Of a DNA stretch of 64,000 bases, positions 1 through 64,000 are shown one piece after another; positions within the stretch are counted from its first letter, which is position 1; each line of letters opens with the position of its first letter. Below the pieces are notes generated by a model that saw only the letters and a program-made list of their open reading frames with translations, made no database searches and had not been told where the DNA came from. The position numbers were made by a program, and so were the translations under genes. The DNA is taken from NCBI GenBank assembly GCA_000004695.1, contig CM000155.2:320001-384000 (forward strand). The letters run 5' to 3'. Source of the stretch: Dictyostelium discoideum. Taxonomy: Eukaryota.

Positions 1-737
1 ACATATTTAATTTTTTTTCATCTATTTCATTTCTGTTTTTTCTAAATTCTATGTGTATATATTTGTGTTAGTTTTTATTTTTTTTTTTTTTTATTTTTTA
101 TTTTTTATTTTTTTTTTTTTTTTACCTTCTCTTGTAGTAGTTAGTAATCTAAATCTACTCTTTGATGGATAACTTGGTAAATTTCTAATTAAAAATCTAT
201 ATTTATGAATCATAACATTCCCACTCATCATCTTTGAAATTTTATTATTTACAAATTAAAAAAAAAAAAAAAAAAAATAAAATGAAAAAAAAAAAAAAAA
301 TGAAAATGAAATGAAATAAAAATAAAAAAAAAAAAAAAAACAAAAATAGTGTTTTTGGATTTAAAAACAAAAAATAAAAAATAAAATAAAAAATAAAAAA
401 ATGAATTTAAATTAAAAAGATAATTAATTTTAATTTAGTAGTATTATTATTATTATTATTATTATTTGATGCGATTTATTGGATAAATTAAAATCTATAT
501 ATAATAATAAAAATAAAAATAAAAAAAAAATAAAAAAAAATAAAATAAAAAATAAAATAAAAATAAAAAGATCTTGACTCGTTTTTTAAAAAAAAAAAAT
601 TATTTTTTTTTATTTTTTTTTTTATTTTTATTTTTATTTTTATTTTTAAAAAAAAAAAAAACCGACTGTTTTTTTTTTGAATTTTTTTTTTTTATTTTTG
701 TTTGTCCCAACATATTTATATATAATTAATACCAAAA

Positions 738-2210
738 ATGGATAATAAATCATTATATGTTGTTAAACAATTTTTAGGTAGTAATAAAAGCCTTTCAAAA
801 GTACTCGATACTTTTACTGCTCAAACAAAATCAATTAAAATTGAAAATGTTGAAATTCCATCATTAGAAAAATTGATTGAATTTTATATTAATGAAAAGT
901 AAGATTTTATTTAATTTTATCCCACCATTAATTTTCAAAAAAATAAAAATAAAAATAAATAAAAAAACAAATATATAAATTTAATATTCTAATTTTTAAT
1001 ATTTTTAATATTTTTTTTATTTTTTAGTAAATCAAAAGATAATAAAAAGAGACCATTAGATGAAAAAGAAGAAGAAAAATCATCAAAAAAACATAAAGTA
1101 GAGAAAGATTCATCAGATTCATCAGACTCATCAGACTCTGAATCAGACTCTTCAGATTCAGAAGATGAAAAAGAAAAAGAAATGAAAGTTGATAAAAAAA
1201 CTGAAGATTCTTCATCATCATCAGAAAGTGACACTGAATCATCATCATCTTCAGAATCAGAAGATGAAAAGAAAAAAGAAAAAGAATCAGATGATTCATC
1301 ATCATCAGAATCTGAAAGTGATTCATCATCATCAGAATCAGAATCAGAATCATCAGAATCATCATCATCATCAGAAAGCGAATCTGAGGATGAAAAGAAA
1401 AAAGAATCATCTGACTCTTCAGATAGTGAATCTGAAGATGAAAAAAAGAAAAAAGTAGAATCATCTGATTCTTCATCATCAGAATCAGAATCATCAGACT
1501 CTTCAGATAGTGAATCTGAAGATGAAAAAAAGAAAAAAGTAGAATCATCTGACTCTTCATCATCAGAATCAGAATCATCATCATCATCATCATCAGACTC
1601 ATCAGACTCTTCAGATAGCGAATCTGAAGATGAAAAAAAGAAAAAAGTTGAAAAATCATCAGATAAAGAAACTTCATCAGAATCAGAATCAGAAGATAGT
1701 GATGACGAAAAAGATAAAAAAAAATCAAAAAAAGAAGATAAAAAAGAAAATAAAAAACAAGAAGAAAAAAAAAAACCAATTGAAAAAGACTCAGATGAAG
1801 ATAGTGATGATGAAATGAAAGTAGTTGAACAACCAAAAAAACAAGAAATTAAACAACAACAACAACAACAAACTGTAAATAAAAATAATAGTAATAATAA
1901 TAATAAAATAGATTGGAAATCAAATCAAGATTATAATTCATATAGTAAATCAGAAACACCAGCTAAAAGAGGTAGTAATGCACCATTCCGTAGAGTTAGA
2001 GAAGAGGATGTAGTTTTTGATGAACATTTTACAAGTGAAGGTGCCAATCGTGAATGGACTGATGCTTGGGGTGTAAAAGTACAAAATCGTCTCTCCAAAA
2101 AAGTTGGTGACCAATTCCGTAAAGGTAAAAATAAGATGAAGAAAGGTACCTATACCGATTCAACAATTTGTGAAGAATCATCTGCATATGTTTATCCAGA
2201 TTCTGATTAA
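738..2210 (+). CDS. Nopp140/SRP40-like acidic Ser/Asp/Glu-rich nucleolar phosphoprotein; 2 exons join(738..898,1028..2210)
   Basis: ATG at 738 in an aaaaATG context. Exon 1 ends ...AAT GAA AA|GTAAGA at 898 (phase 2). The acceptor is tttttAG at 1026-1027 and exon 2 starts at 1028, in frame with the 342-aa ORF at 1182..2210. The body alternates Ser/Asp/Glu clusters with KKK stretches as imperfect ~60-nt repeat units. The C-terminus (PAKRGSNAPFRRVREEDVVFDEHFTSEGANREWTDAWG...QFRKGKNKMKKG) resembles the conserved SRP40/Nopp140 C-terminal domain. Confidence 0.7.
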
Positions 2211-2305
2211 ATTAAATTATTAAAAATTAAAAAAAAATAAAATAAAATAAAATAAAAAGCTTTTTAAAATAAATTAAAAATAATTATTATTTATTCATTT
2301 TATAA

Positions 2306-2809
2306 TTATAATTCATCTCTTTTTTTTAAAGATTTTAAAAATTGATCAGTCATTAAATTTAAATTCCTGAAAAATGAATCGGTTAATTGATGTGATCTTT
2401 CTTCTTTTTTATAAAATCTTTCTTGAATTGTATCACCTATTGCTAATTCCTAATTATATATATATTTGTAATTGTGTGTATTAATAGGTAAGTAACTTAA
2501 AAAAAATAAATAATAATAATAATATTTATTTACCAATGGTTTAAAACTTTTATTTGCTTTGTGATAAAGGTTTAAAACTTGTTCATAATGATGTTCTAAA
2601 ATGTGCTCTATGAAATCACAAAATATAGGGATACCATTTTCATTTTTTATTAATGCTAAAGATTTATCATAACAAATCTCTTTCATAAAATTTGAAATAT
2701 CTTTATAATCATATGTTTCAGTTATGGGTGATTGAAGTGATGTTGATGTTGATGTTGATATTGATAATAAAAAAATTATGAAAATAATAAATAAAATATT
2801 TTTAAACAT
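2306..2809 (-). CDS. small secreted ER-lumen-type protein with N-terminal signal peptide and C-terminal RDEL; join(2534..2809,2306..2449)
   Basis: Minus-strand ATG at 2809. The hydrophobic N-terminus is MFKNILFIIFIIFLLSISTSTSTS. Exon 1 ends after ...KSFKPL at 2534 (phase 0) and the donor is GTAAAT on the minus strand. The acceptor is aattAG and exon 2 starts at 2449. Exon 2 reads ELAIGDTIQERFYKKEERSHQLTDSFFRNLNLMTDQFLKSLKKRDEL then TAA (2308..2306). The 84-nt intron is typical for this genome. Confidence 0.5.
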
Positions 2810-3422
2810 TCTTTTATTTTTTTATTTTTTTATTTTTTTGTTTTCTTAGTTCATTGTTATGGATTGGGGTTAGAAAAAAAAAAAAAAAAAAACAAATTAA
2901 AATTGTGGCATTTAAATGTTAAAAAAACCCATAAAAAAAAAAAAAAAAAAAAAATATTGTTGGATAAATTTTTTTTTTTATTTTTTTATTTTAACAAAAT
3001 ACCACAATTTAGAAACTCTGTTAAATATTTATTTTAATTTTATTTTGTAGAAACTGGTTTTAATTGTTTAAAACATAGGCATAAAAGCAAATTCTTTTTT
3101 TTGTAATCTTAAAATTCTCACTTTTAACAAAATCCCACATTTTGAATTTGTTGTGTAAAAAAAAATTAATTTTTTTTTACACAACAATAATATTGAAGCA
3201 ATCATGAAGATTTGAAAATTTGAATATTATCAGTTCGAATCTATTTTCATATTGAGGAGTTTTTGATATATTTTTATGAGTCTCTTTTAGGTTTTGGTTC
3301 TTTCTTGAGGTTTGTAATCTTAGAAAAAAATTTCAAAAATGTTGGGTATAAAAAAACTACTTTTCAGTTGAAATAAAAAATTATTGTAATATCGAGGTAT
3401 TAAACTTAGCTTTTCAACTAAA

Positions 3423-3494
3423 TCCTCATTGGTGTAGTCGGTAACACTCTAGTCTTTCACACTGGTACCTCGGGTTCGATTCCCGAATGGGGAG
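3423..3494 (+). tRNA. tRNA-Glu (anticodon UUC)
   Basis: A 72-nt cloverleaf. Acceptor stem tcctcat pairs with atgggga (one G-U pair). D-arm is ggtgtagtcggtaacac. Anticodon loop is cTTTCAc with anticodon TTC. T-arm is cgGGTTCGATTCccg. The discriminator is g. There is no intron. Confidence 0.85.
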
Positions 3495-3524
3495 CTTTTT
3501 AAAAAATATATTTGGTAGATCACT

Positions 3525-3535
3525 GGTTCGATTCT
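3525..3535 (+). promoter_or_regulatory. external B-box-like element (ggttcgattct) about 30 nt downstream of tRNA-Glu
   Basis: A second copy of the B-box consensus GGTTCGAnTC lies 31 nt 3' of the tRNA. This arrangement (exB box) is characteristic of many Dictyostelium tRNA genes. Sequence match only. Confidence 0.5.
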
Positions 3536-3576
3536 AATAGCGAGAATGAAATTGCAGATAAATCTATTTTTTATTA

Positions 3577-3813
3577 TCAATAACATCTTCTTTTAGATAA
3601 TTGGAGTTCGATAGGGTTGTACCTATCAGGCTTTGTAGAAAGCTTTTTGATGGAGTAGCTGGTGTGGCTGGTCAGTATGGGATTCTCCTCTCCCAATTGG
3701 GCACACGAAAGAACTAGATCCAACAATAAAACCACTAACACAATTAAACCTATAATACCGCCATATATCATAAATAAACCTATTAATCTTTGTTTATCTC
3801 CATTAAAGGACAA
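3577..3813 (-). CDS. hypothetical small membrane-protein ORF (78 aa) inside a GC-richer island downstream of the tRNA
   Basis: ORF MSFNGDKQRLIGLFMIYGGIIGLIVLVVLLLDLVLSCAQLGEEN... with one strongly hydrophobic helix. It is embedded in a ~300-bp segment (3560-3850) whose G+C is far above the surrounding intergenic DNA. It may be a real short gene or a relic of a tRNA-associated element. Confidence 0.2.
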   Translation of the reverse strand: MSFNGDKQRLIGLFMIYGGIIGLIVLVVLLLDLVLSCAQLGEENPILTSHTSYSIKKLSTKPDRYNPIELQLSKRRCY

Positions 3814-3965
3814 ACATTTATTAATGAATATTAAAAATAAATAAATAAATAAAAACCTTTTTTAGACTCATTGGTTAGAATCTTAAGTTTTTTTTTTTTA
3901 GATATCTAAAAATTGTGATATGGTAAAAAGAATATCTTTTTTTTTTATTTTTTATTTTATTACTT

Positions 3966-4210
3966 TTATTTATTATTTCTTTTTGTAATTTTTAAATTAT
4001 GAGAAGAAGGGTGAATAATAATACCAAAATCTTCCAATTCATTTATTTTTTTACCATCCCATGATTCAATTTTGAAATTATAAACTAAATTTGCACAAAC
4101 GATATATAACTCTGCTTCACCTAATTGTACACCAACACATCCCCTTCTACCAGTTGAAAATGGAATTGAAATTTTATCTAAATCATTATAATATTTATGT
4201 TTATTATTAC

Positions 4211-4255
<45 letters not shown>

Positions 4256-4310
4256 ATTCTAAATTAATTTTTTGTTGTTCTTGTTCTTGTTGTTCTTGTT
4301 GTAGTTGTAG

Positions 4311-4358
<48 letters not shown>

Positions 4359-5932
4359 TAAATCATTTTGAAATGATTTTAATTTTTGATATTCCAACCA
4401 ACGATAAGGATTAAAAGTTGTAGGATCATCTATTAATTGATCAGAATTTGAAAGACCATAAATATTTTCAATGATTTGAGTTCCTTTTGGAATTCTATAA
4501 CCATTTACAAAAGTATCATCATTTGCAATACGTGGTAAACCTAATGATGTAACTGGTTTAATTCTTAAAACTTCTTTAATGCATGCATTTAAAAATGGTG
4601 TTTTACTTGAATATTCGTCACCAAATCCTATTGCTGTTGTTATTGTTGAATTATTATTATTATTATCAGTATTATTAGAATTACTAAAAGCATTAAATAA
4701 TTCATTAAAACATTTTTCTTGAATTATTGGATTATTTGATATATAAACTAAAAACCATTCAATTGTAACACCAACAGTATCACTACCAGCAATTAAAAAA
4801 TCAATACAAGTTTGAATGATTATATCCTCTTTAGAATCATTAGTTGACATTATCAATAGATCCATTATATCTTTTGGAGGACTATTTAAATCTAAATTCA
4901 ATAGATGGTCATCATAAATCTCTTTAATATACTCTCTAACTTGCTTTAATGTTTGATCGAATCTTTTATTCTTTAAATAAAATAATGGTCTAACCAATGG
5001 AACGAAATCACAAAAATTACTTGACCCTAAATGTTTTAATATCATCTCTTTTGGTTTTGTCAATCTTGCCATATCACCCTCATTAACATCCTCATCATTC
5101 TTTATCTCTTTACTAAATGCAATCATACAAACTACATTTAATGTTAATTTATGAATATATTTCTTTGGATTAAACTAAAAAAATAAAAAAAATAAAAAAA
5201 ATAAAAGGTTAACATATGTAATTTAATTATTAATTAATTATATATATATATTTACAGGTTTATTATTAATTGAATAATTATTCATTGTATTAATTAAATA
5301 ATTTGTTTGAGTTTCTAATAAGTTTGAAATTCCTTTAACTTTTGATTTTGTGAAGGATGAAGAAACTAATTTTCTAAGTTCTGACCAAAGTGGATAATCA
5401 CTAAATGATAAATTTCTAAAACCTGATGAGAATTGATCTAAACTATTAAAGTGTGGTCTATTTGTAAAATTTAGAAATTGTTTACACCATACTTCATTAA
5501 CATGATCAGGATCAGTCAAAACAACTGTTGGATATTCTCCCATCCAAATCTTAAAAATTCCACCGTATCGTTTTGATAATTCTAAAAATGATCTATTTGG
5601 TCTATCACCTAATAAATATAAATGTCCTATTAATGGTAATGCTAATTTTGGTGTTGGTGGTTCATCTTTTAATTTTTTATTTTTTTTAATCTATTTTTAA
5701 ATAAATAAAATAAATAAATAAAATTAATAAATAAATTAAAAAAGGGTAGTGGTGGTGCGTAAAAAAAAAAAGTTTTGAAAAAAAAAAAGATATTTTTTTT
5801 TTTTTTTTTTTTTTTTGGGAATAAAAAATATTAAAAAAATGAAAAAATAAAATAAAATTAATAAAAGATATTTACCAAATCGAATAATAAATAAATAATG
5901 CAAATAAAAAAAGTTAAAACAAATACATTCAT
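3966..5932 (-). CDS. cytochrome P450 monooxygenase; 3 exons join(5876..5932,5256..5690,3966..5174)
   Basis: Exon 1 encodes MNVFVLTFFICIIYLLFDL (membrane anchor) with donor GTAAAT. Exon 2 encodes IKKNKKLKDEPPTPKLALPLIGHLYLLGDRPN...GEYPTVVLTDPDHVNEV..NNKP with donor GTAAAT. Exon 3 carries the I-helix AGSDTVGVT, the ExxR motif KEVLRIKP, the PERF-like FNPYRW and the heme loop PFSTGRRGCVGVQLG. Introns are 185 and 81 nt. All phases are consistent and the total length is a multiple of 3. Confidence 0.8.
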
Positions 5933-6379
5933 TTTGAGTGTAAAATTATTTTTTTTTTAAACTTTAAAACTTTTTTTTTTTTTTTTTCCTGATTTTTTTT
6001 CTTATCGACCTATTTTTTTTATAAAAAAAATTAAATAAAAAATAAAAAAAAAAAACATTTTATCGTTTTAAAAATAAAATGAAAAAAAAATTAATTAAAA
6101 AAAAAATTAAAAATAAAAAAAAAAAAATCGTTTCGTCGATTTGAAAGGTTTTTTAAAATGAAAAAAAAAAAAAAAAAAATGAAAATAAAATATCTGGAGG
6201 CCAGCCGAATTAGTCACCTGAATATTTTTATTTTCTAAAAAGCGAAACGAAAATCCAGCATTAAAATAACATTTAAAATAAAATGTTATTTTAATGGTGT
6301 TTTTAATATATTTAAATTACCATTAAAATGAAATTTTAATAATTGAAAAAAAAAAAAAAAAAAATTATATTTCATTTAA

Positions 6380-6387
6380 ATAATAAA

Positions 6388-6452
<65 letters not shown>

Positions 6453-6453
6453 A
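6380..6453. repeat. (AAAT)n microsatellite, about 18 units
   Basis: Directly visible tandem aaat units. Confidence 0.9.
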
Positions 6454-6533
6454 TATTTGCCAACAAAAATTCATTTCGGAAAAAAAGATTTTTATTTTTT
6501 TTTATTTTAATTTTTTGGGGGAGGGGTTTGATT

Positions 6534-7431
6534 TTAAAATAGTAATACAATTAAAATTAAAATAAATATTAAATTAATATTATTATTTAATGAATTTGTT
6601 ATTGTTAAATTTAATTGATTATTATTTTTTGAATAATCAGTTTCATCAATGAATTGATTTTCATTAATTATAATTTCATTTGAAGAAATACCACCAAAAC
6701 CACCAAAAGAAAATGATAATTTATATGTTGATTTATTTATTCTTATTTTCCTTTCAATAAAATTAAAAATAAATAAACCATTTTTTTCAAAATTATTTAT
6801 TGATGATGATGTTGATAAAAGAAAATGACTAAATGGTATTGAAGTACCATCTAATTTTGATAATAAATTTAATGATGAATATGAATCAATTGAAATTTCA
6901 TTACAATTTAATGAACCATTTATATAAATTTTTGAAATATAAAAATTATTTTCAAAATTTCCATTTTCATCTTGAAAATTTTCTTTACCAATTCTAACAT
7001 CATAAATTATTGGTTTAACCAAGAATCTATAATTAACATTTGTAAATATATCACCAACATAATTAATTAAATCACATTTATTAATTACAATTTCATTTAA
7101 ATTACTATTATTGCATATCATTGTATTTGTATAAATTATATTTTCATTATTATCATCATCATCATCATCATCATCATTATTATTATAATTATTAATACTA
7201 TTTATACAATTTAATTTATTATTTAAATAAGTAATATTTGATGATAATGATAAATTTAAACCAGTAATTAAAAATTGATTATTAATAAAATTAATATTTT
7301 GAATTATTTGATTTGGTAAATTTATAAAATAACTATTATTTGATTTTACATTAAAAAATGTAAAATAAATATTAAAAATACCATTACTTTGTAAAGGTTT
7401 TGAATTAAATTGAAATTTAAAATTTAAAATA

Positions 7432-7464
<33 letters not shown>

Positions 7465-9866
7465 AAACTTAATAATGGATAACGTTCACTTGTATCATTG
7501 ATAACATCTGTTATTATACCTGTACTATTTTCATAAAATTCTTTACCTTTTAAAGTACATTGCATTGTTTCTACTTCCACCTCTATTAATTTTCCATCAA
7601 CTTTTAAAAATTTAACCAATGGTCTAATGAAATACATTATTCTACCACTATAAAACGAACCATAATAATCAATATATCCACAATCATCTCTACCACAACT
7701 CGTATCATTTCCATTGATTTTAATACATTCTTCACTATTTGGTAAATAACAAATTGTTTCACTATCACATTTTAATTGAATTGAATTGAATTTAAATTTA
7801 GTTGTTTTACTTAAATTGAAACCATCAATTATTAATTTACCACTACCACCACCCCCAGCAGATTCATTTTCTACTGATATAGTTTTAATAGTTGGTTCAA
7901 TAATTCTATATTTATATAATGCTAAACCTGTTTCTTTAAATTTAAATGAAAAATAAAATTCATCATTCTTTTGTGGTATTTTACAATTTGGAAATATAAA
8001 ATAAAATAAACCATTTTTAAATTCTAATAATGATGATTGTGAATAATTATCAGCATCAATATAAATATTACTATTCATATATTGATCTGGTGTTATTGCT
8101 TCACATCTAAGTGTTGCATTAATTATTAAATAATTTTTTGATAAATTATCATCACAAGTATTAAAATTTTCATCATCTTCATTTTCATCAGATTTAAAAT
8201 TTAATGAATAAATTTCCGCTGCATAATATTGATAAACTAAACTATATTTTCTATCACTATAAATAATTTGGCCACATGTCAAAAATGTATTATCATTATT
8301 AATTGTTGTTGGGAAATAACATTTAATTGAATAACCTTTAATTACATTCTCACATATTAAAATTGTATTTGAAAATTTTACAGTTGCATCTTTTATTAAA
8401 TTATCACCATTAATTATTATACTTGAAACAACACCATCACTACTATTAATATAATTTGAACTTTCAATTTTTGGTATTAAATATTGAAATGGTGAAATTT
8501 CATCAGAAGATATACCATTAATAGTTATTTTTAAAACTGTGAAATCCATTGAAAAATCTGATGGTAATGTACAAGTGATTTCAGTTTTATTTATTAATTT
8601 TGCATTTTCACAAAAAGTTTGTTTTGATGATATATAATTTAAAATTGATAAATTTGTTGTTGCTATTCCTTCTTCATTATTATTATCAATAAAATAATAA
8701 CCCTTAATAGTTATATTTTGATCACCAATTGGATAAATTTCAATTTTATTTTCACTTTCAATACCAATATTAATAATTGGTTTAATATTTAAAGTTAATT
8801 CATTTGATATAATACCATACTCTTTAACTCTAATAAATACTGTTTCATTTAACGTTAATTCTAATAATAATTTATTATTAAATCTACAAAAAATTAAATT
8901 ATATTCAATATTATCATCAATATCACAATCTAATGCAATATCAATTTCATTATTATTATAATCTGATTCTTTAACCCAATAAATTGAAATTGGTTCATTT
9001 AATAATTTAATTGGATTTGATAATCCTTTACCCTCAATTTTAAAATACATTTGAAATACTTGTGTAATTTGAACTAAATGTGGTATTGATTGGTTGAATT
9101 TAAATTGAATGATTTCATAATTTCCAATTTTTATATTTGATAAAATTTCATTTCTTATTATCATATCATCATCATCAATTGGTGATGGTGTTGGTGTTGG
9201 TATTAAAATTTTACATTGAATATATTGATTGGTTAAATTTAAAACTTGACTTATATTTAAGCAATCAATAAATGTAATACCATTATCAATACTAATTGTA
9301 ATATTATAATTTATATTATTAAATGGTTGCCATAAATAATTACCAAAATAGTAAATTGTTAATATTGTTTCATTGATTGTTGTTGTTTTTGATATACTAG
9401 TTTGTGCATTTATTATTATTGGTGTCATATCAATTTCAAGAAAAAGTTTATTTGATTCTTCTATTATTGTAAATCTTTTATTTACAACTGTGAAATTACA
9501 ATTTGTTAAAGTTTGTGGTATTGTTACAATAATAATTTTTGAATCATTGAATAAATAACTTTGTTCAACAATTAATGGTGATTCACCATTTTCCACTAGA
9601 AAATAAACTTTTGAAAATTCTGTAAATCCATCTCCATTTATAGTTATATCTAATTTATTTTGTGAATAACTATATATTTCCAAACAACTATAAAAAAGTA
9701 AAAATAAAATAAAAAAAAAATTAAAAAAAAATAAAAAAAAGTGTTTTATTTTAATAAAAACAGTGTTTCGAGAATATTTTTTTTATTTTAACCACACATA
9801 CCTCGATTTACTGGCAAAATATAAAATTATAATTAATAAACTGATAATTTGTTTTAAACTCATCAT
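6534..9866 (-). CDS. large N/I-rich secreted IPT/TIG-like repeat surface protein with hydrophobic GPI-type C-terminus; join(9802..9866,6534..9687)
   Basis: Signal-peptide exon MMSLKQIISLLIIILYFASKS (ATG 9866, donor AG|GTATGT at 9801). The 114-nt intron ends ttttttatAG. Exon 2 is in the frame of the 1049-aa ORF, whose leading 'M' in the ORF track is a TTG codon. Repeated motifs resemble IPT/TIG beta-sandwich units, e.g. GGGGSGKLIIDGFNL...ICYLP and IIINGDNL...IKCYFP. The C-terminus NLIFILILIVLLF is hydrophobic. Confidence 0.6.
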
Positions 9867-10302
9867 TACTAAAAATTATAAAGTACGAGTGATGCTAATA
9901 AACGAGATGATTTAAAAAAAAAAAAATAAATAAAAAAAATAAAAAAAATAAAAAAAAAATAAAGATATTCCAAAAAAAATCATTTTTTTTATTTTTTTCA
10001 TTTTTTTTTTTTATTTTTTTTTTTTGATCAATTTCGTCCAACTCTTACTATCGTTTTTTTTTTATTATCATAAAAAAAAAAAAAAAAAAAAAAAAAAATT
10101 AAATAAAAAAAAAATATATTTTCCAAAAGAATTTTTTTTTGAAATATAAAAAAAATAAAAAATAAAAAATAATTTAATAACTAAATCTCAGATTTATTTT
10201 TAATAATTGTTTTCCATTTTTATTTCTATTTTTTTTTTTTTTATTTTTTTTTTATTTATTTATTTTTTTTTTATTTTTTATTTATTTTTTATTTATTTTT
10301 AT

Positions 10303-12395
10303 TTATTCGTCATCAGATTTTAAATCATCTTCATCTAAAAAGTCTAATAAACTCTTTGTACCATCCATTGAATCAATTTGATCTTCAATTTCTTCATCAG
10401 CACCACCATTTTCGTCATTTGTGTTATCTCCTTCTTTATTAATAGTGTAATGATCTTCAATATAATCATTTTCTTGATCATCATCATCTTGTTGTTGATT
10501 TTCAATTTCTTCAATTTTATTTAAAATCTCTAAAAGATTATTTAATTTTAATAATCTAATTGCTTGAGTATCATCCATACTTTTATGAGTTTTAATTAAT
10601 AATGATTGACCTTGTTTCTCTTTAAAGAAATTTAATAATGATTCTGGTACTGGTAATGTTGCTGATGATATCTTTAATTTTGTTAATAATGGATCCTTTA
10701 ATTTTGTTAAAACTAAAATACCTCTTTCACATAAAATTCTTGATCTAAAAAAAAAAAAAAAAAAAAAAGTTAGTATTTTATTTTAATTTTTAAATTTTTT
10801 AAAATAATACACATACTTTAAATAACTAATTGAATTTGTTGGTGGATTTGATAATTTTGATTCTTGAATGAATTGATTTAAAAATATTGAAATATTATTT
10901 ATATTATTTTTATTATTTGATGGTGATTGCTGAATAAATTGATCTTGAGAGAAATCAAAAGAGGTCATCATACTAACTAATTTTGGTAAAAATGTTATTG
11001 ATTTACCTAATAATAATTTAATTGCAGAATAATCAGATTCAATGAATTGAATTGATGAATTTGAAGAATTTAATAATGAAAATTTGAATAAATTAGTTGC
11101 CAATTTAACATATGATTTAATAATTGAAACATCATTATCAATACTATTATTATTTTTTAAATTATCTAAAATTGAAATTGATAAAAATTGTCTTAATGAT
11201 TTATAAATACTTGAATTACTTTCTTTATCATTAATATCTGATAAATCTATAATTGTATTTAACATATCTATAATTTCATTTGTTACCTATATAAATAAAA
11301 TAATAATAATAATAATTAATAAATAATAATTAATAATTATTAATAAATAGTAAATAAATAAATAATACATTACATTATTTAATGTTAAAGAATACATTAT
11401 AAATTTATGTAATAATTGACAAGGTGATAATTTTGAAGTTATAAAAAATGAATTTATAATTATTGAATATTTATCGGATTGATTTAATGAAATTGATTGT
11501 TTATATAAATGTTGTAATTCTTCTGGTTGATTATCTTTTAATTGTTGAATTAATGATTCTCTACCACTAATAATTTGATATGATAATAAATTTTTGAAAA
11601 TTGTATTTGAAATTTCCTCCTCTTCCTCATCTTCTGATTTATTATTATTATTTTCATTATCTTCATCATTATCATCATCTTCATCATCATCATCATCGAC
11701 AGTTTCTTTAATTTCAATATCCTCAATATCATTATCTTTTTTAGATTTTAATATTGCTCTAACTCTATTATTATTAATTATTTATTATTAATTATTAGTA
11801 TTTTTTTTTTTTTTTTTTTTTTTTAGAAAATATATAATTGAAATTACATTCTATAAAATTTATGCCAAGATTGTGGTTTAAATAATAATTCTCTAATTCC
11901 TTCATGTTTAAGTTGATTTATTGATTCAAAATATAAACCTCTAAGTGTTGAACCAGTTGAATTTTTACCCTTTAATTGTTGAGCATATGATGCTGCCATT
12001 GTTTTTATAAATCTTTCGCATAATAATTGTTCATTGGTTTTACCTTTTGGTTTTTTTTCAACATTTTCATCTTTATCATCATCACCATCTTCTTCTTCTT
12101 CCTCTTCCTCTTCTTCATTATTGTTAAATGTTATTTTATCTTCTTCTTGTTCTTCTTCTTTTTCTTGTTCTTGTTCTTTTTCTTCTATTTGTTCAACTTG
12201 TTCAACTTGTTCTTCTTGTTCTTCTTGTTCTTCTTGTTCTTCTTGTTCTTCTTGTTCTTCTTGTTCTTCTGGTTCTTCAATTATAGGTTGCTTTACATTT
12301 TTAGTAATTTTAGTATTTTTACCTAATTTGATTTGTTTTATTGGTTTTTTTGGTTTAACTAATGATTGATTAACTCTTTTTTTTGATTCAACCAT
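10303..12395 (-). CDS. hypothetical acidic low-complexity protein, 4 exons join(11848..12395,11374..11758,10817..11286,10303..10744)
   Basis: Four minus-strand ORF segments link with canonical sites and consistent phases: E1 ...FYR-AT|GTAATT, acceptor gttAG; E2 ends AAT|GTAATG; E3 starts tatAG|GTAACA.. (VTNEIIDMLNT..) and ends TTA AA|GTATGT; E4 starts after ctaac-T(20)-AG and ends ...DFLDEDDLKSDDE-TAA. Introns are 89, 87 and 72 nt. The protein is about 614 aa with an (EEQ)n tract and Asp/Glu runs. The E1-E2 junction is the least certain: E1 could end at its own TAA 2 nt downstream. Confidence 0.45.
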
Positions 12396-12870
12396 TTTTT
12401 TTTTTTTTTCAAAGTGTGTATTTTAATTATTACAATGAAACTGATTCGTTCGTTTATTTCGTTTTTTTTTTTTTTTATTTTTTTTTTTATTTTTTTTTTT
12501 TTTTTGAAAATTTTTTTTTTTTTAAATTTTATTTTTTTTTATTTTTTATTTTTTTTATTTTTATTTTTTTTTTATTTTTATTTTTGGGTTCAGCCGAAGA
12601 ATATATTTATAAATATAATTAATTAATTTTGTTGGAAAAAAAAAAAAAAAAATTAAATGTTTTTTCCTTTTTTTTTATTCTCAAACAAGTCAGCATGTAG
12701 TATTCGTATATATATATATATATATATAATTATTTCAAATTATAATTACAATAAAATATTAGATTATTATTAAACATAATAATGTGGTGGTCAAGATATT
12801 TTTAGTTTAAAATAAAAATAAAAGAATAAAAAAAAATACTTGTCTTTTTTTTAAATTGCCACCATTTTCC

Positions 12871-12912
<42 letters not shown>

Positions 12913-12923
12913 AAAACAATTAT

Positions 12924-13072
12924 AAAGTTGGTTAAATTGGTAGATTTACAAGTATATCTCAATAAATGATATTTTTATAACAATTTTATAATACTTATTT
13001 AAAAACTATACATCTATTTTACATGATATTGAATTAGAAGGTCCATTTGGTCAACTTTGTAAAATGATTGGG
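12924..13072 (+). other. two short orphan fragments (about 53 and 62 bp) homologous to tgr-like array coding sequence
   Basis: 12924..12976 (aaagttggttaaattggtagatttacaagtatatctcaataaatgatattttt) matches array sequence gaaaaggttaaattggtagatttacaagttaatatctcaataaatggtattttt. 13011..13072 (catctattttacatgatattgaattagaaggtccatttggtcaactttgtaaaatgattgg) matches acatctatctcatgtgatattgaattggtaggtccattcgatcaactttgtaaaatcaaattt. There is no open frame. Confidence 0.6.
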
Positions 13073-13291
13073 TATGTATAAAAAATGATTAAATAATTAG
13101 AATTTATTTAAATTCTAAAAATAAAATAAAATGTTATTTAATTTTTTCAACAGTTTATCAAATAAATAAATAAAGCCTTGTATAGTGAAAATAAAAAAAA
13201 TAAAGATAAAATAGTTTTTTTTTTTTTTTAATAAAAATTTGTTTATTTTATTTATTTGTTTGTTTGTTAGTTTGATTATTCATTTTTTAAT

Positions 13292-16043
13292 TTATTTGTT
13301 TGATGAGAGCAGCACCAACAGAATCAACACAACCAATTGTAATACCTGAAATTGCCCACCTGATAGTTTGGATGATTCACTATTTCCTTCAGCACCGATT
13401 GATGGTGATGGAGATATTGATATTTGAATTTCTTCAATTTTAACATCATAATTATATGATGTTGAGCCTAATTGGAGATATAATACTCCTGATGTTTCAT
13501 TAACAAATGAATTTGAATGGCATGATAAACAATCAGTACTATTTGTAATATCGATTTCATTTGAACTTAATATTGGATTACTATCATAAAATGTTTCATT
13601 TGGTGATAAACTACATTGTAAATTACATAAAAGAGAAACATTTTGTGATGAAAGTGCCAAGCTTGCATGAATATTACCTGATAAACCAACACCACCCACT
13701 GTTATTGAAATACCTTCTTTTTTATTTTTAATGGTTGGAACAACTGTAATCTTTGGTTTAAAATATGTTAAGAATGCATTTGGTCCTAAATTATCTCCAA
13801 TGAATGTTGAAACAAGTAGTGGACTCTCTATACTATCAGTTCTGACTATTAACATCTTTTCATCATGAGTAATAATCGTGGTATTTTTATTATTTGCTAA
13901 TACTTTAACTTTGAATTCATCTTCATTTGTTAATAAATTCTTACCAGAAACTGTGATTGTACCTCCACAACCAATTGTTTTATTATCTATATTTATTATA
14001 CCATTAATAACAGGTGGAAATGTTAAACTAAATAATGATTCCATATTAATTCCATCTACAGTAATATCAATTGGACCATAATCATATGAATTCAATGTTT
14101 TAATTGTTAATTGATTATCTTTTAATGCTAAAATTTCTGATGAAATATCATTACCATCGAAATAGACTTGAATTAATGGTATTGAGTTACCGAAATTATT
14201 TCCATGAAATGTAATATTAAATTGATCTTTAGAAAATTTACGATGCTCGATTATTGGAGGAGCATATGAGTATCCATCACTAACTGTCTCTGAGTTTAAT
14301 TTGAATATGAATTGTTTATTTAAACCAGTACCATATGGTGTTGAACATTTTGTTTTATAGTAACCAGATGTTAATGATTGTGATGATGGTATTGAACATT
14401 GGGTGGCTGATGATGAATTACCAATAGTAATACTTGGTGTTGATGATGAAATTAATGGACAATCCATATAATATATTTCAATATTTAATGTTCCATTAGA
14501 TACATTTGGTCTATTAATTACATTAATAATTAATGATGCAGAAATTGAAATTGTATTTGAGGAAATATTAGAACGAGTAAAACTAATATTAAAAGATCTA
14601 CATCTTAAATGAGGTAATTTAAATGTTAAACTCTTTTCATCAGATGTAACATTTAATTGGTCAATTTTTAAATAACTATTAGTTCCATCAGCATACAATT
14701 GAACGAATGATTCTTTATTTTTACCAAAATTTGTACCAATTAATGTAACGAAACCATTTGAATATGATCCACTTGATAATGTTGGAATATTATATGTAAA
14801 TGATACATTATTATTACTTGTTGAATTGCAACCTCCGAAATTAACGTTAACTGGTAAATCTCTACCACCATATTCATTTGGATCTAATTGACATTCTAAT
14901 TCGTTTGTTGTTGATTTAATTAATGTACATTGTTTATTTCCAATTGTAATTGAGGGTTTCAATGATGGATATAAAGTCGAAGATAATTTAACACCTTTAA
15001 TTGTTACAATACCTCCTAAATAATTTGATACTGATGATATTGATGTTATTATTGCTGGAAAACAATGAGTAAAATCCTTTTGAAGAGTAATTTTATTTAC
15101 CTTAATATTAATAGACATTGGACCAAGATCAGGTCTACTAAAGTTATTCACTTGAATTTGTGTATGATTTACTGAAATTATAAAATTTGTTTGATTAATA
15201 CCTCCCAGAAAAACCTCTACCAACTTTTTATCTGTAAAGAAGTTATCACCATTAATTGTTAATATCCCTAATGATTCGTCTGAAACAGTACTTGATATTT
15301 TAGGTGATTTGTATGAAAATGGAATAGGAAAATCACCTTCATCTTCAAAGTTAATTTCAAAATTTCCAGAACCTGGTGGAAATGATACAGTGATATTATT
15401 ACAGTCAAAAGAAGGATCAGAGAAATTACCTTTAACAACAAAAGAAACACCATTTCCATAGTTACTTTTAATAAAATTAGGACCTCCCCTGAATCTTAAA
15501 TAATTACCAGTAAATACTACATCACCTCCAGACGTTGCCGGTTTTTTATTAAACTTGATATCACTTACAAATTGAAATGTATATCCAGTACCAGAAAATT
15601 TATCTATATCTGTAAGATTAAATGAACAATTTTCAACTGGATTTGATAGTTCTTTTGCACATACCTTACTATGAGCACTACCCCATAATCTTGAGAATGG
15701 TTCATCTGAATGGAATGTACAAAGTCTCATACTACCAACAACGACACTACAATTGAAATAATTTGGTGCCATTTCATATCTGGGTGTTGTTTCGTTTTGA
15801 TACATAATTAAACGGGTAGGGTAAGAACGATCGCTTGGATAATTAAAATAATGTATTGTAAATGATTTTTCACTAATTGTTGCAACTAATTAAAATAAAT
15901 TAATTTCATAAACAAATTAATTATCAATAATTAAAAATATAATGATACTTACTATATGCCATTGGATCTTCCATTGAATATGGATATCCTAATTTAAAAA
16001 TTGAGAATAAAAAAAAAACTAGTAATATTATTTTATTTTCCAT
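13292..16043 (-). CDS. secreted IPT/TIG-repeat surface protein with GPI-type hydrophobic C-terminus; join(15953..16043,13292..15885)
   Basis: Exon 1 is [30 protein letters not shown] plus 1 nt, with donor A|GTAAGT. The 67-nt intron ends aattAG. Exon 2 of 2594 nt (phase 1) contains the 837-aa ORF. IPT-like units such as [24 protein letters not shown] and [10 protein letters not shown]...[17 protein letters not shown] are present. The C-terminus is ...[16 protein letters not shown]. Confidence 0.65.
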
Positions 16044-16639
16044 TTTTATTTTTATTTGGGTTTATTAATAATTAATAAAAATTGAAAAAGTGAAATTTTA
16101 TTATTACTGGAGAAAATAATTCTTAATAAATAAATAGAAAAAAAAAAAAAGTAAAAAAAAAAAAAAAAAAAACGAAATAATAATAATAATAATAATATAA
16201 AAAAACCGAAAATAATTTCTATTTTTAGAAGTTCTCTACCGAATGATATTGATTGGTATCATTTCATACATCAACCAAAAAAGATTTATAAATCTATTAA
16301 ATTCATAAAAAAAAAAAAAAAAAAAAACATTGGAAAATTTATTTAATAAAATTCAAAATAGTAATTTAAAAATAAATAATTATTTTACATTAACCAAAAA
16401 TTTCTTTTATTCATTTCTAATTGTCTTTGGTTCAGTAATTCCTTTTCTTTCAGATAATTGTTCTTATTTAATTTGGTTTTTTTTTTTTTTTTTTTTTTTT
16501 TGATGTATGTAAAGGAATGGGTTATATTAATTTTTAAAAAACAAAATAAAAATAAATAAATGCAAACTATTTTTTAAAAAAAAAACACAATTTATTTATT
16601 TTCTATTGTGGTTTAAATTCCTTTTTTTAATATAAAAAT

Positions 16640-16726
16640 AATTGATGGTGATGGAGATATTGATATTTGAAATTCTTCAATTATAACCATAATTATATGA
16701 TGTTGATGACCAACATCATATAATTT
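16640..16726. repeat. duplicated ~66-bp piece of the 3' end of the 13292..16043 gene, fused to an inverted repeat (15-bp arms, 6-bp spacer)
   Basis: 16640..16705 matches 13398..13465 (gattgatggtgatggagatattgatatttgaat..cataattatatgatgttga). It continues into the palindrome aattatatgatgttg-atgacc-caacatcatataatt (16691..16726). Confidence 0.7.
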
Positions 16727-18399
16727 TCGAAATTTTCAACCAAGAAGTCTCGAACGAAAACTCTGAAATATATAAAACTAAATAAATTAATTATTATTTT
16801 AATTATTATTGTTTAATTATTTATCATTATTATTATTATTACTATTATTAATATTATGATTATAAAAAAATTATAAATATTAAACAATGTAAATCATTAC
16901 AGATCAAAAAAATTGCAATCGGATAGAAATTCTATCTAATAGATCAATAAAAAAAAAAATCTTAATCGAAGAGATCCACGGCATTTTCTTTTTTTTTTTT
17001 TTTGAAAATGTTTTTTTATTTTATTTATTTTATTTTTTTTATTTTATTTTTTTTATTTTATTATTTTTTTTATTTTCTATTTTTTTTTTTTTTTTTTTTT
17101 TTTTCAAACAATAATTTAAATATATCAAAAAATTTTTTTTTTTTTTTTTTTTCACATTTTTATTAATAAAAACTATTTTAGAAAATAATTACGTTAATAG
17201 AATAATATAAACCTCTAGAATGATCGAAAAAAAAAAAAAAAAATTTCAGAAAAAAAAAAACAAAAAAAAAGAAAAAAAAAATTAATTAGACCTAATTAAT
17301 TCATTTTAACCAAAAACAAGCGCTGTTTTTTTTTAACACACAACTTTTTTAATACCCTTACCCTACCTACATTAATTTCATGTGAATATCAATATTCTAA
17401 TTATATTCATTTATGTTTTTTTTTTTTTTGATCTTTCCACCCATTCCTTTCTGTTTTTCATCATATAAAAACAATTCAATATTTGAATTAATGTGTGTGT
17501 GTGGGTTTACCATTATTCACACTTAGAAGATTAAAATGAGATATACATTTTCAATATTTACAATCAATACAAAGGTAATTTTTTTTTTTTTTGTTAAATT
17601 AATATTAATTTTTTTTTTTTTTTTCTTTTTTATTGTAATTTAACTACAATACCATATAAGAGTATAATTTGTTGGGGGTGTGCAAAAAAGTGGGGGCATA
17701 GAAATACTTTTTACCCATACTCCACATTAATTTATATTGATTAGGGTATTAAAATTTGAAAAAAAAAATTGAACTCACCATTTTTTCCTTTTTAATCATT
17801 GTATTATTAGTTTTTTAAAGTATAGTGTGTATTTTGTTTGCAAAAAATGAATAAAAACATGAAAATTATAATTTGTAAACCCTTTTTATTGTTCATTTCA
17901 TCAAACATCTTTTTTTTATAGAATAATACAATAATCACATCATTCACTCGATATACCAATAATATAAAAAATTAAAAAATATAATAATTAAAAAAAAAAA
18001 TAATAATAATAATAATAATATTTTTTTTAATAATTTTTAAATAAATAAAAAAAAATATTAATAAAAAAATTAAAAAAATAATTAATAAACAAAAAAAAAA
18101 ATTACTTAAAGCCAAAAAAAAAAAAAACATAAATAAATTCTATTCATTAAAAAAAAAAAAATAATTGTAAATATAATAATAGTTTTAAATAAATTTGTTT
18201 ATTCAAATATTCTAGTTATTTTTTTTTCCATTCTTTTTTGTAAATAACTATTTTTTTATATTAATAATTAAATAAAACTTTTTTTTTTTAAACTAATTCT
18301 ATTTTTGATTTAAATAAAAATAAACAAAACAAAACAAAATAAAATAAAATATAAAATAAATAATTAAATAATTAAATTATCAAATAATTAAATTTCTTT

Positions 18400-18606
18400 T
18401 AAAAATATAATAAAATAATATAATATAATATAATATAATATAATATAATATAATATAATATAATAGTTGATAATATAATATAATATATATAATAAATATA
18501 TATAAATAAATAATTAAATAGATAAATTTCTTTTAAAATAAAAATAAAAATAAAATACAATATAATAAAAAAATAAATAATATAAATATATAAATTAATA
18601 AATTAA

Positions 18607-18653
<47 letters not shown>

Positions 18654-18730
18654 AAAAATAAATTAATAAATTAATAAATTAATAAATTAATAAATTAATA
18701 AATTAATAAATTAATAAATTAATAAATTAA
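18400..18730. repeat. block of AT microsatellites: (TAATA)n, (AAAT)n, (ATTAATAA)n x9
   Basis: Directly visible tandem units in the 1.3-kb AT desert upstream of the kinase gene. Confidence 0.85.
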
Positions 18731-18738
18731 TAAATATA

Positions 18739-18774
<36 letters not shown>

Positions 18775-18917
18775 ATATTTGTTTTAATTAATAATAATTT
18801 TTTTATATAAATACTTCAAAAAAATAAAATAAAATAAAAGGTAAGAAGAACAAATTTTTTCATTTTAAAACAACAATTAACAAAATATTAATTATTATTT
18901 TTTTTATTACAGTTCGA

Positions 18918-21906
<2,989 letters not shown>

Positions 21907-22350
21907 TTTAAAAATCTTTTTTAAAGTAAAATAAATTTAATTTTTGTAAATCATCTTATCAACTGTCCAAATAGTTGATCATTCTAAAAAATAAATAAAT
22001 AAATCATATAAATAAATTAAAAATTTATACAAATATAAAATAAATAAACTAAAAATCAAATAAATAAAAATAGTTTTATTAATAAAAAATTAATACTCTT
22101 GTAATAATTACACTTAATAATTAATTTTTTTTTTTTTTTTCAATATTGTTAATTATTGTTTTTAAATCTTTTTTTTTTTTAAAAAAAAATAAAAGAATAA
22201 ATATTTAAATTGGTGCTATAAACTGTTTGGACAATTGTGTTTTTGAATTTGTTAAATCTTTTCTTTTTTTTTTTCTCTTTAATAGTCTAAAAAATATTAA
22301 AGAAAAATAATAATAATAATAATTCTGTTTTCTATTTTTTTTTTTTTTAA

Positions 22351-22383
<33 letters not shown>

Positions 22384-22599
22384 CTTTAATTATTATATAA
22401 ATAAATAAGATGTTGGTTTCTTTTTTTAAAATCAGTTGGTTACATTCAATGAATTATTTTCATTATTGAATTATTATTATTATTTTTATTATTATTTACC
22501 GCCAATACATTTAAAACTATTGGTTGTTTGATATTTATTTTTACTAATGAATAAGTTTTCTATCCTCGTGTAATTTGGTGTTCAAATTGATAATGTTCC

Positions 22600-23712
22600 A
22601 AAAAAACCAATAATCTAAAATGAATCCATAAAAAGAAATATAAATTTTATTTTATTTATAATTATATTCTCAACGATTTAAATCATTTAATTATTTTATT
22701 ACTTTCGTTTAGGCGCTTTTTTTCCCTGCAGTCAGGAAAAAATAATTTAAAATTTCCCTACAACAGAAATTACAATTTTAAATGGAGACCAACTAACCCG
22801 TACTGAAATTTATTATGAATTACCAATAAAATCAAGTTGTTCAATTGTTTCGAACCAAATGATTAAATGTCTTGGTAATTTTATAAATTATTTAGATTTA
22901 TTTAAAAATGGTAAAATTAAAATACAATTTTCAATATGATTATAATTGATAATATCATAAACCAGTGGAGTTGAAAACAAGAGATTGGTTTACAAATTTA
23001 ATCGATGGAGTTATATCAATTTTAAAATCTGGAGAAGTTACATCACAAACAATTAGATATATATAACTTGAACTGGCTTCATTGAGAATGAAAATGGATC
23101 ACTCATAAAAATAATTGGATTGTGATGAATTATTAATTAATGGTGAAAATTTTAATGAAAATACAATTTACAATACATCTGTATATTGCTTTTCAAAAAA
23201 ACAAGTTTATAATTGTTCATTTATAAACTATACATCTATCTCATGTGATATTGAATTGGTAGGTCCATTCGATCAACTTTGTAAAATCAAATTTAATGGG
23301 TAAAGATGAGAATTATAATATTTCAATATCATATTATCCTCCATTAGTTTTAAATTCAACAAAGATTTCGAATTCATCGATTAGTGGAATTATTACAATT
23401 TTTGGTAATGAATTTTATAATCAAATTGATTTAATTACAGTTGGTAAAAGTAAATGTTTAAACTCTACATTTATAAATTCAACATCGATTTCATGTTTTG
23501 TAGAACCTTCAAATTTTATTATTAATCAAACTGAACAACAACAACAACAATATGTTAACATTACAATTAATAGCAAAAGTGGTGGTAATAATTTAATAAT
23601 TTATTCTGGTAATTCAAATAGAATTGATGAAAATAATAAATCAAATAAAAATACAATTGATGATAAACAAACCAACAATGAAATCAAAAATGAATCCATA
23701 AAAGAAATATAA
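22600..23712 (+). pseudogene. decayed edge copy of the tgr-like array: orphan 3' tail (22600..22690), junction, then a C-terminal gene fragment (22741..23712) with internal inversion and frameshifts
   Basis: 22619..22690 matches the last ~70 nt of the array genes ([20 protein letters not shown]). A GC-rich junction ggcgctttttttccctgcagtcagg follows. 22790 onward matches [18 protein letters not shown]... Then 22960..23120 is the reverse complement of the neighbouring coding block (it matches the antisense [15 protein letters not shown] ORFs of the other copies). The distal end reads in frame only with an extra g at aatggGtaaagatg and a 1-nt loss before the tail. There is no upstream signal exon. 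Confidence 0.7.
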
Positions 23713-24608
23713 ATTTAATTTTATTTATAATTATATTCTCAACGATTTTAATCATTTAATTAAATTTATTACTTTCGTTATAAAAAAAATTAAACTCACA
23801 CCAAAAACAATGATTTAGTATATATAAAAATGATTATTTTTAGTGGTTTTGTGTCAAATAAAAAAAAATAATAATACAATAATAAATTTTGAACATGTTG
23901 TTTTTTTTTTTTAATTTTTTTTTTTTTAATTATTTTTATAATAATTATTTTTTTGTTTTTACTATTTGATAAGTGTGTTATTGTGAATTTTGATAATTAA
24001 AATAATATATAAAAATCAAAAATAATTAAAAATATTACCACTTCTCATAAACTACTTTTTATGGTAGTGGTTGAAAAAAAAAAAAAATAATAATAATTTT
24101 AATTTCAATTAAAAAAAACAAGCCCAAAAAAGTTTAATACAATAAATAGTATTCTAATATGATGAAAGAAACATCAAGTGGTGGGTGGTAAACTTGGCAC
24201 ACAGTGTTAAAAAAAAACAATATGAGTAATATTGAAAATCATACAACAAAACTGATAATATTAAAAGAAATTAGTGGGATGTGTGTGTTGAAAAACATTT
24301 TTCAATAAATTATGTGATTGTTTATTTTTAATTTAATATTGAAGCATTACCTTATTGTTTTTATTATTATTTTTATTATTATTATTTTTTTTTTTTTTTT
24401 TTTTTATTATCAATATTTTTGTTTTTTTTAATTATTATTAATATTTATGTTTTTTTTTAATTATTAATATTTTTGTTTTTAAAAAATTTTTATAATTATT
24501 ATTTTTATTTTTAAATAATTTTTTTTCCAACCCAAACCCGTAATATTAAATTTTTTTCCCTTTTCAAAAAAACAATTTCATTATTAAAATAATAAATAGT
24601 AAATCAAA

Positions 24609-24768
24609 ATGAAATTTTTTATATTATTTTTTATTTTATATTTAGTTTCTGATACATTAGGACATTTAAATGAACCAGTTGTCAAGAGTAAATATTTAAT
24701 ATAAAAATAATTTAATCTTTTTTTTTATATTGTTTTTTCCGGTTTGGGTTTTTTTTTTTTTCCAAATT

Positions 24769-24833
<65 letters not shown>

Positions 24834-24955
24834 TTTGGTTATTGTTATTTACTATTTTTAATTTTTTTTAATGTGTTAATATTTAACTAGTTAAAAAAAT
24901 ACAAATATTCAATTTTGTAACCACTTGTCAATATAATTAAAGAAATTTGCAATTG

Positions 24956-25018
<63 letters not shown>

Positions 25019-27624
25019 AGTTTAAAATTAATATCTATAAATATTAATATTAATAAATATTAATCATTTAATAGATACATTCTCTATATTTTTGTATTTT
25101 TTTAAAAAGAAATCGATGGTTTCCAACACTAATTTTTTCTAATGATTTTATTTTAATTTCAGATTTTACATACACAAAACAATCATTGGAATATACATAT
25201 GATATTGATAGTACATATTATATAAAATGGATTTTTTCAAATTTGGAATATGAATTGGTTTTTGAATGTAAAAATAATAGCAAAGAAAGAACATGTACTG
25301 CTGGTATGTCCATTGATATTGCTAAAAATTTACATGGTCAAATAAAGGTATGCATACGTGGAATTGATAATAATGGTGTATTAGATTGCCATATTGCTTT
25401 TTATGAAGAATATTTTCCAAAGCCAATTATTGAAGGTGACTTTAAACCATCTACCAAAGGTGGTCCTACTATTATGAAAGGTTATTATTTGGCAATTGGT
25501 GCATACTACTATACCATTATCCCTGATACTAGATTGGGTATAATAGGTGATATTTTTAGTAACTCTATTGATGTCACAAATTTAATACTAGACTATAAAG
25601 GTGGTTGTGGCCCAGGAACTATTCAATGGTCAAATGATTTTAAATATAGTTTCAATCATTCAAATCCAATCATTGAAAATATTTTTATTGAAGGTTCATC
25701 TTTTATATCAAAAGGTTCTAATTTTTGTAATTCTTCTGATTCAATTCAAATTTATTTAGATGGTGTTCAAATTGATAAATCAAAAATAAAATCAATTGAT
25801 CATGAGCAATTTGAAATAATTTACACTCAACTATATTCAAAATCAATCAATGTTAAAATAGTATCTGGTGGACTTGAATCGAATATTTACAAATTGGATT
25901 TTAAACCGATACCTTTAAAAATTAATAGTGTTCCAAGATTAAAAGGTGGTTCAGTTACAATAATTGGTGAAAGACTATCTCCACAAGTATATAATTCAAC
26001 AATCATTGTTAAAATTGGTCAATATGATTGTAAAAATGTAATCTCATCAAAAAATGAAATTCTCTGTAATTTAGAATCGGTTCAAAATGTTGAAAAGGTT
26101 AAATTGGTAGATTTACAAGTTAATATCTCAATAAATGGTATTTTTAATGAAAATAATTTATTATTCTCATTCGATGTACCAATAATGTCAGATTTTATAC
26201 TTCCTCAAGGTGAAGTTAAATTAGTTGGTGATTGTTTTGGTTCTTCACAATTGACTCAAGTTAAAATTGACGATGTGTTACAATCCAATATAACAATTAA
26301 TATTAATGAAAAAGAAACAACACTTTCATTTAAGCCAATTAAACCAATTAAAAAATCAAAGTTATATATAATTGTCAATGGTACAAAATCAAATACTATT
26401 GAAATTGATTCATCATTTTTTGTAAAAAGTGTTCCATCTTCACCTTCAGTAAATGGTCAAATTGTAAACTTTACACTTTTCAATATAAATCCAAATAATG
26501 TAAATGCAACACCAATTATGATTTTTCAAAATAATAGTTCAATAAATGCAATTGATTATAAAAATTCAAATGAATACTCAACTCACACATACTCCTTTGA
26601 TATTCCAAAAAGTTGTGGGAGAAATGAGATTACAATTTTAATTGGAGACCAACTAACCCGTACTGAAATTTATTATGAATTACCAATAATATCAAGTTGT
26701 TCAATTGTTCCAAATCAAATGATTAAATGTCTTGGTAATTTTTTAAATTATCTAGATTTATTTAAAAATGGTAAAATTAAAATACAATTTTCAAATATGG
26801 TAATAATTGATAATATTCCAAACAATTCAATTATTTTTATGAGTGATTCATTTTCATTCCCAATGAAGCCAGAGTATAGTTCAAGTGATATATATCTTAT
26901 TGTTTGTGATGAAACTTCTCCATATTTTAAAGTTGATATAACTCCATCGCTTAAATTTGTGAGCCAATCTCTTGTTTTCAACTCCACTGGTGGTGAATTA
27001 TTAATTAATGGTGAAAATTTTAATGAAAATACAATTTACAATACATCTGTATATTGCTTTTCAAATAAACAAGTTTATAATTGTTCATTTATAAACAATA
27101 CATCTATCTCATGTGATATTGAATTGGTAGGTCCATTCGATCAACTTTGTAAAATCAAATTTAATGGTAAAGATGAGAATTATAACATTTCAATATCATA
27201 TTATCCTCCATTAGTTTTAAATTCAACAACGATTTCGAATTCATCGATTGGTGGAATTATTATAATTTTTGGTAATGAATTTTATAATCAAATTGATTCA
27301 ATTACAGTTGGTAAAAGTAAATGTTTAAACTCTACATTTATAAATTCAACATCGATTTCATGTTTTGTAGAACCTTCAAATTTTATTATTAATCAAACTG
27401 AACAACAACAACAATATGTTAACATTACAATTAATAACAAAAGTGGTGGTAATAATTTAATAATTTATTCTGTTAATTCAAATAGAATTGATGAAAATAA
27501 TAAATCAAATAAAAATACAATTGATGATAAACAAACCAACAATGAAATCAAAAATGAATCCATAAAAAGAAATATAAATTTAATTTTATTTATAATTATA
27601 TTCTCAACGATTTTAATCATTTAA
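24609..27624 (+). CDS. tgr-like IPT/TIG-repeat surface protein, array copy 1 (GPI-type tail); join(24609..24687,25163..27624), about 846 aa
   Basis: Exon 1 is [26 protein letters not shown] plus 1 nt, with donor A|GTAAAT. The 475-nt intron contains a 66-nt poly-T and ends ttttaatttcAG. Exon 2 (phase 1) runs ...[20 protein letters not shown]... through repeated IPT-like units ([12 protein letters not shown]...[19 protein letters not shown]; [53 protein letters not shown]; [44 protein letters not shown]). It ends in the hydrophobic tail [16 protein letters not shown] then TAA. Confidence 0.6.
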
Positions 27625-27868
27625 TTAAATTTATTACTTTCGTTATAAAAAAAAATTATACTCCCACCAAAAACAATGATTGAGTATATATAAAAAATGA
27701 TTATTTTTAGTGGTTTTGTGTTAAATAAAAAAAAAAAAATACAATAATAAATTTTGAACATGTTGTTTTTTTTTTTTTATATTTTTTTTTTTTTCTAATT
27801 ATTTTTAAAATAATTTTATTTTTTTTTTTTATTGGTTTTACTGTTTGGGTTATTTTTAATCTCAAATT

Positions 27869-27922
<54 letters not shown>

Positions 27923-28444
27923 TTTGATTATTGTTGTTATTTACTATTTTTAATTTTTTAATATTAAAGTCTCCAAATATTCAGCTATTGTTTATTTTTT
28001 ATATCATTGTTAATGTCATTAATAACTATAACTAGTTATTAATATAAATAAATATCAATCATTTTGTAGATATATTATCTATTTATGTATTTTATAAAAG
28101 ATATTGATAATTTCCAACACCAATTTTTAATTTTTTTATTTGGTTCATTAATATTTTTTTAAAAATTTTTCAATGTTTTAACCAGTTGTCAATGTAATTA
28201 AAGATATTTGCAATTGTTTATTAAAAAAAAAAAAAAAAATTGTTTGTTATTTTTTTAAAAAAAAAAAAAAAAGAGCTACTGTTCATTTTTTAATAAATTA
28301 ATTTTAAATTAATATCTATAACTATTAATATTAATAAATATTAATCATTTATTAGATACATTATCTCTATTTTTTGTATTTTTTTTAAAAAGAAATCAAT
28401 AGTTTCAACACTAATTTTTTCTTATGATTTTATTTTAATTTTAG

Positions 28445-31400
28445 ATTTTACATGCACAAAACAATCATTGGAATATACATATGATATTGATAGTACATAT
28501 TATATAAAATGGATTTTTTCAAATTTGAAATATGAATTGGTTTTTGAATGTAAAAATAATAGCAAAGAAAGAACATGTACTGCTGGTATGTCCATAGATA
28601 TTGCTAAAAATTTACATGGTCAAATAAAGATGTGCGGAACTGATAATAATGGTGTATTAGATTGCCATATGCGTGTATACGAAGAATATTTTCCAAAGCC
28701 AATTATTGAAGGTGACTTTAAACCATCTACCAAAGGTGGTCCTACTATTATGAAAGGTTATTATTTGGCAGTTGGAGTAATTCCTTACTTTACTATTATC
28801 CCTGGTACTATATTGGGAACAATAGGTGATATTTTTAGTAACTCTATAGATGTCACAAATTTAATACTAGACTATAAAGGTGTTGTGGCCCAAGAACTAT
28901 TCAATGGCCAAATGATTTTAAATATAGTTTCAATCATTCAAATCCAATCATTGAAAATATTTTTATTGAAGGTTCATCTTTTATATCAAAAGGTTCTAAT
29001 TTTTGTAATTCTTCTGATTCAATTCAAATTTATTTAGATGGTGTTCAAATTGATAAATCAAAAATAAAATCAATTGATCATGAGCAATTTGAAATAATTT
29101 ACACTCAACTATATTCAAAATCAATCAATGTTAAAATAGTATCTGGTGGACTTGAATCGAATATTTACAAATTGGATTTTAAACCTATACCTTTAAAAAT
29201 TAATAGTGTTCCAAGATTTAAAGGTGGTTCAATTACAATAATTGGTGAAAGACTATCTTCACAAGTAAATAATTCAACAATCATTGTTAAAATTGGTCAA
29301 TATCATTGTAAAAATGTAATCTCATCAAAAAATGAAATTCTCTGTAATTTAGAATCGGTTCCAAATGTTGAAAAGGTTAAATTGGTAGATTTGCAAGTTA
29401 ATATCTCAATAATGGTATTTTTAATGAAAATAATTTATTATTCTCATTCGATGTACCAATAATATCAGATTTTATACTTCCTCAAGGTGAAGTTAAATTA
29501 GTTGGTGATTGTTTTGGTTCTTCACAATTGACTCAAGTTAAAATTGACGATGTGTTACAATCCAATATAACAATTAATATTAATGAAAAAGAAACAACAC
29601 TTTCATTTAAGCCAATTAAACCAATTAAAAAGTCAAAGTTATATATAATTGTCAATGGTACAAAATCAAATACTATTGAAATTGATTCATCATTTTTTGT
29701 AAAAAGTGTTCCATCTTCACCTTCAGTAAATGGTCAAATAGTAAACTTTACACTTTTCAATATAAATCCAAATAATGTAAATGCAACACCAATTATGATT
29801 TTTCAAGATAATAGTTCAATAAAAGCAATTGATTATAAAAATTCGAATGAATACTCGACTCACACATACTCTTTTGATATTCCAAAAAGTTGTGGGAGAA
29901 ATGAAATTACAATTTTAATTGGAGACCAACTAACCCGTACTGAAATTTATTATGAATTACCAATAATATCAAGTTGTTCAATTGTTTCAAATCAAATGAT
30001 TAAATGTCTTGGTAATTTTACAAATTATTTAGATTTATTTAAAAATGGTAAAATTAAAATACAATTTTCAAATATGATAATAATTGATAATATTCCAAAC
30101 AATCCAATTATTTTTATGAGTGATTCATTTTCATTCCCAATAAAGCCAGAGTATAGTTCAAGTGATATATATCTTATTGTTTGTGATGAAACTTCTCTAG
30201 ATTTTAAAGTTGATATAACTCCATCGCTTAAATTTGTGAGCCAATCTCTTGTTTTCAACTCCACTGGTGGTGAATTATTAATTAATGGTGAAAATTTTAA
30301 TGAAAATACAATTTACAATACATCTGTATATTGCTTTTCAAATAAACAAGTTTATAATTGTTCATTTATAAACAGTACATCTATCTCATGTGATATTGAA
30401 TTGGTAGGTCCATTCGATCAACTTTGTAAAATCAAATTTAATGGAAAAGATGAGAAGTATAACATTTCAATATCATATTATCCTCCATTAGTTTTAAATT
30501 CAACAACGATTTCGAATTCATCAATTGGTGGAATTATTACAATTTTAATTGGAGACCAACTAACCCGTACTGAAATTTATTATGAATTACCAATAATATC
30601 AAGTTGTTCAATTGTTTCAAATCAAATGATTAAATGTCTTGGTAATTTTACAAATTATTTAGATTTATTTAAAAATGGTAAAATTAAAATACAATTTTCA
30701 AATATGGTAATAATTGATAATATTCCAAACAATCCAATTATTTTTATGAGTGATTCATTTTCATTCCCAATGAAACCAGAGTATAGTTCAAGTGATATAT
30801 ATCTTATTGTTTGTGATGAAACTTCTCCATATTTTAAAGTTGATATAACTCCATCGCTTAAATTTGTGAGCCAATCTCTTGTTTTCAACTCCACTGGTGG
30901 TGAATTATTAATTAATGGTGAAAATTTTAATGAAAATACAATTTACAATACATCTGTATATTGCTTTTCAAATAAACAAGTTTATAATTGTTCATTTATA
31001 AACAATACATCTATCTCATGTGATATTGAATTGGTAGGTCCATTCGATCAACTTTGTAAAATCAAATTTAATGGTAAAGATGAGAAGTATAACATTTCAA
31101 TATCATATTATCCTCCATTAGTTTTAAATTCAACAACGATTTCAAATTCATCAATTGGTGGAATTATTACAATTTTTGGTAATGAATTTTATAATCAAAT
31201 TGATTCAATTACAGTTGGTAAAAGTAAATGTTTAAACTCTACATTTATAAATTCAACATCGATTTCATGTTTTGTAGAACCTTCAAATTTTATTATTAAT
31301 CAAACTGAACAACAACAACAATATGTTAACATTAAAATTAATAGCAAAAGTGGTGGTAATAATTTAATAATTTATTCTGGTAATTCAAATAGAATTGATG

Positions 31401-31531
31401 AAAATAATAAATCAAATAAAAATACAATTGATGATAAACAAACCAACAATGAAATCAAAAATGAATCCATAAAAAGAAATATAAATTTAATTTTATTTAT
31501 AATTATATTCTCAACGATTTTAATCATTTAA
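28445..31531 (+). pseudogene. tgr-like array copy 2: lacks the signal exon, has two frameshifts and a 627-bp in-frame internal tandem duplication
   Basis: The coding region is split over ORFs 28468..29037, 29172..29462 and 29528..31531. A g is missing at ~28891 (ggtgttgtggcc versus ggtggttgtggcc in other copies). An a is missing at ~29410 (ctcaataatggt versus ctcaataaatggt). Segment ~29918..30544 ([14 protein letters not shown]...SIGGIITI) is repeated at ~30545..31180, and the copies differ at about 1% of sites. The upstream ATG exon seen in other units is absent: 27790-27840 joins the preceding 3' flank directly to the intron tail ttttactgtttgggtt. Confidence 0.75.
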
Positions 31532-32151
31532 TTTAATTTATTATTTTCGTTATAAAAAAAAAATTAAACTCCTACCAAAAAAAATTATTGAGTATATATA
31601 AAAAATGATTATTTTTAGTGGTTTTGTGTTAAATAAAAAAAAAAAATAATACAATAATAAATTTTGAACATGTTGTTTTTTTTTTTTATAATTTTTTTTT
31701 TTTTTAATTATTTTTAAAATAATTATTTTTTTGTTTTTACTATTTGATAAGTGTGTTATTGTGAATTTGATAATTAAAATAATATATAAAATCAAAAATA
31801 ATTAAAAATATAACCACTTCTCATAAACTACTTTTTATGGTAGTGGGTGAAAAAAAAAAAAATAATAATTTTCATTTCAATTAAAAAAACAAGCCCAAAA
31901 AAGTTTAATACAATTAATAATATTCTAATATGATGAAAGAAACATCAAGTGGTGGGTGTGGTAAACTTGGCACACAGTGTTAAAAAAAAACAATATGAGT
32001 AATATTGAAAATCATACAACAAAACTGATAATATTAAAATAAATTAGTGGGATGTGTGTGTTGAAAAACATTATTTAATAAATTATGTGATTGTTTATTT
32101 TTAATTTAATATTGAAGCATTACCTTATTGTTTTTATTATTATTTTATTAT

Positions 32152-32196
<45 letters not shown>

Positions 32197-32395
32197 TATC
32201 AATATTTTTTTTTTTTTTAATTATTATTAATATTTATGTTTTTTTTTTAATTATTAATATTTTTGTTTTTATATATTATTTTAATTTTTATTTTTTTTTA
32301 TTTTTTTTATTTCAAATCATTAACAGTAATAATAAATTATTTAACATCCTCAAAAAAACAATTTCATAATTAAAATAATAAATAGTAAATCAAAA

Positions 32396-32559
32396 ATGAA
32401 ATTTATTATATTATTTTTTATTTTATATTTAGTTTCTGATACATTAGGATCTTTAAATGAACCAGTTGTCAAGAGTAAATATTTTAAATATAAATATAAT
32501 TTAATTTTTTTTTTTTATTGTTTTTATTGTTTGGGTTATTTTTATTTCTCAAATTTAAT

Positions 32560-32621
<62 letters not shown>

Positions 32622-35592
32622 TTTGAATTATATTTGTTATTTACTATTTTTAATTTTTTAATATTAAAGTCTCCAAATATTCAGCTATTGTTTATTTTTT
32701 ATATCATTGTTAATGTCATTAATAACTATAACTAGTTATTAATATAAATAAAAATCAATCATTTTGTAGATATATTATCTATTTATGTATTTTATAAGAT
32801 ATTGATAATTTCCAACACTAATTTTTAATTTTTTGTTTGGTTCATTATTATTTTTTTAAAAATTGTTCAATGTTTTAACCACTTTTCAATGTAATTAAAG
32901 ATATTTGCAATTGTTTATTAAAAAAAAAAAAAAAAATTGTTTGTTATTTTATTAAAAAAAAAAGAGCTACTGTTCATTTTTTAATAAATTAATTTTAAAT
33001 CAATATCTATAACAATTGATATTAATAAATAATAATCATTTAATAGATACATTATCTATATTTTTTGTAATTTTTTTAAAAAGAAATCAATAGTTTCCAA
33101 CACTAATTTTTTCTTATGATTTTATTTTAATTTCAGATTTTACATGCACAAAACAATCATTGGAATATACATATGATATTGATAGTACATATTATACAAA
33201 ATGGATTTTTTCAGATTTGGAATATGAATTGGTTTTTGAATGTAAAAATAATAGCAAAGAAAGAACATGTACTGCTGGTATGTCCATTGATATTGCTAAA
33301 AATTTACATGGTCAAATAAAGATGTGCGGAACTGATAATAATAGTGTATTAGATTGCCATTCGAATTACGAAGAATATTATCCAAAGCCAATTATTGAAG
33401 GTGACTTTAAACCATCTACCAAAGGTGGTCCTACTATTATGAAAGGTTATTATTTGGCAGTTGGTGCATACTACTATAACATTATCCCTTATACTAGATT
33501 GGGTATTATAGGTGATGTTCATAGTAACTCTATAGATGTCACAAATTTAATACTAGACTATAAAGGTGGTTGTGGCCCAAGAACTATTCAATGGCCAAAT
33601 GATTTTAAATATAGTTTCAATCATTCAAATCCAATCATTGAAAATATTTTTATTGAAGGTTCATCTTTTATATCAAAAGGTTCTAATTTTTGTAATTCTT
33701 CTGATTCAATTCAAATTTATTTAGATGGTGTTCAAATTGATAAATCAAAAATAAAATCAATTGATCATGAGCAGTTTGAAATAATTTACACTCAACTATA
33801 TTCAAAATCAATCAATGTTAAAATAGTATCTGGTGGACTTGAATCGAATATTTACAAATTGGATTTTAAACCTATACCTTTAAAAATTAATAGTGTTCCA
33901 AGATTAAAAGGTGGTTCAATTACAATAATTGGTGAAAGACTATCTTCACAAGTAAATAATTCAACAATCATTGTTAAAATTGGTCAATATGATTGTAAAA
34001 ATGTAATCTCATCAAAAAATGAAATTCTCTGTAATTTAGAATCGGTTCCAAATGTTGAAAAAGTTAAATTGGTAGATTTACAAGTTAATATCTCAATAAA
34101 TGGTATTTTTAATGAAAATAATTTATTATTCTCATTCGATATACCAATAATATCAGATTTTATACTTCCACAAGGTGAAGTTAAATTAGTTGGTGATTGT
34201 TTTGGTTCTTCACAATTGACTCAAGTTAAAATTGACGATGTATTACAATCCAATATAACAATTAATATTAATGAAAAAGAAACAACACTTTCATTTAAGC
34301 CAATTAAACCAATTAAAAAATCAAAGTTATATATAATTGTCAATGGTACAAAATCAAATACTATTGAAATTGATTCATCATTTTTTGTAAAAAGTGTTCC
34401 ATCTTCACCTTCAGTAAATGGTCAAATTGTAAACTTTACTCTTTTCAATATAAATCCAAATAATGTTAATGCAACACCAATTATGATTTTTCAAGATAAT
34501 AGTTCAATAAAAGCAATTGATTATAAAAATTCAAATGAATACTCAACTCACACATACTCTTTTGATATTCCAAAAAGTTGTGGGAGAAATGAAATTACAA
34601 TTTTAATTGGAGACCAACTAACCCGTACTGAAATTTATTATGAATTACCAATAATATCAAGTTGTTCAATTGTTTCAAATCAAATGATTAAATGTCTTGG
34701 TAATTTTTTAAATTATTTAGATTTATTTAAAAATGGTAAAATTAAAATACAATTTTCAAATATGGTAATAATTGATAATATTCCAAACAATCCAATTATT
34801 TTTATGAGTGATTCATTTTCATTCCCAATGAAGCCAGAGTATAGTTCAAGTGATATATATCTTATTGTTTGTGATGAAACTTCTCTAGATTTTAAAGTTG
34901 ATATAACTCCATCGCTTAAATTTGTGAGCCAATCTCTTGTTTTCAACTCCACTGGTGGTGAATTATTAATTAATGGTGAAAACTTAAATGAAAATACAAT
35001 TTACAATACATCTGTATATTGCTTTTCAAATAAACAAGTTTATAATTGTTCATTTATAAACAATACATCTATATCATGTGATATTGAATTGTTAGGTCCA
35101 TTCGATCAACTTTGTAAAATCAAATTTAATAGTAAAGATGAGAATAATAACATTTCAATATCATATTATCCTCCATTAGTTTTAAATTCAACAACGATTT
35201 CAAAATCATCAACTGGTGGAATTATTACTATTTTTGGTAATGAATTTTATAATCAAATTGATTCAATTACAGTTGGTAAAAGTAAATGTTTAAACTCTAC
35301 ATTTATAAATTCAACATCGATTTCATGTTTTGTAGAACCTTCAAATTTTAATATTAACCAAACTGAACAACAAAAAAAACAATATGTTAACATTATAATT
35401 AATGGTAAAAGTGGTGGTAATAATTTAATAATTTATTCTGGTAATTCAAATAGAATTGATGAAAATAACAAATCAAATAAAAATACAATTGACGAAAAAC
35501 AAACCAATAATGAAATCAAAAATGAATCTATTAAAAGAAATATAAATTTTATATTATTTATAATTATATTCTCAACAATTTTAATCATATAA
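32396..35592 (+). CDS. tgr-like IPT/TIG-repeat surface protein, array copy 3 (GPI-type tail); join(32396..32474,33137..35592)
   Basis: Same architecture as copy 1: exon 1 [26 protein letters not shown] plus 1 nt, donor GTAAAT, a 662-nt intron with a ~75-nt poly-T, acceptor tttcAG at 33135-33136, and the 810-aa ORF 33160..35592 in phase. Confidence 0.6.
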
Positions 35593-36397
35593 TTTAATTT
35601 ATTAATTTCATTGTAAAAAAAAAAAAAAATAAAACTCCAACCAAAAACAATTATTGGGTATATATAAAAAATGATTATTTTTGGTGGGTTAAAAATAAAA
35701 TATAATACAATAATAAATTTTGAACTTATTTTTTTTTTTTTATTTTTTGATAATTTTTTTTTTTTTAATTATTTTTAAAATAATTATTTTTTTGTTTTTA
35801 CTATTTGATAAGTGTGATTGTGAATATTAATAATTTAAATAAAATATAAAATTAAAAATGATTAAAAATATAACCACTTATCATAAAATACTTTTTTTGG
35901 CAGTGGTTGAAAAAAAAAAAAAAAATAATAATATTCATTTCAATTAAAAAAAACACATCCAAAAAAGTTTAATAAAAAATAAATAGTATTCTAAAATGAT
36001 GAAAGAAACACCAATTGGTGGGTGTGGTAAACTTGACACAGTGTTTAATAAACATGATGAGTAATATTGAAAATCATACAACAAAACTGATAAAAATAAA
36101 TTAGTGTGGGAGTGTGTGTTGAAAAACATTTTTCAATAAATTATTTGATTGTTTTTTTTTAATTTACTATTGAAGCATCGTTACCTTAATTTTATTATTA
36201 TTATTATTATTATTTTTTTTTTTCTTTAATATTTTTTTTAATTATTATTATAATTTTTATTTTTTTTAATTATTAATATTTTTGTTTTTATATTTTTTTA
36301 ATTATTAATATTTTTTATTTTTTTATTTCAAATCATAAATTATTTAACATCCTCAAAAAAACAATTTTAATATTAAAATAATAATAGTAAATCAACA

Positions 36398-39105
36398 ATG
36401 AAAATTATTATATTTTTTTTTATTTTATATTTATTTTCCGATACATAAGGATCTTTAGTTGTCAAGAGTAAATATATAAATTAAAATAATTTTAATTTTT
36501 TTTAGTTTTCATTATATCTATATGTACAAAATATATATGTGTCTTAGATAATCATTGAATAGATACATTATTTATATTTTGTATTTTTTTAAAAAGAAAT
36601 CAATGGTTTCCAACTCTAATTTTTTCTAATATTTACATTTTAATTTCAGATTTTACATGCACAAAACAATCATTGGAATATACATATGATATCGATAGTA
36701 CATATTATACAAAATGGATTTTTTCAGATTTGGAATATGAATTGGTTTTTGAATGTAAAAATAATAGCAAAGAAAGAACATGTACTGCTGGTATGTCCAT
36801 TGATATTGCTAAAATTTTACATGGTCAAATAAAGAAGTGCGGAACTGATAATAATAGTGTATTAGATTGCCATTTGAAATACGAAGAATATTATCCAAAG
36901 CCAATTATTGAAGGTGACTTTAAACCATCTACCAAAGGTGGTCCTACTATTATGAAAGGTTATTATTTGGCAGTTGGTGCATACTACTATAACATTATCC
37001 CTTATACTAGATTGGGTATTATAGGTGATGTTCATTGTAACTCTATAGATGTCACAAATTTAATACTAGACTATAAAGGTGGTTGTGGCCCAAGAACTAT
37101 TCAATGGCCAAATGATTTTAAATATAGTTTCAATCATTCAAATCCAATCATTGAAAATATTTTTATTGAAGGTTCATCTTTTATATCAAAAGGTTCTAAT
37201 TTTTGTAATTCTTCTGATTCAATTCAAATTTATTTAGATGGTGTTCAAATTGATAAATCAAAAATAAAATCAATTGATCATGAGCAGTTTGAAATAATTT
37301 ACACTCAACTATATTCAAAATCAATCAATGTTAAAATAGTATCTGGTGGACTTGAATCGAATATTTACAAATTGGATTTTAAACCTATACCTTTAAAAAT
37401 TAATAGTGTTCCAAGATTAAAAGGTGGTTCAATTACAATAATTGGTGAAAGACTATCTTCACAAGTAAATAATTCAACAATCATTGTTAAAATTGGTCAA
37501 TATCATTGTAAAAAGGTAATCTCATCAAAAAATGAAATTCTATGTAATTTAGAATCGGTTCCAAATGTTGAAAAAGTTAAATTGGTAGATTTACAAGTTA
37601 ATATCTCAATAAATGGTATTTTTAATGAAAATAATTTATTATTCTCATTCGATATACCAATAATATCAGATTTTATACTTCCACAAGGTGAAGTTAAATT
37701 AGTTGGTGATTGTTTTGGTTCTTCACAATTAACTCAAGTTAAAATTGACGATGTGTTACAATCTAATATAACAATTAATATTAATGAAAAAGAAACAACA
37801 CTTTCATTTAAGCCAATTAAACCAATTAAAAAATCAAAGTTATATATAATTGTCAATGGTACAAAATCAAATACTATTGAAATTGATTCATCATTTTTTG
37901 TAAAAAGTGTTCCATCTTCACCTTCAGTAAATGGTCAAATTGTAAACTTTACTCTTTTCAATATAAATCCAAATAATGTTAATGAAACACCAATTATGAT
38001 TTTTCAAGATAATAGTTCAATAAATGCAATTGATTATAAAAATTCAAATGAAAACTCGACTCACACATACTCTTTTGATATTCCAAAAAGTTGTGGGAGA
38101 AATGAAATTACAATTTTAATTGGAGACCAACTAACCCGTACTGAAATTTATTATGAATTACCAATAATATCAAGTTGTTCAATTGTTTCAAATCAAATGA
38201 TTAAATGTCTTGGTAATTTTTTAAATTATCTAGATTTATTTAAAAATGGTAAAATTAAAATACAATTTTCAAATATGGTAATAATTGATAATATTCCAAA
38301 CAATCCAAATATTTTTATGAGTGATTCATTTTCATTCCCAATGAAGCCAGAGTATAGTTCAAGTGATATATATCTTATTGTTTGTGATGAAACTTCTCCA
38401 GATTTTAAAGTTGATATAACTCCATCGCTTAAATTTGTGAGCCAATCTCTTGTTTTCAACTCCACTGGTGGTGAATTATTAATTAATGGTGAAAATTTTA
38501 ATGAAAATACAATTTACAATACATCTGTATATTGCTTTTCAAATAAACAAGTTTATAATTGTTCATTTATAAACAATACATCTATCTCATGTGATATTGA
38601 ATTGGTAGGTCCATTCGATCAACTTTGTAAAATCAAATTTAATGGTAAAGATGAGAATTATAACATTTCAATATCATATTATCCTCCATTAGTTTTAAAT
38701 TCAACAACGATTTCGAATTCATCGATTGGTGGAATTATTATAATTTTTGGTAATGAATTTTATAATCAAATTGATTCAATTACAGTTGGTAAAAGTAAAT
38801 GTTTAAACTCTACATTTATAAATTCAACATCGATTTCATGTTTTGTAGAACCTTCAAATTTTATTATTAATCAAACTGAACAACAACAACAACAATATGT
38901 TAACATTACAATTAATAACAAAAGTGGTGGTAATAATTTAATAATTTATTCTGGTAATTCAAATAGAATTGATGAAAATAATAAATCAAATAAAAATACA
39001 ATTGATGATAAACAAACCAACAATGAAATCAAAAATGAATCCATAAAAAGAAATATAAATTTAATTTTATTTATAATTATATTCTCAACGATTTTAATCA
39101 TTTAA
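36398..39105 (+). CDS. tgr-like array copy 4: exon 2 (36650..39105) is intact but the signal-peptide exon at 36398 carries an in-frame TAA and a 9-nt deletion; possibly a pseudogene
   Basis: Exon 2 (810-aa ORF 36673..39105) is full length. The homologous exon 1 reads atgaaaattattatattttttttt..ttttccgatacaTAAggatctttagttgtcaagag, against ..gatacaTTAggatctttaaatgaaccagttgtcaagag in copies 3 and 5. The intron is reduced to ~170 nt, compared with ~660 nt in the other units. Confidence 0.5.
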
Positions 39106-39943
39106 TTAAATTTATTACTTTCGTTATAAAAAAAATTATACTCCCACCAAAAACAATGATTGAATATATATAAAAAATGATTATTTTTAGTGGTTTTGTG
39201 TTAAATAAAAAAAAAAAAAATACAATAATAAATTTTGAACATGTTGTTTTTTTTTTTTTATATTTTTTTTTTTTTCTAATTATTTTTATAATAATTATTT
39301 TTTTGTTTTTGCTATTTGATAAGTGTGTTATTGTGAATTTTGATAATTAAAATAATATATAAAATCAAAAATAATTAAAAATATAACCACTTCTCATAAA
39401 CTACTTTTTATGGTAGTGGGTGAAAAAAAAAAAAATAATAATTTTCATTTCAATTAAAAAAAACAAGCCTAAAAAATTTTAATACAATTAATAGTTTTCT
39501 AATATGATGAAAGAAACATCAAGTGGTGGGTGTGGTAAACTTGGCACACAGTGTTAAAAAAAAACAATATGAGTAATTTTGAAAATCATACAACAAAACT
39601 GATAATATTAAAATAAATTAGTGGGATGTGTGTGTTGAAAAACATTATTTAATAAATTATGTGATTTGTTTATTTTAATTTAATATTGAAGCATTACCTT
39701 ATTGTTTTTATTATTATTTTTTTTTTTTTTTTTTTTTTTTTTTATTATTATCAATATTTTTTTTTTTTAATTATTATTAATATTTATGTTTTTTTAATTA
39801 TTAATATTTTTGTTTTTATATATTATTTTAATTATTATTTTTTTATTATTTTTTTTATTTCAAATCATTTACAGTAATAATAAATTATTTAACATCCTCA
39901 AAAAAACAATTTCATTATTAAAATAATAAATAGTAAACCAAAA

Positions 39944-40105
39944 ATGAAATATATTATATTATTTTTTATTTTATATTTAGTTTCTGATACATTAGGATCT
40001 TTAAATGAACCAGTTGTCAAGAGTAAATATTTTAAATATAAAAATAATTTTATTTTTTTTTTTTTATTGTTTTTACTGTTTGGGTTATTTTTATATCTCA
40101 AATTT

Positions 40106-40151
<46 letters not shown>

Positions 40152-43100
40152 TTTGATTATTGTTGTTATTTACTATTTTTAATTTTTTAATATTAAAGTC
40201 TCCAAATATTCAGCTATTGTTTATTTTTTTATATCATTGTTAATGTCATTAATAACTATAACTAGTTATTAATATAAATAAATATCAATCATTTTGTAGA
40301 TATATTATCTATTTATGTATTTTATAAAAGATATTGATAATTTCCAACACCAATTTTTAATTTTTTTATTTGGTTCATTAATATTTTTTTAAAAAATTTT
40401 CAATGTTTTAACCACTTGTCAATGTAATTAAAGATATTTGCAATTGTTTATTAAAAAAAAAAAAAAAAAAAAAATTGTTTGTTATTTTTTTAAAAAAAAA
40501 AAAAAAGAGCTACTGTTCATTTTTTAATAAATTAATTTTAAATTAATATCTATAACTATTAATATTAATAAATATTAATCATTTATTAGATACATTATCT
40601 CTATTTTTTGTATTTTTTTAAAAAGAAATCAATGGTTTCCAACACTAATTTTTTCTTATGATTTTATTTTAATTTTAGATTTTACATGCACAAAACAATC
40701 ATTGGAATATACATATGATATTGATAGTACATATTATTCAAAATGGATTTTTTCAAATTTGAAATATGAATTGGTTTTTGAATGTAAAAATAATAGCAAA
40801 GAAAGAACATGTACTGCTGGTATGTCCATTGATATTGCTAAAAATTTACATGGTCAAATAAAGATGTGCAGAACTGATAATAATGGTGTATTAGATTGCC
40901 ATTCGAATTACGAAGAATATTTTCCAAAGCCAATTATTGAAGGTGACTTTAAACCATCTACCAAAGGTGGTCCTACTATTATGAAAGGTTATTATTTGGC
41001 AGTTGGAGTAATTCCTTACTTTACTATTATCCCTGATACTATATTGGGAACAATAGGTGATATTTTTAGTAACTCTATAGATGTCACAAATTTAATACTA
41101 GACTATAAAGGTGGTTGTGGCCCAAGAACTATTCAATGGCCAAATGATTTTAAATATAGTTTCAATCATTCAAATCCAATCATTGAAAATATTTTGATAG
41201 AAGGTTCATCTTTTATATCAAAAGGTTCTAATTTTTGTAATTCTTCTGATTCAATTCAAATTTATTTAGATGGTGTTCAAATTGATAAATCAAAAATAAA
41301 ATCAATTGATCATGAACAATTTGAAATAATTTACACTCAACTATATTCAAAATCAATAAATGTTAAAATAGTATCTGGTGGACTTGAATCGAATATTTAC
41401 AAATTGGATCTTAAACCTATACCTTTAAAAATTAATAGTGTTCCAAGATTAAAAGGTGGTTCAATTACAATAATTGGTGAAAGACTATCTTCACAAGTAA
41501 ATAATTCAACAATCATTGTTAAAATTGGTCAATATGATTGTAAAAATGTAATCTCATCAAAAAATGAAATTCTCTGTAATTTAGAATCGGTTCCAAATGT
41601 TGAAAAGGTTAAATTGGTAGATTTACAAGTTAATATCTCAATAAATGGTATTTTTAATGAAAATAATTTATTATTCTCATTCGATATACCAATAATATCA
41701 GATTTTATACTTCCTCAAGGTGAAGTTAAATTAGTTGGTGATTGTTTTGGTTCTTCACAATTGACTCAAGTTAAAATTGACGATGTGTTACAATCCAATA
41801 TAACAATTAATATTAATGAAAAAGAAACAACACTTTCATTTAAGCCAATTAAACCAATTAAAAAATCAAAGTTATATGTAATTGTCAATGGTACAAAATC
41901 AAATACTATTGAAATTGATTCATCATTTTTTGTAAAAAGTGTTCCATCTTCACCTTCAGTAAATGGTCAAATTGTAAACTTTACACTTTTCAATATAAAT
42001 CCAAATAATGTTAATGCAACACCAATTATGATTTTTCAAGATAATAGTTCAATAAAAGCAATTGATTATAAAAATTCAAATGAATACTCAACTCACACAT
42101 ACTCTTTTGATATTCCAAAAAGTTGTGGGAGAAATGAAATTACAATTTTAATTGGAGACCAACTAACCCGTACTGAAATTTATTATGAATTACCAATAAT
42201 ATCAAGTTGTTCAATTGTTTCAAATCAAATGATTAAATGTCTTGGTAATTTTATAAATTATCTAGATTTATTTAAAAATGGTAAAATTAAAATACAATTT
42301 TCAAATATGGTAATAATTGATAATGTTCCAAACAATCCAATTATTTTTATGAGTGATTCATTTTCATTCCCAATGAAGCCAGAGTATAGTTCAAGTGATA
42401 TATATCTTATTGTTTGTAATGAAATTTCTCCAGATTTTAAAGTTGATATAACTCCATCGCTTAAATTTGTGAGCCAATCTCTTGTTTTCAACTCCACTGG
42501 TGGTGAATTATTAATTAATGGTGAAAATTTTAATGAAAATACAATTTACAATACATCTGTATATTGCTTTTCAAATAAACAAGTTTATAATTGTTCATTT
42601 ATAAACTATACATCTATCTCATGTGATATTGAATTGGTAGGTCCATTCGATCAACTTTGTAAAATCAAATTTAATGGAAAAGATGAGGAGTATAACATTT
42701 CAATATCATATTATCCTCCATTAGTTTTAAATTCAACAACGATTTCGAATTCATCAATTGGTGGAATTATTACAATTTTTGGTAATGAATTTTATAATCA
42801 AATTGATTCAATTACAGTTGGTAAAAGTAAATGTTTAAACTCTACATTTATTAACTCAACATCAGTTTCATGTTTTTTAGAACCTTCCAAAATTATTATT
42901 GATCAAAGCAAACAACAACAGCAACAACAACAACAACAACAACAATATGTTAACATCACGATTAATGGTAAAAGTGGTGGTAATAATTTAATTATTTATT
43001 TTGATAATTCAATTATTGAAGTTAAAAACCAATCAAGCCAAAGTGATAAAAACAACAACAACAACAACAACAACAATGGTAAAAATATAAATAATGGTGA

Positions 43101-43863
43101 TAGTAAAACTGATGGTAGAAGTTTTTATGAAAAAAATAAAAAATGGATAACAGTATTAATAATAATTGGAAGTTTGGCATTACTTTTATTTATCTTTTTT
43201 GGTATAATTTATTGTAATAGAAAAAACGGTACTGTTATCTATTGGAAATATATTATGTGTCGCGGAATCAAAGAAAAAAAATATAAATTTAAAAATAGAA
43301 AAGAGATAAAACAAATACAAGAATTAAGACATACATTGGATAATGCAGAGACAATTTTTGCTGACTTTGAATTAGATAATATAATAACTTATTCAGAGTA
43401 TCAACTTACACCCGAAAATCGTCTACGAAAAGAACAACAAGAATTAGCTCGAGAAAATTATATTGAAACTTACCCAGATTATTATTTACATATAAATAAA
43501 ACTAAAAATTTACCAAATAATGATTCATTACCTCCAAATCAAGTTGAAAATTTACCAAATAATAATTCATTACCTCCAAATAAAATTGAAAATTCATTAC
43601 CTCCGAATCAAACTGAAAATTTACCAAATAATAATTCATTACCTCCAAATCAAACTGAAACATTACAAGAAGATTCTTTACCTCCAAATCAAACTGAAAC
43701 ATTACCAGAAGTTTCATTACCTCCAAATCATATTGAAACATTACCAGAAGTTTCATTACCTCCAAATCAAATTGAAACATTACCAGAAGTTTCATTACCT
43801 CCAAATCATATTGAAAAACTAACAGACAATTCATCATCATCTCAAGACCCAAGCTCTTCATAA
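39944..43863 (+). CDS. tgr-like IPT/TIG-repeat protein, array copy 5, with a transmembrane helix and a repetitive cytoplasmic tail; join(39944..40022,40679..43863)
   Basis: Exon 1 is [26 protein letters not shown] plus 1 nt, the intron is 656 nt, and the 1053-aa ORF begins at 40702. It is identical in layout to the other copies up to ~42850, then diverges: Q12 tract, N-rich linker, TM helix [23 protein letters not shown], basic stretch [17 protein letters not shown], and 8 tandem 11-12-aa units SLPPNQ(T/I)E(N/T)LP(N/E)(N/V). Confidence 0.65.
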
Positions 43864-44299
43864 TTTTTTAAAAAATAAATAAATAAATAAATAAATAAAG
43901 AAATAAAGAAATAAATAAATAAATAAATTTCTTTTAAAAATAATATTAAAAAATGGAAAATTGTATTGAAAAAAAAGAAAACTATCAATTTAAAAGATAT
44001 TCCTGTTTTAAATTTTTATTTTTTTTTTTTTTTTTTTATTCTTATAAAATTTATATTTCTATTGATTAAAATCTTCCCTTACCACCTTGTTCCATACCAT
44101 TCATGTTATACATTCATACCACCTTTGATTCATAGCATGATATCATTCATACAATTTTGATTGAAACCACCCATACCTTGATTGATCATAATTCCTCCAT
44201 TGAAACGTTAATTCATCATTTGTTGTGGTCTCATTGTTGGAATGGTTGAACCTGCTGAAGTAATTGGATGTGCTGGTAGTTGTATGAATGTGTGTATGT

Positions 44300-44335
<36 letters not shown>

Positions 44336-44420
44336 CAAAATTTCAAAATAGTAAAAAATAATAATTACTGTTTTATAATTTAAATAATTATTACATGTAT
44401 TATTATTTGTCGTTTGTTGA

Positions 44421-44462
<42 letters not shown>

Positions 44463-44469
44463 GGAATTT

Positions 44470-44513
<44 letters not shown>

Positions 44514-44585
44514 GAAAAAAAAAAAAAAAAAATTAATTTCCATTTGAAAAAATTCCAACAATTAAATTTAATTTTTATTTATTAT

Positions 44586-44590
<5 letters not shown>

Positions 44591-44630
<40 letters not shown>
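44591..44630. repeat. (TA)n of about 20 units immediately 5' of the 44638 start codon
   Basis: Directly visible. Confidence 0.9.
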
Positions 44631-44635
<5 letters not shown>

Positions 44636-44637
44636 TT

Positions 44638-46239
44638 ATGTCATATAATGGTATTGGAATAAAGACAGCAAGAGGTACAGGTACAAATGGTTATGTACAA
44701 AGAAATTTATCATATGTTAATACAAATTATAATAAAACTGAATATAGTATAAAAAAAGAAAGAGAATCAATTCTTGAACAACAAAAAAAACAACAATCAC
44801 AACCAATTAAAAAAGCAAATTTAGAATTAATTGAACATAATAGAAAAAGAAGAATTGAAGTTGAAATTGCACAATGGGCAGAAGAAAATGATTTATATGA
44901 AAAATATAAAGATCAAGAAGAATTGGATGCATTATTAGCAAAGAAAAGAGAAGAATTATTAGAGAAACAACAACAACAACAACAAAATAATAATAATAAT
45001 AATACCACTGAAGAAGAAGAAGAGGATGGGCAATATTCAAAACTAACAGATTCACATTCAAAACAATATCAAAAAGAAAAAGAGATAAAAAGATTCACAG
45101 ATGCATTAAACATTAAAGATTATATACCTGGTGCTTCTTTAGATAAGCAAGTTCAACAAGAACGTAAAGAAAAAAGACATCAAGAATATTTAGAAAGACA
45201 AAAAGAAAGAGAAAGAAAACAAAAAGAACATGAAAAACTTGAAAGAGATAGACAAAGAGAATACGATAGAAGAAGTAGAGATTCAGATAGAGATATTGAT
45301 AGATATAAAAGTACTAAAGATAGAGATAGAGATAGCGATAGAGATAGACATAGAGACAGAGACAGTGATAGATATAGAAGTAGTAGAGATAGTAGAGATA
45401 GTAGAGGTAGTAGAGATAGTAGAGATAGTAGAGATAGTAGAGATATTAGAGGTAGTAGGGATAGTAGGGATAATAGAGATAGTAGAGATAGAAGATATAG
45501 ATCTCGTAGTCGTTCAAATTCTCCTTCTTATTCAAAATCAACATCCCCAAGTAAGAGAGATAGAGATAGAAAGTCATATAGAGATCGTTCAGATTCAGAG
45601 TCATCATCAAGTAGTAGAGAAAGAGATCGTTCACATTCAATATCACCAAAAAGAGAAAAGAATACAACAACAACAACAACAAAAACAGCAATAAAGGAGA
45701 GATCAGTTTCTCCACCAAATATTGCTAGAAACAGATCACCACCACATAGAGATAGAGGTAATAAAAAAGAAGAAGAGGGGGATAAATCAATGTCACCACC
45801 AAGAAATAGAAGTGGTAGAAATAGATCGCTTTCACCATCACAATCACCAGCAATAAAAAGAAGTGTTAAAAAAGATGAAGAGGAGGATAAATCAATGTCA
45901 CCACCAAGAAATAGAAGTGGTAGAAATAGATCACTTTCACCATCGCAATCACCAACAATAAAAAGAAGTGTTAAAAAAGATGAAGAATCAATGTCACCAC
46001 CAAGAAATAGAGTTGGTAGAAATAGATCACTTTCACCAGCAATAAAAAGAAGTGTTAAAAAAGAAGAAAAGGAAGAAGAATCAATGTCACCACCAAGAAA
46101 AAGAAATAAAGATGATGAGGAGGAGCAGGAGGAGGAAGAGGATCTGAGATCAATATTTCCTTCAAGAAAAAGACAAAACACTCAAGACCATGAATCACCA
46201 CAAAGAAAAAGACTCGATTCTTCCTCTGATACTGATTAA
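44638..46239 (+). CDS. SRRM2/Cwc21-family RS-domain splicing protein (cwf21-type N-terminus)
   Basis: The N-terminus MSYNGIGIKTARGTGTNGYVQRNLSYV matches the conserved Cwc21/SRm300 N-terminal motif (MYNGIGLQTxRGSGTNGYVQRNLS). It is followed by a coiled charged region and long RDRDSDR / SRDSRDSRGSRDSR / SPPRNRSGRNRSLSP repeats. Single 533-aa exon. Confidence 0.8.
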   Translation: MSYNGIGIKTARGTGTNGYVQRNLSYVNTNYNKTEYSIKKERESILEQQKKQQSQPIKKANLELIEHNRKRRIEVEIAQWAEENDLYEKYKDQEELDALLAKKREELLEKQQQQQQNNNNNNTTEEEEEDGQYSKLTDSHSKQYQKEKEIKRFTDALNIKDYIPGASLDKQVQQERKEKRHQEYLERQKERERKQKEHEKLERDRQREYDRRSRDSDRDIDRYKSTKDRDRDSDRDRHRDRDSDRYRSSRDSRDSRGSRDSRDSRDSRDIRGSRDSRDNRDSRDRRYRSRSRSNSPSYSKSTSPSKRDRDRKSYRDRSDSESSSSSRERDRSHSISPKREKNTTTTTTKTAIKERSVSPPNIARNRSPPHRDRGNKKEEEGDKSMSPPRNRSGRNRSLSPSQSPAIKRSVKKDEEEDKSMSPPRNRSGRNRSLSPSQSPTIKRSVKKDEESMSPPRNRVGRNRSLSPAIKRSVKKEEKEEESMSPPRKRNKDDEEEQEEEEDLRSIFPSRKRQNTQDHESPQRKRLDSSSDTD

Positions 46240-46299
46240 AAAAAAATAAATAAATAAAAAAAAAAAAAAAAAAAAAAAAAAATTATTTATTTTTATTTT

Positions 46300-47520
46300 T
46301 TATTTTTTTTTAATATGATTACATTCAATATAAATTGATAATATAAAACCAATAACAATTAAAATGTAACCTGGTATGGCGACTAATGGTAATTTCATAT
46401 GTTTAATTATTATATCAAATATTAAAGTTAATGGTATTGCCATTAATTCACCGGCTCTAACGAATAAAGGTGATGATGTAATTGATAAACCCCAATTAAT
46501 TAAATAATTAATTGAGAAAATTATAACAGTATTTGAAAAAATAATACCAAATGATTTTGGGTGTGGAATTTTAAATAATTCAAAATTTGTAAAATTGAAA
46601 ATTACCATTATTGGAATTCCAATTAAAAATCCAATAAATCCAATAAATGCTAAATATGTATGAACGATTGTTCTATTAACGTCACCTAATATTTTTGAAA
46701 CTAAAACTTCATATAAACCATATAAACTAGCTGATAAAATCATTAATAAATAACCTTTAACTTTATTTGATAATATTTGATTTTCAATTATTTCTGAACT
46801 TGTTCCTAATGTAGTACCTAAAGTTATTCCAATAATACCTGCCATAAAAATTATTACTGAAATTGTTTTTAAAAATCTAATTCTTTCTTTTAATATAATT
46901 ATTGAAAAAATAAAACAAAAAATAGATGCACTTTCTTTTATTTTTTAAAAAAAAAAAAAAAATTAATATATAAATATTAAATTATTATAATATTATTTTA
47001 TAAGTAACATACGATATAATGCTGTTGAAATACTAACATCTATTAATGGTAATGCATATAACCAAATCCAATTCATAAAAAGAAATAAAATTGACATTGG
47101 AATTGAAATTGAAAATAATTTTTTTAATTTAATTGAATTATCATTACTTACAAATTTACTTTTATAGTAATTTAAAAATGAAATTTTAATATTATCTGAT
47201 GATTGTTGTTGTTGTTGTTTTTCTTTTTTAAATAATTCAATTTTTAATAAAATTAATTCTATTAAAATTGAAAAAACTGAAAATGATACATTAAACCATG
47301 TTATCATAAATGATGAATCGAAATCATTTATTATAATATATTGTGATAATTCTGCACTTGTTGTATTTGATATTGCAATTAAAATAATTATAATAATTCC
47401 AATAAATTTTAAAAACCCATTTTTATTATTTTTAGATAATTCAATATTATCTTTATTTAATATATTACTATTTTCAATATTATTATTATTATTAATATTT
47501 ATAATTTCCAAATTATCCAT
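46300..47520 (-). CDS. putative multi-pass transporter of the drug/metabolite-transporter (EamA / SLC35F-Thi74-like) type; join(47013..47520,46300..46856)
   Basis: The two minus ORFs link by donor TAT C|GTATGT at 47012 and acceptor caatttcAG at 46858-46857 (156-nt intron, phase 1), giving ...STALY-L-IIFMAGIIGITLG... The protein is about 354 aa with about 9-10 hydrophobic helices. The family assignment comes only from overall topology and length and is tentative. Confidence 0.55.
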
Positions 47521-48130
47521 TTCTTCTAAAAATGGTTTTTTTATTTTTTTTTTGGTTAATTTTTTTTATTTTTTTTATTTTTTTATTTTTGTATTTATTT
47601 TAAATAAATATATTACCCATTTTGGATTGTTTCTCCTCTGAAGGGTTGGTATTTTCCATCATTTTTAATTATCTAAAATAATAAATCGTTTCATTTTTAA
47701 ATGAATTAATTTTTGGTAAAAGTAATTTTTTTTTTTTTTTTTTTAATTAATTGATTTGTTAGTTATAGTTACTTTTACTTTTACTTTTTTTATAGATATT
47801 TAAAGAAGCGTAATTTAATCCTTCTAGAATTATTTTTTTATTTTAGATTATTAAAATTAAAATAAAAAAAATCCCAATATTCCCGTCGGGTCAAAAAGTC
47901 GATGGGTTTTTTATTTTTTTTTTTTAAAAAATATCCTAATCATAATTAAGATCATTTACCTTTTGGGATTCATTAAATAACTATCTTTTATTTTTTTCAA
48001 CTTTTAATTTTCCCTTAACAATAAAAAAAAAAAAAATGAAAAAAATAAAATATTGCTTTAGTAAATTTTTAAATAAAACAATGTGAGGTATTATTTTTTA
48101 AAAAAATAAAATTTAATTAAATAAATAAAG

Positions 48131-48169
<39 letters not shown>

Positions 48170-48957
48170 CCCAAAAAATTATAATAAATAAGCCAATAAA
48201 TAAAGTATTTTATTATTTTTTTTTTTTTTTTTTTTTTTTTTATATTTTAAAATGCATGAAAAAAAATGAATTTCAAAAATTTAACAAAATCATTTTTTGC
48301 TGAATTGCTTTCATTTATTGAATAGCTTTTATTAATATTATTAAAATTATTTTCACAATTGATATTATTTATAGTATTATTTTTTGAAATTTGTAGCGAT
48401 ATATTTTTCAAATTTTCTAAACATAATAGATATTTTAAAATTAGAATTACTTTTTAAAAAAAAAAAAAAAAAAAAGGAAAAATTTAATTAAAAAAATATA
48501 TTTTAATATATCAACATACTTAGTAAGGTCATTGTTTTGTTTTTATTTTTTTTGTTAATTTGATAAAAAGGAAATGTTTTAAAATTCTATTTGATACTTT
48601 TAAAAAATAAAAAATGGAAAATAAAATAAAAAAAAAATAATAAAAATAAAAAAAAATAAACCAACTATTCAAAGATTATCAAAAAATAAAAGGAATAGTG
48701 TTCTATTTTTGTAAATTTTATTTTTTAAATTTTATTTTTATATTAAATTCTTTTTTTTTTTTTTTTAATTATTACATAAAAAAATTCCTTTTTACTATCA
48801 TCTCAAATAGAAATAATTAATTGACAATATAAAAATAATTATTATTGAAATTCAATATTTAACCATATTTATAGAGTGTGTGTTTACACTCATTTTGATA
48901 AACCGAAAACTTAATTTTACTTTGCTATGAATTATTGTTAATAAAAATTTTAACCCT

Positions 48958-48990
<33 letters not shown>

Positions 48991-49356
48991 CTTTATAAAA
49001 AAGGAAAAAAAATTTGTAAATCATTTAAAAAAAATTCCCAAAATACCCACACAAACACTTAATATTTCAATTTAAAAAAAAACACTTATGCATTGGAGTT
49101 TATAAAAACACCAGATAGGTAACCAATCCAATTTGTGTGAACAAATCAAAAAACTGTTCCACCCCATTAATTCTATTTATATATATATTAAAATAAAAAA
49201 AAAAATAATATTGTTAATAAAATCAGAGAATTTTTTTTTTTTTTTTGTTTTATTTTTTTTTGATATTTTATAATACCAATTCAACGTAAAATAAAATTAA
49301 AATATTTTAATTATTAATGTACCATTGTTTTTTTTCAAAAAAAGTATTTAATTATT

Positions 49357-49391
<35 letters not shown>

Positions 49392-49606
49392 AATAAATAC
49401 AAGTAAAAATAATCCAAAAATAGAATTATATTATTAATTTACAAACACTGTTTTTTAAAAAAAGTAATAAAATTATTTTAAGAATTGTTTTTTTTTCAAA
49501 ATTATTTGTATTTTACATTTTATTTTAATTTTTGGTTTTTTTTTTTTTTTTTTTATCAATAAATATATAAATATATATGTGAATATTTGTTTTACTAGGA
49601 TTTTTT

Positions 49607-49653
<47 letters not shown>

Positions 49654-49673
49654 ATTAATATCTATCTATGTAT

Positions 49674-52427
49674 TTATGATTTTCCAAAAAATAAGGATTT
49701 TCTCTTATTAATTGTTTCTTTATCTTTTTGACTAGATAATGATGGTGATCGAGTTGAATTTGTTGAATTTGAAGATGAAAGAGATGAAGTTGAAGAGACT
49801 GAATTATTGTCGACAATATGAGAAAGATGTGGTGGTGATGATGAAGTTGGTAATTGTGTGTCACTTTCTTTAAAGTTTGGATTTGACTTTGAAGATTGTA
49901 AATTTGAACCTTCCTGACTATTACTTAAACTACTAGGATTACTTGAATTATTTGATGATGATGATGTTGAATCAACCAAACCTTTAGTTGGGGGGGGATT
50001 ATTATTATTATTATTATTATTATTTACACTTGAATTTAAATTATTTTCTTTTTCTTTTTCTTTTTCTTTTTCTTTTCCTTTTCCTTTTCCCTTTTCTTTT
50101 TCTTTTTCCTTTTCTTTTTTAACGGATACATTATTTGTTGGTGGTGGTTGTTCTTTTTCTTTTTCTTTTTCTTTTTCTTTTAATTTCTTTTCTTGATCAG
50201 CTTTTTTCTCTTGTTCAGCTTTTTCAATTTTTTCTAATTTCTTTAAATATTTTTCATTCTTTTTAGTCATTTCTTTCTTTTCTTTCTCTAATCTCTTTTC
50301 ACGTTCTTTATTTTCTTTATCGATTTTAGTTAATGATTTTGAACTTGTATTCTTTCTTTCCAATGTTTTTGGTGAATTTGTAAGATATACAGGTGTTGAT
50401 GGGAATTGCATAATATCATTAATATTATCTTTATTACCACCAGTGGTGGTGGTGGTGGTAGTAGCAGTGGTAGTAGCAGTGGCAGAGTTATTATTAGTTG
50501 ATGATGATAAATTTGAAGTTGAAGCTAAAGCATGTTGTTGATCAGGTGTAAGGAAAAAGTTTGCACCCAATTTTGCCATTGATGATTTTGAAGTGGTTGC
50601 AGTACCACTAACAATAATATCTTGACTACTTGTTGAACGATTAAATGATGCACCAAAAGTATTACCATGAGTTGAATGTGCATTTGTTTGAATATTCATT
50701 GCAGTTAATGAATTTGTTGATGATGCTTGCTCTGTTGTATTTGGTAATAATTCTAAAGAACTCTCTGGTGTTGTTGTTGTTGTTGTTGTCATTGTTGCTG
50801 CTAATCTATCATTATTATTACCATTATTACCACCCATATAATTTAACATTATATCACCACCCATTTTCATACCACCATTCTTTTTCATACGAATTGTTTT
50901 ATACATTCTTTGATTATTTGATTTAGTAGTTGTAGTTGTAGTAGTAGTAGTAGTATTTGTTGAAGATGCATCACTACCTTGTGAAGAAATTGATTCAACT
51001 GATGGATCTGGTTTTAATTTACCTTCTTCATATTCTGGTGATGATGGTACTGAAATAGCATTATTATTATTACTATTATTATTATTGGTTGTATTTGTAG
51101 TTGTATTACCACCCTGCACAATTGGTGAAGAAACTTCAGAAGTTGAAGCAGCTGGAGTTTGTTGTGAAATCGTTTGAGTATTTGAATTTGATACAGTTGC
51201 TGTACCTCCAACATTACCACTTGTTTGTTGTTGTTGTTGTTGCTGTTGTTTTGAAGTTAATAATTCTTTTAATGCTTGTAATTCTTGTTGTAATAATTTT
51301 GAATTCTCTTTTTCATCATCTAATAATGATAAAGTTTCATGATGTGAAGAGATTAATTCTTTCATTCTTGCAACTAAATTATCGGCTGTTTTCTTATTCA
51401 ATTCTGATTTCTTTCTCTCCTCTTCCAATAACATCGATGTCTTATGATGATTATTCTTTTCATCAGTGACAGAGCCCTTCAAAGAGTTGATTTCAAACAT
51501 TGCATTCTGATCCAACTGTCCACCATTCTTTTCAGCGAATCCAATTATCTTTCTACCTTGGAATAAAAGATTATCCAAATTTTGTAATCTCTCTTTCTCT
51601 TGATTCAATTGTTGTTGTGTATCTGATAATTGTTTTTTCAATTGTACAATTAATACTTGATCTGCTGCAGATCCAGTAGTGGTGGTATTACCACCACTAC
51701 TACCAGTACTATTGTTGTTGTTGTTTGTAATATTTGAAATTTCAGTATTATAAGATTCTAATTTTTGATTTAATAAAATTTGTTCATTTAAATTTAATTG
51801 AGTTTTTTGGTGAAGTTGTCTCTCTTTTTCCAATTCTTTCTCCAAGAGTGAATTTGATTCTTCGATATGAGTGATTTCGTTCATTAGAGTTTGTAAATTG
51901 TTTATGTTTTCTTTGGAGATGGTTTGTTTCTCTTTGTCCAATTGCTCACATTCCAATATTACAATCTCCAATTGTTTGGTGAGATTCTCTTTCTCGGCTT
52001 CTGTCTCTTTATAGATTTCAAATAATTCCAGTTTAGTGTTTTTCTCTTGTTTTAATTGTGCTTCTAAAATTTGTCTTTCCTCTTCAACAGTCTGTTTATA
52101 GACTGTGATTTGCTCAACTAGACTATTGACTGTCTCTTTGGTATCCAACACTCTTGATTTCTCTTTCAACAATTTCATCTTCAAATTCTTTACTTCTGCT
52201 GAATCTTCATTTTGAATTTGAACACATGATAAATCAAATGAATCTGAATCTGAATCTGAGTCTGAATCTGAATCTGATGATGATGATGATGATGATGAGT
52301 CCTCTTCTTCATCCTCTTCCTCCTCTTCCTCCTCGTAACTATCTTCATCTAATTTTGATTTTATAACATTTTCAACATTATTAATGTTGTTCTCTTCTTC
52401 ATCCTCTAAATTATTATTATTGTTCAT
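49674..52427 (-). CDS. long coiled-coil / low-complexity protein (at least 917 aa); the reading frame stays open upstream to about 53039
   Basis: The ORF has acidic and polyS N-terminal tracts, about 350 aa of heptad-like sequence (LEKELEKERQLHQKTQLNLNEQ.., QLKKQLSDTQQQLNQEKERLQNL), then T/S/N-rich and KEKEKE regions. The same frame continues without a stop for 204 codons 5' of the first ATG (52428..53039; PITPIPPIPSTLPSTLP, polyN, polyQ). That stretch contains no ATG in any minus-strand frame. Confidence 0.6.
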   Translation of the reverse strand: MNNNNNLEDEEENNINNVENVIKSKLDEDSYEEEEEEEDEEEDSSSSSSSSDSDSDSDSDSDSFDLSCVQIQNEDSAEVKNLKMKLLKEKSRVLDTKETVNSLVEQITVYKQTVEEERQILEAQLKQEKNTKLELFEIYKETEAEKENLTKQLEIVILECEQLDKEKQTISKENINNLQTLMNEITHIEESNSLLEKELEKERQLHQKTQLNLNEQILLNQKLESYNTEISNITNNNNNSTGSSGGNTTTTGSAADQVLIVQLKKQLSDTQQQLNQEKERLQNLDNLLFQGRKIIGFAEKNGGQLDQNAMFEINSLKGSVTDEKNNHHKTSMLLEEERKKSELNKKTADNLVARMKELISSHHETLSLLDDEKENSKLLQQELQALKELLTSKQQQQQQQQTSGNVGGTATVSNSNTQTISQQTPAASTSEVSSPIVQGGNTTTNTTNNNNSNNNNAISVPSSPEYEEGKLKPDPSVESISSQGSDASSTNTTTTTTTTTTKSNNQRMYKTIRMKKNGGMKMGGDIMLNYMGGNNGNNNDRLAATMTTTTTTTPESSLELLPNTTEQASSTNSLTAMNIQTNAHSTHGNTFGASFNRSTSSQDIIVSGTATTSKSSMAKLGANFFLTPDQQHALASTSNLSSSTNNNSATATTTATTTTTTTGGNKDNINDIMQFPSTPVYLTNSPKTLERKNTSSKSLTKIDKENKEREKRLEKEKKEMTKKNEKYLKKLEKIEKAEQEKKADQEKKLKEKEKEKEKEQPPPTNNVSVKKEKEKEKEKGKGKGKEKEKEKEKENNLNSSVNNNNNNNNNPPPTKGLVDSTSSSSNNSSNPSSLSNSQEGSNLQSSKSNPNFKESDTQLPTSSSPPHLSHIVDNNSVSSTSSLSSSNSTNSTRSPSLSSQKDKETINKRKSLFFGKS

Positions 52428-53345
52428 TTTTCTTTGACTAATTAAACTTGTTGGTAATGTTGATGGTAATGTTGATGGTATTGGTGGTATTGGTGTAATT
52501 GGTGTTAAATTATCAATGATTATATCTCTATTATCAACTATTGTTACTGTTTTTCTTCTAACTGAATTATTATTATTATTATTGTTATTTGTTGATTCAA
52601 ATCCTCCCCCTCCTGTATTCGATGATACTGGTAATGATGATAATGACGATTCTTTTTTAATTATTGAAACTGGATGATGATGAGGTGGTTGTTGTTGTTG
52701 TTGTTGTTGATAATGACCTGCTGTTATATTATTATAGCAATTATTATTGTGTTGATTATTTATTAAATTATTTAAATGATTTTTTGTAAATGTATTAAAT
52801 ATTCTGCTATCTTGAGATTGAATTTGTGGAATACTATTACTATTACTACTCTTTTCACTTAAATGACTATTTTTACTATTCGATGTATTTTTATTACTAT
52901 TATTATTATTACTTGTAGTTGTGGTTGTATTATTAATATTATTATTATTATTATTATTATCTAAATTCTTATTTTTATTTTTCCCACTTATATTCTCTTT
53001 GATTTTTTTATTTAATCTATTTTGTTTTTTAGAATGATTTTATAGAAAAAAAAAAAAAAAAAAAATTAATAAACTTTTTTTCTTTCAAAAATTTGCTTTG
53101 AAATATTAAAAAAAAAAAAAAAAAAATTAAAAAAATAAATTATAAAAAAAAATTAAAAATAAATATAAATAGTAACAATGATTAATTAAAGATTCAATAG
53201 ATCAATTTAATTTGTTTTTTTTTGTTTTTGTTTTTTTATTTTTATTTTTTTATTTTTGTTTTTATTTTTGTTTTTTTTTTTAATAAAAAATAATAATAAT
53301 AACAAGAGAGGGAGAGGGGGGTATTATTTACTTTTGAGCCCCAAC

Positions 53346-53397
<52 letters not shown>

Positions 53398-53452
53398 ATA
53401 TGATATATAGGATTTATAAAGTATTTTAAAAAAAAATATATATAAATATTTG

Positions 53453-53488
<36 letters not shown>

Positions 53489-54193
53489 TGGAGGGTGATG
53501 GAAAAATAATTATAGTGATAATAAAAATTATTTTAAAATAAATAAATAAATAAAATAATAATAAATATATTTTAAAATAATAAAATGTTTTAAAAAATAA
53601 AAAATAAAAAAATAAAAAAATAAAAAAATAAAAAAACAATTTGTATATACATGTGTGTTTGTATGTATTTTGTTGATGAACAATAAATAAAATTAAATAA
53701 TAATAAAAATAAAATATCTCTAATAATTTTTTAAAATTACTAGGTGTGGTAATTTTATAAACATATATATATATATCAAATATATATATATATTTATGTA
53801 TAAAAAATATTTTATATGATGGGTTGGAAAACACACACAAAATTATTATTATTTTTAATTTATATATAAATTTAGTAATCTTATAATAATAATAATATAT
53901 ACATTTTTAGTTGTTGTTGTGTTTGTTGTTGTTGTTGTTGTTGGTAGTAGTGATGTTGTGCCTGATGGACCATGGTTAAAAAAAAATAATAGATTTTAAA
54001 TAAAAAATTATTAATATTTTTATAATAATAATTTATTTAAAAAAAGGTAATTTGTTTGAAGAACCAAATAAGAGTTTTAATAATTATAATTATAATTATA
54101 AATTAAAATTAAAATTAAAATAATAAATAAATAAATAAATAGCACACCCTTTAATTTTAAAAAGGTCACTCTTTTTTTTTTAAAAAAAAAAAA

Positions 54194-54194
<1 letters not shown>

Positions 54195-54283
<89 letters not shown>

Positions 54284-54290
54284 CACTCTT
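54195..54290. repeat. (AAT)n of about 32 units; further microsatellites (ATTTT)n 55405..55478 and (CT)n 55846..55868 in the same gene desert
   Basis: Directly visible. Confidence 0.9.
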
Positions 54291-55607
54291 ATAAAATGGT
54301 AATATACATCTTATCTATTAATAAGAGAATATTTTATTATTTATTATTATTTATTATTAAATTTATTTTAAAAAAAAAATAAAAAAAAAAAAAAAAATTT
54401 TAAATGATATAAAATAAAATAAAATAAAAAAATCATATAGAAAAAAAAAAAAATAAAAAAAAAATAAATCAAAAAATGCACATATAATCTTAAATAACAA
54501 TTTGATCATGTAAACACATATAAAAACCCCACTTTTTAATATAAAAAAAAAAAAAAAAAACTGAAACACAACCACAAAGTAAAAATAGCAATAAACATGA
54601 AAATAAACAATTCATCCTTTCTTTGATTGGGGGTGAAAAAAAAAAAAAAAAAAAAAAAAGTGGAACAATTACTTTTGTACTAAAGTGGCCACTAATATCT
54701 ATTATCTATTATTTTCAATATTATTTTTACTTTTTTATTATTATTATATTTATATTTTTTTTTTTATTCATTTTTTATTCATTTTTTTTTTTATTATTTT
54801 TATTATTAATATTAATAATATTATTATTTTTATTATTACTACTAATATTATTATTATTACTATTAACTATTATTGGATGACACTATTTTCTAAAGAAAGT
54901 AAAAAAGAAAAAAAAAAAAAAAAACACAATTTACAAGAAAATTTTATTTTACTCCTACTCTACCACAAAATAATTTTAAAAAATCTATATGAAGTCATTT
55001 TAATTTAAATATTGATGATGATGATGATGATGATTAATCAACCCATTTTTCATAATGCCAATGAATGAATAATTTATGGGCAAATTTATAATTTTGATTT
55101 AATCCAATCCAACCCCATTTTATTATAATAAATATATGACAAAATAAAAAAAATAAAAAAATAAAAATATATCATACTATACAATTATTTTAAAATTGTA
55201 TTTTGACTATAATATTTACTAATTTCGAATTGTTATTATTATTTGTTTTTTTTTTTTTTTTTGTTCTAAATATAGTTATTATTATAATATTATAATATTA
55301 TTATTATTTGGTATTATAAAAAATACTGTTCGAATTCATAGATTTTTTCTATTTATTTTGAATTTATTTTTAAACCAAACTTTTGATGTGGACTAAAACA
55401 AACTTTTTATTTTATTTTATTTTATTTTATTTTATTTTATTTTATTTTATTTTATTTTATTTTATTTTATTTTATTTTCTATTTTCTATTTTCTATTTTA
55501 TTATATTTTCTATTTTACAATTTTAGTTTGCTTAAAAATTACATTAAAACAAATTATATTAAAAAAAGAAAAAAAAAAAAATATTTGTTTTGTTTTTTGT
55601 TTTATTA

Positions 55608-55639
<32 letters not shown>

Positions 55640-55706
55640 GTATGGTTGGGAGTGAATTGAAAATTGTGGTTATTTATAAATTTAGGTTAATTTTTTAATT
55701 TATTAT

Positions 55707-55738
<32 letters not shown>

Positions 55739-56214
55739 GGGGGCCCCCCCTTTAAAAACAATAAAAAAAAAAAACAAAAAATATCTAAATCTAGATATGA
55801 AATAAATAAAACTCGATTGATTCAATAAAAATTACTCTTTATCTCTCTCTCTCTCTCTCTCTCTCTTTTAATTAAATTCTAATATTACTTTAATCTTTAG
55901 AAAAACAATAATTATTGGTATTATTTTGAATTTATTTATTAATAATTATTGGTGGTATAATTATAAATTTATTTATTAATAAAATAACTGGCTATAATAC
56001 GAAAACCAATCCCCATAATATAATATAATATAATATATAAATGATGTTTATAAAAATTACTTTTTTTTTTTTTTTTTTTTTTTTTAATTGGGTTTATAAT
56101 TTTATATTATAATCTAAAAATACTATTGTTATATTAAATTGCTGATATCGAAAAAAAAAAAAAAAAAAAAAAAATGCGAAAAAAAGGTTATAAAAAAAAA
56201 AAAAAAAAAAAAAT

Positions 56215-56262
<48 letters not shown>

Positions 56263-56382
56263 AAAAAAAAAAAAAAAATTTGGTTTTTTTTTTTCATATG
56301 AAAAACCCAGATTGAAACCGATCATTGGGTGTTTTGTTTTCAATTTTTTGATCTTTTTTTTTTATTTTTATTTTTATTTTTA

Positions 56383-56413
<31 letters not shown>

Positions 56414-56633
56414 TTATTTTTTTTTTAAAAAATAAAGCGACACCAATGACAACATTGTTCAAATTCTAAAAATAAAAATTCTATTTATTTTATTTTTTGT
56501 CATGGGGTGTCACTTTTTTTTTTTTTTTTAACCTTTTTTTAAAAAAATAAAATAAAATAAACAATTCTATTTTTAAATTACACATTTACAATAAAAAAAA
56601 AAAAAAAAAAGATTACTTTTTGTATTATTATTA

Positions 56634-57962
<1,329 letters not shown>

Positions 57963-58000
57963 TGTATATAAAATTAATAAATATACAAATACACAAATAT

Positions 58001-58034
<34 letters not shown>

Positions 58035-58346
58035 TTAAAAGATTTCTTGTTTTTTTGAAAAATAAAAAAAAAAAAAAAATTTTAAAAAAAAAAATTATTT
58101 GAAAATTAGATTTTCTAGCTAAAAATTTGGTTTGTAAGGGTGGTAGTGGTAATATTTTTTAAAAAAAAAAAAAAAAATAAAAATAAAAAAAAAAAAAAAA
58201 ATAAAAATTTGTTTTTTTATTTTTGTTTTTTTTTTTTAAACCAATCTTTTTTTTTTTCTTTCTCAAATTCTCACATTTTTACTTATTTATTTATTTATAT
58301 AAATATATTATAGATACCCAAAAACATTCAACACTGTTTCGTTGAT

Positions 58347-58389
<43 letters not shown>

Positions 58390-58402
58390 GAATATATTAA
58401 AA

Positions 58403-60189
58403 ATGAACTTTTTCAAGAGTAACAGTAACAGTAACAGTGATACTAGTAGTAGCAGTAGTAATAATACATCAAATGATATAAAACCAGAAAAAAAAGATTA
58501 TAAACATATAGATGATCCATTTCGTATTCATAGATTAACTTGCGAAAATAATATTGAAGAAATTAAGAAATATTTAGATAGTGAACCATATTATAAAGAG
58601 TTTATTGATATTAGAGATACCCATGGTTATTCAGCTTCTCATTATGCAGCACATGTATGTATTTTTTCTTTTTTTTTTTTTCCATTAATATTTTAGTGCA
58701 CTATTAACTTTATCAAACATATATATATATATAGTTTGGACATAAAAATATTATCGAATTATTATTAAAATATGGGGCAGATCCAACTAAAAAGAGCGCT
58801 GCAGGTTGGTCAGTAATTCAGGAAGCATGTGGAAGAAAAGATAGAGAAATTGTAACATTACTATTACAACAAATAAAGAATAAAATTGAAAATGAATTCA
58901 CAAAAAGAATGCCAATATTAGTTTCAGCACTTGAAAATGTAAATAATATACCCCCTCCCCATATAATTTTATAAACTAAATATATATATATATATATATA
59001 ATAACTAATAATTTTTATTTTTTTATTTATTTTTTAGATACCAGATTTTGAAATGGAATTAAAATGGGAAGTTAAAAGTTGGGTACCATTAGTAACTAGA
59101 TTTTGTCCATATGATACTTATAAAATTTATAAACAAGGATCATCATTTAGAGTTGATACATCAATTATTGGAATGGATGGTATTAAATTCATTAGAGGGG
59201 ATTTATCATTTTTATATAAATCTCAAAGACTATTTTCAATGGATAATATAAAACATACATATTCAGAGATGGAAATTGTAGCTTCAAAAAATCCAAAAGT
59301 ACATGATGAAGAAGTAGATATACTTTTAGATCAAACTATGAATAGAGTAAAATTAATGACTGATGAAATCGTTTTCACAAAATCAAAAACTTGGTTTGGT
59401 AATGAAAAAACAGAGAAAATCGGTGACAATGCTGATTGGAATGCTAAAATGTTTGATGTTACAAATGTAGATTTAAAAATTATGGCAAGAAAACCAAAAA
59501 GACAACCAAATCATCCACATTTTAATAAAGATCAACAACAATTAGAAGGTAAAGATAGTAGTAGTAGTGGTAGTGATGATGATGATAATAATAATAATAA
59601 TAATAATAATAAAATTACAACAAATATAGATGATAATAATAATAATAATGATGAAGATGAACTTAATCAAAATCCAATTGAACAAACAAAGAAATATATT
59701 GAATCATTAAAAAATGTAACTTATGAAATTAGAGATAGTACATTGAAATCAAAAATAATGGAACCAGGTTATTTTAAAGCACCAAAGAATTTTGATCCTT
59801 ATACACATGAACAAAATATTAACAAGTCAAAGATTAAAACTCAAGGTTTATTATGTGATGGTGAAACCGTTAGTGAAAGACATAAATATTTCAAGGGTAC
59901 AATTTGGATATCTGAGGAATTCCCTAGAAAAGTCACTGATCTATTACCAATTTTTGAAGTTTTATCACCAACCAATAAATTGTTTAGTAGATTATGTGAA
60001 TTTATCTCTTTGAAATTACCATCAGATGGTTTTCCTGTTAAATTGGATTTACCATTATTTCCAACTATTTCTGCAACTGTTATCTTTACAAAATATATTG
60101 AAAAGCCTGTTGATAAAAATTTATTTACAATTCCATCTCATTATATTGTAAAAACAACCCCACCATCTTCAACAACATTTACAAAATAA
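58403..60189 (+). CDS. ANKRD13-family protein (ankyrin repeats plus C-terminal ANKRD13 'GPCR-chaperone' type domain); join(58403..58654,58733..58936,59038..60189)
   Basis: Exon 1 ends ...SASHYAAH|GTATGT. Exon 2 (after atatatAG) reads FGHKNIIELLLKYGADPTKKSAAGWSVIQEACGRKDREIVTLLLQQI..., which restores a canonical ankyrin repeat across the junction, and ends GAA AAT|GTAAAT. Exon 3 begins at 59038 in frame with the 378-aa ORF. Introns are 78 and 101 nt. Confidence 0.75.
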
Positions 60190-60221
<32 letters not shown>

Positions 60222-60553
60222 TTAAAATTAATTATTTAATTTTTTAAAATTCTATTTATAGATTAAAAAATATCTATTTGATAGAGTTTTTTTTTTTTTG
60301 TAATTGTTTAATAAAAGATTGATTAAAAAAGTGGATATTTTTTTTTTTTCTTTTTCTAATTTTTTTTTTTTTTTTTTTTTTTTTTATATTTTTCTCTAAA
60401 AAAATAATGGTTTTTTTAAACATTTTAAAAACATGTTTTGTTTTTTTAAATTATATTTTTTTTTTTTTTTTTTTTCATTAACTTGGTCACATTGATCTAT
60501 TTATATACCAATTTTAAAATTGAAATAAAAATAATATACAAATAAAAAAAAAA

Positions 60554-61585
60554 ATGATTAAAGAAGAAAATAAATTTCTTTTTTATATTTGGAGAAATTT
60601 ATATTTAAAAAATAAAATTTTACAACAAGTTAAATATTTAAATAATAATATTTTTATAGTTGAAATAAAAAGTAAAGAAGAGTTATTAAATCATAAATTT
60701 AGAGATTTAATAAAAGTTATAATTTATAATTCAAATGAAGATATTTGTAAAGGTGATTTACCATCAAATATTGTTAAATTATCATTTGGTAGAGGTTTTA
60801 ATAAACCAATACCAAGTGGAGCAATTCCTTTAACCGTAAAGTCAATAACATTTGGAATGTTTTTTAATCAAAAATTAACTTTAGGAATAGTTCCATCAAG
60901 TTGTAAATTATTAAAATTTGGTGAATTTTATAATCAAAATTTAATACCAAATCAATCAATTCCACCAAGTGTTGAAAATTTAGAATTTGGGTTTATGTAT
61001 AATGAAAAACTAATTAAAGGTTCAATTCCATCAAGTGTTACTTATTTAACATTTGGGAATCAATTTAACCAAATACTAACAGATGGAATCATTCCATCGA
61101 GTGTGAAAACACTGATATTCGGTGACAGTTTCAATTTACCATTATTTAAAAATGCAATTCCATCAAGTGTGCAAACCTTGAAATTCGGTTTAAAATTCAA
61201 ACAATATTTAAACAAAAATTCAATTCCACCAAGTGTGAAATCATTAACCTTTGGAAACGGGTTTAATAAACCATTAACCAATGAATCAATTCCATCAAGT
61301 GTTGAATCATTAACATTTGGTAATTGTTTCAATAGAGAATTACTACCAGGTGTAATTCCACCAAGTGTCAAATCATTAACATTTGGAAATGATTTTAATA
61401 AACCATTAACCAAACAATCAATTCCATCAAGTGTTATCTCATTAACATTTGGTAATAAATTTAATCAACCATTACCTGACGGAGTGCTACCTCCAAATCT
61501 TTTAACTTTAAAATTTGGTAACTCCTTTAACCAACCGAAATCAAATATATCAATTCCTCAAACTGTTAAATCATTAAATTTTTAA
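60554..61585 (+). CDS. FNIP-repeat-containing protein
   Basis: About 11 tandem ~22-aa units of the form IP(S/P)SV(K/E)SLTFGxxFNQPLxxG. This is the Dictyostelium/giant-virus FNIP repeat. Single exon. Confidence 0.8.
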   Translation: MIKEENKFLFYIWRNLYLKNKILQQVKYLNNNIFIVEIKSKEELLNHKFRDLIKVIIYNSNEDICKGDLPSNIVKLSFGRGFNKPIPSGAIPLTVKSITFGMFFNQKLTLGIVPSSCKLLKFGEFYNQNLIPNQSIPPSVENLEFGFMYNEKLIKGSIPSSVTYLTFGNQFNQILTDGIIPSSVKTLIFGDSFNLPLFKNAIPSSVQTLKFGLKFKQYLNKNSIPPSVKSLTFGNGFNKPLTNESIPSSVESLTFGNCFNRELLPGVIPPSVKSLTFGNDFNKPLTKQSIPSSVISLTFGNKFNQPLPDGVLPPNLLTLKFGNSFNQPKSNISIPQTVKSLNF

Positions 61586-61634
61586 ATTTTTAAATTTATT
61601 GAATTTTTATAAATTTTATTATAATTGATGTTTG

Positions 61635-62658
61635 TTAAAATCTTCCAGCTTGGTAGTCTTTAAAAGCTTGTTGAATTTCAGCTTCAGTATTCATAACGAA
61701 AGGACCATATCTTGCAACGGGTTCATTCAATGGTTTACCAGCTACTAATAAAAAACGTACACCTTGATCTGAATCACCAGCGATAACATCGATTCTATTT
61801 CTATCCTGACCACCTTGTAAAATACCAATTTGTGAGGTTTTAACTTCTTTTCCTTTTGCCTTTGGACCGAATCTAGCAGACCCTTCAAAAACGTAAACAA
61901 AAGCTTGATGATCATTTGGAATCTCTTCTGAAAATGTTGAACCTGGTGATAACTTAACATCTAAATATAATGGATTCGTTACGATTCCAGCGATTGGACC
62001 TGTAATATTTTTATAAACACCTGCAATAATTCTAGTTTTACCTCCACCCTGTTCATCAACTTCAGGTATATCTTTAGCGGGAATATCTTGATAACGTGGT
62101 TCCATCATTTTATGAGATTTTGGTAAATTTACCCAGAGTTGAAATCCCCAAACCACCTTATCACGATCAACAATTGGCATTTCTGAATGAATTATACCTT
62201 TACCAGCCGACATCCATGACACAGAATTTGCTTTTAATAATCCATAATTATGTTTATGATCTTTATGCTCCATAGTACCTCTTAACATATATGTTACAGT
62301 TTCAAATCCTCTATGAGGATGTGATGGAAATCCTGCTATATATTGATTTGGATCATCACTTTTTTTTTTTTTTTTTTTTTAATTATTAATAATTTTATTT
62401 GATTTAATTTAATTTATAAAAAAATAAATATTAAAATTTATTATTTACCTTTTAAATTCATCTAATAATAAAAATGGATCCAAGTCACTTATTGGTCCAC
62501 CAATAATTCTTCTTAATTTTACTCCTAAATTAAAAAAAAAAAAAAAAAAAATGGGATTAGTGGTTTTTCCTAAAAAATAAAAAAAAAATAAAATAATTAC
62601 CAGCTCCATCTGAAGTCATCATTCCAGTACTAACTTTACTAACTATTCTTGAACTCAT
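61635..62658 (-). CDS. pirin (cupin-fold, Fe-binding); join(62601..62658,62449..62524,61635..62358); the upstream in-frame ATG at 63021 would add a 121-aa N-terminal extension
   Basis: E1 is MSSRIVSKVSTGMMTSDGA plus g, donor GTAATT. E2 is GVKLRRIIGGPISDLDPFLLLDEFK plus AG, donor GTAAAT. E3 is SDDPNQYIAGFPSHPHRGFETVTYMLRGTMEHKDH...: the pirin N-terminal metal-site motif, then the C-terminal cupin. Introns are 76 and 90 nt with consistent phases. The 62557..63021 ORF is the same frame read through to an earlier ATG (MVSHKHNRTNNNKYKNQYTIIFIIVIASLLYYFL.. plus Q/N-rich linker). Confidence 0.75.
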
Positions 62659-63675
62659 TTCTATAATATTATTATTTTTATTTATATCCTCTTCTTCTTT
62701 AATTTTATTATTATTATTATTATTATCTTTTAATTTTTGTTTTTTATTATTTAATAAATTAATATTATTAATATTATTATTATTATTATCCTTTTTATTA
62801 TTATTACTATTATTATTTAATGGTTTAAAAGTATTTTGTTGTTCTTGTTGTTGTTGTTGTTGTTCTTGTTCCCTTTGCTGTTGTTGTAAATATGTAGTTG
62901 TGGTTGTAGTTGTTGAAGATAAAAAATAATATAGTAAAGAGGCTATTACAATTATAAAGATAATAGTATATTGATTTTTATATTTATTATTATTTGTTCG
63001 GTTATGTTTATGAGAAACCATTAATGATATATTTATTGTATTATATATTTTTATAATTTTAAATATTTTATAGTCTTAAAACTATTTTTTTTTTTTTTTT
63101 TTTTATCATTTTATAATTTTATTTTTATACCCTCTGCAAATTTTAAAATGTTTTTTTTTTTTTATTTTATTTTATTTTTTTATTTTTATTTTTTTTTTTT
63201 TATTTTTTTATTTTTTTTGAAAAATTCTTTTTTTGGATCTGCAAACTCCGGAACCATAGATATTTGTCTTCTTGATTTATAAAGAACATAATAAATAAAT
63301 AATTAAATTTATTTGAAAAAAAATAAATAATAAAAAAAAAATAAAAAAAAATTTCTTTTTAAAAATACAAGAATATATACACAATCAAGAATAAAAGAAC
63401 ATTATATAATAAACATAAATGGATATAAAAAAAAACTTTTTGATTTATTACAAGTTTATGTATAAATTAATTAATTAAAAAAAGAAAATAAAAAAATAAT
63501 AAAAAATAAAAAAAATAAAAACTATTAATTTTTTTAAAATAATTTATACATATTTTTTATTTATAATTTTCTTTTTTTTTTTTAAAAAAAAATAGATATT
63601 TTTTCTATTTTTAGTTTTTTTTTTCTATTTTTTTATATTTTCTATTTTTATTTTTTTTTTTATTATTATTTTTTT

Positions 63676-64000
63676 TTATAATTTTGAACCTTGCATTAAT
63701 GCACCTAATTTAGTAGCTAAACCCATATTACCAGAAATCTTTAATTTACCTTTGGTGAAAGCAGATTGAGCATTTAATTTACCAGTCATAATATCAACAA
63801 AATCTTCATCTGAAACTGTGATTGTTACGTTTGGTTTAGTTGAACCAGCACCAACAACAATTGAACCAGAACCATTCTTTAAATCTAAAGCCCAAGCTTG
63901 GGTATTTGTACCTTTTTTAATGTTAATTAAATAGATACCATTGATTTTCTTTACTAATTCTGCACCTTTAGCACCAATGTTACCTTGAATGGTGGTGAAA
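63676..64000 (-). CDS. SCP2 sterol-carrier domain protein, C-terminal part (gene continues beyond the window end)
   Basis: The minus-strand translation ...GNIGAKGAELVKKINGIYLINIKKGTNTQAWALDLKNGSGSIVVGAGSTKPNVTITVSDEDFVDIMTGKLNAQSAFTKGKLKISGNMGLATKLGALMQGSKL then TAA (63678..63676) is a typical SCP2 fold sequence. Confidence 0.6.
   Translation of the reverse strand, partial: FTTIQGNIGAKGAELVKKINGIYLINIKKGTNTQAWALDLKNGSGSIVVGAGSTKPNVTITVSDEDFVDIMTGKLNAQSAFTKGKLKISGNMGLATKLGALMQGSKL

Follow-up and report, generated by a model that had tools for sequence, protein, structure and literature searches.

For self/non-self recognition in organisms that become multicellular by aggregation, the tgr (Tiger) family is the model system, and the mechanism by which it diversifies is being actively studied. 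Roles in discrimination are known only for tgrB1 and tgrC1, and the functional pair is defined by its divergent arrangement, a common promoter and its position at the tgrBC locus (PMC12745789). This pair on chromosome 3 has a demonstrated ligand-receptor function, and its loci show instability in the form of duplications, recombination and incomplete copies that might serve as sequence donors. The tgrAHIO clade has duplicated prolifically, with arrays gained and lost, and many of its genes show low expression and have no known function (PMC12745789). Here, we analyzed a 64,000-nucleotide stretch of chromosome 6 of Dictyostelium discoideum AX4 (hereafter referred to as the window), which contains a tandem tgr gene cluster that has been annotated already. 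The genes come from the same organism as the tgrA/H/I/O clade, are the same annotated genes (PMC12745789; PMC3188802), and are placed with that clade as a whole. Like its members, they start with a signal peptide, contain IPT/TIG as well as TgrO1-like Ig domains and carry a membrane anchor at the C-terminus, and they include many recent duplicates, partial copies and pseudogenes whose positions vary between isolates. Two tail types within one array, concerted evolution and a five- versus eight-copy difference go beyond the main text of PMC12745789. The locus also shares its family and its instability with tgrB1/tgrC1, but its genes run head to tail, with separate promoter blocks, on another chromosome.

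On the plus strand, positions 22612-43863 of the window hold an edge fragment followed by five head-to-tail units of 3.3-4.7 kb, which are 91-98% identical. The array comprises three intact genes (units 1, 3 and 5), two pseudogenes (unit 2 and, probably, unit 4) and one truncated fragment (Table 1). A preliminary description of this DNA had proposed a head-to-tail array of IPT/TIG tgr-like genes, and comparison of the window with itself indeed revealed a direct repeat spanning 23122 to 43012. In this self-comparison, the start-to-start spacings were 3868, 3277 (plus a 630-bp internal duplication), 4058, 3513 and 4032 bp, and HSPs between units extended over 2.2-5 kb at 91.5-97.8% identity, well above chance. 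The five units differ mutually by 1.7-3.4% and carry unit-specific indels. The limits given in that description also hold, since diverged pieces of a further copy reach left to 22612 (start given as 22600) and the last gene stops at 43863 (end given as 43900). Units 1, 3 and 5 share a 79-nt exon 1, an intron of 475, 662 and 656 bp, respectively, with a long poly-T in each, and an exon 2 of 2.46-3.19 kb. A transposon was also considered as the cause of the array and rejected, as the window contains no transposase ORF within the array or next to it.

Two-exon models of units 1, 3 and 5 yielded products of 846, 844 and 1087 aa, each with 100% identity to an annotated protein (XP_635221/Q54EL9, XP_635224 and XP_635226/Q54EL4, respectively); the sources name the array proteins 'immunoglobulin E-set domain-containing protein'. 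The TIG homology that the preliminary description had suggested was confirmed with Pfam, in which all full copies (units 1, 3, 4 and 5) matched both PF01833 (TIG; 42-46 bits versus a cut-off of 20.9) and PF24612 (TgrO1-like Ig; 108-115 bits versus a cut-off of 27.9). The AlphaFold (AF2) model of the unit 3 protein (pLDDT 81.4) is an all-beta, multi-domain rod, for which Foldseek retrieved, among others, MET and the IPT ectodomains of plexins. In the intact proteins, the signal peptide precedes a rod of ~8-9 beta-sandwich domains of the Ig-like/IPT kind; a disordered stalk rich in Asn and a membrane anchor follow. The signal peptide, predicted from hydropathy only, comprises hydrophobic residues 3-18 from exon 1 of units 1, 3 and 5; it is absent from unit 2, in which exon 1 is deleted, and from unit 4, which has a stop in exon 1.

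The intact genes differ in their anchors. The proteins of units 1 and 3 end with a 14-residue hydrophobic segment at the extreme C-terminus, with no cytoplasmic part after it. Their 23-residue terminal sequence fits the layout of a GPI signal, in which a small-residue omega site and a polar spacer precede a terminal hydrophobic stretch, and is conserved in wild isolates; the tail looks like either a GPI-attachment signal or a minimal anchor. In the terminal hydrophobic segment, the absence of cytoplasmic residues and the polar stalk, units 1 and 3 are like the GPI-anchored contact site A (gp80), but they have no sequence relationship with it, and their GPI-like anchor is putative. In unit 5, whose strong identity to the other units stops at 43012, a full TM helix occupies residues 849-872, and behind it lies a cytoplasmic tail of ~215 aa that includes a proline-rich repeat. 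We infer that the array proteins are located at the cell surface.

The two remaining units are damaged in different ways. In unit 2, ~750 bp are missing, among them exon 1 and the G-rich block upstream of it; the unit further carries two 1-bp deletions (frameshifts) and an internal 630-bp duplication (29906-30546 and 30536-31176). In unit 4, exon 1 is 70 nt long with a 9-bp deletion and an in-frame TAA at codon 17, and the intron measures only ~180 bp; we regard this unit as a probable pseudogene. Its exon 2 retains an 810-codon frame that is open throughout although exon 1 is dead, so open frames can outlast function. The AX2 gene model of unit 4 begins within the promoter block, and its product lacks a signal peptide. 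The preliminary description had assigned the same layout to every unit, which is exact for units 1, 3 and 5 and does not extend to units 2 and 4. In the edge fragment, the piece at 23122-23712 shows 96% identity to the 3' end of unit 1, and its ORF (138 aa, 23296-23712) has a 1-bp frameshift ahead of the hydrophobic tail; positions 22766-22955 show 91% identity to wild-strain copies versus ~64% (ungapped) to the AX4 units.

Table 1. Positions of the array units, their upstream blocks and neighbouring features in the window
Feature	Position	Strand	Details
Lineage-restricted surface-type protein ORF	6534..9683	-	1049 codons; hydrophobic C-terminus
Array-type tgr relic	12998..13066	+	69 bp; residues 667-689, 74-78% identical
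Diverged tgr paralogue	13292..16043	-	Exon 1 ATG at 16043; 837-codon exon 2 ORF 13292-15805
Left array flank	~21 kb		Kinase gene
Edge fragment	22612..23712	+	Truncated 3' part of a further tgr copy; pieces 22612-22705, 22766-23068, 23122-23712
Unit 1 upstream block	24180..24288	+	Two clusters of GBF-type G-box motifs (KGKGKGK)
Unit 1, intact short-tail gene	24609..27624	+	Exon 1 24609-24687, intron 24688-25162, exon 2 25163-27624
Unit 2, pseudogene	28445..31531	+	Exon 2 alone; promoter block and exon 1 deleted
Unit 3 upstream G-box block	31951..32061	+	Motif scan
Unit 3, intact short-tail gene	32396..35592	+	Exon 1 32396-32474, intron 32475-33136, exon 2 33137-35592
Unit 4 upstream G-box block	36017..36119	+	Motif scan
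Unit 4, probable pseudogene	36398..39105	+	Degenerate exon 1 at 36398; exon 2 36650-39105
Unit 5 upstream G-box block	39525..39635	+	317-419 bp 5' of ATG
Unit 5, intact long-tail gene	39944..43863	+	Exon 1 39944-40022, intron 40023-40678, exon 2 40679-43863
39-bp repeat, 6.3 copies	43588..43834	+	13-aa proline-rich motif starting with E/K; unit 5 cytoplasmic tail
Right array flank	~44.6 kb		533-aa gene

We further focused on the sequences upstream of the genes. Paired (T/G)G(T/G)G(T/G)G(T/G) promoter elements are the motif of GBF-dependent post-aggregative genes, and lagC is GBF-dependent (PMC2257962). Units 1, 3, 4 and 5 each possess two G-box clusters, which are separated by ~100 bp and precede the ATG by 320-420 bp. 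Inside the array, G-box matches are confined to these upstream blocks, apart from one isolated match (35683-35689) in the intergenic region between units 3 and 4, and the whole window contains 62 KGKGKGK matches versus 26 +/- 5 expected. The upstream block with its paired motifs is conserved across strains and related loci that are ~10% diverged. The array genes would thus be expressed after aggregation through these conserved, putative GBF-type G-boxes. In a developmental proteome, TgrB1, C1, D1 and M1 were detected and the array proteins are not mentioned.

Two minus-strand IPT/TIG genes had also been described upstream of the array. The gene at 13292-16043 is tgr-like, as supported by a Pfam match and an exon 1 ATG; it shows ~26% identity to the array proteins and has an orthologue at the syntenic locus of the sister species. 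The short relic next to it (Table 1) occupies the site of the sister species' single copy. The second gene, which had been given as 6534-9866, fared less well: its ORF has no Pfam match even at E<=1 and no tblastn match to tgr proteins, and alignment with a 12-sequence tgr profile (hhalign) returned a probability of 3% and an E of 0.013. What stands is one weak TIG-like segment at residues ~340-460 (exhaustive phmmer, E 7e-8 to 3e-4), and the gene may at best be a very remote IPT relative. The sole tRNA gene of the window is located at 3423-3495.

We then compared the window with a second, independent assembly (GCA_054883475.1; Nanopore+Illumina), which, from its sequence identity and a published strain list, appears to represent AX2-214, a strain of the same laboratory lineage. 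This assembly contains eight units, which in window terms are ordered 1, 2, 3, hybrid, 2, 3, 4 and 5. All five window units recur in it, and within the repeat units not one substitution separates the two assemblies. The extra 11.4 kb is likewise free of substitutions and is joined by a unit-4/unit-1 hybrid (A4) that is unit-4-like to exon 2 position 1115 and unit-1-like from 1304, with one switch and thus an exchange interval of 189 bp. Judged from its sequence, an eight-unit version with such an in-register hybrid is the signature of unequal crossing-over.

Near-identical repeats of 3-4 kb are difficult to assemble, and a contig from a wild isolate (L005) ends within an array of such repeats. 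It might therefore be argued that the array or its extra units are an assembly artefact, in which the reads of one gene were duplicated or the eight-unit version was mis-joined; the lack of substitutions over the extra 11.4 kb, and differences between AX4 and the second assembly near unit 1 exon 1 that are clustered and resemble base-call errors, would point the same way. We consider this explanation extremely improbable. Because the five units are 1.7-3.4% apart and have their own indels, they are not copies of one read set, and because every unit recurs in an independent assembly with its repeat sequence free of substitutions, duplication during assembly does not account for the array, a concern that the preliminary description had raised. 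The hybrid, moreover, is a single clean, recombination-like switch in register, and a mis-join is less likely given the ~3% divergence on either side of it. An error in the opposite direction deserves more attention, namely that AX4 really has eight units and that a perfect higher-order repeat of 11.4 kb was collapsed in its 2005 Sanger reference. The path from unit 3 through unit 4 to unit 5 is sequence-identical to that from unit 6 through unit 7 to unit 8, and the hybrid unit is made only of sequence found in units 4 and 1; therefore, a collapse would yield exactly the window sequence. AX4 and AX2 also have a recent laboratory ancestor in common. However, real duplications do distinguish laboratory stocks of this lineage (PMC2643946), and we hold a collapse to be possible but somewhat doubtful. 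The locus is mentioned neither in this array-CGH study of laboratory stocks (PMC2643946) nor in a mutation-accumulation study (PMC9849192). Five versus eight units could arise if AX2 gained copies, if AX4 lost them or if the AX4 reference is collapsed; the earlier warning that tandem arrays of this kind are commonly collapsed in assemblies may apply to that reference itself.

Recombination among the copies was also evident within the window, in which 338 of 820 informative-site pairs failed the four-gamete test (PHI-like p 0.004). Unit 4 differs from unit 3 at 6 of 488 sites at the 5' end and 12 of 369 sites at the 3' end, and from unit 1 at 28 of 488 and 0 of 369 sites, respectively. In a neighbour-joining tree, copies from AX4, wild isolates and D. 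firmibasis group by array and not by tail type, and because mosaic copies cluster by array rather than by tail type, we conclude that they evolve in concert. The preliminary description had portrayed a locus that is duplicating, converting and pseudogenising paralogues, and each part of this portrait found support in the eight versus five units with their hybrid, the mosaics, and the two pseudogenes and fragment.

Taken as a whole, the locus is very probably a tgr paralogue cluster reshaped by unequal crossing-over and gene conversion. Because the units are 94-98% identical, they would misalign and recombine; unequal crossing-over would alter the number of units (five versus eight), and gene conversion would move tracts of sequence from copy to copy. 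Promoter, intron and the initial 2.3 kb of exon 2 would thereby evolve in concert; the 3' ends that encode the tails would stay distinct. Copies without exon 1 would decay to pseudogenes yet might remain donors for conversion. The array is similar to known tandem arrays under concerted evolution in its head-to-tail repeats, its copy-number change with a hybrid junction, its mosaics and a similarity within the array that exceeds that between orthologues of different genomes. In contrast to other such arrays, homogenisation here halts ~0.15 kb before the part that encodes the membrane anchor, so that two classes of protein isoform persist in the array.

The coding sequence of the array is constrained, as dN/dS is 0.31-0.45 over codons 170-776. 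Overall dN/dS is 0.43-0.55, indicating relaxed constraint, and reaches ~1 in the N-terminal 170 codons, where counts are small. Positive selection was considered and rejected, since no dN/dS >1 is supported and values of ~1 are confined to this N-terminal part with its few counts.

Other isolates and species place the array in a wider context. In a D. cf. discoideum isolate, the syntenic locus (L007) carries a single long-tail gene instead of an array. Several wild isolates, at ~10% nucleotide divergence, have kept the short-tail form and its specific C-terminus, and short genes are again placed upstream of a long gene at a second D. discoideum locus and in D. firmibasis. Of the wild-isolate arrays retrieved (L003, L005 and L006), none is syntenic with the window, and L006 is syntenic with another locus, that of XP_635270, which lies ~100 kb away. 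Both copy number and sequence turn over fast between isolates. A DDE_Tnp_4 fragment was seen only beside a wild-isolate array. Exact look-ups of the flank proteins found the second assembly alone, and a protein search with the right-flank 533-aa ORF returned only low-complexity CWF21-like matches and no Dictyostelium protein.

We infer a role of the array genes in developmental cell-cell adhesion or recognition. The preliminary description had gone further and linked them to kin recognition; membership of the same tgr family stands (Pfam), whereas such a role is shown only for tgrB1/tgrC1 (PMC12745789). That the array genes are kin-recognition determinants working like this pair would agree with their common protein family and domain type, with a membrane-distal N-terminal region that is the most variable part of the protein (5-6% versus 1.5-2%) and with the rapid turnover among isolates. 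However, the two properties that define the functional pair, a divergent arrangement with a common promoter and a position at the tgrBC locus, are absent here; all units lie on the plus strand, each with its own upstream block (deleted in unit 2), and the window ORFs scanned against Pfam include no second tgrB/C-type gene. With discrimination roles known only for tgrB1/C1 and dN/dS >1 unsupported, we consider this explanation quite unlikely. The cluster might instead be functionless, a decaying by-product of local instability whose ORFs persist since the duplications are recent. Two of the five units are pseudogenes, to which the edge fragment is added, and the exon 2 of unit 4 has stayed open for 810 codons despite its dead exon 1; the relaxed overall dN/dS, the value of ~1 at the N-terminus and the low expression reported for the clade (PMC12745789) would be in keeping with decay. 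Against this, dN/dS remains at 0.31-0.45 over 600 codons, the short-tail form and its C-terminus are kept in several wild isolates at ~10% divergence, the promoter block is conserved, and the short-upstream-of-long arrangement recurs in D. firmibasis. Loss of function is therefore unlikely as an explanation for the cluster.

A more speculative reading, which we regard as improbable at present, is that each array preserves its short-tail, GPI-like genes and its long-tail gene, with the transmembrane helix and proline-rich tail, as a matched set. Conversion would homogenise their promoters and entire ectodomains and halt shortly before the anchor-coding part, yielding a homotypic recognition module in which specificity changes in lock-step and copy number (five or eight units) sets dosage. 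If so, 'ligand-like' anchored and 'receptor-like' signalling forms would always carry the same array-specific ectodomain.

The tgr family and its instability have been published already, and in this sense the locus adds little that is conceptually new. What is new is the eight-unit assembly with its hybrid, the mosaic copies and concerted evolution, and the single copy in the sister species. At this locus, unequal crossing-over can be followed cleanly at base resolution, with the exchange mapped to a 189-bp interval, in a clade of no known function. Anyone mapping reads, quantifying expression or designing knock-outs for these genes should take into account that the widely used AX4 reference and the second assembly disagree (five versus eight copies). 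Finally, two anchor types on a homogenised ectodomain offer a lead, open to testing, on what the non-B/C Tgr proteins do.

The preliminary description had proposed a head-to-tail tandem array of tgr-like (IPT/TIG) genes at 22600-43900 of the window, which has ~20% G+C by base composition and no N anywhere in its sequence. The repeat proved to be real: scanning the window for direct repeats and comparing it with itself by blastn placed it at 23122-43012, with start-to-start spacings of 3868, 3277, 630, 4058, 3513, and 4032 bp (the 630-bp step being an internal duplication) and 91.5-97.8% identity across HSPs of 2.2-5 kb. Pieces of one more copy, the edge fragment, have diverged further and lie at 22612-22705 and 22766-23068, and the proposed bounds are thus accurate. 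The exon 1, intron, and exon 2 structure was read from the sequence of unit 5, and the same elements were then located in the other units. The array genes are already annotated in the D. discoideum reference genome, and the tgr family is a well-known one.

Gene models and other features of the window, and related tgr arrays elsewhere
Feature	Sequence	Position	Strand	Remark
Unit 1, two exons	window	24609-24687 + 25163-27624	+	846 aa, identical to XP_635221
Unit 3, two exons	window	32396-32474 + 33137-35592	+	844 aa, identical to XP_635224
Unit 5, two exons	window	39944-40022 + 40679-43863	+	1087 aa, identical to XP_635226; 1053-codon ORF 100% identical to this D. discoideum AX4 protein (Q54EL4)
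tRNA-Glu(UUC)	window	3423-3495	+	
Cytochrome P450 fragment	window	3966-5126	-	
SAE2/CtIP C-terminal domain protein	window	56634-57962	-	
ANKRD13-type protein	window	59053-60189	+	
FNIP-repeat protein	window	60554-61585	+	
Kinase-gene fragment	L006 (wild isolate)	8646-9317		beside tgr array
Kinase-gene fragment	L003 (wild isolate)	22168-22306		beside tgr array
L004, tgr array	D. firmibasis CM069765.1	4240797-4263766		short-upstream-of-long arrangement
L006, tgr array	GCA_054859355.1			short-upstream-of-long arrangement

Every full copy carries a TgrO1-like Ig domain (PF24612, 108-115 bits) and an IPT/TIG domain (PF01833, 42-46 bits), the latter as anticipated when a Pfam search was proposed. 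In the AlphaFold model of unit 3 (mean pLDDT 81.4, from a 20-sequence alignment), Ig-like domains form an all-beta chain, after which come a disordered stalk (residues 795-832) and a C-terminal helix. Among the best Foldseek PDB matches to this model are the ectodomains of plexins A1 and A2 (IPT domains), as well as MET and FMG1B, a flagellar glycoprotein of Chlamydomonas. By hydropathy analysis, the products of the intact units 1, 3, and 5 all have a signal-like segment at residues 3-18. Units 1 and 3 end in a 14-residue hydrophobic stretch with nothing cytoplasmic beyond it, a layout that resembles a GPI-attachment signal. In unit 5, a TM helix of 24 residues precedes a ~215-aa tail, in which a 39-bp repeat (6.3 copies) codes for a 13-aa proline-rich motif. 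The drop in identity at 43012 is sharp, yet there is no clean breakpoint; 3' of this position, the short tail can still be loosely aligned to the stalk of the long form and the first part of its TM segment, so the short form is an old derivative that arose from the long one by truncation. The short C-terminus of units 1 and 3 was also found in several wild isolates.

Alignment of the five inter-exon regions did not uphold the uniform unit layout described previously, as the upstream block and exon 1 are both intact only in units 1, 3, and 5. Unit 2 has lost ~750 bp, including both of these elements, and its exon 2 contains a 630-bp internal duplication and two 1-bp deletions; judged by these lesions, it is a pseudogene. 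Unit 4 is a probable pseudogene: exon 2 is open over 810 codons, exon 1 has a 9-bp deletion and an in-frame TAA at codon 17, the intron has shrunk to ~180 bp, and the 856/857-aa models for this unit in a second assembly (GCA_054883475.1) begin within the promoter block, without a signal peptide. The edge fragment terminates in a 138-codon ORF, frameshifted ahead of the hydrophobic tail. One of its pieces (22766-22955) shows 91% identity to the matching part of wild-isolate copies, the five AX4 units being much less similar, and may preserve a sequence variant that homogenisation erased elsewhere in the array.

An exact-sequence look-up found the XP_635224 sequence twice on one contig of GCA_054883475.1. 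We infer that this assembly is AX2-214, because its proteins are identical to their AX4 counterparts and AX2-214 is the sole genome of PMC12745789 sharing the AX4 laboratory lineage. Its merged locus (34.6 kb) contains genes of 846, 963, 844, 856, 963, 844, 857, and 1087 aa, corresponding in window terms to units 1, 2, 3, X, 2, 3, 4, and 5. The extra unit X equals unit 4 at all informative sites through exon 2 position 1115 and unit 1 from position 1304 onward, as expected if units 4 and 1 had undergone a single unequal crossover in a stretch of 189 bp over which they are identical; such an event would have duplicated 11,414 bp.

The five- and eight-unit states are accounted for equally well by three histories: AX2 may have gained units, AX4 may have lost them, or the Sanger AX4 reference may be collapsed. 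Whichever of these holds, an artefactual duplication in the window, the concern raised at the outset, is excluded, since the second assembly has the same units and no substitution falls within them; the two differ in homopolymer lengths and at two substituted sites in the intergenic flank that follows unit 1. The earlier remark that such arrays are commonly collapsed may apply to the AX4 reference itself. Around unit 1 exon 1, differences between the AX4 reference and the second assembly form dense clusters at 24481-24563 and 24733-24839 (e.g., CCAACCCAAACCC in the reference vs TTTCAAATCATTAACA in the other units and the second assembly), outside which they are confined to homopolymer length, bar the two flank substitutions; these clusters look like low-quality reference base calls and not real divergence. 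A 4.8-Mb wild-isolate contig (L005; GCA_054859385.1 JBTAPF010000019.1, 1-12727) stops inside an array of the same subfamily, with its last gene cut off. Because even long-read assemblies break within these arrays, tgr array copy numbers in published genomes are lower bounds.

Exchange among copies was also evident from the five window copies, in which 338 of the 820 parsimony-informative site pairs failed the four-gamete test and the incompatibilities were clustered (PHI-like permutation, p = 0.004). At the 5' end of exon 2, unit 4 differs from unit 3 at 6/488 sites and from unit 1 at 28/488, whereas at the 3' end it differs from unit 1 at 0/369 and from unit 3 at 12/369. With mosaic copies, the unit-4/1 hybrid, and the lesions of units 2 and 4, the reading of this locus as duplicating, converting, and pseudogenising was correct. 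We built a neighbour-joining tree on the shared 2.3 kb of exon 2 from the window, the second AX4/AX2 locus (XP_635270), three wild-isolate arrays, the D. cf. discoideum orthologue, and the D. firmibasis array, and found that copies grouped by array, with 1.7-3.4% divergence among window units and ~10% between these and every other copy from the D. discoideum clade. In the window, L006, and D. firmibasis, the long-tail gene clustered with the short-tail genes belonging to the same array. In L004 and L006, one to several shorter tgr genes lie directly upstream of a full-length long-tail gene on the same strand, an arrangement seen again at non-syntenic loci in other isolates and another species.

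In an isolate of the sister species D. cf. discoideum (GCA_054859205.1), the syntenic region starts out collinear with window 2669-12222, continues with a single long-tail unit 5 orthologue and then an orthologue of the tgr gene on the minus strand (window 13307-16381), and resumes with the equivalent of 44376-50421; neither the array nor the kinase gene is present at this locus. An array-type gene has left a 69-bp relic at window 12998-13066, exactly at the position of the sister-species copy. Because the relic marks this site, the array would have arisen or expanded beyond the minus-strand gene after the two lineages split, with decay of the original copy, the relic being the one indicator of this polarity. 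The kinase gene, a protein-kinase/ankyrin gene at 18918-21906 (+) directly left of the array, has a Pkinase match (E 6e-23) truncated at profile position 190/263, at the ORF end. Fragments of it (86-94% identical) adjoin tgr arrays elsewhere in two wild isolates, as if its pieces travel with tgr units.

Nei-Gojobori dN/dS was 0.43-0.55 overall, 0.31-0.45 for codons 170-776, and 0.64-1.2 for the N-terminal 170 codons; with counts this small, we claim no positive selection. Nucleotide divergence is likewise greatest in the N-terminal region. Conservation of the G-rich upstream block extends to loci ~10% different in coding sequence. Within the array, the GBF-type motif (as defined in PMC2257962) occurs only in these blocks, bar a lone match at 35683-35689 between units 3 and 4; the whole window has 62 matches vs 26 ± 5 expected. 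Given the motif in conserved blocks and the GBF dependence of lagC (tgrC1) (PMC2257962), we reasonably infer that the array genes may be expressed post-aggregation.

Two further IPT/TIG genes had been proposed upstream. That at 13292-16043 (-) is indeed a tgr gene, albeit a diverged one, whereas the case for the 1049-codon ORF at 6534-9683 (-) is much weaker, with no Pfam match at E ≤ 1 and no tblastn similarity to tgr proteins. Alignment of this ORF to a tgr profile with hhalign gave a probability of 3%. Its close homologues are restricted to the second assembly and the sister species, its residues ~340-460 are TIG-like against unrelated TIG-rich proteins (exhaustive phmmer, E 7e-8 to 3e-4), and its C-terminus is hydrophobic, as in short-tail tgr proteins. 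The predicted product can best be regarded as a surface-type protein that is lineage-restricted and has one or more TIG-like domains, and may represent an unrecognised fast-evolving surface-protein lineage adjoining the tgr cluster. Directly right of the array, a 533-aa ORF (44638-46239, +) encodes a low-complexity protein with no Pfam match of its own, whose database relatives are only CWF21/SRm-type splicing-factor proteins (E 1e-19 to 1e-6).

The tgrB1/C1 allorecognition pair is a divergent gene pair with one common promoter at the tgrBC locus, whereas the array is neither a divergent promoter-sharing pair nor at that position. The tgrAHIO clade, whose functions are unknown, duplicates nearly as often as transposons, and complete and partial tgr gene arrays are gained and lost genome-wide (PMC12745789, 2025). 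The finding is real and its interpretation correct, but already known in kind. To this our analysis adds the status of each unit, a mapped crossover, and a copy-number discrepancy between assemblies, together with concerted evolution of the ectodomain while two anchor types are kept and a single-copy state in the sister species.

Follow-up and report, generated by a model that had tools for sequence, protein, structure and literature searches.

A scrambled tgr pseudogene relic with an in-place inversion at the proximal border of a tandem tgr array in Dictyostelium discoideum

Introduction

Genes encoding adhesion and surface proteins undergo unequal recombination between their internal domain repeats. 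Among tgr genes, truncated pseudogenes are an abundant class, and AX4 has 26 of them (PMC12745789). Fragments below 50% of the full length were left out of that report, which gives no account of their fine structure; microhomology is absent from its text, and inversions appear only at the scale of loci. Microinversions with short inverted repeats, together with template-switch and MMBIR models, have been described elsewhere (PMC8755829; PMC5453318, with a four-point model; PMC8604942, with spacer inversions in yeast), as have rearrangements of the FoSTeS/MMBIR type at human PLP1 (PMC4352052).

Here, we analyzed the proximal edge of a tgr array in a window of 64,000 nucleotides of D. discoideum DNA (GCA_000004695.1, contig CM000155.2, positions 320,001 to 384,000, forward strand). 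The genes of this array are related to the self-recognition genes of Dictyostelium. Like the tgr pseudogenes of PMC12745789, the sequence at this edge is partial, frame-broken and located beside intact paralogues; unlike in that account, it is described here base by base, down to an in-place inversion of 168 bp.

Results

The window contains a tandem array of five tgr genes on the plus strand (25186-43863), of the TgrO1-like type with Ig and TIG domains. Pfam searches matched the intact genes to PF24612 (Ig_TgrO1, E=2e-31) and PF01833 (IPT/TIG), and the closest proteins in the database come from D. discoideum, are of the Tgr type and carry both domains. The relic blocks described below share 86-98% DNA identity with these intact neighbors and, judged by this homology, the relic belongs to the TgrO1-like group of the tgr (Tiger) family; queried alone, its 138-aa ORF gave no Pfam match. 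On the proximal side lies an ankyrin/protein-kinase gene with ORFs at 18918-21029 and 21082-21906, the upstream one with Pkinase and Ank matches in Pfam. Synteny with other strains extends through the unique 3' flank of this gene (21907-22575, strand not assigned) and ends where tgr material begins. Between the relic and the first full gene, c1, the 3' UTR and intergenic spacer (23713-25185, plus strand) are homologous to the other array spacers: the c4 unit at 38468-40188 aligns with 23122-24867 (92.8%) and 40353-40701 aligns with 24854-25185. Because of this homology, the truncated copy immediately upstream, here called copy 0, is a genuine array unit. A relic made up of two domain-register pieces also lies at 12931-13065 in the same window.

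Next to the kinase flank, three tgr-derived pieces lie on the plus strand. Micro-piece a (22576-22593, TGGTGTTCAAATTGATAA) corresponds to tgr coding nt ~567-584, is exact at 18 of 18 positions in all five intact copies and falls on a motif resembling the first strand of a TIG domain. Micro-piece b (22585-22611, AATTGATAATGTTCCAAAAAAACCAAT) corresponds to nt ~1612-1638, where the left inversion breakpoint described below falls in the gene, and matches c5 42315-42341 at 25 of 27 positions, including a G variant that among the window copies occurs only in c5. Matches as informative as these micro-pieces have a background of 1 per 39 kb of non-array DNA. The two overlap by a 9-nt microhomology, AATTGATAA. 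The third piece, an orphan 3' tail (piece c, 22612-22709), consists of the last 77 nt of coding sequence, encoding the hydrophobic C-terminal anchor, and 20 nt of 3' UTR. It is 94.9% identical to c1 27546-27644 and c4 39027-39125 (E=3e-41, 5 mismatches over 99 nt) and 93.9% identical to copy 0's own tail (23682-23779); the region was recovered too as direct-repeat families D1, D4, D6, and D7. Its homology may start at 22604, AAACCAAyAAT being common with the end of piece b, and the b-c junction has a microhomology of ~8 nt (CCAAyAAT). The three pieces (nt 567-584, 1612-1638, and 2355 to the end) follow gene order on a single strand.

The position of the border was taken from other isolates. 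The ACTFIR locus L003 (10297-13458) aligns with window positions 19367-22576, covering the same kinase gene and 3' flank, and then diverges, the homology ending exactly at 22576, the first base of tgr-derived material; an ACTFIZ locus (L007) aligns up to 22494. Because the ACTFIR kinase-flank homology stops exactly there, 22576 is, on this synteny, the true outer border of the array, and the GC-rich joint further in is internal, separating one relic piece from the other. The original prediction had noticed a lone tgr-like 3' tail at 22619-22690, which falls inside the aligned tail, followed by a GC-rich joint unlike any nearby DNA, which also held and extends to a nonhomologous joint of 56 nt. 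It had further taken this place for the breakpoint at which the array was founded or eroded: the proximal, eroded edge stands, but its outer border is at 22576 and not at the joint. The micro-pieces at 22576-22611 lie beyond that account. The array edges of ACTFIR and ACTFIW also carry an orphan of 40-43 nt from gene region nt 547-589, overlapping the region of piece a, and this ~40-nt orphan suggests that piece a may be older than the rest.

The 56-nt filler at the joint (22710-22765, strand not assigned) has no detectable homology to tgr and holds the GC-rich 25-mer (22712-22736), as well as a weak internal palindrome (TTTTTTTCCCTG / CAGGAAAAAA). The 25-mer occurs once in the window even when up to 3 mismatches are allowed (0 expected), and joint sub-words of at least 22 bits have no second occurrence in the window on either strand. 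Of the loci compared, ACTFIT alone carries the filler, in the same position, and neither the window nor ~160 kb of related loci yielded another copy or a donor. No tRNA adjoins the joint, the only one of the window being a tRNA-Glu at 3423-3495. A tRNA or transposon source gained no support from the window and related loci, with neither a nearby tRNA nor repeat copies. A processed (retro-copied) pseudogene was rejected, since the orphan tail runs into TAGGCGC... without a poly(A) tract and copy 0 retains a full array spacer.

Other candidates at the joint were also discarded. The filler's hairpin signature is marginal, with a DNA free energy of -5.8 kcal/mol (z=-1.6) and 14 of 200 shuffles folding equally. 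A mini-inversion at 22751-22765, in which CCCTACAAC is the reverse complement of GTTGTGGGAG by the 5' border, was unproven and dropped; its composition-aware score was matched by 808 of 5000 shuffles (p=0.16). Three metagenome contigs carrying the 21-mer core of the joint in one lipoprotein-like gene were rejected as a bacterial donor, their flanks mismatching and the match being at chance level. Finally, an inverted repeat between 22505-22529 and 22601-22625 (80% over 25 nt) is attributable to chance, with 35 such pairs in 1.4 kb.

Copy 0 (22766-23712) is 5' truncated, without nt 1-1431, and is composed of three blocks. Block E (22766-22955, plus strand) covers tgr coding nt 1432-1622, is colinear with c4 38104-38294 and 95-96% identical to all intact copies; it translates as EITILNGDQL...FSI*, the frame being broken by a lost A at ~22933. 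Block F (22956-23123, minus strand) is 168 nt long and is an in-place inversion of nt ~1630-1803. Aligned with the minus strand of c4 38282-38485, positions 22943-23139 show 86% identity with a 7-nt gap counted in (E=3e-64), and minus-strand matches extend to all five intact copies; the gap is a 7-nt internal deletion at ~23072/23073. Block G (23124-23712, plus strand) runs from nt ~1796 to near the end and holds a 62-aa ORF and the 138-aa ORF, which is annotated as a gene in GCA_054883475.1. Here, 23122-23830 is colinear with c4 38468-39176 (97.9%). Block G carries an extra G at 23298-23300 and a change from A5 to A4 at 23700-23703, which brings in a premature stop at 23710-23712 and loses the membrane anchor. 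With three 1-nt frameshifts and a 7-nt deletion in total, and without a continuous frame from signal peptide to anchor, copy 0 is by its predicted reading frames a pseudogene relic.

These alignments on both strands against the intact copies returned an inversion and not colinearity throughout, as the original prediction had proposed for ~22960-23120; base by base, the inverted block spans 22956-23123. That proposal had described it as the reverse complement of the adjacent coding block, which is right as to the inversion but not as to an extra copy of a neighbor, because the block is present once in the fragment and was flipped in place. The region was also correctly matched to the antisense ORFs called in intact copies: the 79-aa antisense ORFs at 26748-26987, 30025-30264, and 30655-30894 correspond to block F, and their reading turns up on the plus strand in copy 0. 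Likewise, the extra g and lost a said to break the frame were recovered, the 7-nt deletion and the A5-to-A4 change being further lesions.

The blocks differ in substitutions private to copy 0, with 5 of 190 positions in block E (2.6%), 9 of 159 in block F (5.7%), and 6 of 590 in block G (1.0%; F versus G, p=0.001). The private substitutions and 7-nt deletion of block F probably reflect later decay. Error-prone synthesis during the inversion event could equally have diverged this block.

We next describe the inversion borders. An inverted repeat flanks the block, with a left arm at 22943-22953 (TAATTGATAAT, plus strand; c4 equivalent 38282-38292) and a right arm at 23129-23139 (ATTATTAATTA, plus strand; c4 equivalent 38475-38485), the latter inside the TIG domain-start motif, directly ahead of which the AF2 model has a low-confidence linker. 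The arms are complementary at 10 of 11 positions and lie a few nt from both borders; the plus- and minus-strand BLAST alignments overlap at 22943-22955 and 23122-23139. A flanking repeat of at least 10/11 accompanies 4.3% of random 174-bp tgr segments (p ~0.04), so that these short, AT-rich and only marginally non-random arms give modest support to a repeat-associated microinversion. The intact region between the arms has no special cruciform or hairpin propensity as single-stranded DNA (z=+0.96). The direct and inverted copies of a duplicated bit at the border share a derived A (ATGA, with GTGA in the intact copies). A four-point template-switch order, 1622 < 1630 < 1796 < ~1803, read manually rather than by formal model fit, reproduces both the 7-nt loss and the ...ATGA in the two orientations. 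Relative to the ancestral orientation, which is set by every copy examined in the window and in four other isolates, block F is an in-place reverse complement with colinear flanks. Microhomology is present at the a-b (9 nt) and b-c (~8 nt) junctions and at the inversion borders.

Related loci were also compared among strains. In a second assembly, ACTFIT (GCA_054883475.1), 22000-24200 is 100% identical, with 99.1-99.4% identity across the rest of the shared 20 kb, and the relic structure is carried by this one lineage only, represented by the window and ACTFIT. In ACTFIR, ACTFIW, ACTFIZ, and D. citrinum, all copies examined carry the block F region in its standard orientation. Because all copies examined in these four other isolates show the other orientation, the inversion is, by this comparison, derived and private. 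The tgr arrays of the same four isolates are placed differently relative to the kinase gene, and both tgr copy number and array position differ between strains; the window lacks the genes that follow the kinase gene in ACTFIR. Another scrambled tgr copy lies in ACTFIT (L008), where an orphan tail accompanies an inverted 5' piece. This partial Tgr locus was considered as the reciprocal product carrying copy 0's missing 5' half and was rejected, being a different scrambled copy with unrelated neighbors.

Breakpoints in independent copies recur at nt 1428-1442, 1612-1638, 1796-1813, 1847-1874, and 2065-2075, and they cluster as pairs within 15 nt (p=0.002). These positions are equivalent sites of repeated Ig/TIG-like units. 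Scars of comparable kinds are found in other tgr copies: besides the relic at 12931-13065 and the scrambled ACTFIT copy, c2 carries a microhomology-mediated 633-bp duplication and ACTFIW has an E-block duplication. The c2 duplication, of 211 codons, and a 70-codon duplication in ACTFIW gene 1 keep the reading frame and are potentially functional.

Discussion

Overall, we consider it likely, with a probability of about two in three, that 22576-23712 consists of nonfunctional remnants left by one or two tgr units of a lineage-specific D. discoideum array, at its proximal border. The pieces left of the joint would be the remains of an outer unit, "copy -1," reduced to nt 567-584, nt 1612-1638, and nt 2355 to the end by two internal deletions sealed at AATTGATAA (9 nt) and CCAAyAAT (~8 nt), its 5' part having been lost at the kinase-flank junction 22575/22576. 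In copy 0, a deletion of ~2.5-3 kb would have taken the spacer and the first 1431 nt, with the 56-nt filler sealing the gap. Because the pieces left of the joint keep gene order and orientation, collapse of a former copy by deletions is favored over a founding event, that is, an eroded rather than a founded edge. Pieces a, b, and c could alternatively be templated patches instead of the remains of a whole copy.

For the inversion, the polymerase would have switched to the opposite strand and back at TAATTGATAAT...ATTATTAATTA, inverting nt ~1630-1803, and this single event may cover both the 7-nt loss (TCCAAAC, on the left) and the ...ATGA found inverted and direct on the two sides of the block. 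The simplest account of the in-place inversion would be a template switch between short inverted repeat arms. The relic would then have decayed neutrally through frameshifts, the 7-nt deletion and mostly GC-to-AT substitutions, while its colinear 3' part, contiguous with the array, was held at 98% identity to its neighbors, presumably by gene conversion. Private divergence would have risen to ~5% in the inverted block and orphan tail, which conversion could not reach. This gradient (~5% in the tail and inverted block, 1% in the 3' part) suggests that gene conversion homogenizes only those relic parts that are colinear with the array.

A rather unlikely alternative is that one FoSTeS/MMBIR-type event made all of the junctions (flank-a, a-b, b-c, tail-filler-E, E-F, and F-G) as the array came to adjoin the kinase gene, which would make the locus a founding scar and require a single gene copy at the site. 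Six junctions within 560 bp, several with microhomology and in mixed orientations, would suit such an event, and so would the use of AATTGATAAT at both the a-b junction and the left inversion border. Furthermore, piece b stops where block E would have ended, like the E-E duplication junction of ACTFIW; the orphan tail and inverted block are alike in their private divergence (~5%); array position varies between strains; and complex rearrangements of this kind are known elsewhere (PMC4352052). However, strict a-b-c order and orientation is what simple deletions predict and what template switching does not need, and the nt 547-589 orphan at the ACTFIR and ACTFIW array edges suggests an older piece a. 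Erosion of former tgr units is the likelier reading.

Instead of a polymerase switch, end joining (NHEJ or MMEJ) after two breaks could have resealed the fragment in flipped orientation and so given the inversion. Small losses and gains at the borders, such as the 7 nt lost and the few nt duplicated or added here, are common at end-joining junctions. Nevertheless, a religated flipped fragment would not double ...ATGA in opposite orientations, the borders coincide with the inverted repeat, and breaks at two sites 170 bp apart are unlikely to coincide in time, an argument made for microinversions in PMC8755829. We consider this route improbable.

We also considered whether the relic is a retained cassette, either as a silent gene-conversion donor or with the inverted block as a regulated switch or a source of antisense transcripts. 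It has been proposed that tgr fragments near tgrB/C can recombine into expressed loci (PMC12745789), and the 98% identity of block G to its neighbors implies that sequence exchange occurs. Yet the relic has multiple frameshifts, lacks the promoter-proximal parts and has lost its anchor, and the inverted block is its most diverged part instead of its most conserved one. No recombinase ORF was found among the 8 window ORFs scanned, and no long perfect repeats surround block F. A site-specific invertible switch was rejected given only an 11-nt imperfect repeat and a single orientation in both assemblies carrying the relic. A retained function is thus very improbable. Last, although near-identical copies in an AT-rich tandem array misassemble easily, the structure is not an assembly artifact from a misjoined or collapsed repeat, because an independent assembly is identical over 22000-24200 yet differs elsewhere in the shared 20 kb, and the relic's many private substitutions and indels are unavailable from any intact copy; such an error is barely conceivable.

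The locus is a genuine, if ordinary, scar left by imprecise DNA repair or replication and not a working element. As a well-preserved record of how a tgr array grows, moves and decays, it displays junctions with microhomology, filler and a template-switch-type inversion instead of clean homologous exchange, and a few of the same gene positions break repeatedly across independent copies and strains. We tentatively raise the possibility that these recurrent breaks reflect a microhomology-driven domain shuffling built into TgrO1-like genes. Short motifs, rich in A+T and partly palindromic, where the repeated Ig/TIG-like units start or are linked (for example ATTACAATTTT, TTATTAATTAATGG, AATTGATAAT) would be preferred switch sites, repeatedly yielding domain duplications, deletions and inversions, with the scrambled relics at array edges as failed by-products. 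If true, this would explain mechanistically why birth-and-death evolution and diversification are reported to be fast among tgr genes. These findings show no new kind of element and could inform studies, at population scale, of how tgr structures evolve.

Compared with known systems, the relic resembles microinversions flanked by inverted repeats in its in-place reverse complement, with borders a few nt from an imperfect short repeat, and it resembles template-switch mutations in that a small loss and an inverted border duplication fit one switch and return. Unlike these, its inversion is long (168 nt versus 17-33 nt for human-chimpanzee microinversions; PMC8755829, PMC5453318, PMC8604942), its repeat arms are not homogenized, and its inverted block departs from a clean copy by 5.7% private substitutions and a 7-nt deletion; it also lies in a pseudogene of a genome with ~78% A+T, in which short repeats are common by chance. 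With FoSTeS/MMBIR at human PLP1 (PMC4352052), it shares junctions in cis, microhomology, and the combination of deletion, inversion and filler, but it spans hundreds of bases instead of kb to Mb and shows no copy number gain of long segments.

Recombination between domain repeats differs from what is seen here in that the shared sequence spans only 4-12 nt, which amounts to microhomology, and in that the products are mostly dead copies. As in such recombination, however, the breakpoints recur at equivalent positions of the Ig/TIG-like units.

An eroded edge of the tgr array

The region at 22576-23712 is an eroded array edge, in line with the original prediction of a breakpoint where the array was founded or eroded. 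It is a pseudogene relic that includes copy 0, a 5'-truncated tgr copy, and its junctions carry signs of microhomology-mediated deletion, of filler insertion and of a single inversion of the template-switch type. We favor a stepwise origin of these junctions, with a probability of roughly two in three; that all of them came from one complex event is unlikely. Nothing points to any function of the relic. Its modest interest lies in documenting the decay of tgr arrays and in pointing to breakage hotspots at domain-boundary motifs.

Copy 0 lies to the left of five tandem tgr genes on the plus strand, c1 (25186-27624), c2 (28468-31531), c3 (33160-35592), c4 (36673-39105) and c5 (40702-43863), in a window of very high AT content. 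An ankyrin/protein-kinase gene (18918-21906, plus strand) and a diverged tgr gene (13292-15805, minus strand) are found upstream. The products of c1 to c5 carry TgrO1-like Ig and IPT/TIG domains, and their nearest database matches are D. discoideum proteins: one from GCA_054883475.1 (locus-tag prefix ACTFIT) with 100% identity in the best local alignment, and three AX4 proteins on one 3.6-Mb contig with 93-97% identity. AX4 protein matches reached 99.5% for c1, 97.3% for c3 and 97.6% for c5. The window sequence is near AX4 and ACTFIT, though not the same. The tgr family undergoes fast duplication and decay; in AX4 it counts 38 genes and 26 pseudogenes, and fragments occur often (PMC12745789). 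We also observed that c2 is broken into three ORFs (28468-29037, 29172-29462 and 29528-31531), and that c5 is homologous to the other copies only as far as c4 nt 2317, after which it runs for ~830 nt more (window 43036-43863) into a different, longer 3' end (ORF of 1053 aa; AX4 counterpart, 1087 aa).

Anatomy of copy 0 and its left flank

Filtered BLAST of 22540-23830 against the remainder of the window, with base-level alignments for the borders, matched three blocks in each intact copy: block E at 22766-22955 (plus strand, colinear, 95-96%), an inverted match at 22943-23139 (opposite strand, 86% with the gap counted, E=3e-64) and a colinear match at 23122-23830 (plus strand, up to 97.9%) that takes in block G (23124-23712). 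At base level, the inverted block F spans 22956-23123 (168 nt) and carries a 7-nt internal deletion. The predicted inversion within the C-terminal fragment is thus borne out, with colinearity on either side, and is an inversion in place; the suggestion that the segment copies the adjacent block falls, since block F occurs only once in copy 0. The two anticipated frame breaks, a lost A at ~22933 and an extra G at 23298-23300, were both recovered. An A5-to-A4 change at 23700-23703 also creates a premature stop at 23710-23712 and thereby deletes the hydrophobic C-terminal anchor. Opposite block F in the intact copies, antisense 79-aa ORFs (MELKTRDW...) at 26748-26987, 30025-30264 and 30655-30894 (minus strand) show no sign of being genes; in copy 0 this reading lies on the plus strand and meets a stop codon after ~35 codons.

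The orphan 3' tail expected alone to the left of this fragment is present at 22612-22709, where it corresponds to the final 77 nt of coding sequence and 20 nt of 3' UTR, at 94.9% identity to c1 and c4 (5 mismatches in 99 nt against the closest copies). Between tail and block E, the 56-nt joint at 22710-22765 has no homology anywhere else in the window. Its GC-rich 25-mer, described beforehand as unlike anything nearby, had no second occurrence in the window even with three mismatches permitted, and a metagenome scan gave a bacterial match at chance level only.

The tail is directly preceded by two micro-pieces of tgr coding sequence. Piece a (22576-22593, TGGTGTTCAAATTGATAA) matches all five copies at 18 of 18 positions (gene nt ~567-584), and piece b (22585-22611) matches c5 at 25 of 27 (gene nt ~1612-1638), including a G variant that only c5 has among the window's copies. 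Because matches as informative as these occur only once per 39 kb of non-array window DNA, the pieces are not chance matches. They overlap by the 9-nt AATTGATAA, piece b and the orphan tail have CCAAyAAT in common, and gene order and a single strand are kept across piece a, piece b and the tail.

Array border and comparison with other strains

The orthologous kinase gene of strain ACTFIR (GCA_054859385.1), together with its 3' flank, aligns to window 19367-22576, and the homology breaks off where piece a begins; what follows in ACTFIR is unrelated genes, with no array. Its array instead adjoins a copine gene ~47 kb away, the ACTFIW order is copine, kinase fragment and two-gene array, and in ACTFIZ and D. 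citrinum the tgr genes lie upstream of the kinase in opposite orientation. Since ACTFIR homology stops at 22576 and arrays lie elsewhere in other strains, the position downstream of the kinase is specific to the window's lineage, with 22576 as the array border. An orphan of tgr nt 547-589 (40-43 nt), covering the gene region of piece a, sits at the array edge near the copine gene in ACTFIR (L005 1657-1696, plus strand) and ACTFIW (L006 8579-8621, minus strand), which hints that the piece-a scar is older than the others. These two orphans share flanks and are opposite in orientation relative to the array.

The kinase/tgr/copine neighborhood seems to have been repeatedly rearranged. Kinase-gene fragments mixed with tgr pieces were seen beside arrays at L003 5784-7681, L005 22168-23275 (ACTFIR) and L006 8643-9317 (ACTFIW), and ACTFIR has the kinase/tgr mosaic twice, ~47-70 kb apart and in inverted orientation. 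Directly after the last ACTFIR array gene, a 124-aa DDE_Tnp_4 (PIF/Harbinger-type transposase) product is encoded at L005 17860-18234 (minus strand).

ACTFIT and the window are 99.1-99.4% identical across a shared 20 kb and 100% identical across 22000-24200, with 5 substitutions in 9 kb of c1-c2 DNA. The relic structure is no assembly artifact. Because block F has the standard orientation in every tgr copy examined from ACTFIR, ACTFIW, ACTFIZ and D. citrinum, the inverted state is derived and, so far, private to copy 0.

Recurrent breakpoints in tgr copies

All tgr copies and fragments of the window and of the fetched loci were mapped onto c4, and breakpoint pairs ≤15 nt apart were in excess (p=0.002). 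Breakpoints arose independently four times at gene nt 1428-1442: at the 5' end of copy 0; in a 633-bp tandem duplication in c2 (window 29903-31176, 211 codons, c4 nt 1435-2075; 11-nt junction microhomology ATTACAATTTT), whose left breakpoint falls at the position of that 5' end; in a block E tandem duplication in ACTFIW gene 1; and in a deletion of nt 1442-1870 in a scrambled tgr copy at locus L008, on a different contig of ACTFIT. The ACTFIW duplication (L006 10507-13142; c4 nt 1428-1638, 70 codons), with AATCCAAAT joined to GAAATTAC within a gene predicted to encode 920 aa, has the breakpoints that bound block E in the window's relic. Gene nt 1612-1638 was likewise used four times. The scrambled ACTFIT copy with the nt 1442-1870 deletion (L008 8376-11573; GCA_054883475.1, JBTAPE010000001.1) runs from an orphan tail (nt 2259-2449) through inverted nt 1-201 (minus strand) to nt 365-1442, immediately followed by nt 1870-2325; it repeats themes of the window's array edge.

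A second eroded relic (12931-13065, plus strand; 84-85% identity to c4), close by the 3' side of the tgr gene on the minus strand at 13292-15805, joins nt ~904-977 to nt ~1874-1961, equivalent positions of two repeat units. In an AF2 model of c4 of moderate quality (mean pLDDT 69.5), low-confidence linkers come just before residues 599 and 687, and confidence also dips at residues 531-540, which coincide with the nt 1612-1638 cluster or slightly precede it. Residues 599 and 687 are also where domain-start motifs of the GG-x-(I/L)-x-I-x-G-x-N-F type begin, at or near breakpoints 1796-1813 and 2065-2075; the nt 1432 breakpoint falls on similar first-strand sequence, without a preceding low-confidence linker. 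The simplest account of the recurrence lies in short motifs, rich in AT and partly palindromic, that are common to the internal repeats.

Decay and probable homogenization of copy 0

Substitutions private to copy 0 number 5/190 in block E, 9/159 in inverted block F and 6/590 in block G (F versus G, p=0.001), and GC-to-AT changes make up six of the nine in block F. These differences are most simply read as the work of gene conversion, which would still homogenize the long colinear 3' part with its neighbors because that part is contiguous with the spacer and c1; block F and the isolated tail would be beyond its reach. Alternatively, the divergence of block F could stem from error-prone synthesis in the event itself.

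Mechanism of the inversion

In intact copies, block F is flanked by TAATTGATAAT (c4 38282-38292) and ATTATTAATTA (38475-38485), which are complementary at 10 of 11 positions. As a cue for inversion this repeat is suggestive, not compelling, since 4.3% of random 174-bp tgr segments have a comparable one; it probably acted only as microhomology, because the region in intact copies is not unusually prone to form hairpins. When block F is turned back, 7 nt (TCCAAAC) are absent on the left, and an ...ATGA bit is present at either side, in inverted form (TCAT...) at one and in direct form at the other; the two share a derived A in place of the G of intact copies. One switch to the opposite strand and back would yield the inversion, the 7-nt loss and the doubled ...ATGA in a single step, with switch points ordered 1622 < 1630 < 1796 < about 1803 under the four-point template-switch model (PMC5453318). 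Flipping a fragment and simply re-ligating it does not account for the 7-nt loss together with the doubled ...ATGA and its shared derived A. Microinversions bordered by imperfect short repeats form an established class, ascribed either to template switching or to microhomology-mediated break-induced replication (PMC8755829; PMC8604942), and the inversion of block F is longer than those described there.

Follow-up and report, generated by a model that had tools for sequence, protein, structure and literature searches.

In a tandem array of five cell-surface genes of the Tgr ("tiger") family of Dictyostelium discoideum, sequence variation groups into three short patches, and outside the patches approximately 95% of each 2.4-kb exon is 98-99% identical among the five copies. 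Recombination between the array copies is supported. We consider it moderately probable that this is a tgrA-type array homogenised by recombination, in which a hairpin formed by two of the patches is diversified by selection and cassettes of the third patch are reshuffled.

The window, here meaning the whole 64,000-nt stretch of DNA that was analysed, derives from chromosome 6 of D. discoideum AX4 (100% match to AX4 proteins on a 3.6-Mb contig). It carries the five genes in tandem, all on the + strand and with no divergent partner in between, and the array proteins are 100% identical to AX4 XP_635221.1, XP_635224.1 and XP_635226.2. The array belongs to the Tgr family, as copies 1 and 5 contain the Pfam domains Ig_TgrO1 (E = 4e-33 and 3e-31; ORF residues 85-158 in copy 1) and TIG (E = 1e-10 and 2e-11). 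A profile search with the array family also picked up DDB_G0289561, which is named tgrT1 in PMC12745789, and TgrB1, TgrC1 and TgrB2 were too distant to be reached by single-sequence or profile searches. Most likely the array is the tgrA cluster of D. discoideum, since its copies are unpaired and lie on the same strand, an arrangement described for the tgrA cluster only (bioRxiv 10.1101/2025.10.22.684067). All copies are co-oriented and the head-to-head B/C pair with a common promoter is absent. Only one further tgr-like gene occurs in the vicinity, at 13295-15805 on the minus strand (26% identity), and it is located approximately 9 kb away behind a kinase gene. The features of the array are as follows (positions are those of the window):

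22612..23960, + strand: incomplete additional array copy preceding copy 1, a 3' fragment (in blastn of the window with the copy-1 unit, it is 94-96% identical to 26626-26816 and 26990-27829)
24609..24687, + strand: copy 1 exon 1, encoding a signal-peptide-like sequence; the next intron is 475 nt long (gene model matches P0007 exactly; XP_635221.1, UniRef100_Q54EL9)
25163..27624, + strand: copy 1 exon 2, short form with a hydrophobic tail at its end
25348..25365, + strand: patch 0 of copy 1, K-V-C-IRGID with a 6-nt insertion, predicted first hairpin strand (alignment columns 186-203; model strand E60-65)
25391..25417, + strand: patch 1 of copy 1, H-IAF-YEEYF, 3-nt length difference among copies, predicted second hairpin strand and linker to domain 2 (columns 229-255; model strand E74-78; family entropy peak at residues 69-83)
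25495..25559, + strand: patch 2 of copy 1, predicted to form a loop-hairpin-loop in the first Ig_TgrO1 domain (columns 333-400; model strands E115-118 and E122-126)
28445..31531, + strand: copy 2, pseudogene (patches 28630-28641, 28667-28693, 28771-28838)
32396..32474, + strand: copy 3 exon 1 (matches P0005)
33137..35592, + strand: copy 3 exon 2, short form (patches 33322-33333, 33359-33382, 33460-33524)
36398..36467, + strand: remnant of copy 4 exon 1, which contains an in-frame TAA and has lost 9 nt
36650..39105, + strand: copy 4 exon 2, open frame (patches 36835-36846, 36872-36895, 36973-37037)
39944..40022, + strand: copy 5 exon 1 (matches P0001)
40679..43863, + strand: copy 5 exon 2, sole long form, with putative transmembrane segment and repeat-rich cytoplasmic tail (100% identical to P0001, XP_635226.2, Q54EL4; patches 40864-40875, 40901-40924, 41002-41069)

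By inspection, exon 1 of copies 1, 3 and 5 encodes a signal-peptide-like start, MK(F/Y)(F/I)..., and in the C-terminal part of copy 5 a hydrophobic stretch precedes a tail of 240 aa. This tail is absent from copies 1-4, whose hydrophobic C-terminus might, again by inspection, serve as a GPI-anchor signal. Copy 2 is a pseudogene that lacks exon 1, carries 1-nt deletions after 28881 and 29410, and contains an in-frame internal duplication of approximately 630 nt. Copy 4 is a pseudogene as well because of the in-frame TAA in its exon 1. These two of the five copies still carry distinct in-frame patch alleles, an observation that sits uneasily with the explanation preferred here.

Clustering of the variation is strong. 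Within the 2,247 shared alignment columns, 45 of the 136 variable columns fall in 138 columns (binomial p = 2.4e-21), and the densest 70-column window, with 23 variable columns, was reached in 0 of 5,000 permutations. Expressed per 60 nt, there are 18-21 variable columns in the patches against a background of approximately 2-3. The non-uniform distribution of substitutions proposed in the initial annotation thus holds (p = 2e-21; 0 of 5,000 permutations). Both patches reported there are real, but a third one, patch 0, had been overlooked; it is located 25-45 nt upstream of patch 1, reads KVC-IRGID as opposed to KMC-GTD, KKC-GTD or KMC-RTD, and includes a 6-nt indel. Patch 1 had been said to differ in every copy. 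Indeed, it is strongly variable, but there are four alleles in five copies: DCH-IAF-YEE in copy 1 (25384-25410), MRV in copy 2, LK in copy 4, and SN in copies 3 and 5, which are identical (TCGAAT). In patch 2 the alignment bears out the two proposed haplotypes, AYYY..TRLGII in copies 1, 3 and 4 and VIPYF..TILGTI in copies 2 and 5. On re-checking, the patch coordinates and peptide strings given earlier were correct apart from AVG in copy 1, which reads AIG. An origin of the patches by a frameshift and a compensating frameshift was also considered, and it found no support in the nucleotide alignment.

Two AlphaFold2 models (copies 1 and 5; pLDDT 89.3 and 89.8) predict a string of Ig-like domains, for which Foldseek matched IPT-domain chains of plexin and MET. 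Patches 0 and 1 are predicted to be the two strands of one beta-hairpin with a near-invariant Cys on each strand, at the end of domain 1, the N-terminal, membrane-distal Ig-like domain. The same hairpin is found in both models (E60-65/E74-78 in copy 1, E60-65/E71-74 in copy 5), with locally lower pLDDT, and corresponds to approximately CDS nt 256-333. Patch 2 (approximately nt 410-475) is a predicted loop-hairpin-loop in domain 2. The patches may be solvent-exposed and may set binding specificity, and a role in recognition is what we infer for them.

Recombination had been expected in the initial annotation, and several tests agree on it. In the five-copy array, PHI gave p = 0.004 at w = 100, the Hudson-Kaplan Rm was at least 13, and incompatibility affected 41% of the pairs of informative sites. 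A GENECONV-like test detected common tracts between copies 1 and 4 (27018-27400, p < 2e-4) and between copies 2 and 4 (27264-27400, p = 0.001). Sites also conflict near the N-terminus, where columns 61, 231 and 238 unite copies 1 and 2, whereas columns 84 and 338-382 unite copies 2 and 5. Incompatibility clustered by distance, together with significant common tracts and with AX4 copies being 98-99% alike as compared to approximately 90% to other arrays, is the pattern of concerted evolution. Copy 5, which combines the SN allele with the copy-2 haplotype, had been put forward as a mosaic expected from gene conversion, but on the tree ((3,4),(2,5),1) SN can be ancestral, and LK and MRV derived, so the combination alone needs no recombination. 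In patch 1 there are four different site partitions in 9 nt, which points to repeated hits at this site.

The same patches are variable elsewhere in the family. Across 32 family proteins, entropy peaks at model residues 59-64, 69-83 and 124-134. In the arrays of the wild strains FIR and FIW, identity is 96-98% in the backbone, 73-92% in the hairpin and 77-100% in patch 2; two hairpin allele classes and two patch-2 classes occur in other arrays, and all four combinations were found. The FIR and FIW arrays are approximately 90% identical to the AX4 backbone and reside at rearranged loci. For FIR locus L008 the DNA synteny with the window is partial and inverted at 82% identity, and orthology is uncertain. 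A search for the syntenic wild-strain locus via the flanking 533-aa gene returned an AX4-like assembly alone, and no protein of a wild strain reached 90% identity with an AX4 copy, the clusters holding AX4-identical sequences only. When the N-terminal 190 aa served as query in a protein search, the hits were limited to two fragments and the old gene model of copy 2.

Elevated dN/dS at the patches, the remaining expectation of the initial annotation, was borne out in part. All omega values come from simple minimum-spanning-tree counts, as distinct from a recombination-aware likelihood model. The rest of the gene has an omega of 0.30-0.40, and the ratio of nonsynonymous to synonymous changes is shifted in the patches relative to it (p = 0.03 in the AX4 array, 2e-5 in the paralogous arrays). 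In sliding windows omega reaches its maximum, 2.3-4.7, over ORF residues 56-75. For the hairpin, the paralogous arrays from wild strains give 4.3 (p = 0.014); in the AX4 array there are 16 nonsynonymous and 2 synonymous changes (omega approximately 1.6), which is not significant (p = 0.4), and pooled values are 2.2 (p = 0.027, 12 sequences) and 1.9 (p = 0.10, 15 sequences). In patch 2, on the other hand, omega stays below one (0.6-0.9). That omega above one is non-significant in the window (p = 0.4) and marginal when pooled (p = 0.03-0.10) counts against the preferred explanation.

According to that explanation, unequal crossing-over and gene conversion would keep most of each exon nearly identical, and the three short segments would act like complementarity-determining regions amid a conserved framework. 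In the hairpin, replacements and in-frame indels would pile up faster than synonymous changes, as a result of diversifying selection acting on a determinant of binding. Patch 2 would be represented by a few deeply diverged cassettes that either escaped homogenisation or were swapped wholesale, and recombination between the conserved frameworks could deal hairpin and patch-2 alleles into new combinations. We infer that selection, and not mutation or relaxed constraint, drives the patches. Counting against the preferred explanation, many genes of the tgrAHIO clade are reported to be weakly expressed in clonal development, and no function has been assigned to the clade (PMC12745789).

The patches might instead be neutral islands, low-constraint loops at whose edges heteroduplex rejection stops the conversion tracts, so that they keep the age of the duplicates while the flanks are homogenised, and no diversifying selection would be needed. 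Several observations fit. Omega for both patches combined is close to one in the AX4 array (1.09), and synonymous divergence is high: between the patch-2 haplotypes pairwise dS is 0.28-0.38, about 7-9 times the background of approximately 0.04 in the rest of the gene. Synonymous changes per site amount to 0.23 in the patches as compared to 0.105 (Fisher p = 0.07), which selection on amino acids does not predict. The dS excess in patch 2 means that amino acid diversification alone is insufficient as an explanation, and from its sequence this patch looks like old or replaced cassettes rather than the outcome of plain positive selection. Furthermore, the informative sites of patch 2 fit the clean tree ((3,4),(2,5),1), whereas the backbone is scrambled, and the pseudogene copies have alleles of their own. 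The hairpin does not fit, however, given its omega of 4.3 in independent arrays and the 2-5.5 replacement differences per pair, against at most 0.5 synonymous ones, among copies 2-5. Neither does the 22-24% divergence of patch 2, which exceeds that of the intron and the 3' flank (approximately 3-13% in most pairs, up to 28% in the rearranged region upstream of copy 4), although these would be expected to be at least as old. In addition, all indels are in frame, and the flanking Cys and framework residues are strictly conserved. Taken together, purely neutral islands appear unlikely.

Slippage or error-prone repair in AT-rich sequence could also create a local mutational hot spot, in which changes of both types accumulate whatever the function. 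Each patch has an indel (6, 3 and 3 nt, respectively) next to grouped substitutions, synonymous changes are enriched too, and hypermutability has been invoked for the tgrBC locus; in that study, however, it is structural (duplication, recombination) and not point-mutational (PMC12745789). Moreover, equally AT-rich sequence around and between the patches is almost invariant, with one variable site in columns 246-332, and frame-disrupting indels are missing from the patches. The same codons vary in species-level relatives, and the adjoining Cys, Pro and Gly framework residues are invariant. A hot spot of this kind is therefore regarded as improbable.

Another possibility is that the VIPYF patch 2 and the copy-1 hairpin were each copied at once from a distant tgr paralog by ectopic gene conversion. 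Of the 13 sites uniting copies 2 and 5, ten are packed into 45 nt, and the haplotypes differ at synonymous sites as well. The copy-2 hairpin motif H-M-R-V-Y-E-E is similar to the R-M-H/N-V-Y-E/Q-E class in arrays of another strain, and the analogous two-haplotype block of tgrB2 has been read as imported (bioRxiv 10.1101/2025.10.22.684067). On the other hand, protein searches, the family alignment and exact DNA matching identified no donor for the VIPYF cassette or the copy-1 insertion among approximately 50 family proteins from public genomes or in the fetched loci, and VIPYF is the haplotype that stands furthest from all other sampled arrays (66-75% identity), which makes such an import very improbable. 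For the VIPYF cassette the missing donor in the sampled proteins and loci also weighs against the preferred explanation. Finally, the copy number of five here as compared to eight in the independent long-read assembly GCA_054883475.1 could hint that collapse of the repeat array gave rise to an artefact of assembly or sequencing, but this can be dismissed, as the N-terminal sequence of every copy is identical there, with all patch alleles and the first frameshift of copy 2 recurring base for base.

The preferred explanation, a recombining array with a selected hairpin and reshuffled cassettes, has counterparts among known systems. The polymorphic N-termini of the allorecognition pair TgrB1 and TgrC1 have been implicated in partner-specific binding (PMC5288501; bioRxiv 10.1101/2025.10.22.684067), and GARD placed 12 recombination sites in tgrB1 and 10 in tgrC1 (PMC12745789). 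The array proteins share with TgrB1 and TgrC1 the family, a putative signal peptide, a chain of Ig-like and IPT/TIG domains and, in copy 5, a putative transmembrane segment and tail. Variation near the N-terminus and recombination mosaics (PMC12745789) are likewise common to both. In contrast, tgrB1 and tgrC1 lie head to head with a common promoter and vary as population alleles, whereas the array genes are unpaired, lie on the same strand and vary between paralogs of one genome. For the subfamily of the array, neither a binding partner nor a developmental role nor strong expression is on record. In tgrB2 a discrete two-haplotype mosaic near base 300 distinguishes alleles among strains (bioRxiv 10.1101/2025.10.22.684067). 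Like the array, this block shows sharply bounded extreme divergence, homogeneous flanks and two haplotypes, its position being compared by coordinates only, but its haplotypes are alleles among strains and those of the array are paralogous copies. Prolific duplication, moves to new loci, and many fragments and pseudogenes are described for tgrA-type genes in PMC12745789. Such tgrAHIO dynamics are also seen here, in the form of five versus eight copies, 2 to 4 copies per wild-strain locus, two pseudogenes and one fragment. Neither the design of a framework with hypervariable patches nor conversion within tgrA arrays is described in the available part of that study (PMC12745789). Hypervariability and recombination mosaics are already published for tgrB and tgrC, so that the array adds a member and no new kind of system.

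A framework/CDR organisation with pseudogene donors is known from chicken Ig V gene conversion and the Hydractinia Alr loci. Similarly, the array has hypervariable Ig-like loops between frameworks, and its functional and pseudogene tandem copies could exchange segments. By contrast, the array shows no sign of somatic or programmed conversion or of a dedicated enzyme, and judging by the data, exchange takes place in evolution (germline). Taken further, the tail-less copies 1-4 and the fragment might be a reservoir storing cassettes, from which conversion would feed the full-length, signalling-competent copy 5. New specificities could then arise in one step, the three patches would combine into a single composite surface where domains 1 and 2 meet, and the array would be a second, so far unrecognised, polymorphic recognition system; this scenario is speculative and in our opinion rather improbable.

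With regard to the residues that determine binding specificity in Tgr proteins, the near-identical array proteins, which differ almost only in a hairpin of approximately 25 residues and a loop region of approximately 25 residues, represent a compact natural experiment. Both regions are also variable among strains and species, and concrete segments can be nominated as candidates for specificity. The array also suggests that Tgr proteins in general have a framework with hypervariable loops which gene conversion reshuffles, and that this design is not peculiar to tgrB and tgrC.

The window has approximately 20% G+C with long homopolymer runs, and the array in it consists of two-exon genes, each long open reading frame (ORF) being a second exon:

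22612-23960, 3' fragment of a further array copy
25186-27624, + strand, copy 1 long ORF, exon 2
28468-31531, + strand, copy 2 long ORF, exon 2
33160-35592, + strand, copy 3 long ORF, exon 2
36673-39105, + strand, copy 4 long ORF, exon 2
40702-43863, + strand, copy 5 long ORF, exon 2

The ORFs match the Pfam families Ig_TgrO1 (E = 4e-33) and IPT/TIG, and the AX4 proteins XP_635221.1, XP_635224.1 and XP_635226.2 are 100% identical to copies 1, 3 and 5, respectively; the contig encoding these proteins is 3.6 Mb, which fits chromosome 6. Since the genes are unpaired and on the same strand (criterion from bioRxiv 10.1101/2025.10.22.684067), the array is most likely the tgrA cluster. One study places tgrA in the rapidly duplicating tgrAHIO clade, with unknown function and often low expression (PMC12745789). 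A distant Tgr-family gene (Ig_TgrO1 and TIG, 26% identity to copy 1) is found on the minus strand at 13295-15805, approximately 9 kb upstream of the array and in the opposite orientation. An ankyrin and protein kinase gene also lies upstream (18918-21906). Its counterpart in the wild strain FIR (locus L008, 213-5271) adjoins a two-copy Tgr array and is just 82% identical and in reverse orientation, pointing to local rearrangement or paralogy.

Judged by the state of the individual copies, the array amounts to a single full-length gene and two intact short ones, alongside two pseudogenes and a fragment. A signal-peptide-like exon 1 is located 182-662 nt 5' of exon 2 in copies 1, 3, 4 and 5. The long form, in which a hydrophobic membrane segment precedes a repeat-rich cytoplasmic tail, is confined to copy 5, whereas copies 1-4 have in common a short 3' end terminating in a hydrophobic stretch. 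Comparison of the alternative 3' ends (27406-27624 vs. 42916-43863) showed tandem SLPPNQxETLPE-like repeats after the transmembrane segment of copy 5, and in copies 1-4 a short polar stretch followed by a hydrophobic C-terminus that might serve as a GPI-anchor signal. The locus of wild strain FIW (L004) likewise has a short-type copy followed by a long one, and short copies preceding a single long copy may be a general arrangement. Copy 2 (28445-31531) is a pseudogene without exon 1 and with 1-nt deletions after 28881 and 29410, the repair of which leaves the frame open; it also contains an in-frame internal tandem duplication of ~630 nt (roughly 29906-31170). Copy 4 has an in-frame TAA in its exon 1 (36398-36467), which has also lost 9 nt by deletion, and a public annotation of this copy (P0006) has an alternative N-terminus that lacks a signal peptide. 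The single introns at 24688-25162, 32475-33136 and 40023-40678 are long for Dictyostelium (475-662 nt) and include T and A homopolymer runs of at least 50 nt (e.g., about 24770-24832 and 24966-25017). An extra upstream module is common to copies 2, 3 and 5 and missing from copies 1 and 4.

The initial annotation described a short hypervariable site (patch 1) and a downstream segment with two haplotypes (patch 2) in otherwise near-identical copies. Alignment of the five second exons with MAFFT bore out its peptides and coordinates and revealed a third patch just upstream (patch 0; 25348-25365 in copy 1) with a 6-nt indel. Among 2,247 shared columns 136 are variable, 45 of them within 138 columns (p = 2.4e-21), and the densest 70-column window, with 23 variable columns, was matched by none of 5,000 permutations. 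The substitutions are thus clustered, and their uniform spread is excluded. The 87 nt between patches 1 and 2 contain one variable site. An artefact of the reference assembly is ruled out, as the independent long-read assembly GCA_054883475.1 carries every patch allele, together with the first frameshift of copy 2. In that assembly the array comprises eight copies, arranged 1, 2, 3, 4, 2', 3', 4', 5 (compared with window 25061-39310); the extra 11.4-kb unit differs from the first by 18 mismatches (99.64% identity) and is either a repeat collapsed in the AX4 reference or a very recent segmental duplication in the other laboratory strain. In copies 3 and 4 only, the loop of the hairpin formed by patches 0 and 1 has an N-N-S glycosylation sequon (33340-33348, 36853-36861), which results from a Gly-to-Ser change (GGT to AGT).

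Recombination between the copies, also proposed initially, is supported (PHI p = 0.004 with w = 100; Hudson-Kaplan Rm at least 13). The 41 informative sites support {3,4} and {2,5} (13 sites each) as well as {1,2}, {2,4}, {1,4}, {2,3} and {3,5}, and incompatibility affects 41% of the pairs of informative sites. In a GENECONV-like permutation test, copies 1 and 4 agree at 30 variable sites in a row (27018-27400, p < 2e-4) and copies 2 and 4 share the tract 27264-27400 (p = 0.001); from these tracts, the 5' part of copy 4 is closest in character to copy 3, and its 3' part to copy 1. Patch-2 sites are consistent with one tree, ((3,4),(2,5),1), patch 1 shows four partitions within 9 nt, and the backbone partitions are scrambled. 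Sites of {1,2} (columns 61, 231, 238) interleave with those of {2,5} (columns 84, 338-382), which requires exchange or repeated mutation. The mosaic structure is therefore supported by PHI and the tracts, but not by the example originally offered, copy 5 with the SN allele of patch 1 and the copy-2 haplotype of patch 2, for which ancestral retention suffices.

Pairwise Nei-Gojobori estimates pooled over pairs put pN/pS at 0.33 in the backbone and at 0.91 in the patches, with pS of 0.041 and 0.152, respectively. The patch-2 haplotypes are dS 0.28-0.38 apart, 7-9 times the backbone value and for most pairs more than the neighbouring intron and 3' flank have diverged (about 3-13%); upstream of copy 4, where the sequence is rearranged, the non-coding divergence reaches 28%. 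Omega was obtained per region from codon counts on a minimum-spanning tree, also for seven copies from the FIR/FIW arrays and the AX4 singleton locus P0003, and for pooled sets of 12 and 15.

Table. Omega by region and set of copies.
Hairpin (patches 0 and 1): AX4 array (5), 1.6 (16 N : 2 S, p = 0.4); seven FIR/FIW and P0003 copies, 4.3 (37 N : 2 S, p = 0.014); all 12, 2.2 (p = 0.027); all 15, 1.9 (p = 0.10)
Patch 2: AX4 array, 0.87; seven copies, 0.57; all 12, 0.75; all 15, 0.70
Rest of gene: AX4 array, 0.40; seven copies, 0.30; all 12, 0.36; all 15, 0.36

The N:S ratio differs between patches and rest both in the AX4 array (p = 0.03) and in the other arrays (p = 2e-5). Omega is significantly above 1 for the hairpin in the other arrays, not so within the window, and patch 2 has omega below 1. 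Diversifying selection on the hairpin is credible but not conclusive, and patch 2 is more aptly seen as a small set of cassettes, old or replaced, that evolve near-neutrally.

The same patches recur as entropy peaks (model residues 59-64, 69-83 and 124-134) among 32 family proteins of several Dictyostelium species, in which Cys63, Cys75 and a framework stretch are nearly invariant. Among the FIR (L003, L007, L008), FIW (L004) and P0003 (L005) loci, identity is 94-98% in the backbone, 73-92% in the hairpin and 77-100% in patch 2. Hairpin classes VWA...NNFL and VFG...RMNV are each found with both patch-2 classes, VFSYY and L[H/Y]FY, all four combinations being present. Alleles of patches 0 and 1 are mostly linked, with one recombinant (FIR_b), in keeping with a pair of strands in a single hairpin. 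In the first copy of L007 the reading frame is broken exactly inside patch 1 (about 6928-6937), and its tblastn match is split between residues 72 and 75.

AlphaFold2 models covering residues 1-345 of copy 1 and 1-344 of copy 5 (pLDDT 89.3 and 89.8; pTM 0.79 and 0.78, respectively) are chains of Ig-like domains matching the IPT-domain chains of plexin and MET. Patch 0 falls on predicted strand E60-65 and patch 1 on E74-78 (E71-74 in the copy 5 model); these strands make up the final hairpin of domain 1, and in the model of copy 1 pLDDT drops to 68-73 there. Patch 2, in the first Ig_TgrO1 domain, is modelled as two loops with a short hairpin (E115-118, E122-126) between them. Judging by strand topology alone, all three patches could lie near the domain 1-domain 2 junction.

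The original observation is thus confirmed and extended, and its interpretation as gene conversion with diversification at a recognition surface is partly supported. The highly polymorphic N-terminus of TgrB1/TgrC1 has been implicated in partner-specific binding strength (PMC5288501), the most extreme dN/dS is close to the tgrB1 start, and in tgrB2 a discrete block with two haplotypes lies near base 300, read as imported variation (bioRxiv 10.1101/2025.10.22.684067). PMC12745789 reports GARD recombination sites in both tgrB1 (12) and tgrC1 (10), and proposes duplicates and pseudogenes as a source of fragments. Head-to-head B/C pairing, one defining feature of the allorecognition locus, is absent from the array, which is therefore classed within the Tgr family (tgrA cluster) and not as that locus. 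The design was already known in TgrB/TgrC; what is new is the same design in a tgrA-type array, in a different, functionally uncharacterised subfamily, where the variation is among paralogs, not alleles. The tgrA array plausibly works like TgrB and TgrC.

What the first reader, a model, noticed from the sequence alone, without database searches (positions are those of the whole stretch)
29900..31200. In-frame 627-bp internal tandem duplication inside pseudogenised copy 2, with junction at a microhomology
The block encoding [14 protein letters not shown]...SIGGIITI (two IPT-like units, 209 codons) occurs twice in tandem. The junction reads GGIITI|LIGDQL, where both parental contexts share attacaatttt, so unequal exchange at microhomology is likely. 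The two repeats differ by about 1% (SLDF/SPYF, IKPEY/MKPEY, INST/INNT). Either the duplication is not brand new, or one half has since been converted by a neighbouring copy. Copy 2 also has two 1-nt frameshifts and lacks its signal exon. The array is therefore generating domain-number variants as well as dying copies.
Basis: seen in the sequence. Interest (0 to 1): 0.6.

Follow-up and report, generated by a model that had tools for sequence, protein, structure and literature searches.

The report
Internal duplication in dead tgr gene
A disabled copy of a Dictyostelium cell-surface (Tgr/"tiger") gene carries a genuine 630-base head-to-tail internal duplication formed at an 11-base repeat, which is an ordinary structural mutation in a gene family already known for rapid gene birth and death.

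Summary
The window is Dictyostelium discoideum AX4 chromosome 6, with a tandem array of Tgr-family genes on the + strand. In copy 2, 29906-30535 and 30536-31165 are head-to-tail copies of a 630-bp (210-codon) block, not 627 bp. They are in frame and differ at 8 nt (5 aa). ATTACAATTTT sits at both outer edges and at the junction.

Copy 2 is dead. It has two 1-nt deletions (about 28881 and 29410) and no signal exon. An independent de novo long-read assembly (probably AX2-214) reproduces 28292-31800 at 100% identity, so this is not an assembly artefact.

Both halves share a copy-2-specific base, so the event was intragenic. Four of the 8 differences match bases found in neighbouring copies (P about 1e-5), which suggests gene conversion. 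The other four suggest roughly 1e8 generations of age.

The breakpoints are not in register with Ig-domain boundaries. The block is two domains plus a ~35-aa chimeric stub, so it is not a clean domain-number variant.

Tgr birth-and-death evolution is already published, so interest is low to moderate. Two side findings stand out. The AX2-like assembly has eight array copies, created by a clean copy 4 x copy 1 crossover. Three independent rearrangements share a breakpoint within about 10 bp.

The parts
28445..31531 (+). Main exon of tgr array copy 2, a pseudogene. It is readable only in three different frames (28468-29037, 29172-29462, 29528-31531). The stop codon TAA is at 31529-31531, immediately after the transmembrane segment.
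   Evidence: ORF list; tblastn with P0001 splits at 28881, 29411 and the duplication; splice-acceptor motif ends at 28444; Pfam Ig_TgrO1 hit.
29906..30535 (+). Duplication unit A (630 bp, 210 codons). It has 3 private substitutions (30077 G>A, 30142 G>A, 30375 A>G). It also carries paralogue-matching states at 30198 (T, as in copy 3) and 30445 (A, as in copy 5).
30536..31165 (+). Duplication unit B (630 bp). It has 1 private substitution (30775 G>A). It also carries paralogue-matching states at 30830 (T, as in copy 1), 31075 (T, as in copies 1, 3 and 4) and 31144 (A, as in copy 3).
29906..29916 (+). Left copy of the 11-nt microhomology ATTACAATTTT (codons for ITI-L, in the second-to-last beta-strand of Ig domain D5).
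   Evidence: strand assignment.
30536..30546 (+). Junction copy of ATTACAATTTT. To its left is the context of the right-hand parent (GGTGGAATT); to its right is the context of the left-hand parent (AATTGGAGACC).
31166..31176 (+). Right copy of ATTACAATTTT, in the [11 protein letters not shown] motif (second strand of the last Ig/TIG-like domain, D8).
30776..31086 (+). Candidate gene-conversion tract. Unit B is identical to copy 1 across block columns 241-551, which covers two of the paralogue-matching differences (30830 and 31075). This is suggestive only.
   Evidence: Site table: copy 1 and unit B have no differences between columns 241 and 551.
28881..28882 (+). Frameshift 1: one G missing (AAAGGTGGTTGT in copies 1, 3, 4 and 5; AAAGGTGTTGT in copy 2).
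29410..29411 (+). Frameshift 2: one A missing (CAATAAATGG in the other copies; CAATAATGG in copy 2).
27806..27831 (+). T-rich join where the 3' flank of copy 1 runs directly into sequence homologous to intron 1 of the other units. About 750 bp is absent, equivalent to 31740-32490 and including the promoter region and signal exon.
   Evidence: Self-BLAST coordinates; exon-1 search; sequence comparison.
22612..23712 (+). Scrambled remnant 'copy 0'. It holds the tail of another copy (22612-22709), 56 nt of filler, then tgr sequence that starts at 22766, 2-3 nt from the same ATTACAATTTT site. An inverted piece lies at 22943-23139, followed by the 3' end of the gene.

Best explanation
Copy 2 of a five-copy tandem array of Tgr-family (IPT/TIG, Ig_TgrO1) membrane-protein genes on D. 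discoideum chromosome 6 underwent a single illegitimate tandem duplication of 630 bp within its large exon. The event joined two identical 11-nt sequences (ATTACAATTTT) that lie 630 bp apart in the ancestral gene. Possible mechanisms are replication slippage or template switching, or microhomology-mediated unequal sister-chromatid exchange; these cannot be told apart from sequence alone. Because 630 is a multiple of 3 the frame is kept, but the two breakpoints lie at non-equivalent positions in different Ig domains. The product would contain two extra complete domains plus a ~35-residue chimeric stub.

The gene is non-functional: it has no promoter or signal exon and carries two 1-nt deletions upstream. 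The duplication is therefore best seen as a neutral lesion in a decaying paralogue. Whether it preceded or followed inactivation is not known.

After the event the two halves diverged by a few point substitutions and, most likely, by short-tract gene conversion from neighbouring copies. The structure predates laboratory culture, since it is shared base for base by the AX4 and AX2 lineages. At the genome-average substitution rate it is of the order of 1e8 cell generations old.

Shown: the structure, the microhomology, the intragenic origin, the pseudogene lesions, presence in an independent assembly, and the domain register. Inferred: the molecular mechanism, neutrality, conversion and age.
For: - Structure and junction.
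- Junction specificity: an intact exon holds only 11-16 pairs of direct repeats of at least 11 nt, and the junction sits exactly on one of them.
- Intragenic origin: both halves share the copy-2-specific C at block column 116 and the copy-5-like states at columns 115, 552, 618 and 635.
- Not an artefact: GCA_054883475.1, a de novo Nanopore+Illumina assembly from the PMC12745789 project, is 100.000% identical over window 28292-31800. It carries the duplication in both of its copy-2 units, yet differs structurally from AX4 elsewhere in the array, so it is not a copy of the reference.
- Pseudogene status.
- Derived state: 24 family members from D. discoideum, D. cf. discoideum, D. citrinum, D. 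dimigraforme and D. firmibasis all have a single block. Longer members differ only by a C-terminal tail. No database protein covers more than 60% of the double-block query. Wild-strain arrays have single blocks and lack the junction.
- Domain register: AF2 model of the intact paralogue, pLDDT 80-88 in this region; Pfam on single domains; Ig/IPT-like fold matches.
- Conversion: 4 of 8 differences have both alleles among the paralogues, P = 1.6e-6 to 1.3e-5. Copy 2 is also mosaic overall, copy-5-like at the 5' end (1/227, 9/430 differences) and copy-1/4-like at the 3' end (2-3/357).
- Neutrality: 5 nonsynonymous to 3 synonymous differences, against 79% nonsynonymous expected at random.
- Age: 4 private differences per 630 bp at 2.47e-11 per site per generation (PMC7466956) gives about 1.3e8 generations (Poisson range 3.5e7 to 3.3e8).
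Against: - The order of duplication and inactivation is unknown, because both frameshifts lie upstream of the block.
- There are no expression data.
- The strain identity of GCA_054883475.1 (AX2-214) is inferred from near-identity to AX4 and from the BioProject description. It was not read from the record.
- The age estimate assumes the genome-average rate, whereas tgr regions are reported to be hypermutable (PMC12745789).
- The specific copy 1 -> unit B conversion tract is only suggestive. Two of the four paralogue-matching sites are C>T or G>A transitions that could be parallel mutations.
- The clustering of two other rearrangement breakpoints at the same site hints that something more than random microhomology use may be involved.
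Confidence: 0.85

Rival explanations
1. The halves differed from the moment of formation. The duplication arose by unequal exchange between two already diverged copy-2 alleles (in a sexual cross) or between two near-identical copy-2-type units of a larger array. Under this view the 8 differences are inherited polymorphism, not later divergence or conversion.
For: - Four of the 8 differences are alleles that also occur among the paralogues.
- tgr arrays differ by 6-9% between strains.
- Arrays with two copy-2 units do exist.
- Copy 2 switches affinity from copy-5-like to copy-1/4-like along its length.
Against: - Both halves share the copy-2-specific base at column 116 and the same copy-5-like states on both sides of the differing sites, so any two parents were very close relatives.
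- In the one array with two copy-2 units, those units are identical.
- The switch in affinity is not sharp at the junction: unit A differs from copies 5 and 4 by 11 and 12 sites, and unit B differs from copies 1 and 4 by 10 each.
Confidence: 0.12
2. The duplication results from a site-specific fragile point or recombination hotspot in tgr exons at ...AATGAAATTACAATTTT..., and not from chance use of a microhomology.
For: Three independent rearrangements have a breakpoint within about 10 bp:
- the copy 2 duplication;
- an independent in-frame 207-bp duplication in a wild strain's annotated-intact gene (L004 11940-12353, P0005);
- the 5' end of the copy 0 remnant at 22766.
The rough chance of this is about 3e-3.
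Against: - The test is post hoc and rests on only three precise cases.
- There is no unusual hairpin potential at the site (z about 0).
- Other fragment ends are scattered (residues 302, 594, 613-632, 653, 740).
- One apparent case (P0037) is only a frameshift, and the L006 fragments start nearer residue 507.
Confidence: 0.2
3. Assembly artefact: the block is single in the real genome and was doubled by mis-assembly of near-identical array reads.
For: The AX4 reference is a 2005 Sanger assembly of a repeat-rich, 78% A+T genome. Short-read data are reported to be unreliable for tgr genes (bioRxiv 10.1101/2025.10.22.684067).
Against: - An independent de novo long-read assembly has the same 3.5 kb at 100% identity, including all 8 differences between the halves, and has it twice.
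- The junction 60-mer is present there.
- The halves are not identical to each other or to any other copy, so they cannot be misplaced reads from another copy.
Confidence: 0.02
4. Copy 2 keeps an ancestral two-block architecture, and the other copies lost one block by deletion between the ATTACAATTTT repeats.
For: Deletion between direct repeats is as easy mechanistically as duplication.
Against: - Every other family member in five or more species has one block.
- The halves are 98.7% identical, whereas neighbouring Ig domains are unrecognisably diverged from one another.
- The junction creates an out-of-register stub.
- Independent identical deletions in all lineages would be required.
Confidence: 0.02
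5. The duplication is a functional ectodomain-length variant, a new recognition allele that is or was under selection.
For: - It is in frame.
- Tgr ectodomain Ig domains mediate recognition in TgrB1/C1 (PMC12745789).
- A different internal duplication occurs in an annotated-intact wild-strain gene.
Against: - There is no signal exon and there are two frameshifts.
- The breakpoints are out of register with the domains.
- The substitution pattern is neutral-like.
- The function of this subfamily is unknown (PMC12745789).
Confidence: 0.04

Closest known systems
Birth-and-death evolution of the Dictyostelium tgr family, especially the prolific tgrA/H/I/O clade (Holland et al., PNAS 2025, PMC12745789; Polo Prieto et al., bioRxiv 10.1101/2025.10.22.684067)
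   Same: Both involve tandem and dispersed duplicates, many partial genes and pseudogenes (26 tgr pseudogenes in AX4), mosaic genes produced by recombination between paralogues, and structural differences between strains.
   Different: Those papers concentrate on the tgrB/C locus on chromosome 3 and on whole-gene gain and loss. I did not find this chromosome 6 array, an intra-exon 630-bp duplication, its microhomology junction or the AX2/AX4 copy-number difference described in the texts held here. The exact dictyBase gene names for these copies could not be determined with the tools.
Microhomology-mediated in-frame internal tandem duplications, e.g. FLT3-ITD in human leukaemia (from my own knowledge, not checked here)
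   Same: Both are head-to-tail duplications inside a coding exon with the frame kept, a short identical sequence at both edges and at the junction, and an origin attributed to replication slippage or template switching.
   Different: FLT3-ITDs are somatic, tens of bp long and gain-of-function. This one is germ-line (clonal lineage), 630 bp long, old, and sits in a dead gene.
Domain-repeat copy-number variation by unequal crossing-over, e.g. the kringle IV-2 repeats of human LPA (from my own knowledge)
   Same: Both show a change in the number of extracellular repeat domains through tandem duplication of a coding block.
   Different: There the exchange uses long homology between repeats and is in register with domain (and exon) boundaries. 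Here homology is only 11 nt, the breakpoints lie at non-equivalent positions of unrelated-looking domains, and a non-domain stub results.
Non-allelic homologous recombination between array members (seen here in the AX2-like assembly)
   Same: It occurs in the same array and has the same general outcome, tandem duplication.
   Different: The 11.4-kb AX2-type duplication used a 188-bp identical stretch between copy 4 and copy 1 and produced a perfect chimera. The 630-bp duplication had no such homology to use.

Membership tests
Tgr (tiger) family of Dictyostelium IPT/TIG transmembrane proteins | Ig_TgrO1 (PF24612) and/or IPT/TIG (PF01833) domains in the ectodomain | tested here: met
   Copy 1: Ig_TgrO1 E = 4e-33 and TIG E = 1e-10. 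Copy 2 long ORF: Ig_TgrO1 E = 2e-16. Fold matches to plexin IPT3-6, MET and contactins.
Tgr (tiger) family of Dictyostelium IPT/TIG transmembrane proteins | N-terminal signal peptide and C-terminal transmembrane segment | tested here: not met
   The transmembrane segment is present (...[17 protein letters not shown] before the stop at 31529). The signal exon is absent for copy 2 only. Copy 2 is therefore a family member by descent but not a functional one.
Tgr (tiger) family of Dictyostelium IPT/TIG transmembrane proteins | Close homologues annotated in Dictyostelium genomes | tested here: met
   Copy 1 equals XP_635221 at 100% identity. 31 homologues were found, all from Dictyostelium.
Unprocessed (duplicated) pseudogene | Disabling lesions relative to intact paralogues | tested here: met
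   Two 1-nt deletions unique to copy 2, and loss of about 750 bp holding the promoter and exon 1.
Unprocessed (duplicated) pseudogene | Intron and flanks retained, in an array next to its parent genes | tested here: met
   The 3' part of intron 1 and its acceptor are retained. Array position.
Unprocessed (duplicated) pseudogene | No functional transcript or protein | not testable with these tools
   No expression data are available here.
Microhomology-mediated tandem duplication (slippage / template switch / MMEJ-type) | Head-to-tail copies with no filler, and the same short sequence once at each outer edge and once at the junction | tested here: met
   ATTACAATTTT at 29906-29916, 30536-30546 and 31166-31176. 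Similarity ends abruptly outside these.
Microhomology-mediated tandem duplication (slippage / template switch / MMEJ-type) | No extended homology between the two parental breakpoint regions | tested here: met
   16 of the 20 positions on either side of the 11-mer differ between the left and right contexts.
Non-allelic homologous recombination between repeated domains or paralogues (as the origin of the 630-bp duplication) | Breakpoints inside long (tens to hundreds of bp) homologous stretches, at equivalent positions of the repeats | tested here: not met
   There are only 11 nt of identity. The left breakpoint is at about position 70 of 81 in an Ig_TgrO1 domain, and the right one at about residue 22 of the last domain.
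Interparalogue gene conversion | Differences between recent duplicates coincide with alleles present in other paralogues more often than chance | tested here: met
   4 of 8 differences, P = 1.6e-6 to 1.3e-5; treated as 3 independent events, P = 1e-4 to 5e-4.
Interparalogue gene conversion | A contiguous tract assignable to one donor | tested here: inconclusive
   Unit B is identical to copy 1 over columns 241-551, but many intervening variable sites are singletons of other copies.

The most novel reading that the evidence does not exclude
The sequence ...AATGAAATTACAATTTT..., in the second-to-last strand of the fifth Ig domain of these tgr genes, may be a recurrent breakpoint. Three independent rearrangements have an edge within about 10 bp of it: the 630-bp duplication here, a separate in-frame 207-bp duplication in an apparently intact gene of a wild strain, and the 5' truncation of the copy 0 remnant. 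If real, it would be a local hotspot that repeatedly remodels the ectodomain length of a rapidly evolving cell-surface family, including in genes that are still intact.
Probability: 0.15. Interest if true: 0.55.

Novelty: new member of a known kind. Interest (0 to 1): 0.3.

Why it matters
The finding gives a cleanly resolved example, checked against a second assembly, of how Tgr ectodomains change length. It shows a microhomology-mediated intra-exon duplication followed by exchange with neighbouring paralogues, in a family whose best-known members (TgrB1/C1) set kin recognition in a model for social evolution.

It matters little for function, because the carrier is a dead gene and the duplication does not respect domain boundaries.

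Two by-products are more useful in practice. First, the two most widely used laboratory lineages appear to differ in this array: five copies in the AX4 reference and eight in the AX2-like assembly, through one clean copy 4 x copy 1 crossover. This matters for read mapping, knock-outs and copy-number calls. Second, there is a possible recurrent breakpoint that could be tested across the new long-read genomes.

Tried and rejected
- Tandem Repeats Finder cannot see the duplication because its longest period is 500. Self-BLAST and an offset comparison were used instead.
- I looked for the same duplication in other strains and species. No protein in the 5.8-billion-sequence collection covers more than 60% of the double-block ORF. 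The wild-strain loci L003-L005 have single blocks about 93% identical and lack the junction. Exact look-ups of the junction-containing ORF from its TTG or first ATG found nothing.
- I tested whether longer family members (920-1087 aa) have extra Ig domains. They do not. The extra length is a C-terminal cytoplasmic tail, except for P0005.
- I tested whether DNA hairpins explain the breakpoint site. They do not: z-scores range from -0.1 to 1.2, and nearby inverted repeats are weak.
- I followed two further apparent 'residue 520' breakpoints (P0037, P0029). One is a frameshift; the others are imprecise and nearer residue 507.
- I could not obtain the dictyBase subfamily names of these copies. The literature searches returned nothing relevant, and no supplement text is held for PMC12745789.
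- I decided against a second AlphaFold job on the hypothetical duplicated protein. Homologues would align to only one of the two blocks, so a low-confidence stub would not be informative.
- The bacterial-type promoter/terminator scan and the RNA-family tools were not used, because this is a eukaryotic protein-coding locus.
Full report
**What the window is.** The window has about 20% G+C, with long homopolymer and trinucleotide runs. The large ORF at 25186-27624 is 100% identical to D. discoideum AX4 protein XP_635221, on a contig of 3,602,379 bp. That length matches chromosome 6 as I recall it. Pfam finds Ig_TgrO1 (PF24612) and IPT/TIG (PF01833) domains, so these are Tgr ("tiger") family genes.

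Self-BLAST and ORF listing show a + strand tandem array:
- a scrambled remnant, 'copy 0' (about 22612-23712);
- copy 1 (main exon 25186-27624);
- copy 2 (28445-31531, broken into three frames);
- copy 3 (33160-35592);
- copy 4 (36673-39105);
- copy 5 (40702-43863, the only one with a long cytoplasmic tail).

Each intact gene has a short signal exon ([26 protein letters not shown]) about 500 bp upstream.

**Checking the observation.** 29906-30546 and 30536-31176 are 641 nt long, 98.75% identical and ungapped. At an offset of exactly 630 nt there are 8 mismatches, and similarity ends abruptly at both ends. The unit is therefore 630 bp (210 codons), not 627. ATTACAATTTT occurs at the left edge (29906-29916), at the junction (30536-30546) and at the right edge (31166-31176).

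The 8 differences give 5 amino-acid changes (I/V, I/M, L/P, D/Y, S/N) and 3 synonymous changes. Copy 2 has two private 1-nt deletions, a G at about 28881 and an A at about 29410. It also lacks a signal exon. The 3' flank of copy 1 runs at about 27806-27831 straight into sequence homologous to intron 1 of the other units, which skips about 750 bp.

**Is it an assembly artefact?** No. GCA_054883475.1 belongs to a set of de novo Nanopore+Illumina Dictyostelium assemblies (PMC12745789). From its near-identity to AX4 I infer that it is the AX2-214 lab strain. It holds the same locus. Window 28292-31800 is 100.000% identical there, including the junction, all 8 differences and both frameshifts. That assembly is not a copy of the reference, because its array is structurally different (see below). 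All of its base differences from the window lie in homopolymer-rich spacers.

**Origin of the duplication.** Both halves share a base found in no other copy (C at block column 116). They also share the same copy-5-like states on both sides of the differing sites. The event therefore happened within the copy 2 lineage and not between different paralogues.

An intact exon contains only 11-16 pairs of direct repeats of 11 nt or more, and the junction sits exactly on one of them. The sequences flanking the two 11-mers are unrelated. This is the signature of a microhomology-mediated tandem duplication, by slippage, template switching or microhomology-mediated unequal sister-chromatid exchange. It is not homologous unequal crossing-over between repeated domains. 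The single-block state is ancestral:
- all 24 aligned family members from at least five species have one block, and longer members differ only in a C-terminal tail;
- wild-strain arrays have single blocks about 93% identical and no junction;
- no database protein covers more than 60% of the double-block ORF.

**Divergence of the halves.** Three differences are private to half A and one to half B. At the other four (columns 293, 295, 540, 609) each of the two alleles is also present in one or more neighbouring copies. Only 1.2-2.1% of possible single-base changes would match a paralogue. Four matches out of 8 therefore has P of about 1.6e-6 to 1.3e-5, and even counted as three events P is 1e-4 to 5e-4. 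Sequence exchange with neighbouring copies is thus the most likely source.

Half B is identical to copy 1 across columns 241-551, which would explain two of those sites in one tract, but this is only suggestive. Copy 2 is also mosaic as a whole: copy-5-like in the intron and 5' exon (1/227 and 9/430 differences) and copy-1/4-like in the 3' exon (2-3/357). An alternative is that the halves came from two slightly different copy-2 alleles or units and differed from the start. I rate this lower because the halves share copy-2-specific states.

**Age.** The published base-substitution rate is 2.47e-11 per site per generation (PMC7466956). At that rate the four private differences imply about 1.3e8 generations (Poisson range 3.5e7 to 3.3e8), far older than laboratory culture. 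This is consistent with identical sequence in the AX4 and AX2 lineages. The estimate is an upper bound if this region is hypermutable, as reported for the tgrB/C locus (PMC12745789).

**Domain register.** An AlphaFold2 model of intact copy 1, built with a 24-sequence family alignment, has mean pLDDT 74.5 and pLDDT 80-88 across residues 440-760. It shows a string of beta-sandwich domains, and Foldseek matches plexin IPT3-6, the MET ectodomain and contactins.

The left breakpoint (ITI|LIG, residues 516-521) lies in the second-to-last strand of the domain spanning about 446-530. That domain is a complete Ig_TgrO1 domain (profile positions 4-80 of 81, E = 5e-18), and the breakpoint falls at about profile position 70. 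The right breakpoint (GGIITI|FG, residues 723-730) is in the second strand of the last domain, about 22 residues after its start.

The 210-codon block therefore comprises the last ~13 residues of D5, then D6, then D7, then the first ~22 residues of D8. A translated product would carry two extra whole domains plus a ~35-residue chimeric stub. The duplication is in frame but out of register. Together with the missing signal exon, the two frameshifts and a neutral-looking 5:3 nonsynonymous-to-synonymous ratio (79% nonsynonymous expected at random), I read it as a neutral lesion in a decaying gene and not as a working domain-number variant.

**Comparison with what is known.** The tgr family is already described as one of the most prolific and unstable families in Dictyostelium. 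AX4 has 38 genes and 26 pseudogenes. [quoted passage not shown] The present case is a new, well-resolved instance of a known kind. I did not find this array or this duplication described in the texts available.

**Things found on the way.**

1. The AX2-like assembly has eight array copies: 1, 2, 3, H, 2', 3', 4, 5. H matches copy 4 at all informative sites up to window 37764 and copy 1 from 26475 onward (300 of 300 sites). The duplicated 8 kb has no mismatches. This is a very recent homologous unequal crossover between copy 4 and copy 1, or else a collapse in the AX4 reference. Spontaneous gene duplication is otherwise rare in this species, at 1.18e-8 per gene per generation (PMC9849192).

2. 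A wild strain's annotated-intact gene (L004, P0005, 920 aa) has its own in-frame 207-bp tandem duplication, with one mismatch. Its left edge is 6-8 nt from the ATTACAATTTT site.

3. The copy 0 remnant begins 2-3 nt from the same site. Three independent breakpoints within about 10 bp is unlikely by chance, roughly 3e-3. But the test is post hoc, there is no hairpin propensity at the site, and other fragment ends are scattered. I treat a hotspot as an open possibility with a probability of about 0.15-0.2.

4. AX4 copies differ from one another by 0.6-3.2% in this block, but from wild-strain copies by 6-9%. This points to concerted evolution or lineage-specific expansion.

**Verdict.** The mechanistic interpretation (microhomology junction, not brand new, conversion by neighbours, dead copy) is supported. 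The claim that the array is producing domain-number variants is not supported by this case. The phenomenon is ordinary for this family, so interest is low to moderate.

Noticed in passing
window 24805-43100; L001+L002 (GCA_054883475.1, JBTAPE010000005.1 268813-314613): The AX2-like de novo assembly has eight array copies (1, 2, 3, H, 2', 3', 4, 5) against five in this window. H is a perfect chimera: copy 4 up to window 37764 and copy 1 from 26475 onward (300 of 300 informative sites). The duplicated 8 kb has 0 mismatches. This is either a very recent unequal crossover or a collapse in the AX4 reference.
   Followed up: yes
L004 11940-12353 (GCA_054859355.1; gene 10001-13143, P0005, 920 aa): An independent in-frame 207-bp (69-codon) tandem duplication with 1 mismatch, in an annotated-intact wild-strain paralogue. 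The junction is AACAATCCA|AATGAAATTACAATTTC, and the left edge lies 6-8 nt from the microhomology site used in AX4 copy 2.
   Followed up: partly
window 22612-23712: Scrambled remnant 'copy 0'. It has the last ~100 bp of another copy (22612-22709), 56 nt of unrelated and relatively G+C-rich filler, then tgr exon sequence starting at 22766, 2-3 nt from the same ATTACAATTTT site. An inverted segment lies at 22943-23139, followed by the 3' end of the gene (ORF 23296-23712). The same structure is present in the AX2-like assembly.
   Followed up: partly
window 36398-36457: Copy 4's signal exon is degenerate and has an in-frame stop ([19 protein letters not shown]), and its upstream region differs from the other units. 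Copy 4 is therefore probably also non-functional despite its intact 810-codon main exon. Only copies 1, 3 and 5 have AX4 protein records.
   Followed up: partly
window 43012-43863: Homology among the array units ends at about 43012. Only copy 5 continues into a ~225-residue cytoplasmic tail with Pro/Asn-rich repeats (direct repeats at 43505-43826). Copies 1-4 stop immediately after the transmembrane segment, whereas relatives in other species have a tail.
   Followed up: partly
window 26639-42779 vs L003, L004, L005: In the 630-bp block the AX4 copies differ from one another by 4-20 sites but from every copy in two wild D. discoideum assemblies by 38-58 sites. The two wild strains' copies intermix with each other (10-21 sites). 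The pattern fits concerted evolution or lineage-specific expansion.
   Followed up: partly
window 19289-19398: A perfect (ACA)36-37 array lies inside the ankyrin/protein-kinase ORF 18918-21029. Its length differs by 6 nt (two units) between the window and the AX2-like assembly, which is an in-frame repeat-length difference between lab lineages.
   Followed up: no
window 13292-15805 (- strand): A further, distantly related Tgr-family gene (837-aa ORF; Ig_TgrO1 E = 1.5e-26, TIG E = 2e-20; about 26% identical to copy 1) lies upstream of the array in the opposite orientation.
   Followed up: no
L003 22399-23216; L005 6222-7039: In a wild strain, short reverse-oriented tgr fragments (P0001 residues 594-740 and 49-151) flank the arrays, next to a DDE_Tnp_4 transposase-like gene (L003 17860-18234).
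   Followed up: no

What the first reader, a model, noticed from the sequence alone, without database searches (positions are those of the whole stretch)
36398..36650. Copy 4 keeps a full-length main exon but its signal-peptide exon has a premature TAA, a 9-nt deletion and a shortened intron
In copy 4 the homologous exon 1 has ...gat aca TAA gga tct tta gtt gtc aag ag: a T-to-A change makes a stop, and aatgaacca is deleted. Copies 3 and 5 read ...gat aca tta gga tct tta aat gaa cca gtt gtc aag ag|gtaaat. The downstream intron is ~170 nt instead of ~660 nt. Exon 2 (810 codons) is intact. This is either a very recent pseudogenisation or a copy expressed from an alternative start without a signal peptide.
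Basis: seen in the sequence. Interest (0 to 1): 0.5.

Follow-up and report, generated by a model that had tools for sequence, protein, structure and literature searches.

The report
Nonsense-mutated tgrA pseudogene in Dictyostelium array
Copy 4 is one member of the Dictyostelium discoideum tgrA cell-surface gene array on chromosome 6, silenced by a single stop codon in its signal-peptide exon while recombination with its neighbours keeps the rest of the gene looking intact; this is an ordinary event in a family already known to be full of pseudogenes.

Summary
Copy 4 has ATG at 36398 and an in-frame TAA at 36446-48 (codon 17, TTA in the paralogues). It lacks 9 nt after 36457, has a 182-nt GT..AG intron (36468-36649) and an open exon 2 (36650-39105).

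The window is the D. discoideum tgrA cluster. Copies 1, 3 and 5 translate exactly to AX4 TgrA1, TgrA2 and TgrA3. Copy 4 has no current AX4 protein, only contorted models that bypass the TAA.

Best reading (about 0.8): an unprocessed pseudogene whose only disabling lesion is the nonsense codon.
- **9-nt gap:** two loci of a wild isolate share it, and there the codon is TTA.
- **Short intron:** family introns range from 70 to about 730 nt.
- **No rescue route:** six out-of-frame ATGs precede the first in-frame one, and that product has no signal peptide.
- **"Very recent" is not required:** the 5' module carries 8.6% private changes against 0.6% in exon 2. Exon 2 is a mosaic of tgrA2 (5' half, 99.1%) and tgrA1 (3' half, 98.9%). 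That points to gene conversion or unequal crossing-over.
- **Same TAA exon in AX2:** it occurs twice in the independent AX2 assembly.

tgr pseudogenes are well documented (26 in AX4). Interest is low.

The parts
35598..36397 (+). Spacer/promoter region upstream of copy 4. It is the most diverged 5' module of the array.
   Evidence: It is 88-89% identical to the homologous spacers of copies 1, 3 and 5, which are 93-98% identical to each other. It has 59 private substitutions in 705 aligned sites.
35996..36060 (+). Spacer ORF (MMKETPIGGCGKLDTVFNKHDE) used as a substitute first exon by automated gene models. Probably not a real exon.
   Evidence: 35996-36060 joined to 36597-39105 reproduces P0001 exactly. 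In copies 1, 3 and 5 the homologous stretch ends in TAA after 17 codons, before the donor. The AX2 models are ab initio, with no RNA evidence.
36398..36467 (+). Exon 1 (signal-peptide exon) of copy 4. ATG is at 36398-36400, and the 9-nt gap junction lies after 36457.
   Evidence: If TAA were TTA it would encode [23 protein letters not shown], with a hydrophobic core as strong as TgrA2's (KD 3.23 against 3.29).
36446..36448 (+). Premature stop TAA (codon 17). It is TTA (Leu) in copies 1, 3 and 5 and in the wild-isolate loci L004 and L005. This is the only disabling lesion found.
   Evidence: It is identical in four places in the three overlapping loci fetched from the AX2 assembly, which correspond to two array members.
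36468..36649 (+). Intron 1, 182 nt, GTAAAT...TTTCAG, phase 1. It keeps the conserved first ~10 nt and last ~110 nt. It lacks the poly-T and poly-A tracts and the internal duplication seen in the introns of copies 3 and 5.
   Evidence: ATGs inside the intron (36523, 36537, 36603) all run into stops, and the exon-2 frame is closed upstream by TGA at 36556-58.
36650..39105 (+). Exon 2, open to its stop at 39103-39105. It encodes TgrO1-like Ig and IPT/TIG domains and a hydrophobic C-terminus. It is a mosaic: the 5' half resembles tgrA2 and the 3' half resembles tgrA1.
   Evidence: Pfam Ig_TgrO1 1.8e-31 and TIG 1.1e-10. 99.1% identical to copy 3 over 36650-37950 and 98.9% identical to copy 1 over 37951-39105.
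36793..36795 (+). First in-frame ATG after the TAA (M41 of the 810-aa ORF). This is the hypothetical alternative start.
   Evidence: Six out-of-frame ATGs precede it in the spliced RNA. The product would start [11 protein letters not shown], with maximum hydropathy 0.84, so no signal peptide.

Best explanation
Copy 4 is an unprocessed (duplicated) pseudogene of the tgrA subfamily of the Dictyostelium discoideum Tgr ('Tiger') cell-surface protein family. It lies between tgrA2 (copy 3) and tgrA3 (copy 5) on AX4 chromosome 6.

Mechanism, with what is shown and what is inferred:
- **The lesion (shown).** A single T>A change turned Leu codon 17 (TTA) of the signal-peptide exon into TAA.
- **The consequence (inferred).** Translation from the only usable ATG would end after 16 residues. 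The Ig/TIG ectodomain in exon 2 would not be made or targeted to the secretory pathway.
- **Everything else needed for expression is intact (shown).** This includes the ATG, the GT-AG splice sites, the phase and exon 2.
- **The other two 'defects' are lineage variants, not decay.** The 9-nt gap and the 182-nt intron both have parallels in relatives (comparison shown; neutrality inferred).
- **Why exon 2 is still open (inferred from the mosaic pattern).** Non-allelic recombination within the array has recently overwritten it: tgrA2-like sequence in the 5' half, tgrA1-like in the 3' half. The older, diverged 5' module carrying the TAA was left untouched.
- **Reversibility.** One back-mutation, or a short conversion tract from a neighbour, would restore a complete gene.
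For: **Family and position**
- Pfam finds Ig_TgrO1 plus TIG domains.
- Copies 1, 3 and 5 spliced from the window equal XP_635221 (846 aa), XP_635224 (844 aa) and XP_635226 (1087 aa) exactly.
- The supplement of bioRxiv 10.1101/2025.08.01.668227 lists tgrA1 (DDB_G0291622), tgrA2 (DDB_G0291666) and tgrA3 (DDB_G0291668) as the AX4 tgrA genes of this cluster. I assigned copies 1 and 5 to tgrA1 and tgrA3 by matching exonic lengths 2541 and 3267 in Table S3 of bioRxiv 10.1101/2025.10.22.684067. Copy 3 is tgrA2 by elimination.

**The lesion**
- TAA is in frame at codon 17.
- The same exon occurs twice in the independent AX2 assembly.

**No rescue route**
- Exon 1 has no GT before the TAA.
- Intron ATGs all hit stops, and the exon-2 frame is closed at 36556-58.
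- Six out-of-frame ATGs precede M41.
- M41 and the model N-termini lack a signal-peptide-like core at the N-terminus.
- The substitute upstream 'exon' is closed by a stop in the paralogues.

**Annotation history**
- No current AX4 protein exists for copy 4. There is only a UniParc/MetaClust-only 862-aa model that reads part of exon 1 in the wrong frame.

**The 9-nt gap is older than the stop**
- L004 and L005 exon 1 share the gap and have TTA.

**Intron length is unconstrained**
- Family introns range from 70 to about 730 nt.

**Recombination**
- Site patterns switch from '34' to '14/145' near codon 450.
- Private substitutions are 80/931 in the 5' module against 14/2309 in exon 2. The ratio is 14, against 0.7-2.7 in the other copies (Fisher p = 5e-14).
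- AX2 carries a copy-4/copy-1 hybrid gene and an extra 11.4-kb unit, so crossovers inside these exons do happen.

**Context**
- AX4 has 38 tgr genes and 26 tgr pseudogenes (PMC12745789).
- Birth-and-death evolution and 'resurrection' by recombination are proposed for the family (bioRxiv 10.1101/2025.10.22.684067).
Against: - No transcript or protein data could be examined, so non-expression is inferred, not shown.
- The ratio of private non-synonymous to synonymous changes in exon 2 is 10:5. It does not differ from the intact neighbours (32:16, Fisher p = 1) or from neutrality (p = 0.34). There is therefore no independent signal of relaxed constraint.
- The diverged 5' module could reflect descent from a different tgrA lineage rather than long in-situ decay.
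- The two wild-isolate loci that share the 9-nt gap each carry a frameshift in exon 2 in that assembly. They do not prove that the gap is compatible with function.
- I could not read dictyBase to confirm a pseudogene flag for this locus.
Confidence: 0.8

Rival explanations
1. Very recent pseudogenisation without recombination. The TAA arose so recently that exon 2 has simply not had time to decay.
For: - Exon 2 has only 15 private substitutions.
- 5.6% of possible substitutions create stops, so the chance of no stop in 15 substitutions is 0.42.
- Apart from the TAA, no other lesion is present.
Against: - The 5' module, including exon 1, has about 14 times more private change per site than exon 2.
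- Exon 1 alone has 5 private changes in 70 nt (Poisson p = 8e-5 at the exon-2 rate).
- Exon 2 switches its nearest relative from copy 3 to copy 1.

This explanation is compatible with the pseudogene verdict. It differs only on history.
Confidence: 0.1
2. Copy 4 is expressed as a signal-peptide-less (cytosolic) Tgr protein. This could be from the internal ATG at 36793, or from the upstream spacer ORF spliced to 36597 as in models P0001 and P0031.
For: - The exon-2 frame is open from 36559, and GT/AG sites exist for the 35996-36060 + 36597 model.
- The intron-derived stretch [14 protein letters not shown] is moderately hydrophobic (KD 2.0).
Against: - The models are ab initio or old automated predictions without RNA support.
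- The upstream ORF is closed by TAA in copies 1, 3 and 5.
- Six out-of-frame ATGs precede M41.
- A Cys-rich Ig/TIG ectodomain with many N-x-S/T sites and a C-terminal hydrophobic anchor would not be expected to be matured without entering the ER. This point rests on general knowledge of secretory proteins.
- The 862-aa model is not in the current AX4 protein set.
Confidence: 0.04
3. The TAA is an assembly or sequencing artefact, or the gene is rescued by stop-codon readthrough or reinitiation.
For: No positive evidence was found. Paralogous cross-mapping is a known problem for tgr genes with short reads (bioRxiv 10.1101/2025.10.22.684067).
Against: - The identical exon 1 is found in an independent long-read assembly, in two array members.
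- TAA followed by G is not a known leaky context (my own knowledge).
- Curators did not keep a protein model for this locus (inference).
Confidence: 0.03

Closest known systems
tgrA2 (DDB_G0291666, XP_635224) and tgrA1 (DDB_G0291622, XP_635221), the intact neighbours in the same array
   Same: - The same two-exon architecture: a signal-peptide exon, a phase-1 intron and one large exon.
- The same Ig_TgrO1 and TIG domains.
- The same short hydrophobic C-terminus.
- Exon 2 is 97% (tgrA2) and 95% (tgrA1) identical at protein level. Locally it is 99% identical to one or the other at DNA level.
   Different: - TAA at codon 17.
- A 3-residue gap after the predicted cleavage site.
- A 182-nt intron instead of 475-662 nt.
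- A much more diverged spacer and promoter.
Annotated tgr pseudogenes of AX4 (26 loci, for example tgrC_ps1 and the tgrB pseudogene discussed in bioRxiv 10.1101/2025.10.22.684067 and PMC12745789)
   Same: - A member of a clustered, rapidly duplicating recognition-gene family undergoing birth-and-death evolution.
- Inactivated by an internal stop while sitting next to intact paralogues.
- Subject to recombination with its neighbours.
   Different: Many described tgr pseudogenes are truncated or carry several stops or frameshifts. Copy 4 has one lesion, confined to the first exon, and a full-length open body. Ab initio pipelines therefore score it as an intact gene: DD_AX2_00011983 and DD_AX2_00011986 are in the 'curated' tgrA set.
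Pseudogenes kept 'fresh' by gene conversion in multigene recognition families, such as MHC, KIR and olfactory-receptor arrays and chicken pseudo-V segments (general knowledge, not tested here)
   Same: A mosaic sequence relationship to functional neighbours, and an open body despite a disabling lesion elsewhere.
   Different: No evidence here that copy 4 donates sequence to functional genes. The direction of transfer is unknown.

Membership tests
Tgr (Tiger) family, tgrA subfamily | IPT/TIG or E-set Ig-like repeats in the ectodomain | tested here: met
   Pfam Ig_TgrO1 (1.8e-31, two stretches) and TIG (1.1e-10, two stretches) in the exon-2 ORF.
Tgr (Tiger) family, tgrA subfamily | N-terminal signal sequence that is translated together with the ectodomain | tested here: not met
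   The signal-peptide exon is present, but TAA at codon 17 closes it. No alternative in-frame start with a hydrophobic N-terminus exists.
Tgr (Tiger) family, tgrA subfamily | C-terminal transmembrane or hydrophobic anchor segment | tested here: met
   The ORF ends ...[19 protein letters not shown], as in TgrA1 and TgrA2. Only TgrA3 (copy 5) has a transmembrane segment plus a cytoplasmic tail.
Tgr (Tiger) family, tgrA subfamily | Clusters with AX4 tgrA1-A3 by sequence, and lies in the chromosome 6 tgrA array | tested here: met
   97%, 95% and 93% identical to TgrA2, TgrA1 and TgrA3. It sits between the loci that translate exactly to TgrA2 and TgrA3. Its AX2 equivalents fall inside the tgrA1-A3 clade of the published tree.
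Unprocessed (duplicated) pseudogene | Disabling lesion relative to intact paralogues, reproducible in independent sequence | tested here: met
   TTA>TAA at 36446-48. The same is seen in the AX2 long-read assembly, in two array members.
Unprocessed (duplicated) pseudogene | No alternative reading, splice or start that restores the full product | tested here: met
   no GT before the TAA, intron ATGs are closed, the upstream frame is closed at 36556-58, and the substitute exon is not conserved as coding.
Unprocessed (duplicated) pseudogene | Relaxed selective constraint on the coding body | tested here: inconclusive
   Private changes are 10 non-synonymous to 5 synonymous, indistinguishable from the intact neighbours and from neutrality. 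Recent conversion would erase any signal.
Unprocessed (duplicated) pseudogene | No functional transcript or protein | not testable with these tools
   Exact-product look-ups for the 810-aa and 770-aa ORFs found nothing. No RNA-seq data are accessible.
Unprocessed (duplicated) pseudogene | Flagged as a pseudogene in the reference annotation (dictyBase) | tested here: inconclusive
   This is indirect. The current AX4 protein set lacks it, and an 862-aa model survives only in UniParc/MetaClust. The AX4 tgrA genes listed by Holland et al. for this cluster are A1-A3 only. The dictyBase record itself was not readable.

The most novel reading that the evidence does not exclude
Copy 4 is not just dead DNA. 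It may be a 'standby' array member that takes part in concerted evolution, exchanging exon-2 segments with tgrA1 and tgrA2. The AX2 copy-4/copy-1 hybrid shows that such crossovers occur. One short conversion tract or a back-mutation could resurrect it, so strains would differ in their functional tgrA repertoire. This is a concrete, datable example of the 'death and resurrection' dynamics proposed for tgr genes.
Probability: 0.2. Interest if true: 0.4.

Novelty: already known. Interest (0 to 1): 0.15.

Why it matters
The main value is practical.

- **Gene counts.** This locus looks like a full-length gene to ab initio predictors. It is counted twice among the 'curated' AX2 tgrA genes, although it cannot encode a signal peptide. 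Repertoire counts and selection analyses for the tgrA/H/I/O expansions should check first exons.
- **A worked example of array dynamics.** It is a clean small example of how array recombination keeps a pseudogene body open while its 5' end drifts.
- **Reference copy number.** The AX4 reference window and the AX2 long-read assembly differ by an 11.4-kb unit of the array.

None of this changes what is known about Tgr biology.

Tried and rejected
- **Transcript evidence through exact-product look-ups.** Queries with the copy-4 ORFs (810 aa from TTG, 770 aa from ATG) found nothing on record, so there is no transcript evidence either way.
- **Literature search for tgrA names or DDB_G identifiers in main texts.** This returned only irrelevant hits. 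The PNAS version of Holland et al. has no held supplements, but the bioRxiv version does.
- **Orthology of copy 4's 5' module with the wild-isolate loci that share the 9-nt gap.** Upstream identity is 83.5%, no higher than to its own paralogues (89%). Concerted evolution within strains masks orthology. The shared gap is therefore suggestive of common descent, not proof.
- **dN/dS-type test on private substitutions.** Uninformative.
- **The P0001 and P0031 N-termini as a real alternative first exon.** Rejected. They are ab initio or old automated models. The homologous spacer is closed by a stop in the paralogues. P0031 reads 36451-36468 of the true exon 1 in the wrong frame.
- **Sequencing error.** Rejected on the independent AX2 assembly.
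Full report
**What the window is.** The window is about 20% G+C. It carries five head-to-tail paralogues on the + strand with large second exons at 25163-27624, about 28445-31531, 33137-35592, 36650-39105 and 40679-43863. Pfam finds TgrO1-like Ig and IPT/TIG domains in them. The protein search returns Dictyostelium discoideum AX4 proteins from a 3,602,379-bp contig. Splicing exon 1 to exon 2 in copies 1, 3 and 5 reproduces XP_635221 (846 aa), XP_635224 (844 aa) and XP_635226 (1087 aa) exactly.

The supplement of Holland et al. (bioRxiv 10.1101/2025.08.01.668227) lists the AX4 genes of this group as tgrA1 (DDB_G0291622), tgrA2 (DDB_G0291666) and tgrA3 (DDB_G0291668). Exonic lengths of 2541 and 3267 nt in Table S3 of Polo et al. 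(bioRxiv 10.1101/2025.10.22.684067) match copies 1 and 5. The finding therefore concerns the array member between tgrA2 and tgrA3.

**The observation.** It is correct.
- Exon 1 is 36398-36467.
- TAA at 36446-48 is codon 17 in frame with the ATG. Copies 1, 3 and 5 have TTA there.
- AATGAACCA is missing after 36457.
- The intron is 36468-36649: 182 nt, GTAAAT...TTTCAG, phase 1.
- Exon 2 is open to 39105.
- The paralogue introns are 475, 662 and 656 nt.

Minor corrections: the donor is AAG A|GTAAAT, and the intron is 182 nt rather than about 170.

**Not an error.** An independent long-read assembly, GCA_054883475.1, shares TgrA1-A3 proteins identical to AX4. It is most likely the AX2-214 genome of Holland et al. 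(PMC12745789). It contains the identical TAA-bearing exon 1, in two array members.

**How annotators treated it.** The current AX4 protein set returned no protein for copy 4. Three models exist, and all avoid the TAA rather than explain it.
- **P0031 (862 aa).** Held only in UniParc/MetaClust. It starts at an upstream spacer ATG and reads 36451-36468, part of the true exon 1, in the wrong frame.
- **P0001 (857 aa) and P0030 (856 aa).** AX2 models that join 35996-36060 to 36597 and read the last 53 nt of the intron as coding. They come from GeneMark-EP+ with protein hints and no RNA evidence.

In copies 1, 3 and 5 the stretch homologous to the substitute exon ends in TAA after 17 codons, so it is spacer, not a conserved exon.

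**Can anything rescue the gene?**
- Exon 1 has no GT before the TAA, so no alternative donor can skip it.
- Only the ATG frame matches the phase of exon 2.
- ATGs inside the intron all hit stops, and the exon-2 frame is closed upstream by TGA at 36556-58.
- In the spliced RNA the first ORF is 16 codons. Six out-of-frame ATGs then precede the first in-frame ATG (36793, M41).
- That product starts [11 protein letters not shown], with maximum hydropathy 0.84 against 3.29 for TgrA2's signal peptide.

A Cys-rich ectodomain with many N-x-S/T sites and a hydrophobic C-terminal anchor is not expected to work without ER entry. This last step is inference from general knowledge.

**Are the 9-nt gap and the short intron part of the decay?** No.
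- **The gap.** Two loci of a wild D. discoideum assembly (GCA_054859385.1; P0017 in L004 and P0011 in L005) have exon 1 reading ...GGT ACA TTA GGA TCT TTA|GTT GTC AAG A. This is the same gap with Leu intact. Other tgrA proteins have 5 to 8 residues in this linker, which lies just after the predicted cleavage site (TLG|S). The gap is therefore older than the stop, or independent of it, and lies in a length-variable segment. One caveat: both wild loci carry a frameshift in exon 2 in that assembly, so they do not prove the gap is functional.
- **The intron.** First-intron lengths in the family are 70 nt (D. citrinum P0012), 182 nt (copy 4), 430 nt (P0017), 475 nt (tgrA1), 514 nt (tgrA4), 656-662 nt (tgrA3, tgrA2) and about 731 nt (P0006). 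Copy 4 keeps the conserved ends and both splice signals.

Apart from the TAA, exon 1 would still encode a good signal peptide, [18 protein letters not shown] (KD 3.23).

**History: recent death or refreshed body?**

| Region | Private substitutions in copy 4 | Rate |
|---|---|---|
| Spacer + exon 1 + intron | 80 of 931 sites | 8.6% |
| Exon 2 | 14 of 2309 sites | 0.6% |

- The ratio of the two rates is 14 for copy 4. It is 2.7, 0.7 and 0.9 for copies 1, 3 and 5 (Fisher p = 5e-14).
- Exon 1 alone has 5 private changes in 70 nt (Poisson p = 8e-5).
- Private density falls from about 8% to below 1% across the first ~250 nt of exon 2.
- Within exon 2, informative sites group copy 4 with copy 3 up to about codon 440, and with copy 1 thereafter. 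Identity is 99.1% to tgrA2 in the 5' half and 98.9% to tgrA1 in the 3' half.

The simplest reading is that exon 2 was recently overwritten or exchanged by non-allelic recombination, while the diverged 5' module with the TAA was not. An open exon 2 is in any case unremarkable. Only 5.6% of possible substitutions make stops, so the chance of no stop in 15 substitutions is 0.42. The 10:5 ratio of non-synonymous to synonymous private changes does not separate copy 4 from its intact neighbours.

**Direct evidence that such recombination happens.** The AX2 assembly has eight array members: 846, 963, 844, 856, 963, 844, 857 and 1087 aa. The 856-aa gene (P0030) is copy-4-like at its 5' end, including the TAA exon, and copy-1-like at its 3' end. 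The extra 11.4-kb unit is nearly identical to its twin, with about 17 differences. This is the product expected from an unequal crossover between copy 4 and copy 1. Alternatively, the 5-copy reference is a collapsed assembly.

[quoted passage not shown] The A/H/I/O, B/E/J and C/D/K groups are rapidly expanding, and TgrA function is unknown (PMC12745789). Polo et al. describe clusters of gene and pseudogene pairs, low expression of most members, difficulty in fixing gene models, strain differences in which loci are pseudogenes, and 'death' and 'resurrection' by recombination. Copy 4 fits this picture exactly. Its only particular feature is that a single first-exon lesion leaves a body that predictors score as intact: DD_AX2_00011983 and DD_AX2_00011986 are in the 'curated' tgrA set.

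**Verdict.** Interest is low.

Noticed in passing
window 25000-44000 compared with L001-L003 (GCA_054883475.1, JBTAPE010000005.1, about 268.8-306.9 kb): The AX2-like long-read assembly has eight tgrA array members where the window has five. The extra 11.4-kb unit (a copy-4/copy-1 hybrid, a copy-2 type gene and a tgrA2 duplicate) is nearly identical to its twin. Either an unequal crossover occurred in that lineage, or the reference assembly represented by the window is collapsed.
   Followed up: partly
window 27625-31531 (copy 2): Copy 2 has no exon 1 or promoter. About 170 nt after the tgrA1 stop the sequence runs straight into intron-like DNA. Its exon 2 is broken (ORFs 28468-29037 and 29528-31531) and contains an in-frame 630-nt tandem duplication (29906 and 30536). 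AX2 models bridge it as a 963-aa protein.
   Followed up: partly
window 13292-15805 (- strand): Another Tgr-family ORF (837 aa; Ig_TgrO1 1.5e-26, TIG 2.2e-20) lies on the opposite strand about 9 kb upstream of the array. Its subfamily was not determined.
   Followed up: no
window 43000-43863 (copy 5, tgrA3): Only tgrA3 has a transmembrane segment followed by a long cytoplasmic tail with repeated LPPNQ(I/T)E(T/N)LP units. Copies 1, 3 and 4 end in a short hydrophobic tail with no cytoplasmic part. That could be a GPI-type signal or a truncated form.
   Followed up: no
window 32475-33136 and 40023-40678 (introns of copies 3 and 5); 24688-25162 (copy 1): These introns hold very long homopolymer tracts: poly-T of about 60-90 nt and poly-A of about 20-60 nt. 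In copies 3 and 5 there is also an internal duplicate of the 3' intron segment, so '...tttccaacactaattttt' occurs twice. Most of the intron length differences among copies lie here.
   Followed up: partly
L004 10001-13626 and L005 10001-12727 (GCA_054859385.1): The two wild-isolate loci with the 9-nt-gap exon 1 have 100% identical upstream regions but lie on different contigs. Each has one frameshift in exon 2, at different places. These could be real pseudogenes or homopolymer errors of the long-read assembly.
   Followed up: partly
window 18918-21906 (+ strand): Two adjacent ORFs (703 aa and 274 aa) look like one interrupted gene, with a long poly-Q tract and a kinase-like C-terminal half. 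This was seen only in the ORF list.
   Followed up: no

Follow-up and report, generated by a model that had tools for sequence, protein, structure and literature searches.

The fifth and last gene of a tgr array in Dictyostelium discoideum ends in a transmembrane (TM) helix and a 217-residue cytoplasmic tail, while its four upstream siblings carry a short hydrophobic C-terminus on nearly identical ectodomains. In the reading that we consider likely, the long tail would be ancestral to the clade, the short tail an old module of its own, the abrupt join between them a recombination or gene-conversion boundary, array growth a matter of adding short copies ahead of one terminal long copy (S...S-T), and the repeats of the long tail the product of amplification in place. 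Positions refer to the window, the whole 64,000-nt stretch analyzed, and features lie on its + strand unless marked otherwise.

A same-strand array of five Tgr copies

Positions 42840-43863 cover the 3' end of Q54EL4, a gene annotated in D. discoideum AX4 on chromosome 6. The open reading frame of copy 5 (40702-43863) is 100% identical to Q54EL4/XP_635226.2, and exons 1 and 2 together comprise 3264 nt, or 1087 aa plus stop, equal to the AX4 protein (P0001/Q54EL4). Exon 1 (39944..40022) encodes a 26-residue signal peptide, and removal of the intron (40023..40678, GTAAAT...TTTTAG) reproduces the P0001 junction, ...VVK|NFTCTKQS. The ectodomain part of exon 2 (40679..42846) is homogenized with the short-tail copies and contains the Ig_TgrO1 and IPT/TIG domains characteristic of the Tgr family by Pfam analysis (PF24612, E = 2.6e-31; PF01833, E = 1.7e-11); both families were also found in copy 4.

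The four preceding copies lie on the same strand, with open reading frames at 25186-27624 (copy 1, Q54EL9), 29528-31531 (copy 2, frame c2b), 33160-35592 (copy 3, XP_635224) and 36673-39105 (copy 4). Only copies 1 and 3 are intact among these: copy 2 is a pseudogene, broken and without exon 1, and exon 1 of copy 4 carries an in-frame TAA. By inspection, an N-terminal signal sequence encoded in exon 1 (18 residues, then |S) precedes copies 1, 3 and 5. The left edge of the array (22612..24867) is degenerate and consists of fragments and spacer sequence, including a short-tail fragment (22612-22709), mid-gene fragments, one of them inverted (22766-23139), and a 3' gene fragment (23122-23715) that ends in ...NESIKEII and a stop. 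A model in which the short tail starts the duplicated unit is matched by the short-tail fragment at the beginning of this edge, yet the edge is scrambled and partly inverted.

This arrangement agrees with the description, in a preprint, of tgrA as the one tgr cluster with unpaired, same-strand genes. The length given there for tgrA1 (2541 nt) equals that of copy 1 exactly (846 aa plus stop), and that for tgrA3 (3267 nt) is close to the 3264 nt of copy 5; on the basis of lengths and numbering, copy 1 and copy 5 are probably tgrA1 and tgrA3. A literature search for tgrA gene names and for GPI anchoring of Tgr proteins returned nothing specific. Direct RNA reads from strain QS33 were assigned to both genes (tgrA3, n = 34; tgrA1, n = 21).

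A conserved short C-terminus with the layout of a GPI signal

The open reading frames of copies 1-4 all end in ...NESIKRNIN(L/F) and 13 further residues, followed by a stop. The short ending, 51 codons long, runs from an N/K-rich linker through K-N-E-S and a 6-aa spacer to a hydrophobic end of 14 aa, with 0 residues after the hydrophobic run, in contrast to the single C-terminal TM and cytoplasmic tail of copy 5. The preliminary description had noted two kinds of C-terminus on near-identical ectodomains, the shorter resembling a GPI-attachment signal, and both observations hold. The short tails are located at 27469..27624 in copy 1 (tgrA1), where the linker is followed by 24 residues and the stop, at 31376..31531 in the pseudogene copy 2, at 35437..35592 in the intact copy 3, and at 38950..39105 (the short-specific part) in copy 4, the copy with the nonsense codon in exon 1. 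Neither a downstream exon nor a splice donor was found past the stops of the short copies, and the AX4 gene models concur.

Comparison across loci indicates that the short tail is an old, separate module under purifying selection. It is present in 12 copies from four loci, belonging to three assemblies of the D. discoideum complex and to the window, with the stop at the same position in all of them, and its dN/dS is 0.14-0.27 at dS values of 0.26-0.67. Both KNES and the hydrophobic run are retained across the three assemblies and the window. Similarity extends to sister-clade short tails (p = 0.002-0.004, segment-preserving shuffles), where small residues line up at the candidate omega and omega+2 positions. 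A candidate derivation of the short tail from the long stalk and TM by truncation or frameshift was unsupported, as the protein comparison gave p = 0.14-0.63 (segment-preserving shuffles); local DNA alignment of the short tail with the long stalk and TM yielded no more than a match of 24/28 in a different frame (1/200 shuffles), and the 3' flanks of short and long copies have A/T-run similarity.

These data bear on the proposal that the short-tail copies are decaying truncated genes, in which an AT-rich composition gave rise to the hydrophobic end by accident and this end anchors nothing. In the window, two of the four short copies are pseudogenes, most tgr genes are described in the literature as lowly expressed with many pseudogenes among them, and the frame is kept even in the non-functional short-tail remnant upstream of the paralog Q54EH0, which reads through to a comparable 25-residue end. 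However, the low dN/dS maintained at dS up to 0.67 in 12 copies, the shared stop, the conserved KNES and hydrophobic run, the alignment with sister-clade tails at omega and omega+2, and the RNA reads for tgrA1 all argue against decay, which we therefore regard as unlikely.

Copies 1 and 3 combine a secretory signal peptide with a C-terminal hydrophobic segment that has no cytoplasmic residues behind it. In a classical GPI signal, the hydrophobic run finishes right at the C-terminus, as it does here, and a length of 14-16 residues is small for a helix that must span the bilayer stably. In all A-type short copies, a home-made rule picks out N-E-S as a candidate omega site, then a spacer of 6 aa and a tail of 14 aa, and it also passed two of five artificially truncated TM segments. 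Judged by this rule of thumb of low specificity, the short tail most likely works as a GPI-attachment signal. Alternatively, it could be a short C-terminal TM without cytoplasmic residues, or be cleaved to free a soluble ectodomain. The low specificity of the rule lends this some weight, as do the double reading of N-E-S as an N-glycosylation sequon and a report that tgrB2 lacks any TM and is still expressed; against it, the spacer length and the small omega and omega+2 residues are kept in all A-type copies, and we consider a non-GPI fate improbable, on a par with decay.

Architecture of the copy 5 tail

Beyond the ectodomain, copy 5 enters a transition segment (42847..43012) that is homologous to the short copies but diverged, the changes being private to copy 5. 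It contains a glutamine tract at 42913-42945, which is Q11 and not the Q12 first described. The long-type stalk that follows (43013..43143) runs through a 15-residue stretch into an N9 tract (43051-43077) and closes with an 11-residue stretch; it is common to copy 5 and Q54EH0 and absent from copies 1-4. The 23-residue TM helix (43144..43212) has a Kyte-Doolittle value of 3.09 over 19 aa, is predicted as a helix by AF2 (pLDDT 86-96) and lines up with the TM of every long-type homolog.

The 217 residues after the TM begin with a juxtamembrane stretch (13 residues, then ...KFKNRKE; 12 basic and 2 acidic among 34 residues), which leads into a Tyr-/acid-rich middle region. AF2 assigns helices of low confidence to this part (43213..43506). 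Eight tandem units of the form (N/T)LP..SLPPN(Q/K/H)xE (43507..43815) come next, measuring 42, 42, 27, 42, 39, 39, 39 and 39 nt; units 6 and 8 are exactly the same and unit 7 is one base off. The tandem repeats score up to 320 in TRF, and AF2 predicts no structure for them. The tail ends with a Ser-rich 15-residue C-terminus and stop (43816..43863), conserved across species. These features are not due to chance, and no second copy of the tail was found anywhere in the window. The N-rich linker, TM, basic juxtamembrane stretch and eight units named in the preliminary description are thus all present, although the units span 27-42 nt and not 33-36 nt; the overlapping frames that it had dismissed as spurious, 43502-43861(-) and 43520-43822(+), fall wholly inside the repeats.

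The last repeat unit aligns with a C-terminal motif that is single-copy in homologs of other species. Replication slippage or unequal exchange has probably expanded this conserved motif, approximately L-(S/P)-(P/E)-N-Q-(I/M)-x-(K/T)-L-P, to eight units in place. As for the putative docking role suggested in the preliminary description, no PxxP (SH3), PPxY (WW) or FPPPP (EVH1) core, the hallmark of proline-rich docking motifs, was seen in the repeat units by inspection, and the single-copy conservation elsewhere would fit a short linear motif. The non-repeat cytoplasmic part evolves at a dN/dS of ~1.0 between the AX4 paralogs copy 5 and Q54EH0, a rate that speaks against strong constraint on a signalling domain.

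Ancestry of the long tail

The TM, the juxtamembrane motif NRKN..V.Y.K and the ...PSSSS end are common to copy 5, to Q54EH0, which is another chromosome-6 paralog, and to proteins of D. citrinum, D. dimigraforme and D. firmibasis. In D. citrinum, the syntenic locus contains a pair of copies, each with a TM, next to the gene orthologous to the kinase/Ank gene of the window. From this distribution, the TM and cytoplasmic tail of copy 5 appear to be the ancestral C-terminus of the clade. The earlier proposal that copy 5 had switched away from a GPI-type tail therefore had the direction wrong. In the upstream D. citrinum copy, an internal deletion of 253 nt removed the distal tail and left the 3' flank in place, a route different from that of the D. 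discoideum short tail.

Sharing of the 3' module with genes outside the array and the Tgr family, as expected from exon shuffling, was not borne out. Among 1.84 billion representative proteins searched, the only matches were TgrA-type tails and repeat proteins with no relation to them (P0038-P0047 being the latter); moreover, the tail and ectodomain of copy 5 lie in one exon, leaving no exon boundary to shuffle. A word-index homology search with the tail alone gave zero matches and also missed the parent protein, probably owing to low complexity. A recent gain of a foreign TM and repeat-tail module by an originally GPI-type array, for instance by exon shuffling, is consistent with the four-to-one ratio of short to long tails in the window and with the lack of a second long tail there, but is highly improbable given the orthology of the tail to those of Q54EH0 and three other species, the TM in both copies at the syntenic D. 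citrinum locus, and the failure to find a non-Tgr protein with this tail.

The join near 42850 and growth of the array

DNA identity between copy 5 and copies 1, 3 and 4 is 97-100% over 41143-42792 and then falls to 63-80%. Against the Q54EH0 gene, identity is 0.83-0.96 over the same 41143-42792 interval, 0.85 over 42793-42942 and 0.90 over 42943-43092. The statement that copy 5 matches its siblings up to ~42850 is accordingly correct for near-identity but not for homology, which is detectable to ~43012-43036 and absent past 43036. Ectodomain dS is 0.038-0.044 within the array, compared with 0.22 to Q54EH0.

Because array ectodomains differ by a dS of only ~0.04, but the two tail types were already adjacent at dS ~0.22-0.35, the join near 42850, at the 5' edge of the transition segment (42847..43012), is best read as a recombination or gene-conversion boundary; either conversion or recent unequal crossing-over could have produced it. 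Recombination would hold the array ectodomains at ~97-100% identity. The two tails are non-homologous, so that they could not convert each other and would keep their much older divergence.

The order of short copies first and long copy last recurs at three loci besides the window array. The D. firmibasis array has copies of 674, 672 and 648 aa followed by one of 967 aa, with a clean break in homology; the long copy is last in the B-type array of ACTFIW; and at the Q54EH0 locus, which duplicates the segment comprising short tail, spacer, long gene and downstream flank, the short-tail remnant precedes the long gene. If a short copy and the terminal long copy cross over unequally, the only outcomes would be added short units or collapse of the array to a single long gene, a geometry by which arrays would grow as S...S-T with the long copy at the 3' end. 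One array, in strain ACTFIR, has four short copies followed at the 3' end by a transposase gene in place of a long copy, so that the terminal position of the long copy is a tendency and not a rule.

Relation to known recognition systems and biological meaning

Kin recognition in social amoebae depends on the tgr family, and tgrA is reported to be among the most prolific subfamilies of this family. Copy 5 has the organization of TgrB1/TgrC1 and of the family at large (signal peptide, Ig_TgrO1 and IPT/TIG domains, a single TM and cytoplasmic tail), and tgrA resembles other Tgr genes in being clustered, rapidly duplicating and recombining. The importance of the TgrB1 cytoplasmic domain for signalling is illustrated by the activating L846F mutation. 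Whereas tgrB1 and tgrC1 are paired head to head with one promoter in common, are dissimilar in sequence and both encode a TM, the tgrA array is on one strand, with near-identical ectodomains and differing anchors. The short tgrA copies recall tgrB2, which is expressed, and the truncated tgrB/tgrC alleles, where TM and tail are likewise lost in frame; those truncations, however, are described as falling at variable positions and having no hydrophobic end, unlike the one conserved hydrophobic C-terminal module of the tgrA short copies.

Near-identical ectodomains borne either on a signalling-competent TM and tail or on a lipid anchor are familiar from FcgammaRIIIA (TM) and FcgammaRIIIB (GPI), NCAM and LFA-3. 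The FcgammaRIII forms are encoded by neighbouring duplicated genes, in which one residue near the omega site sets the anchor, and anchor choice in NCAM and LFA-3 occurs by alternative splicing; tgrA differs in having two unrelated 3' ends, and its GPI anchor is putative. In the KIR, LILR, Ly49 and SIRP arrays, conversion or unequal crossing-over homogenizes the ligand-binding domains and the tails stay distinct. Those tails are equipped with defined ITIM motifs or with charged TM residues whose partners are known; no motif of this kind was identified in the TgrA3 tail.

By analogy with the TgrB1 receptor, we infer that TgrA3 may be the signalling-competent form; TgrA1 and TgrA2 would share its binding surface but have a lipid anchor and no tail. 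A more far-reaching and quite doubtful idea is that tgrA arrays encode a matched pair, lipid-anchored display proteins (TgrA1/A2) and a TM receptor (TgrA3) whose surfaces are kept identical by concerted evolution, as a second, homotypic self-recognition module beside TgrB1/TgrC1, with the amplified motif setting signalling valency. If this were true, recognition specificity and signalling partner would co-evolve automatically.

The advance is incremental, concerning an annotated gene family and no new kind of system, and it accounts for a striking sequence join without domain shuffling. In several species, tgrA arrays, which belong to one of the fastest-duplicating and least understood tgr subfamilies, place short-tailed copies before one long copy, with ectodomains homogenized and both tails conserved. 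This pattern offers a testable handle on tgrA function, in which a lipid-anchored display or decoy form may act beside a signalling receptor.

Results

Five paralogous ORFs lie on one strand of the window, whose G+C content is ~20%: copy 1 (25186-27624), the broken copy 2 (28468-29037 and 29528-31531), copy 3 (33160-35592), copy 4 (36673-39105) and copy 5 (40702-43863). The Pfam families Ig_TgrO1 (PF24612) and IPT/TIG (PF01833) were matched by both copy 4 and copy 5. The product of copy 5 matches the annotated D. discoideum AX4 protein Q54EL4/XP_635226.2 (1087 aa) at 100% identity; the gene consists of a signal-peptide exon (39944-40022), an intron (40023-40678) and a second exon (40679-43863). 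The signal-peptide exon is intact only in copies 1, 3 and 5. Exon 1 of copy 4 (36390-36470) is interrupted by an in-frame TAA (GATACATAAGG) and has lost 9 nt by deletion, leaving an 810-aa ORF without a usable signal peptide; a strain annotation of this copy, P0006, starts at an upstream ATG and has no signal sequence. Copy 2 (28468-31531) is a pseudogene, with the exon 1 region missing from the preceding spacer, the ORF split by frameshifts, and a block ending GGIIT internally duplicated. The left edge of the array (22612-24867) is a scrambled partial copy. Besides a short-tail fragment it contains mid-gene pieces, one of them inverted (23139-22943); a 3' fragment within it terminates in NESIKEII and a stop.

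According to a 2025 preprint, tgrA is the sole tgr cluster of unpaired, same-strand genes; Table S3 of that work gives lengths of 2541 nt for tgrA1 and 3267 nt for tgrA3. Copy 1 (846 aa plus stop) has exactly the tgrA1 length and copy 5 has 3264 nt, from which we infer that copy 1 is tgrA1 and copy 5 is tgrA3. Direct RNA reads from strain QS33 at 9 h, reported in the preprint, number 21 for tgrA1 and 34 for tgrA3.

The difference in tail type between copy 5 and its siblings is real, and the preliminary description of it was accurate except in small details. The short copies share a hydrophobic ending, with an L/F variant at one position, followed by a stop. Copy 5 carries a Q tract (42913-42945; Q11, not Q12 as described), an N9 tract (43051-43077), a transmembrane (TM) helix (43144-43212) and a basic juxtamembrane stretch (12 basic and 2 acidic among 34 residues). 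Eight SLPPN(Q/K/H)xE units follow; their number was correctly described, but they measure 42, 42, 27, 42, 39, 39, 39 and 39 nt instead of 33-36 nt. Unit 8 has exactly the DNA sequence of unit 6, and the overlapping ORFs at 43502-43861 and 43520-43822 fall inside the repeat block. In an AlphaFold single-sequence model the TM helix is confident (pLDDT 86-96), the juxtamembrane and middle parts of the tail form low-confidence helices, and the repeats have no structure.

Directly 3' of the array, a 533-aa Arg/Ser/Asp-rich ORF (44638-46239, + strand) contains repeated KSMSPPRNRSGRNRSLSPSQSP(A/T)IKRSVKKDEE units and has no Pfam match at E < 0.01; the repeats probably explain, as artefacts, the overlapping ORFs seen on either strand here. 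A 1049-aa ORF at 6534-9683 (- strand) also has no Pfam match, its LDITINGDGF sequence hints at degenerate TIG-like repeats, and it is unrelated to the gene flanking the locus of the paralog Q54EH0.

An identity profile of copy 5 in 150-nt windows located the join. Copy 5 is 97-100% identical to copies 1, 3 and 4 across 41143-42792, beyond which identity falls to 0.78-0.80 and then 0.63-0.65. Relative to the Q54EH0 gene, identity is 0.83-0.96 across 41143-42792, 0.85 at 42793-42942 and 0.90 at 42943-43092; from ~42990 the alignment of copy 5 tracks Q54EH0, and homology to the siblings is gone by 43036. The join at ~42850 is thus a recombination boundary. The ectodomain of copy 5 differs from those of the short copies by a dS of 0.038-0.044, on a par with the short copies compared with one another (0.028-0.046); against Q54EH0 the value is 0.22, and against a short copy from D. 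cf. discoideum it is 0.38. At 42851-42990 copy 5 has a cluster of private substitutions, SNF(I/N)INQT(E/K) to SKIIIDQSK, in a stretch where the Q54EH0 gene resembles the short copies; the cluster seems to reflect conversion tracts that end differently in the array and at Q54EH0, or a donor outside the sample.

The long tail was not gained by copy 5. It had been proposed that this copy switched from a GPI-type to a TM and repeat tail; the direction of change is the reverse, since Q54EH0 and homologs in three other species carry the long-type tail. Q54EH0/XP_635270 (1038 aa), an AX4 gene outside the array on the same chromosome, has in common with copy 5 the TM, the juxtamembrane motif NRKNGTV(I/V)YWKY and the end SSSQDGPSSSS, and has five PPNQxE(T/K)LP units. 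A TM and cytoplasmic tail with a PSSSS end are also found in the D. citrinum, D. dimigraforme and D. firmibasis homologs. The array is flanked by an Ank-repeat protein kinase gene at 18918-21906 (+ strand). An ortholog with 59% identity adjoins the D. citrinum Tgr pair, but is inverted with respect to the array. The TM is present in both copies of the D. citrinum pair; the upstream copy has lost its distal tail solely through a 253-nt internal deletion (7984-8014 / 12759-13013 of that locus, L002). The deletion junction has an overlap of ~30 nt, and the downstream copy keeps those 253 nt.

The tail of copy 5 is the longest of the set, with 217 residues after the TM versus 61-174 in the others, and the surplus is the repeat block. 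Its last unit and C-terminus align with a motif present once in homologs of other species (LSPNQIQKLPDYDLSINDVPSSSS in D. firmibasis, LSPLKIEPLSDNSFSQDSPSSSSQ in D. citrinum and PLSENQ(M/I/F)GKLP(D/E)Y in the sister clade); the repeats thus arose by in-place amplification of a conserved C-terminal motif. The eight units include an NLPNNNS subtype specific to copy 5, and none contains a PxxP, PPxY or FPPPP core. Between copy 5 and Q54EH0, dN/dS is ~1.0 from the TM to the repeats, 0.59 in the repeats and 0.33-0.36 in the ectodomain and stalk; this would be expected of a disordered tail in which only short motifs are constrained, and equally of weak constraint.

Exon shuffling with non-Tgr genes found no support in a HMMER scan of 1.84 billion representative proteins, using the residues of copy 5 from 43138 onward as query. 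Two of the 12 matches were real, a Q54EH0-like protein and a stray 198-aa fragment; the others were unrelated repeat proteins. The fragment, from another strain (L005 10001-10813, GCA_054859355.1), contains only a TgrA stalk, TM and repeat tail right after an MCM gene, and is a piece dispersed from the 3' part of a long-type tgrA gene.

At the Q54EH0 locus (L001), four blocks of the window recur as a segmental copy. The 3' end of copy 4 with its short tail (38900-39304) corresponds to L001 9125-9492, spacer plus exon 1 (39405-40052) to 9507-10109, and the long gene (40444-43723), at 84%, to 10353-13605; the copy continues through the downstream flank up to 44267. The short-tail remnant 5' of Q54EH0 is still readable as protein. 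Because short tail and long gene were copied together, both tails were adjacent before that duplication, since which synonymous divergence has reached about 0.22-0.35.

The short tail is itself conserved. All 12 copies compared, drawn from the window, L001, an array of D. cf. discoideum (L004) and a second D. discoideum strain (L006), retain KNES, the spacer, the hydrophobic run and an identical stop, with every indel in frame, and dN/dS is 0.14-0.27 at a dS of 0.26-0.67. An ungapped 39-residue alignment relates it to the tails of 5-Ig short Tgr proteins that form a sister clade (P0026, P0031), pairing N-E-S with S-E-G (p = 0.002-0.004 in shuffles keeping polar and hydrophobic segments apart). 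Its similarity to the long stalk and TM is not significant (p = 0.14-0.63). A simple GPI rule, which asks for a terminal hydrophobic stretch of 11 aa or more, a small residue at both omega and omega+2 and a spacer of 4-10 aa, gave one consistent site, N-E-S with a 6-aa spacer and 14-aa end, in every A-type short copy; it gave none in true long C-termini, and 2 of 5 artificially truncated TM segments also passed. Judging from this layout and the purifying selection, the short tail is most likely a GPI signal. A distant Tgr-like gene at 13292-15805 (- strand), with Ig_TgrO1 and TIG domains and 26% identity to copy 5, also has a GPI-like C-terminus; short hydrophobic ends thus recur in the Tgr family.

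Discussion

Published work describes birth-and-death dynamics, recombination and prolific tgrA duplication in the Tgr family, and members without a TM, e.g. tgrB2. GPI-type ends and a short-to-long order in tgrA go unmentioned in the papers searched; the novelty is modest.

The placement of the long copy last is a tendency, not a rule. D. firmibasis has short copies of 674, 672 and 648 aa with hydrophobic C-termini, then a 967-aa long copy, with short/long homology ending cleanly at L003 4435/11769. In one D. discoideum strain a B-type array runs short, short, short, long, and at the Q54EH0 locus a short-tail remnant precedes the long gene. In D. cf. discoideum, a dispersed long copy has a 5' flank that starts within array spacer. 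In the L006 array, four short copies are followed by a transposase gene instead of a long copy. Unequal crossing-over between a short copy and the terminal long copy would yield short-short-long arrays or a lone long copy, so that short units may multiply while the long one remains last.

Functionally, the nearest parallels are pairs of TM and GPI paralogs such as FcgammaRIIIA/B, and clusters of paired immune receptors whose ectodomains are homogenised and whose tails differ. In the tgrA array, both tail types are much older than the homogenisation of the ectodomains.
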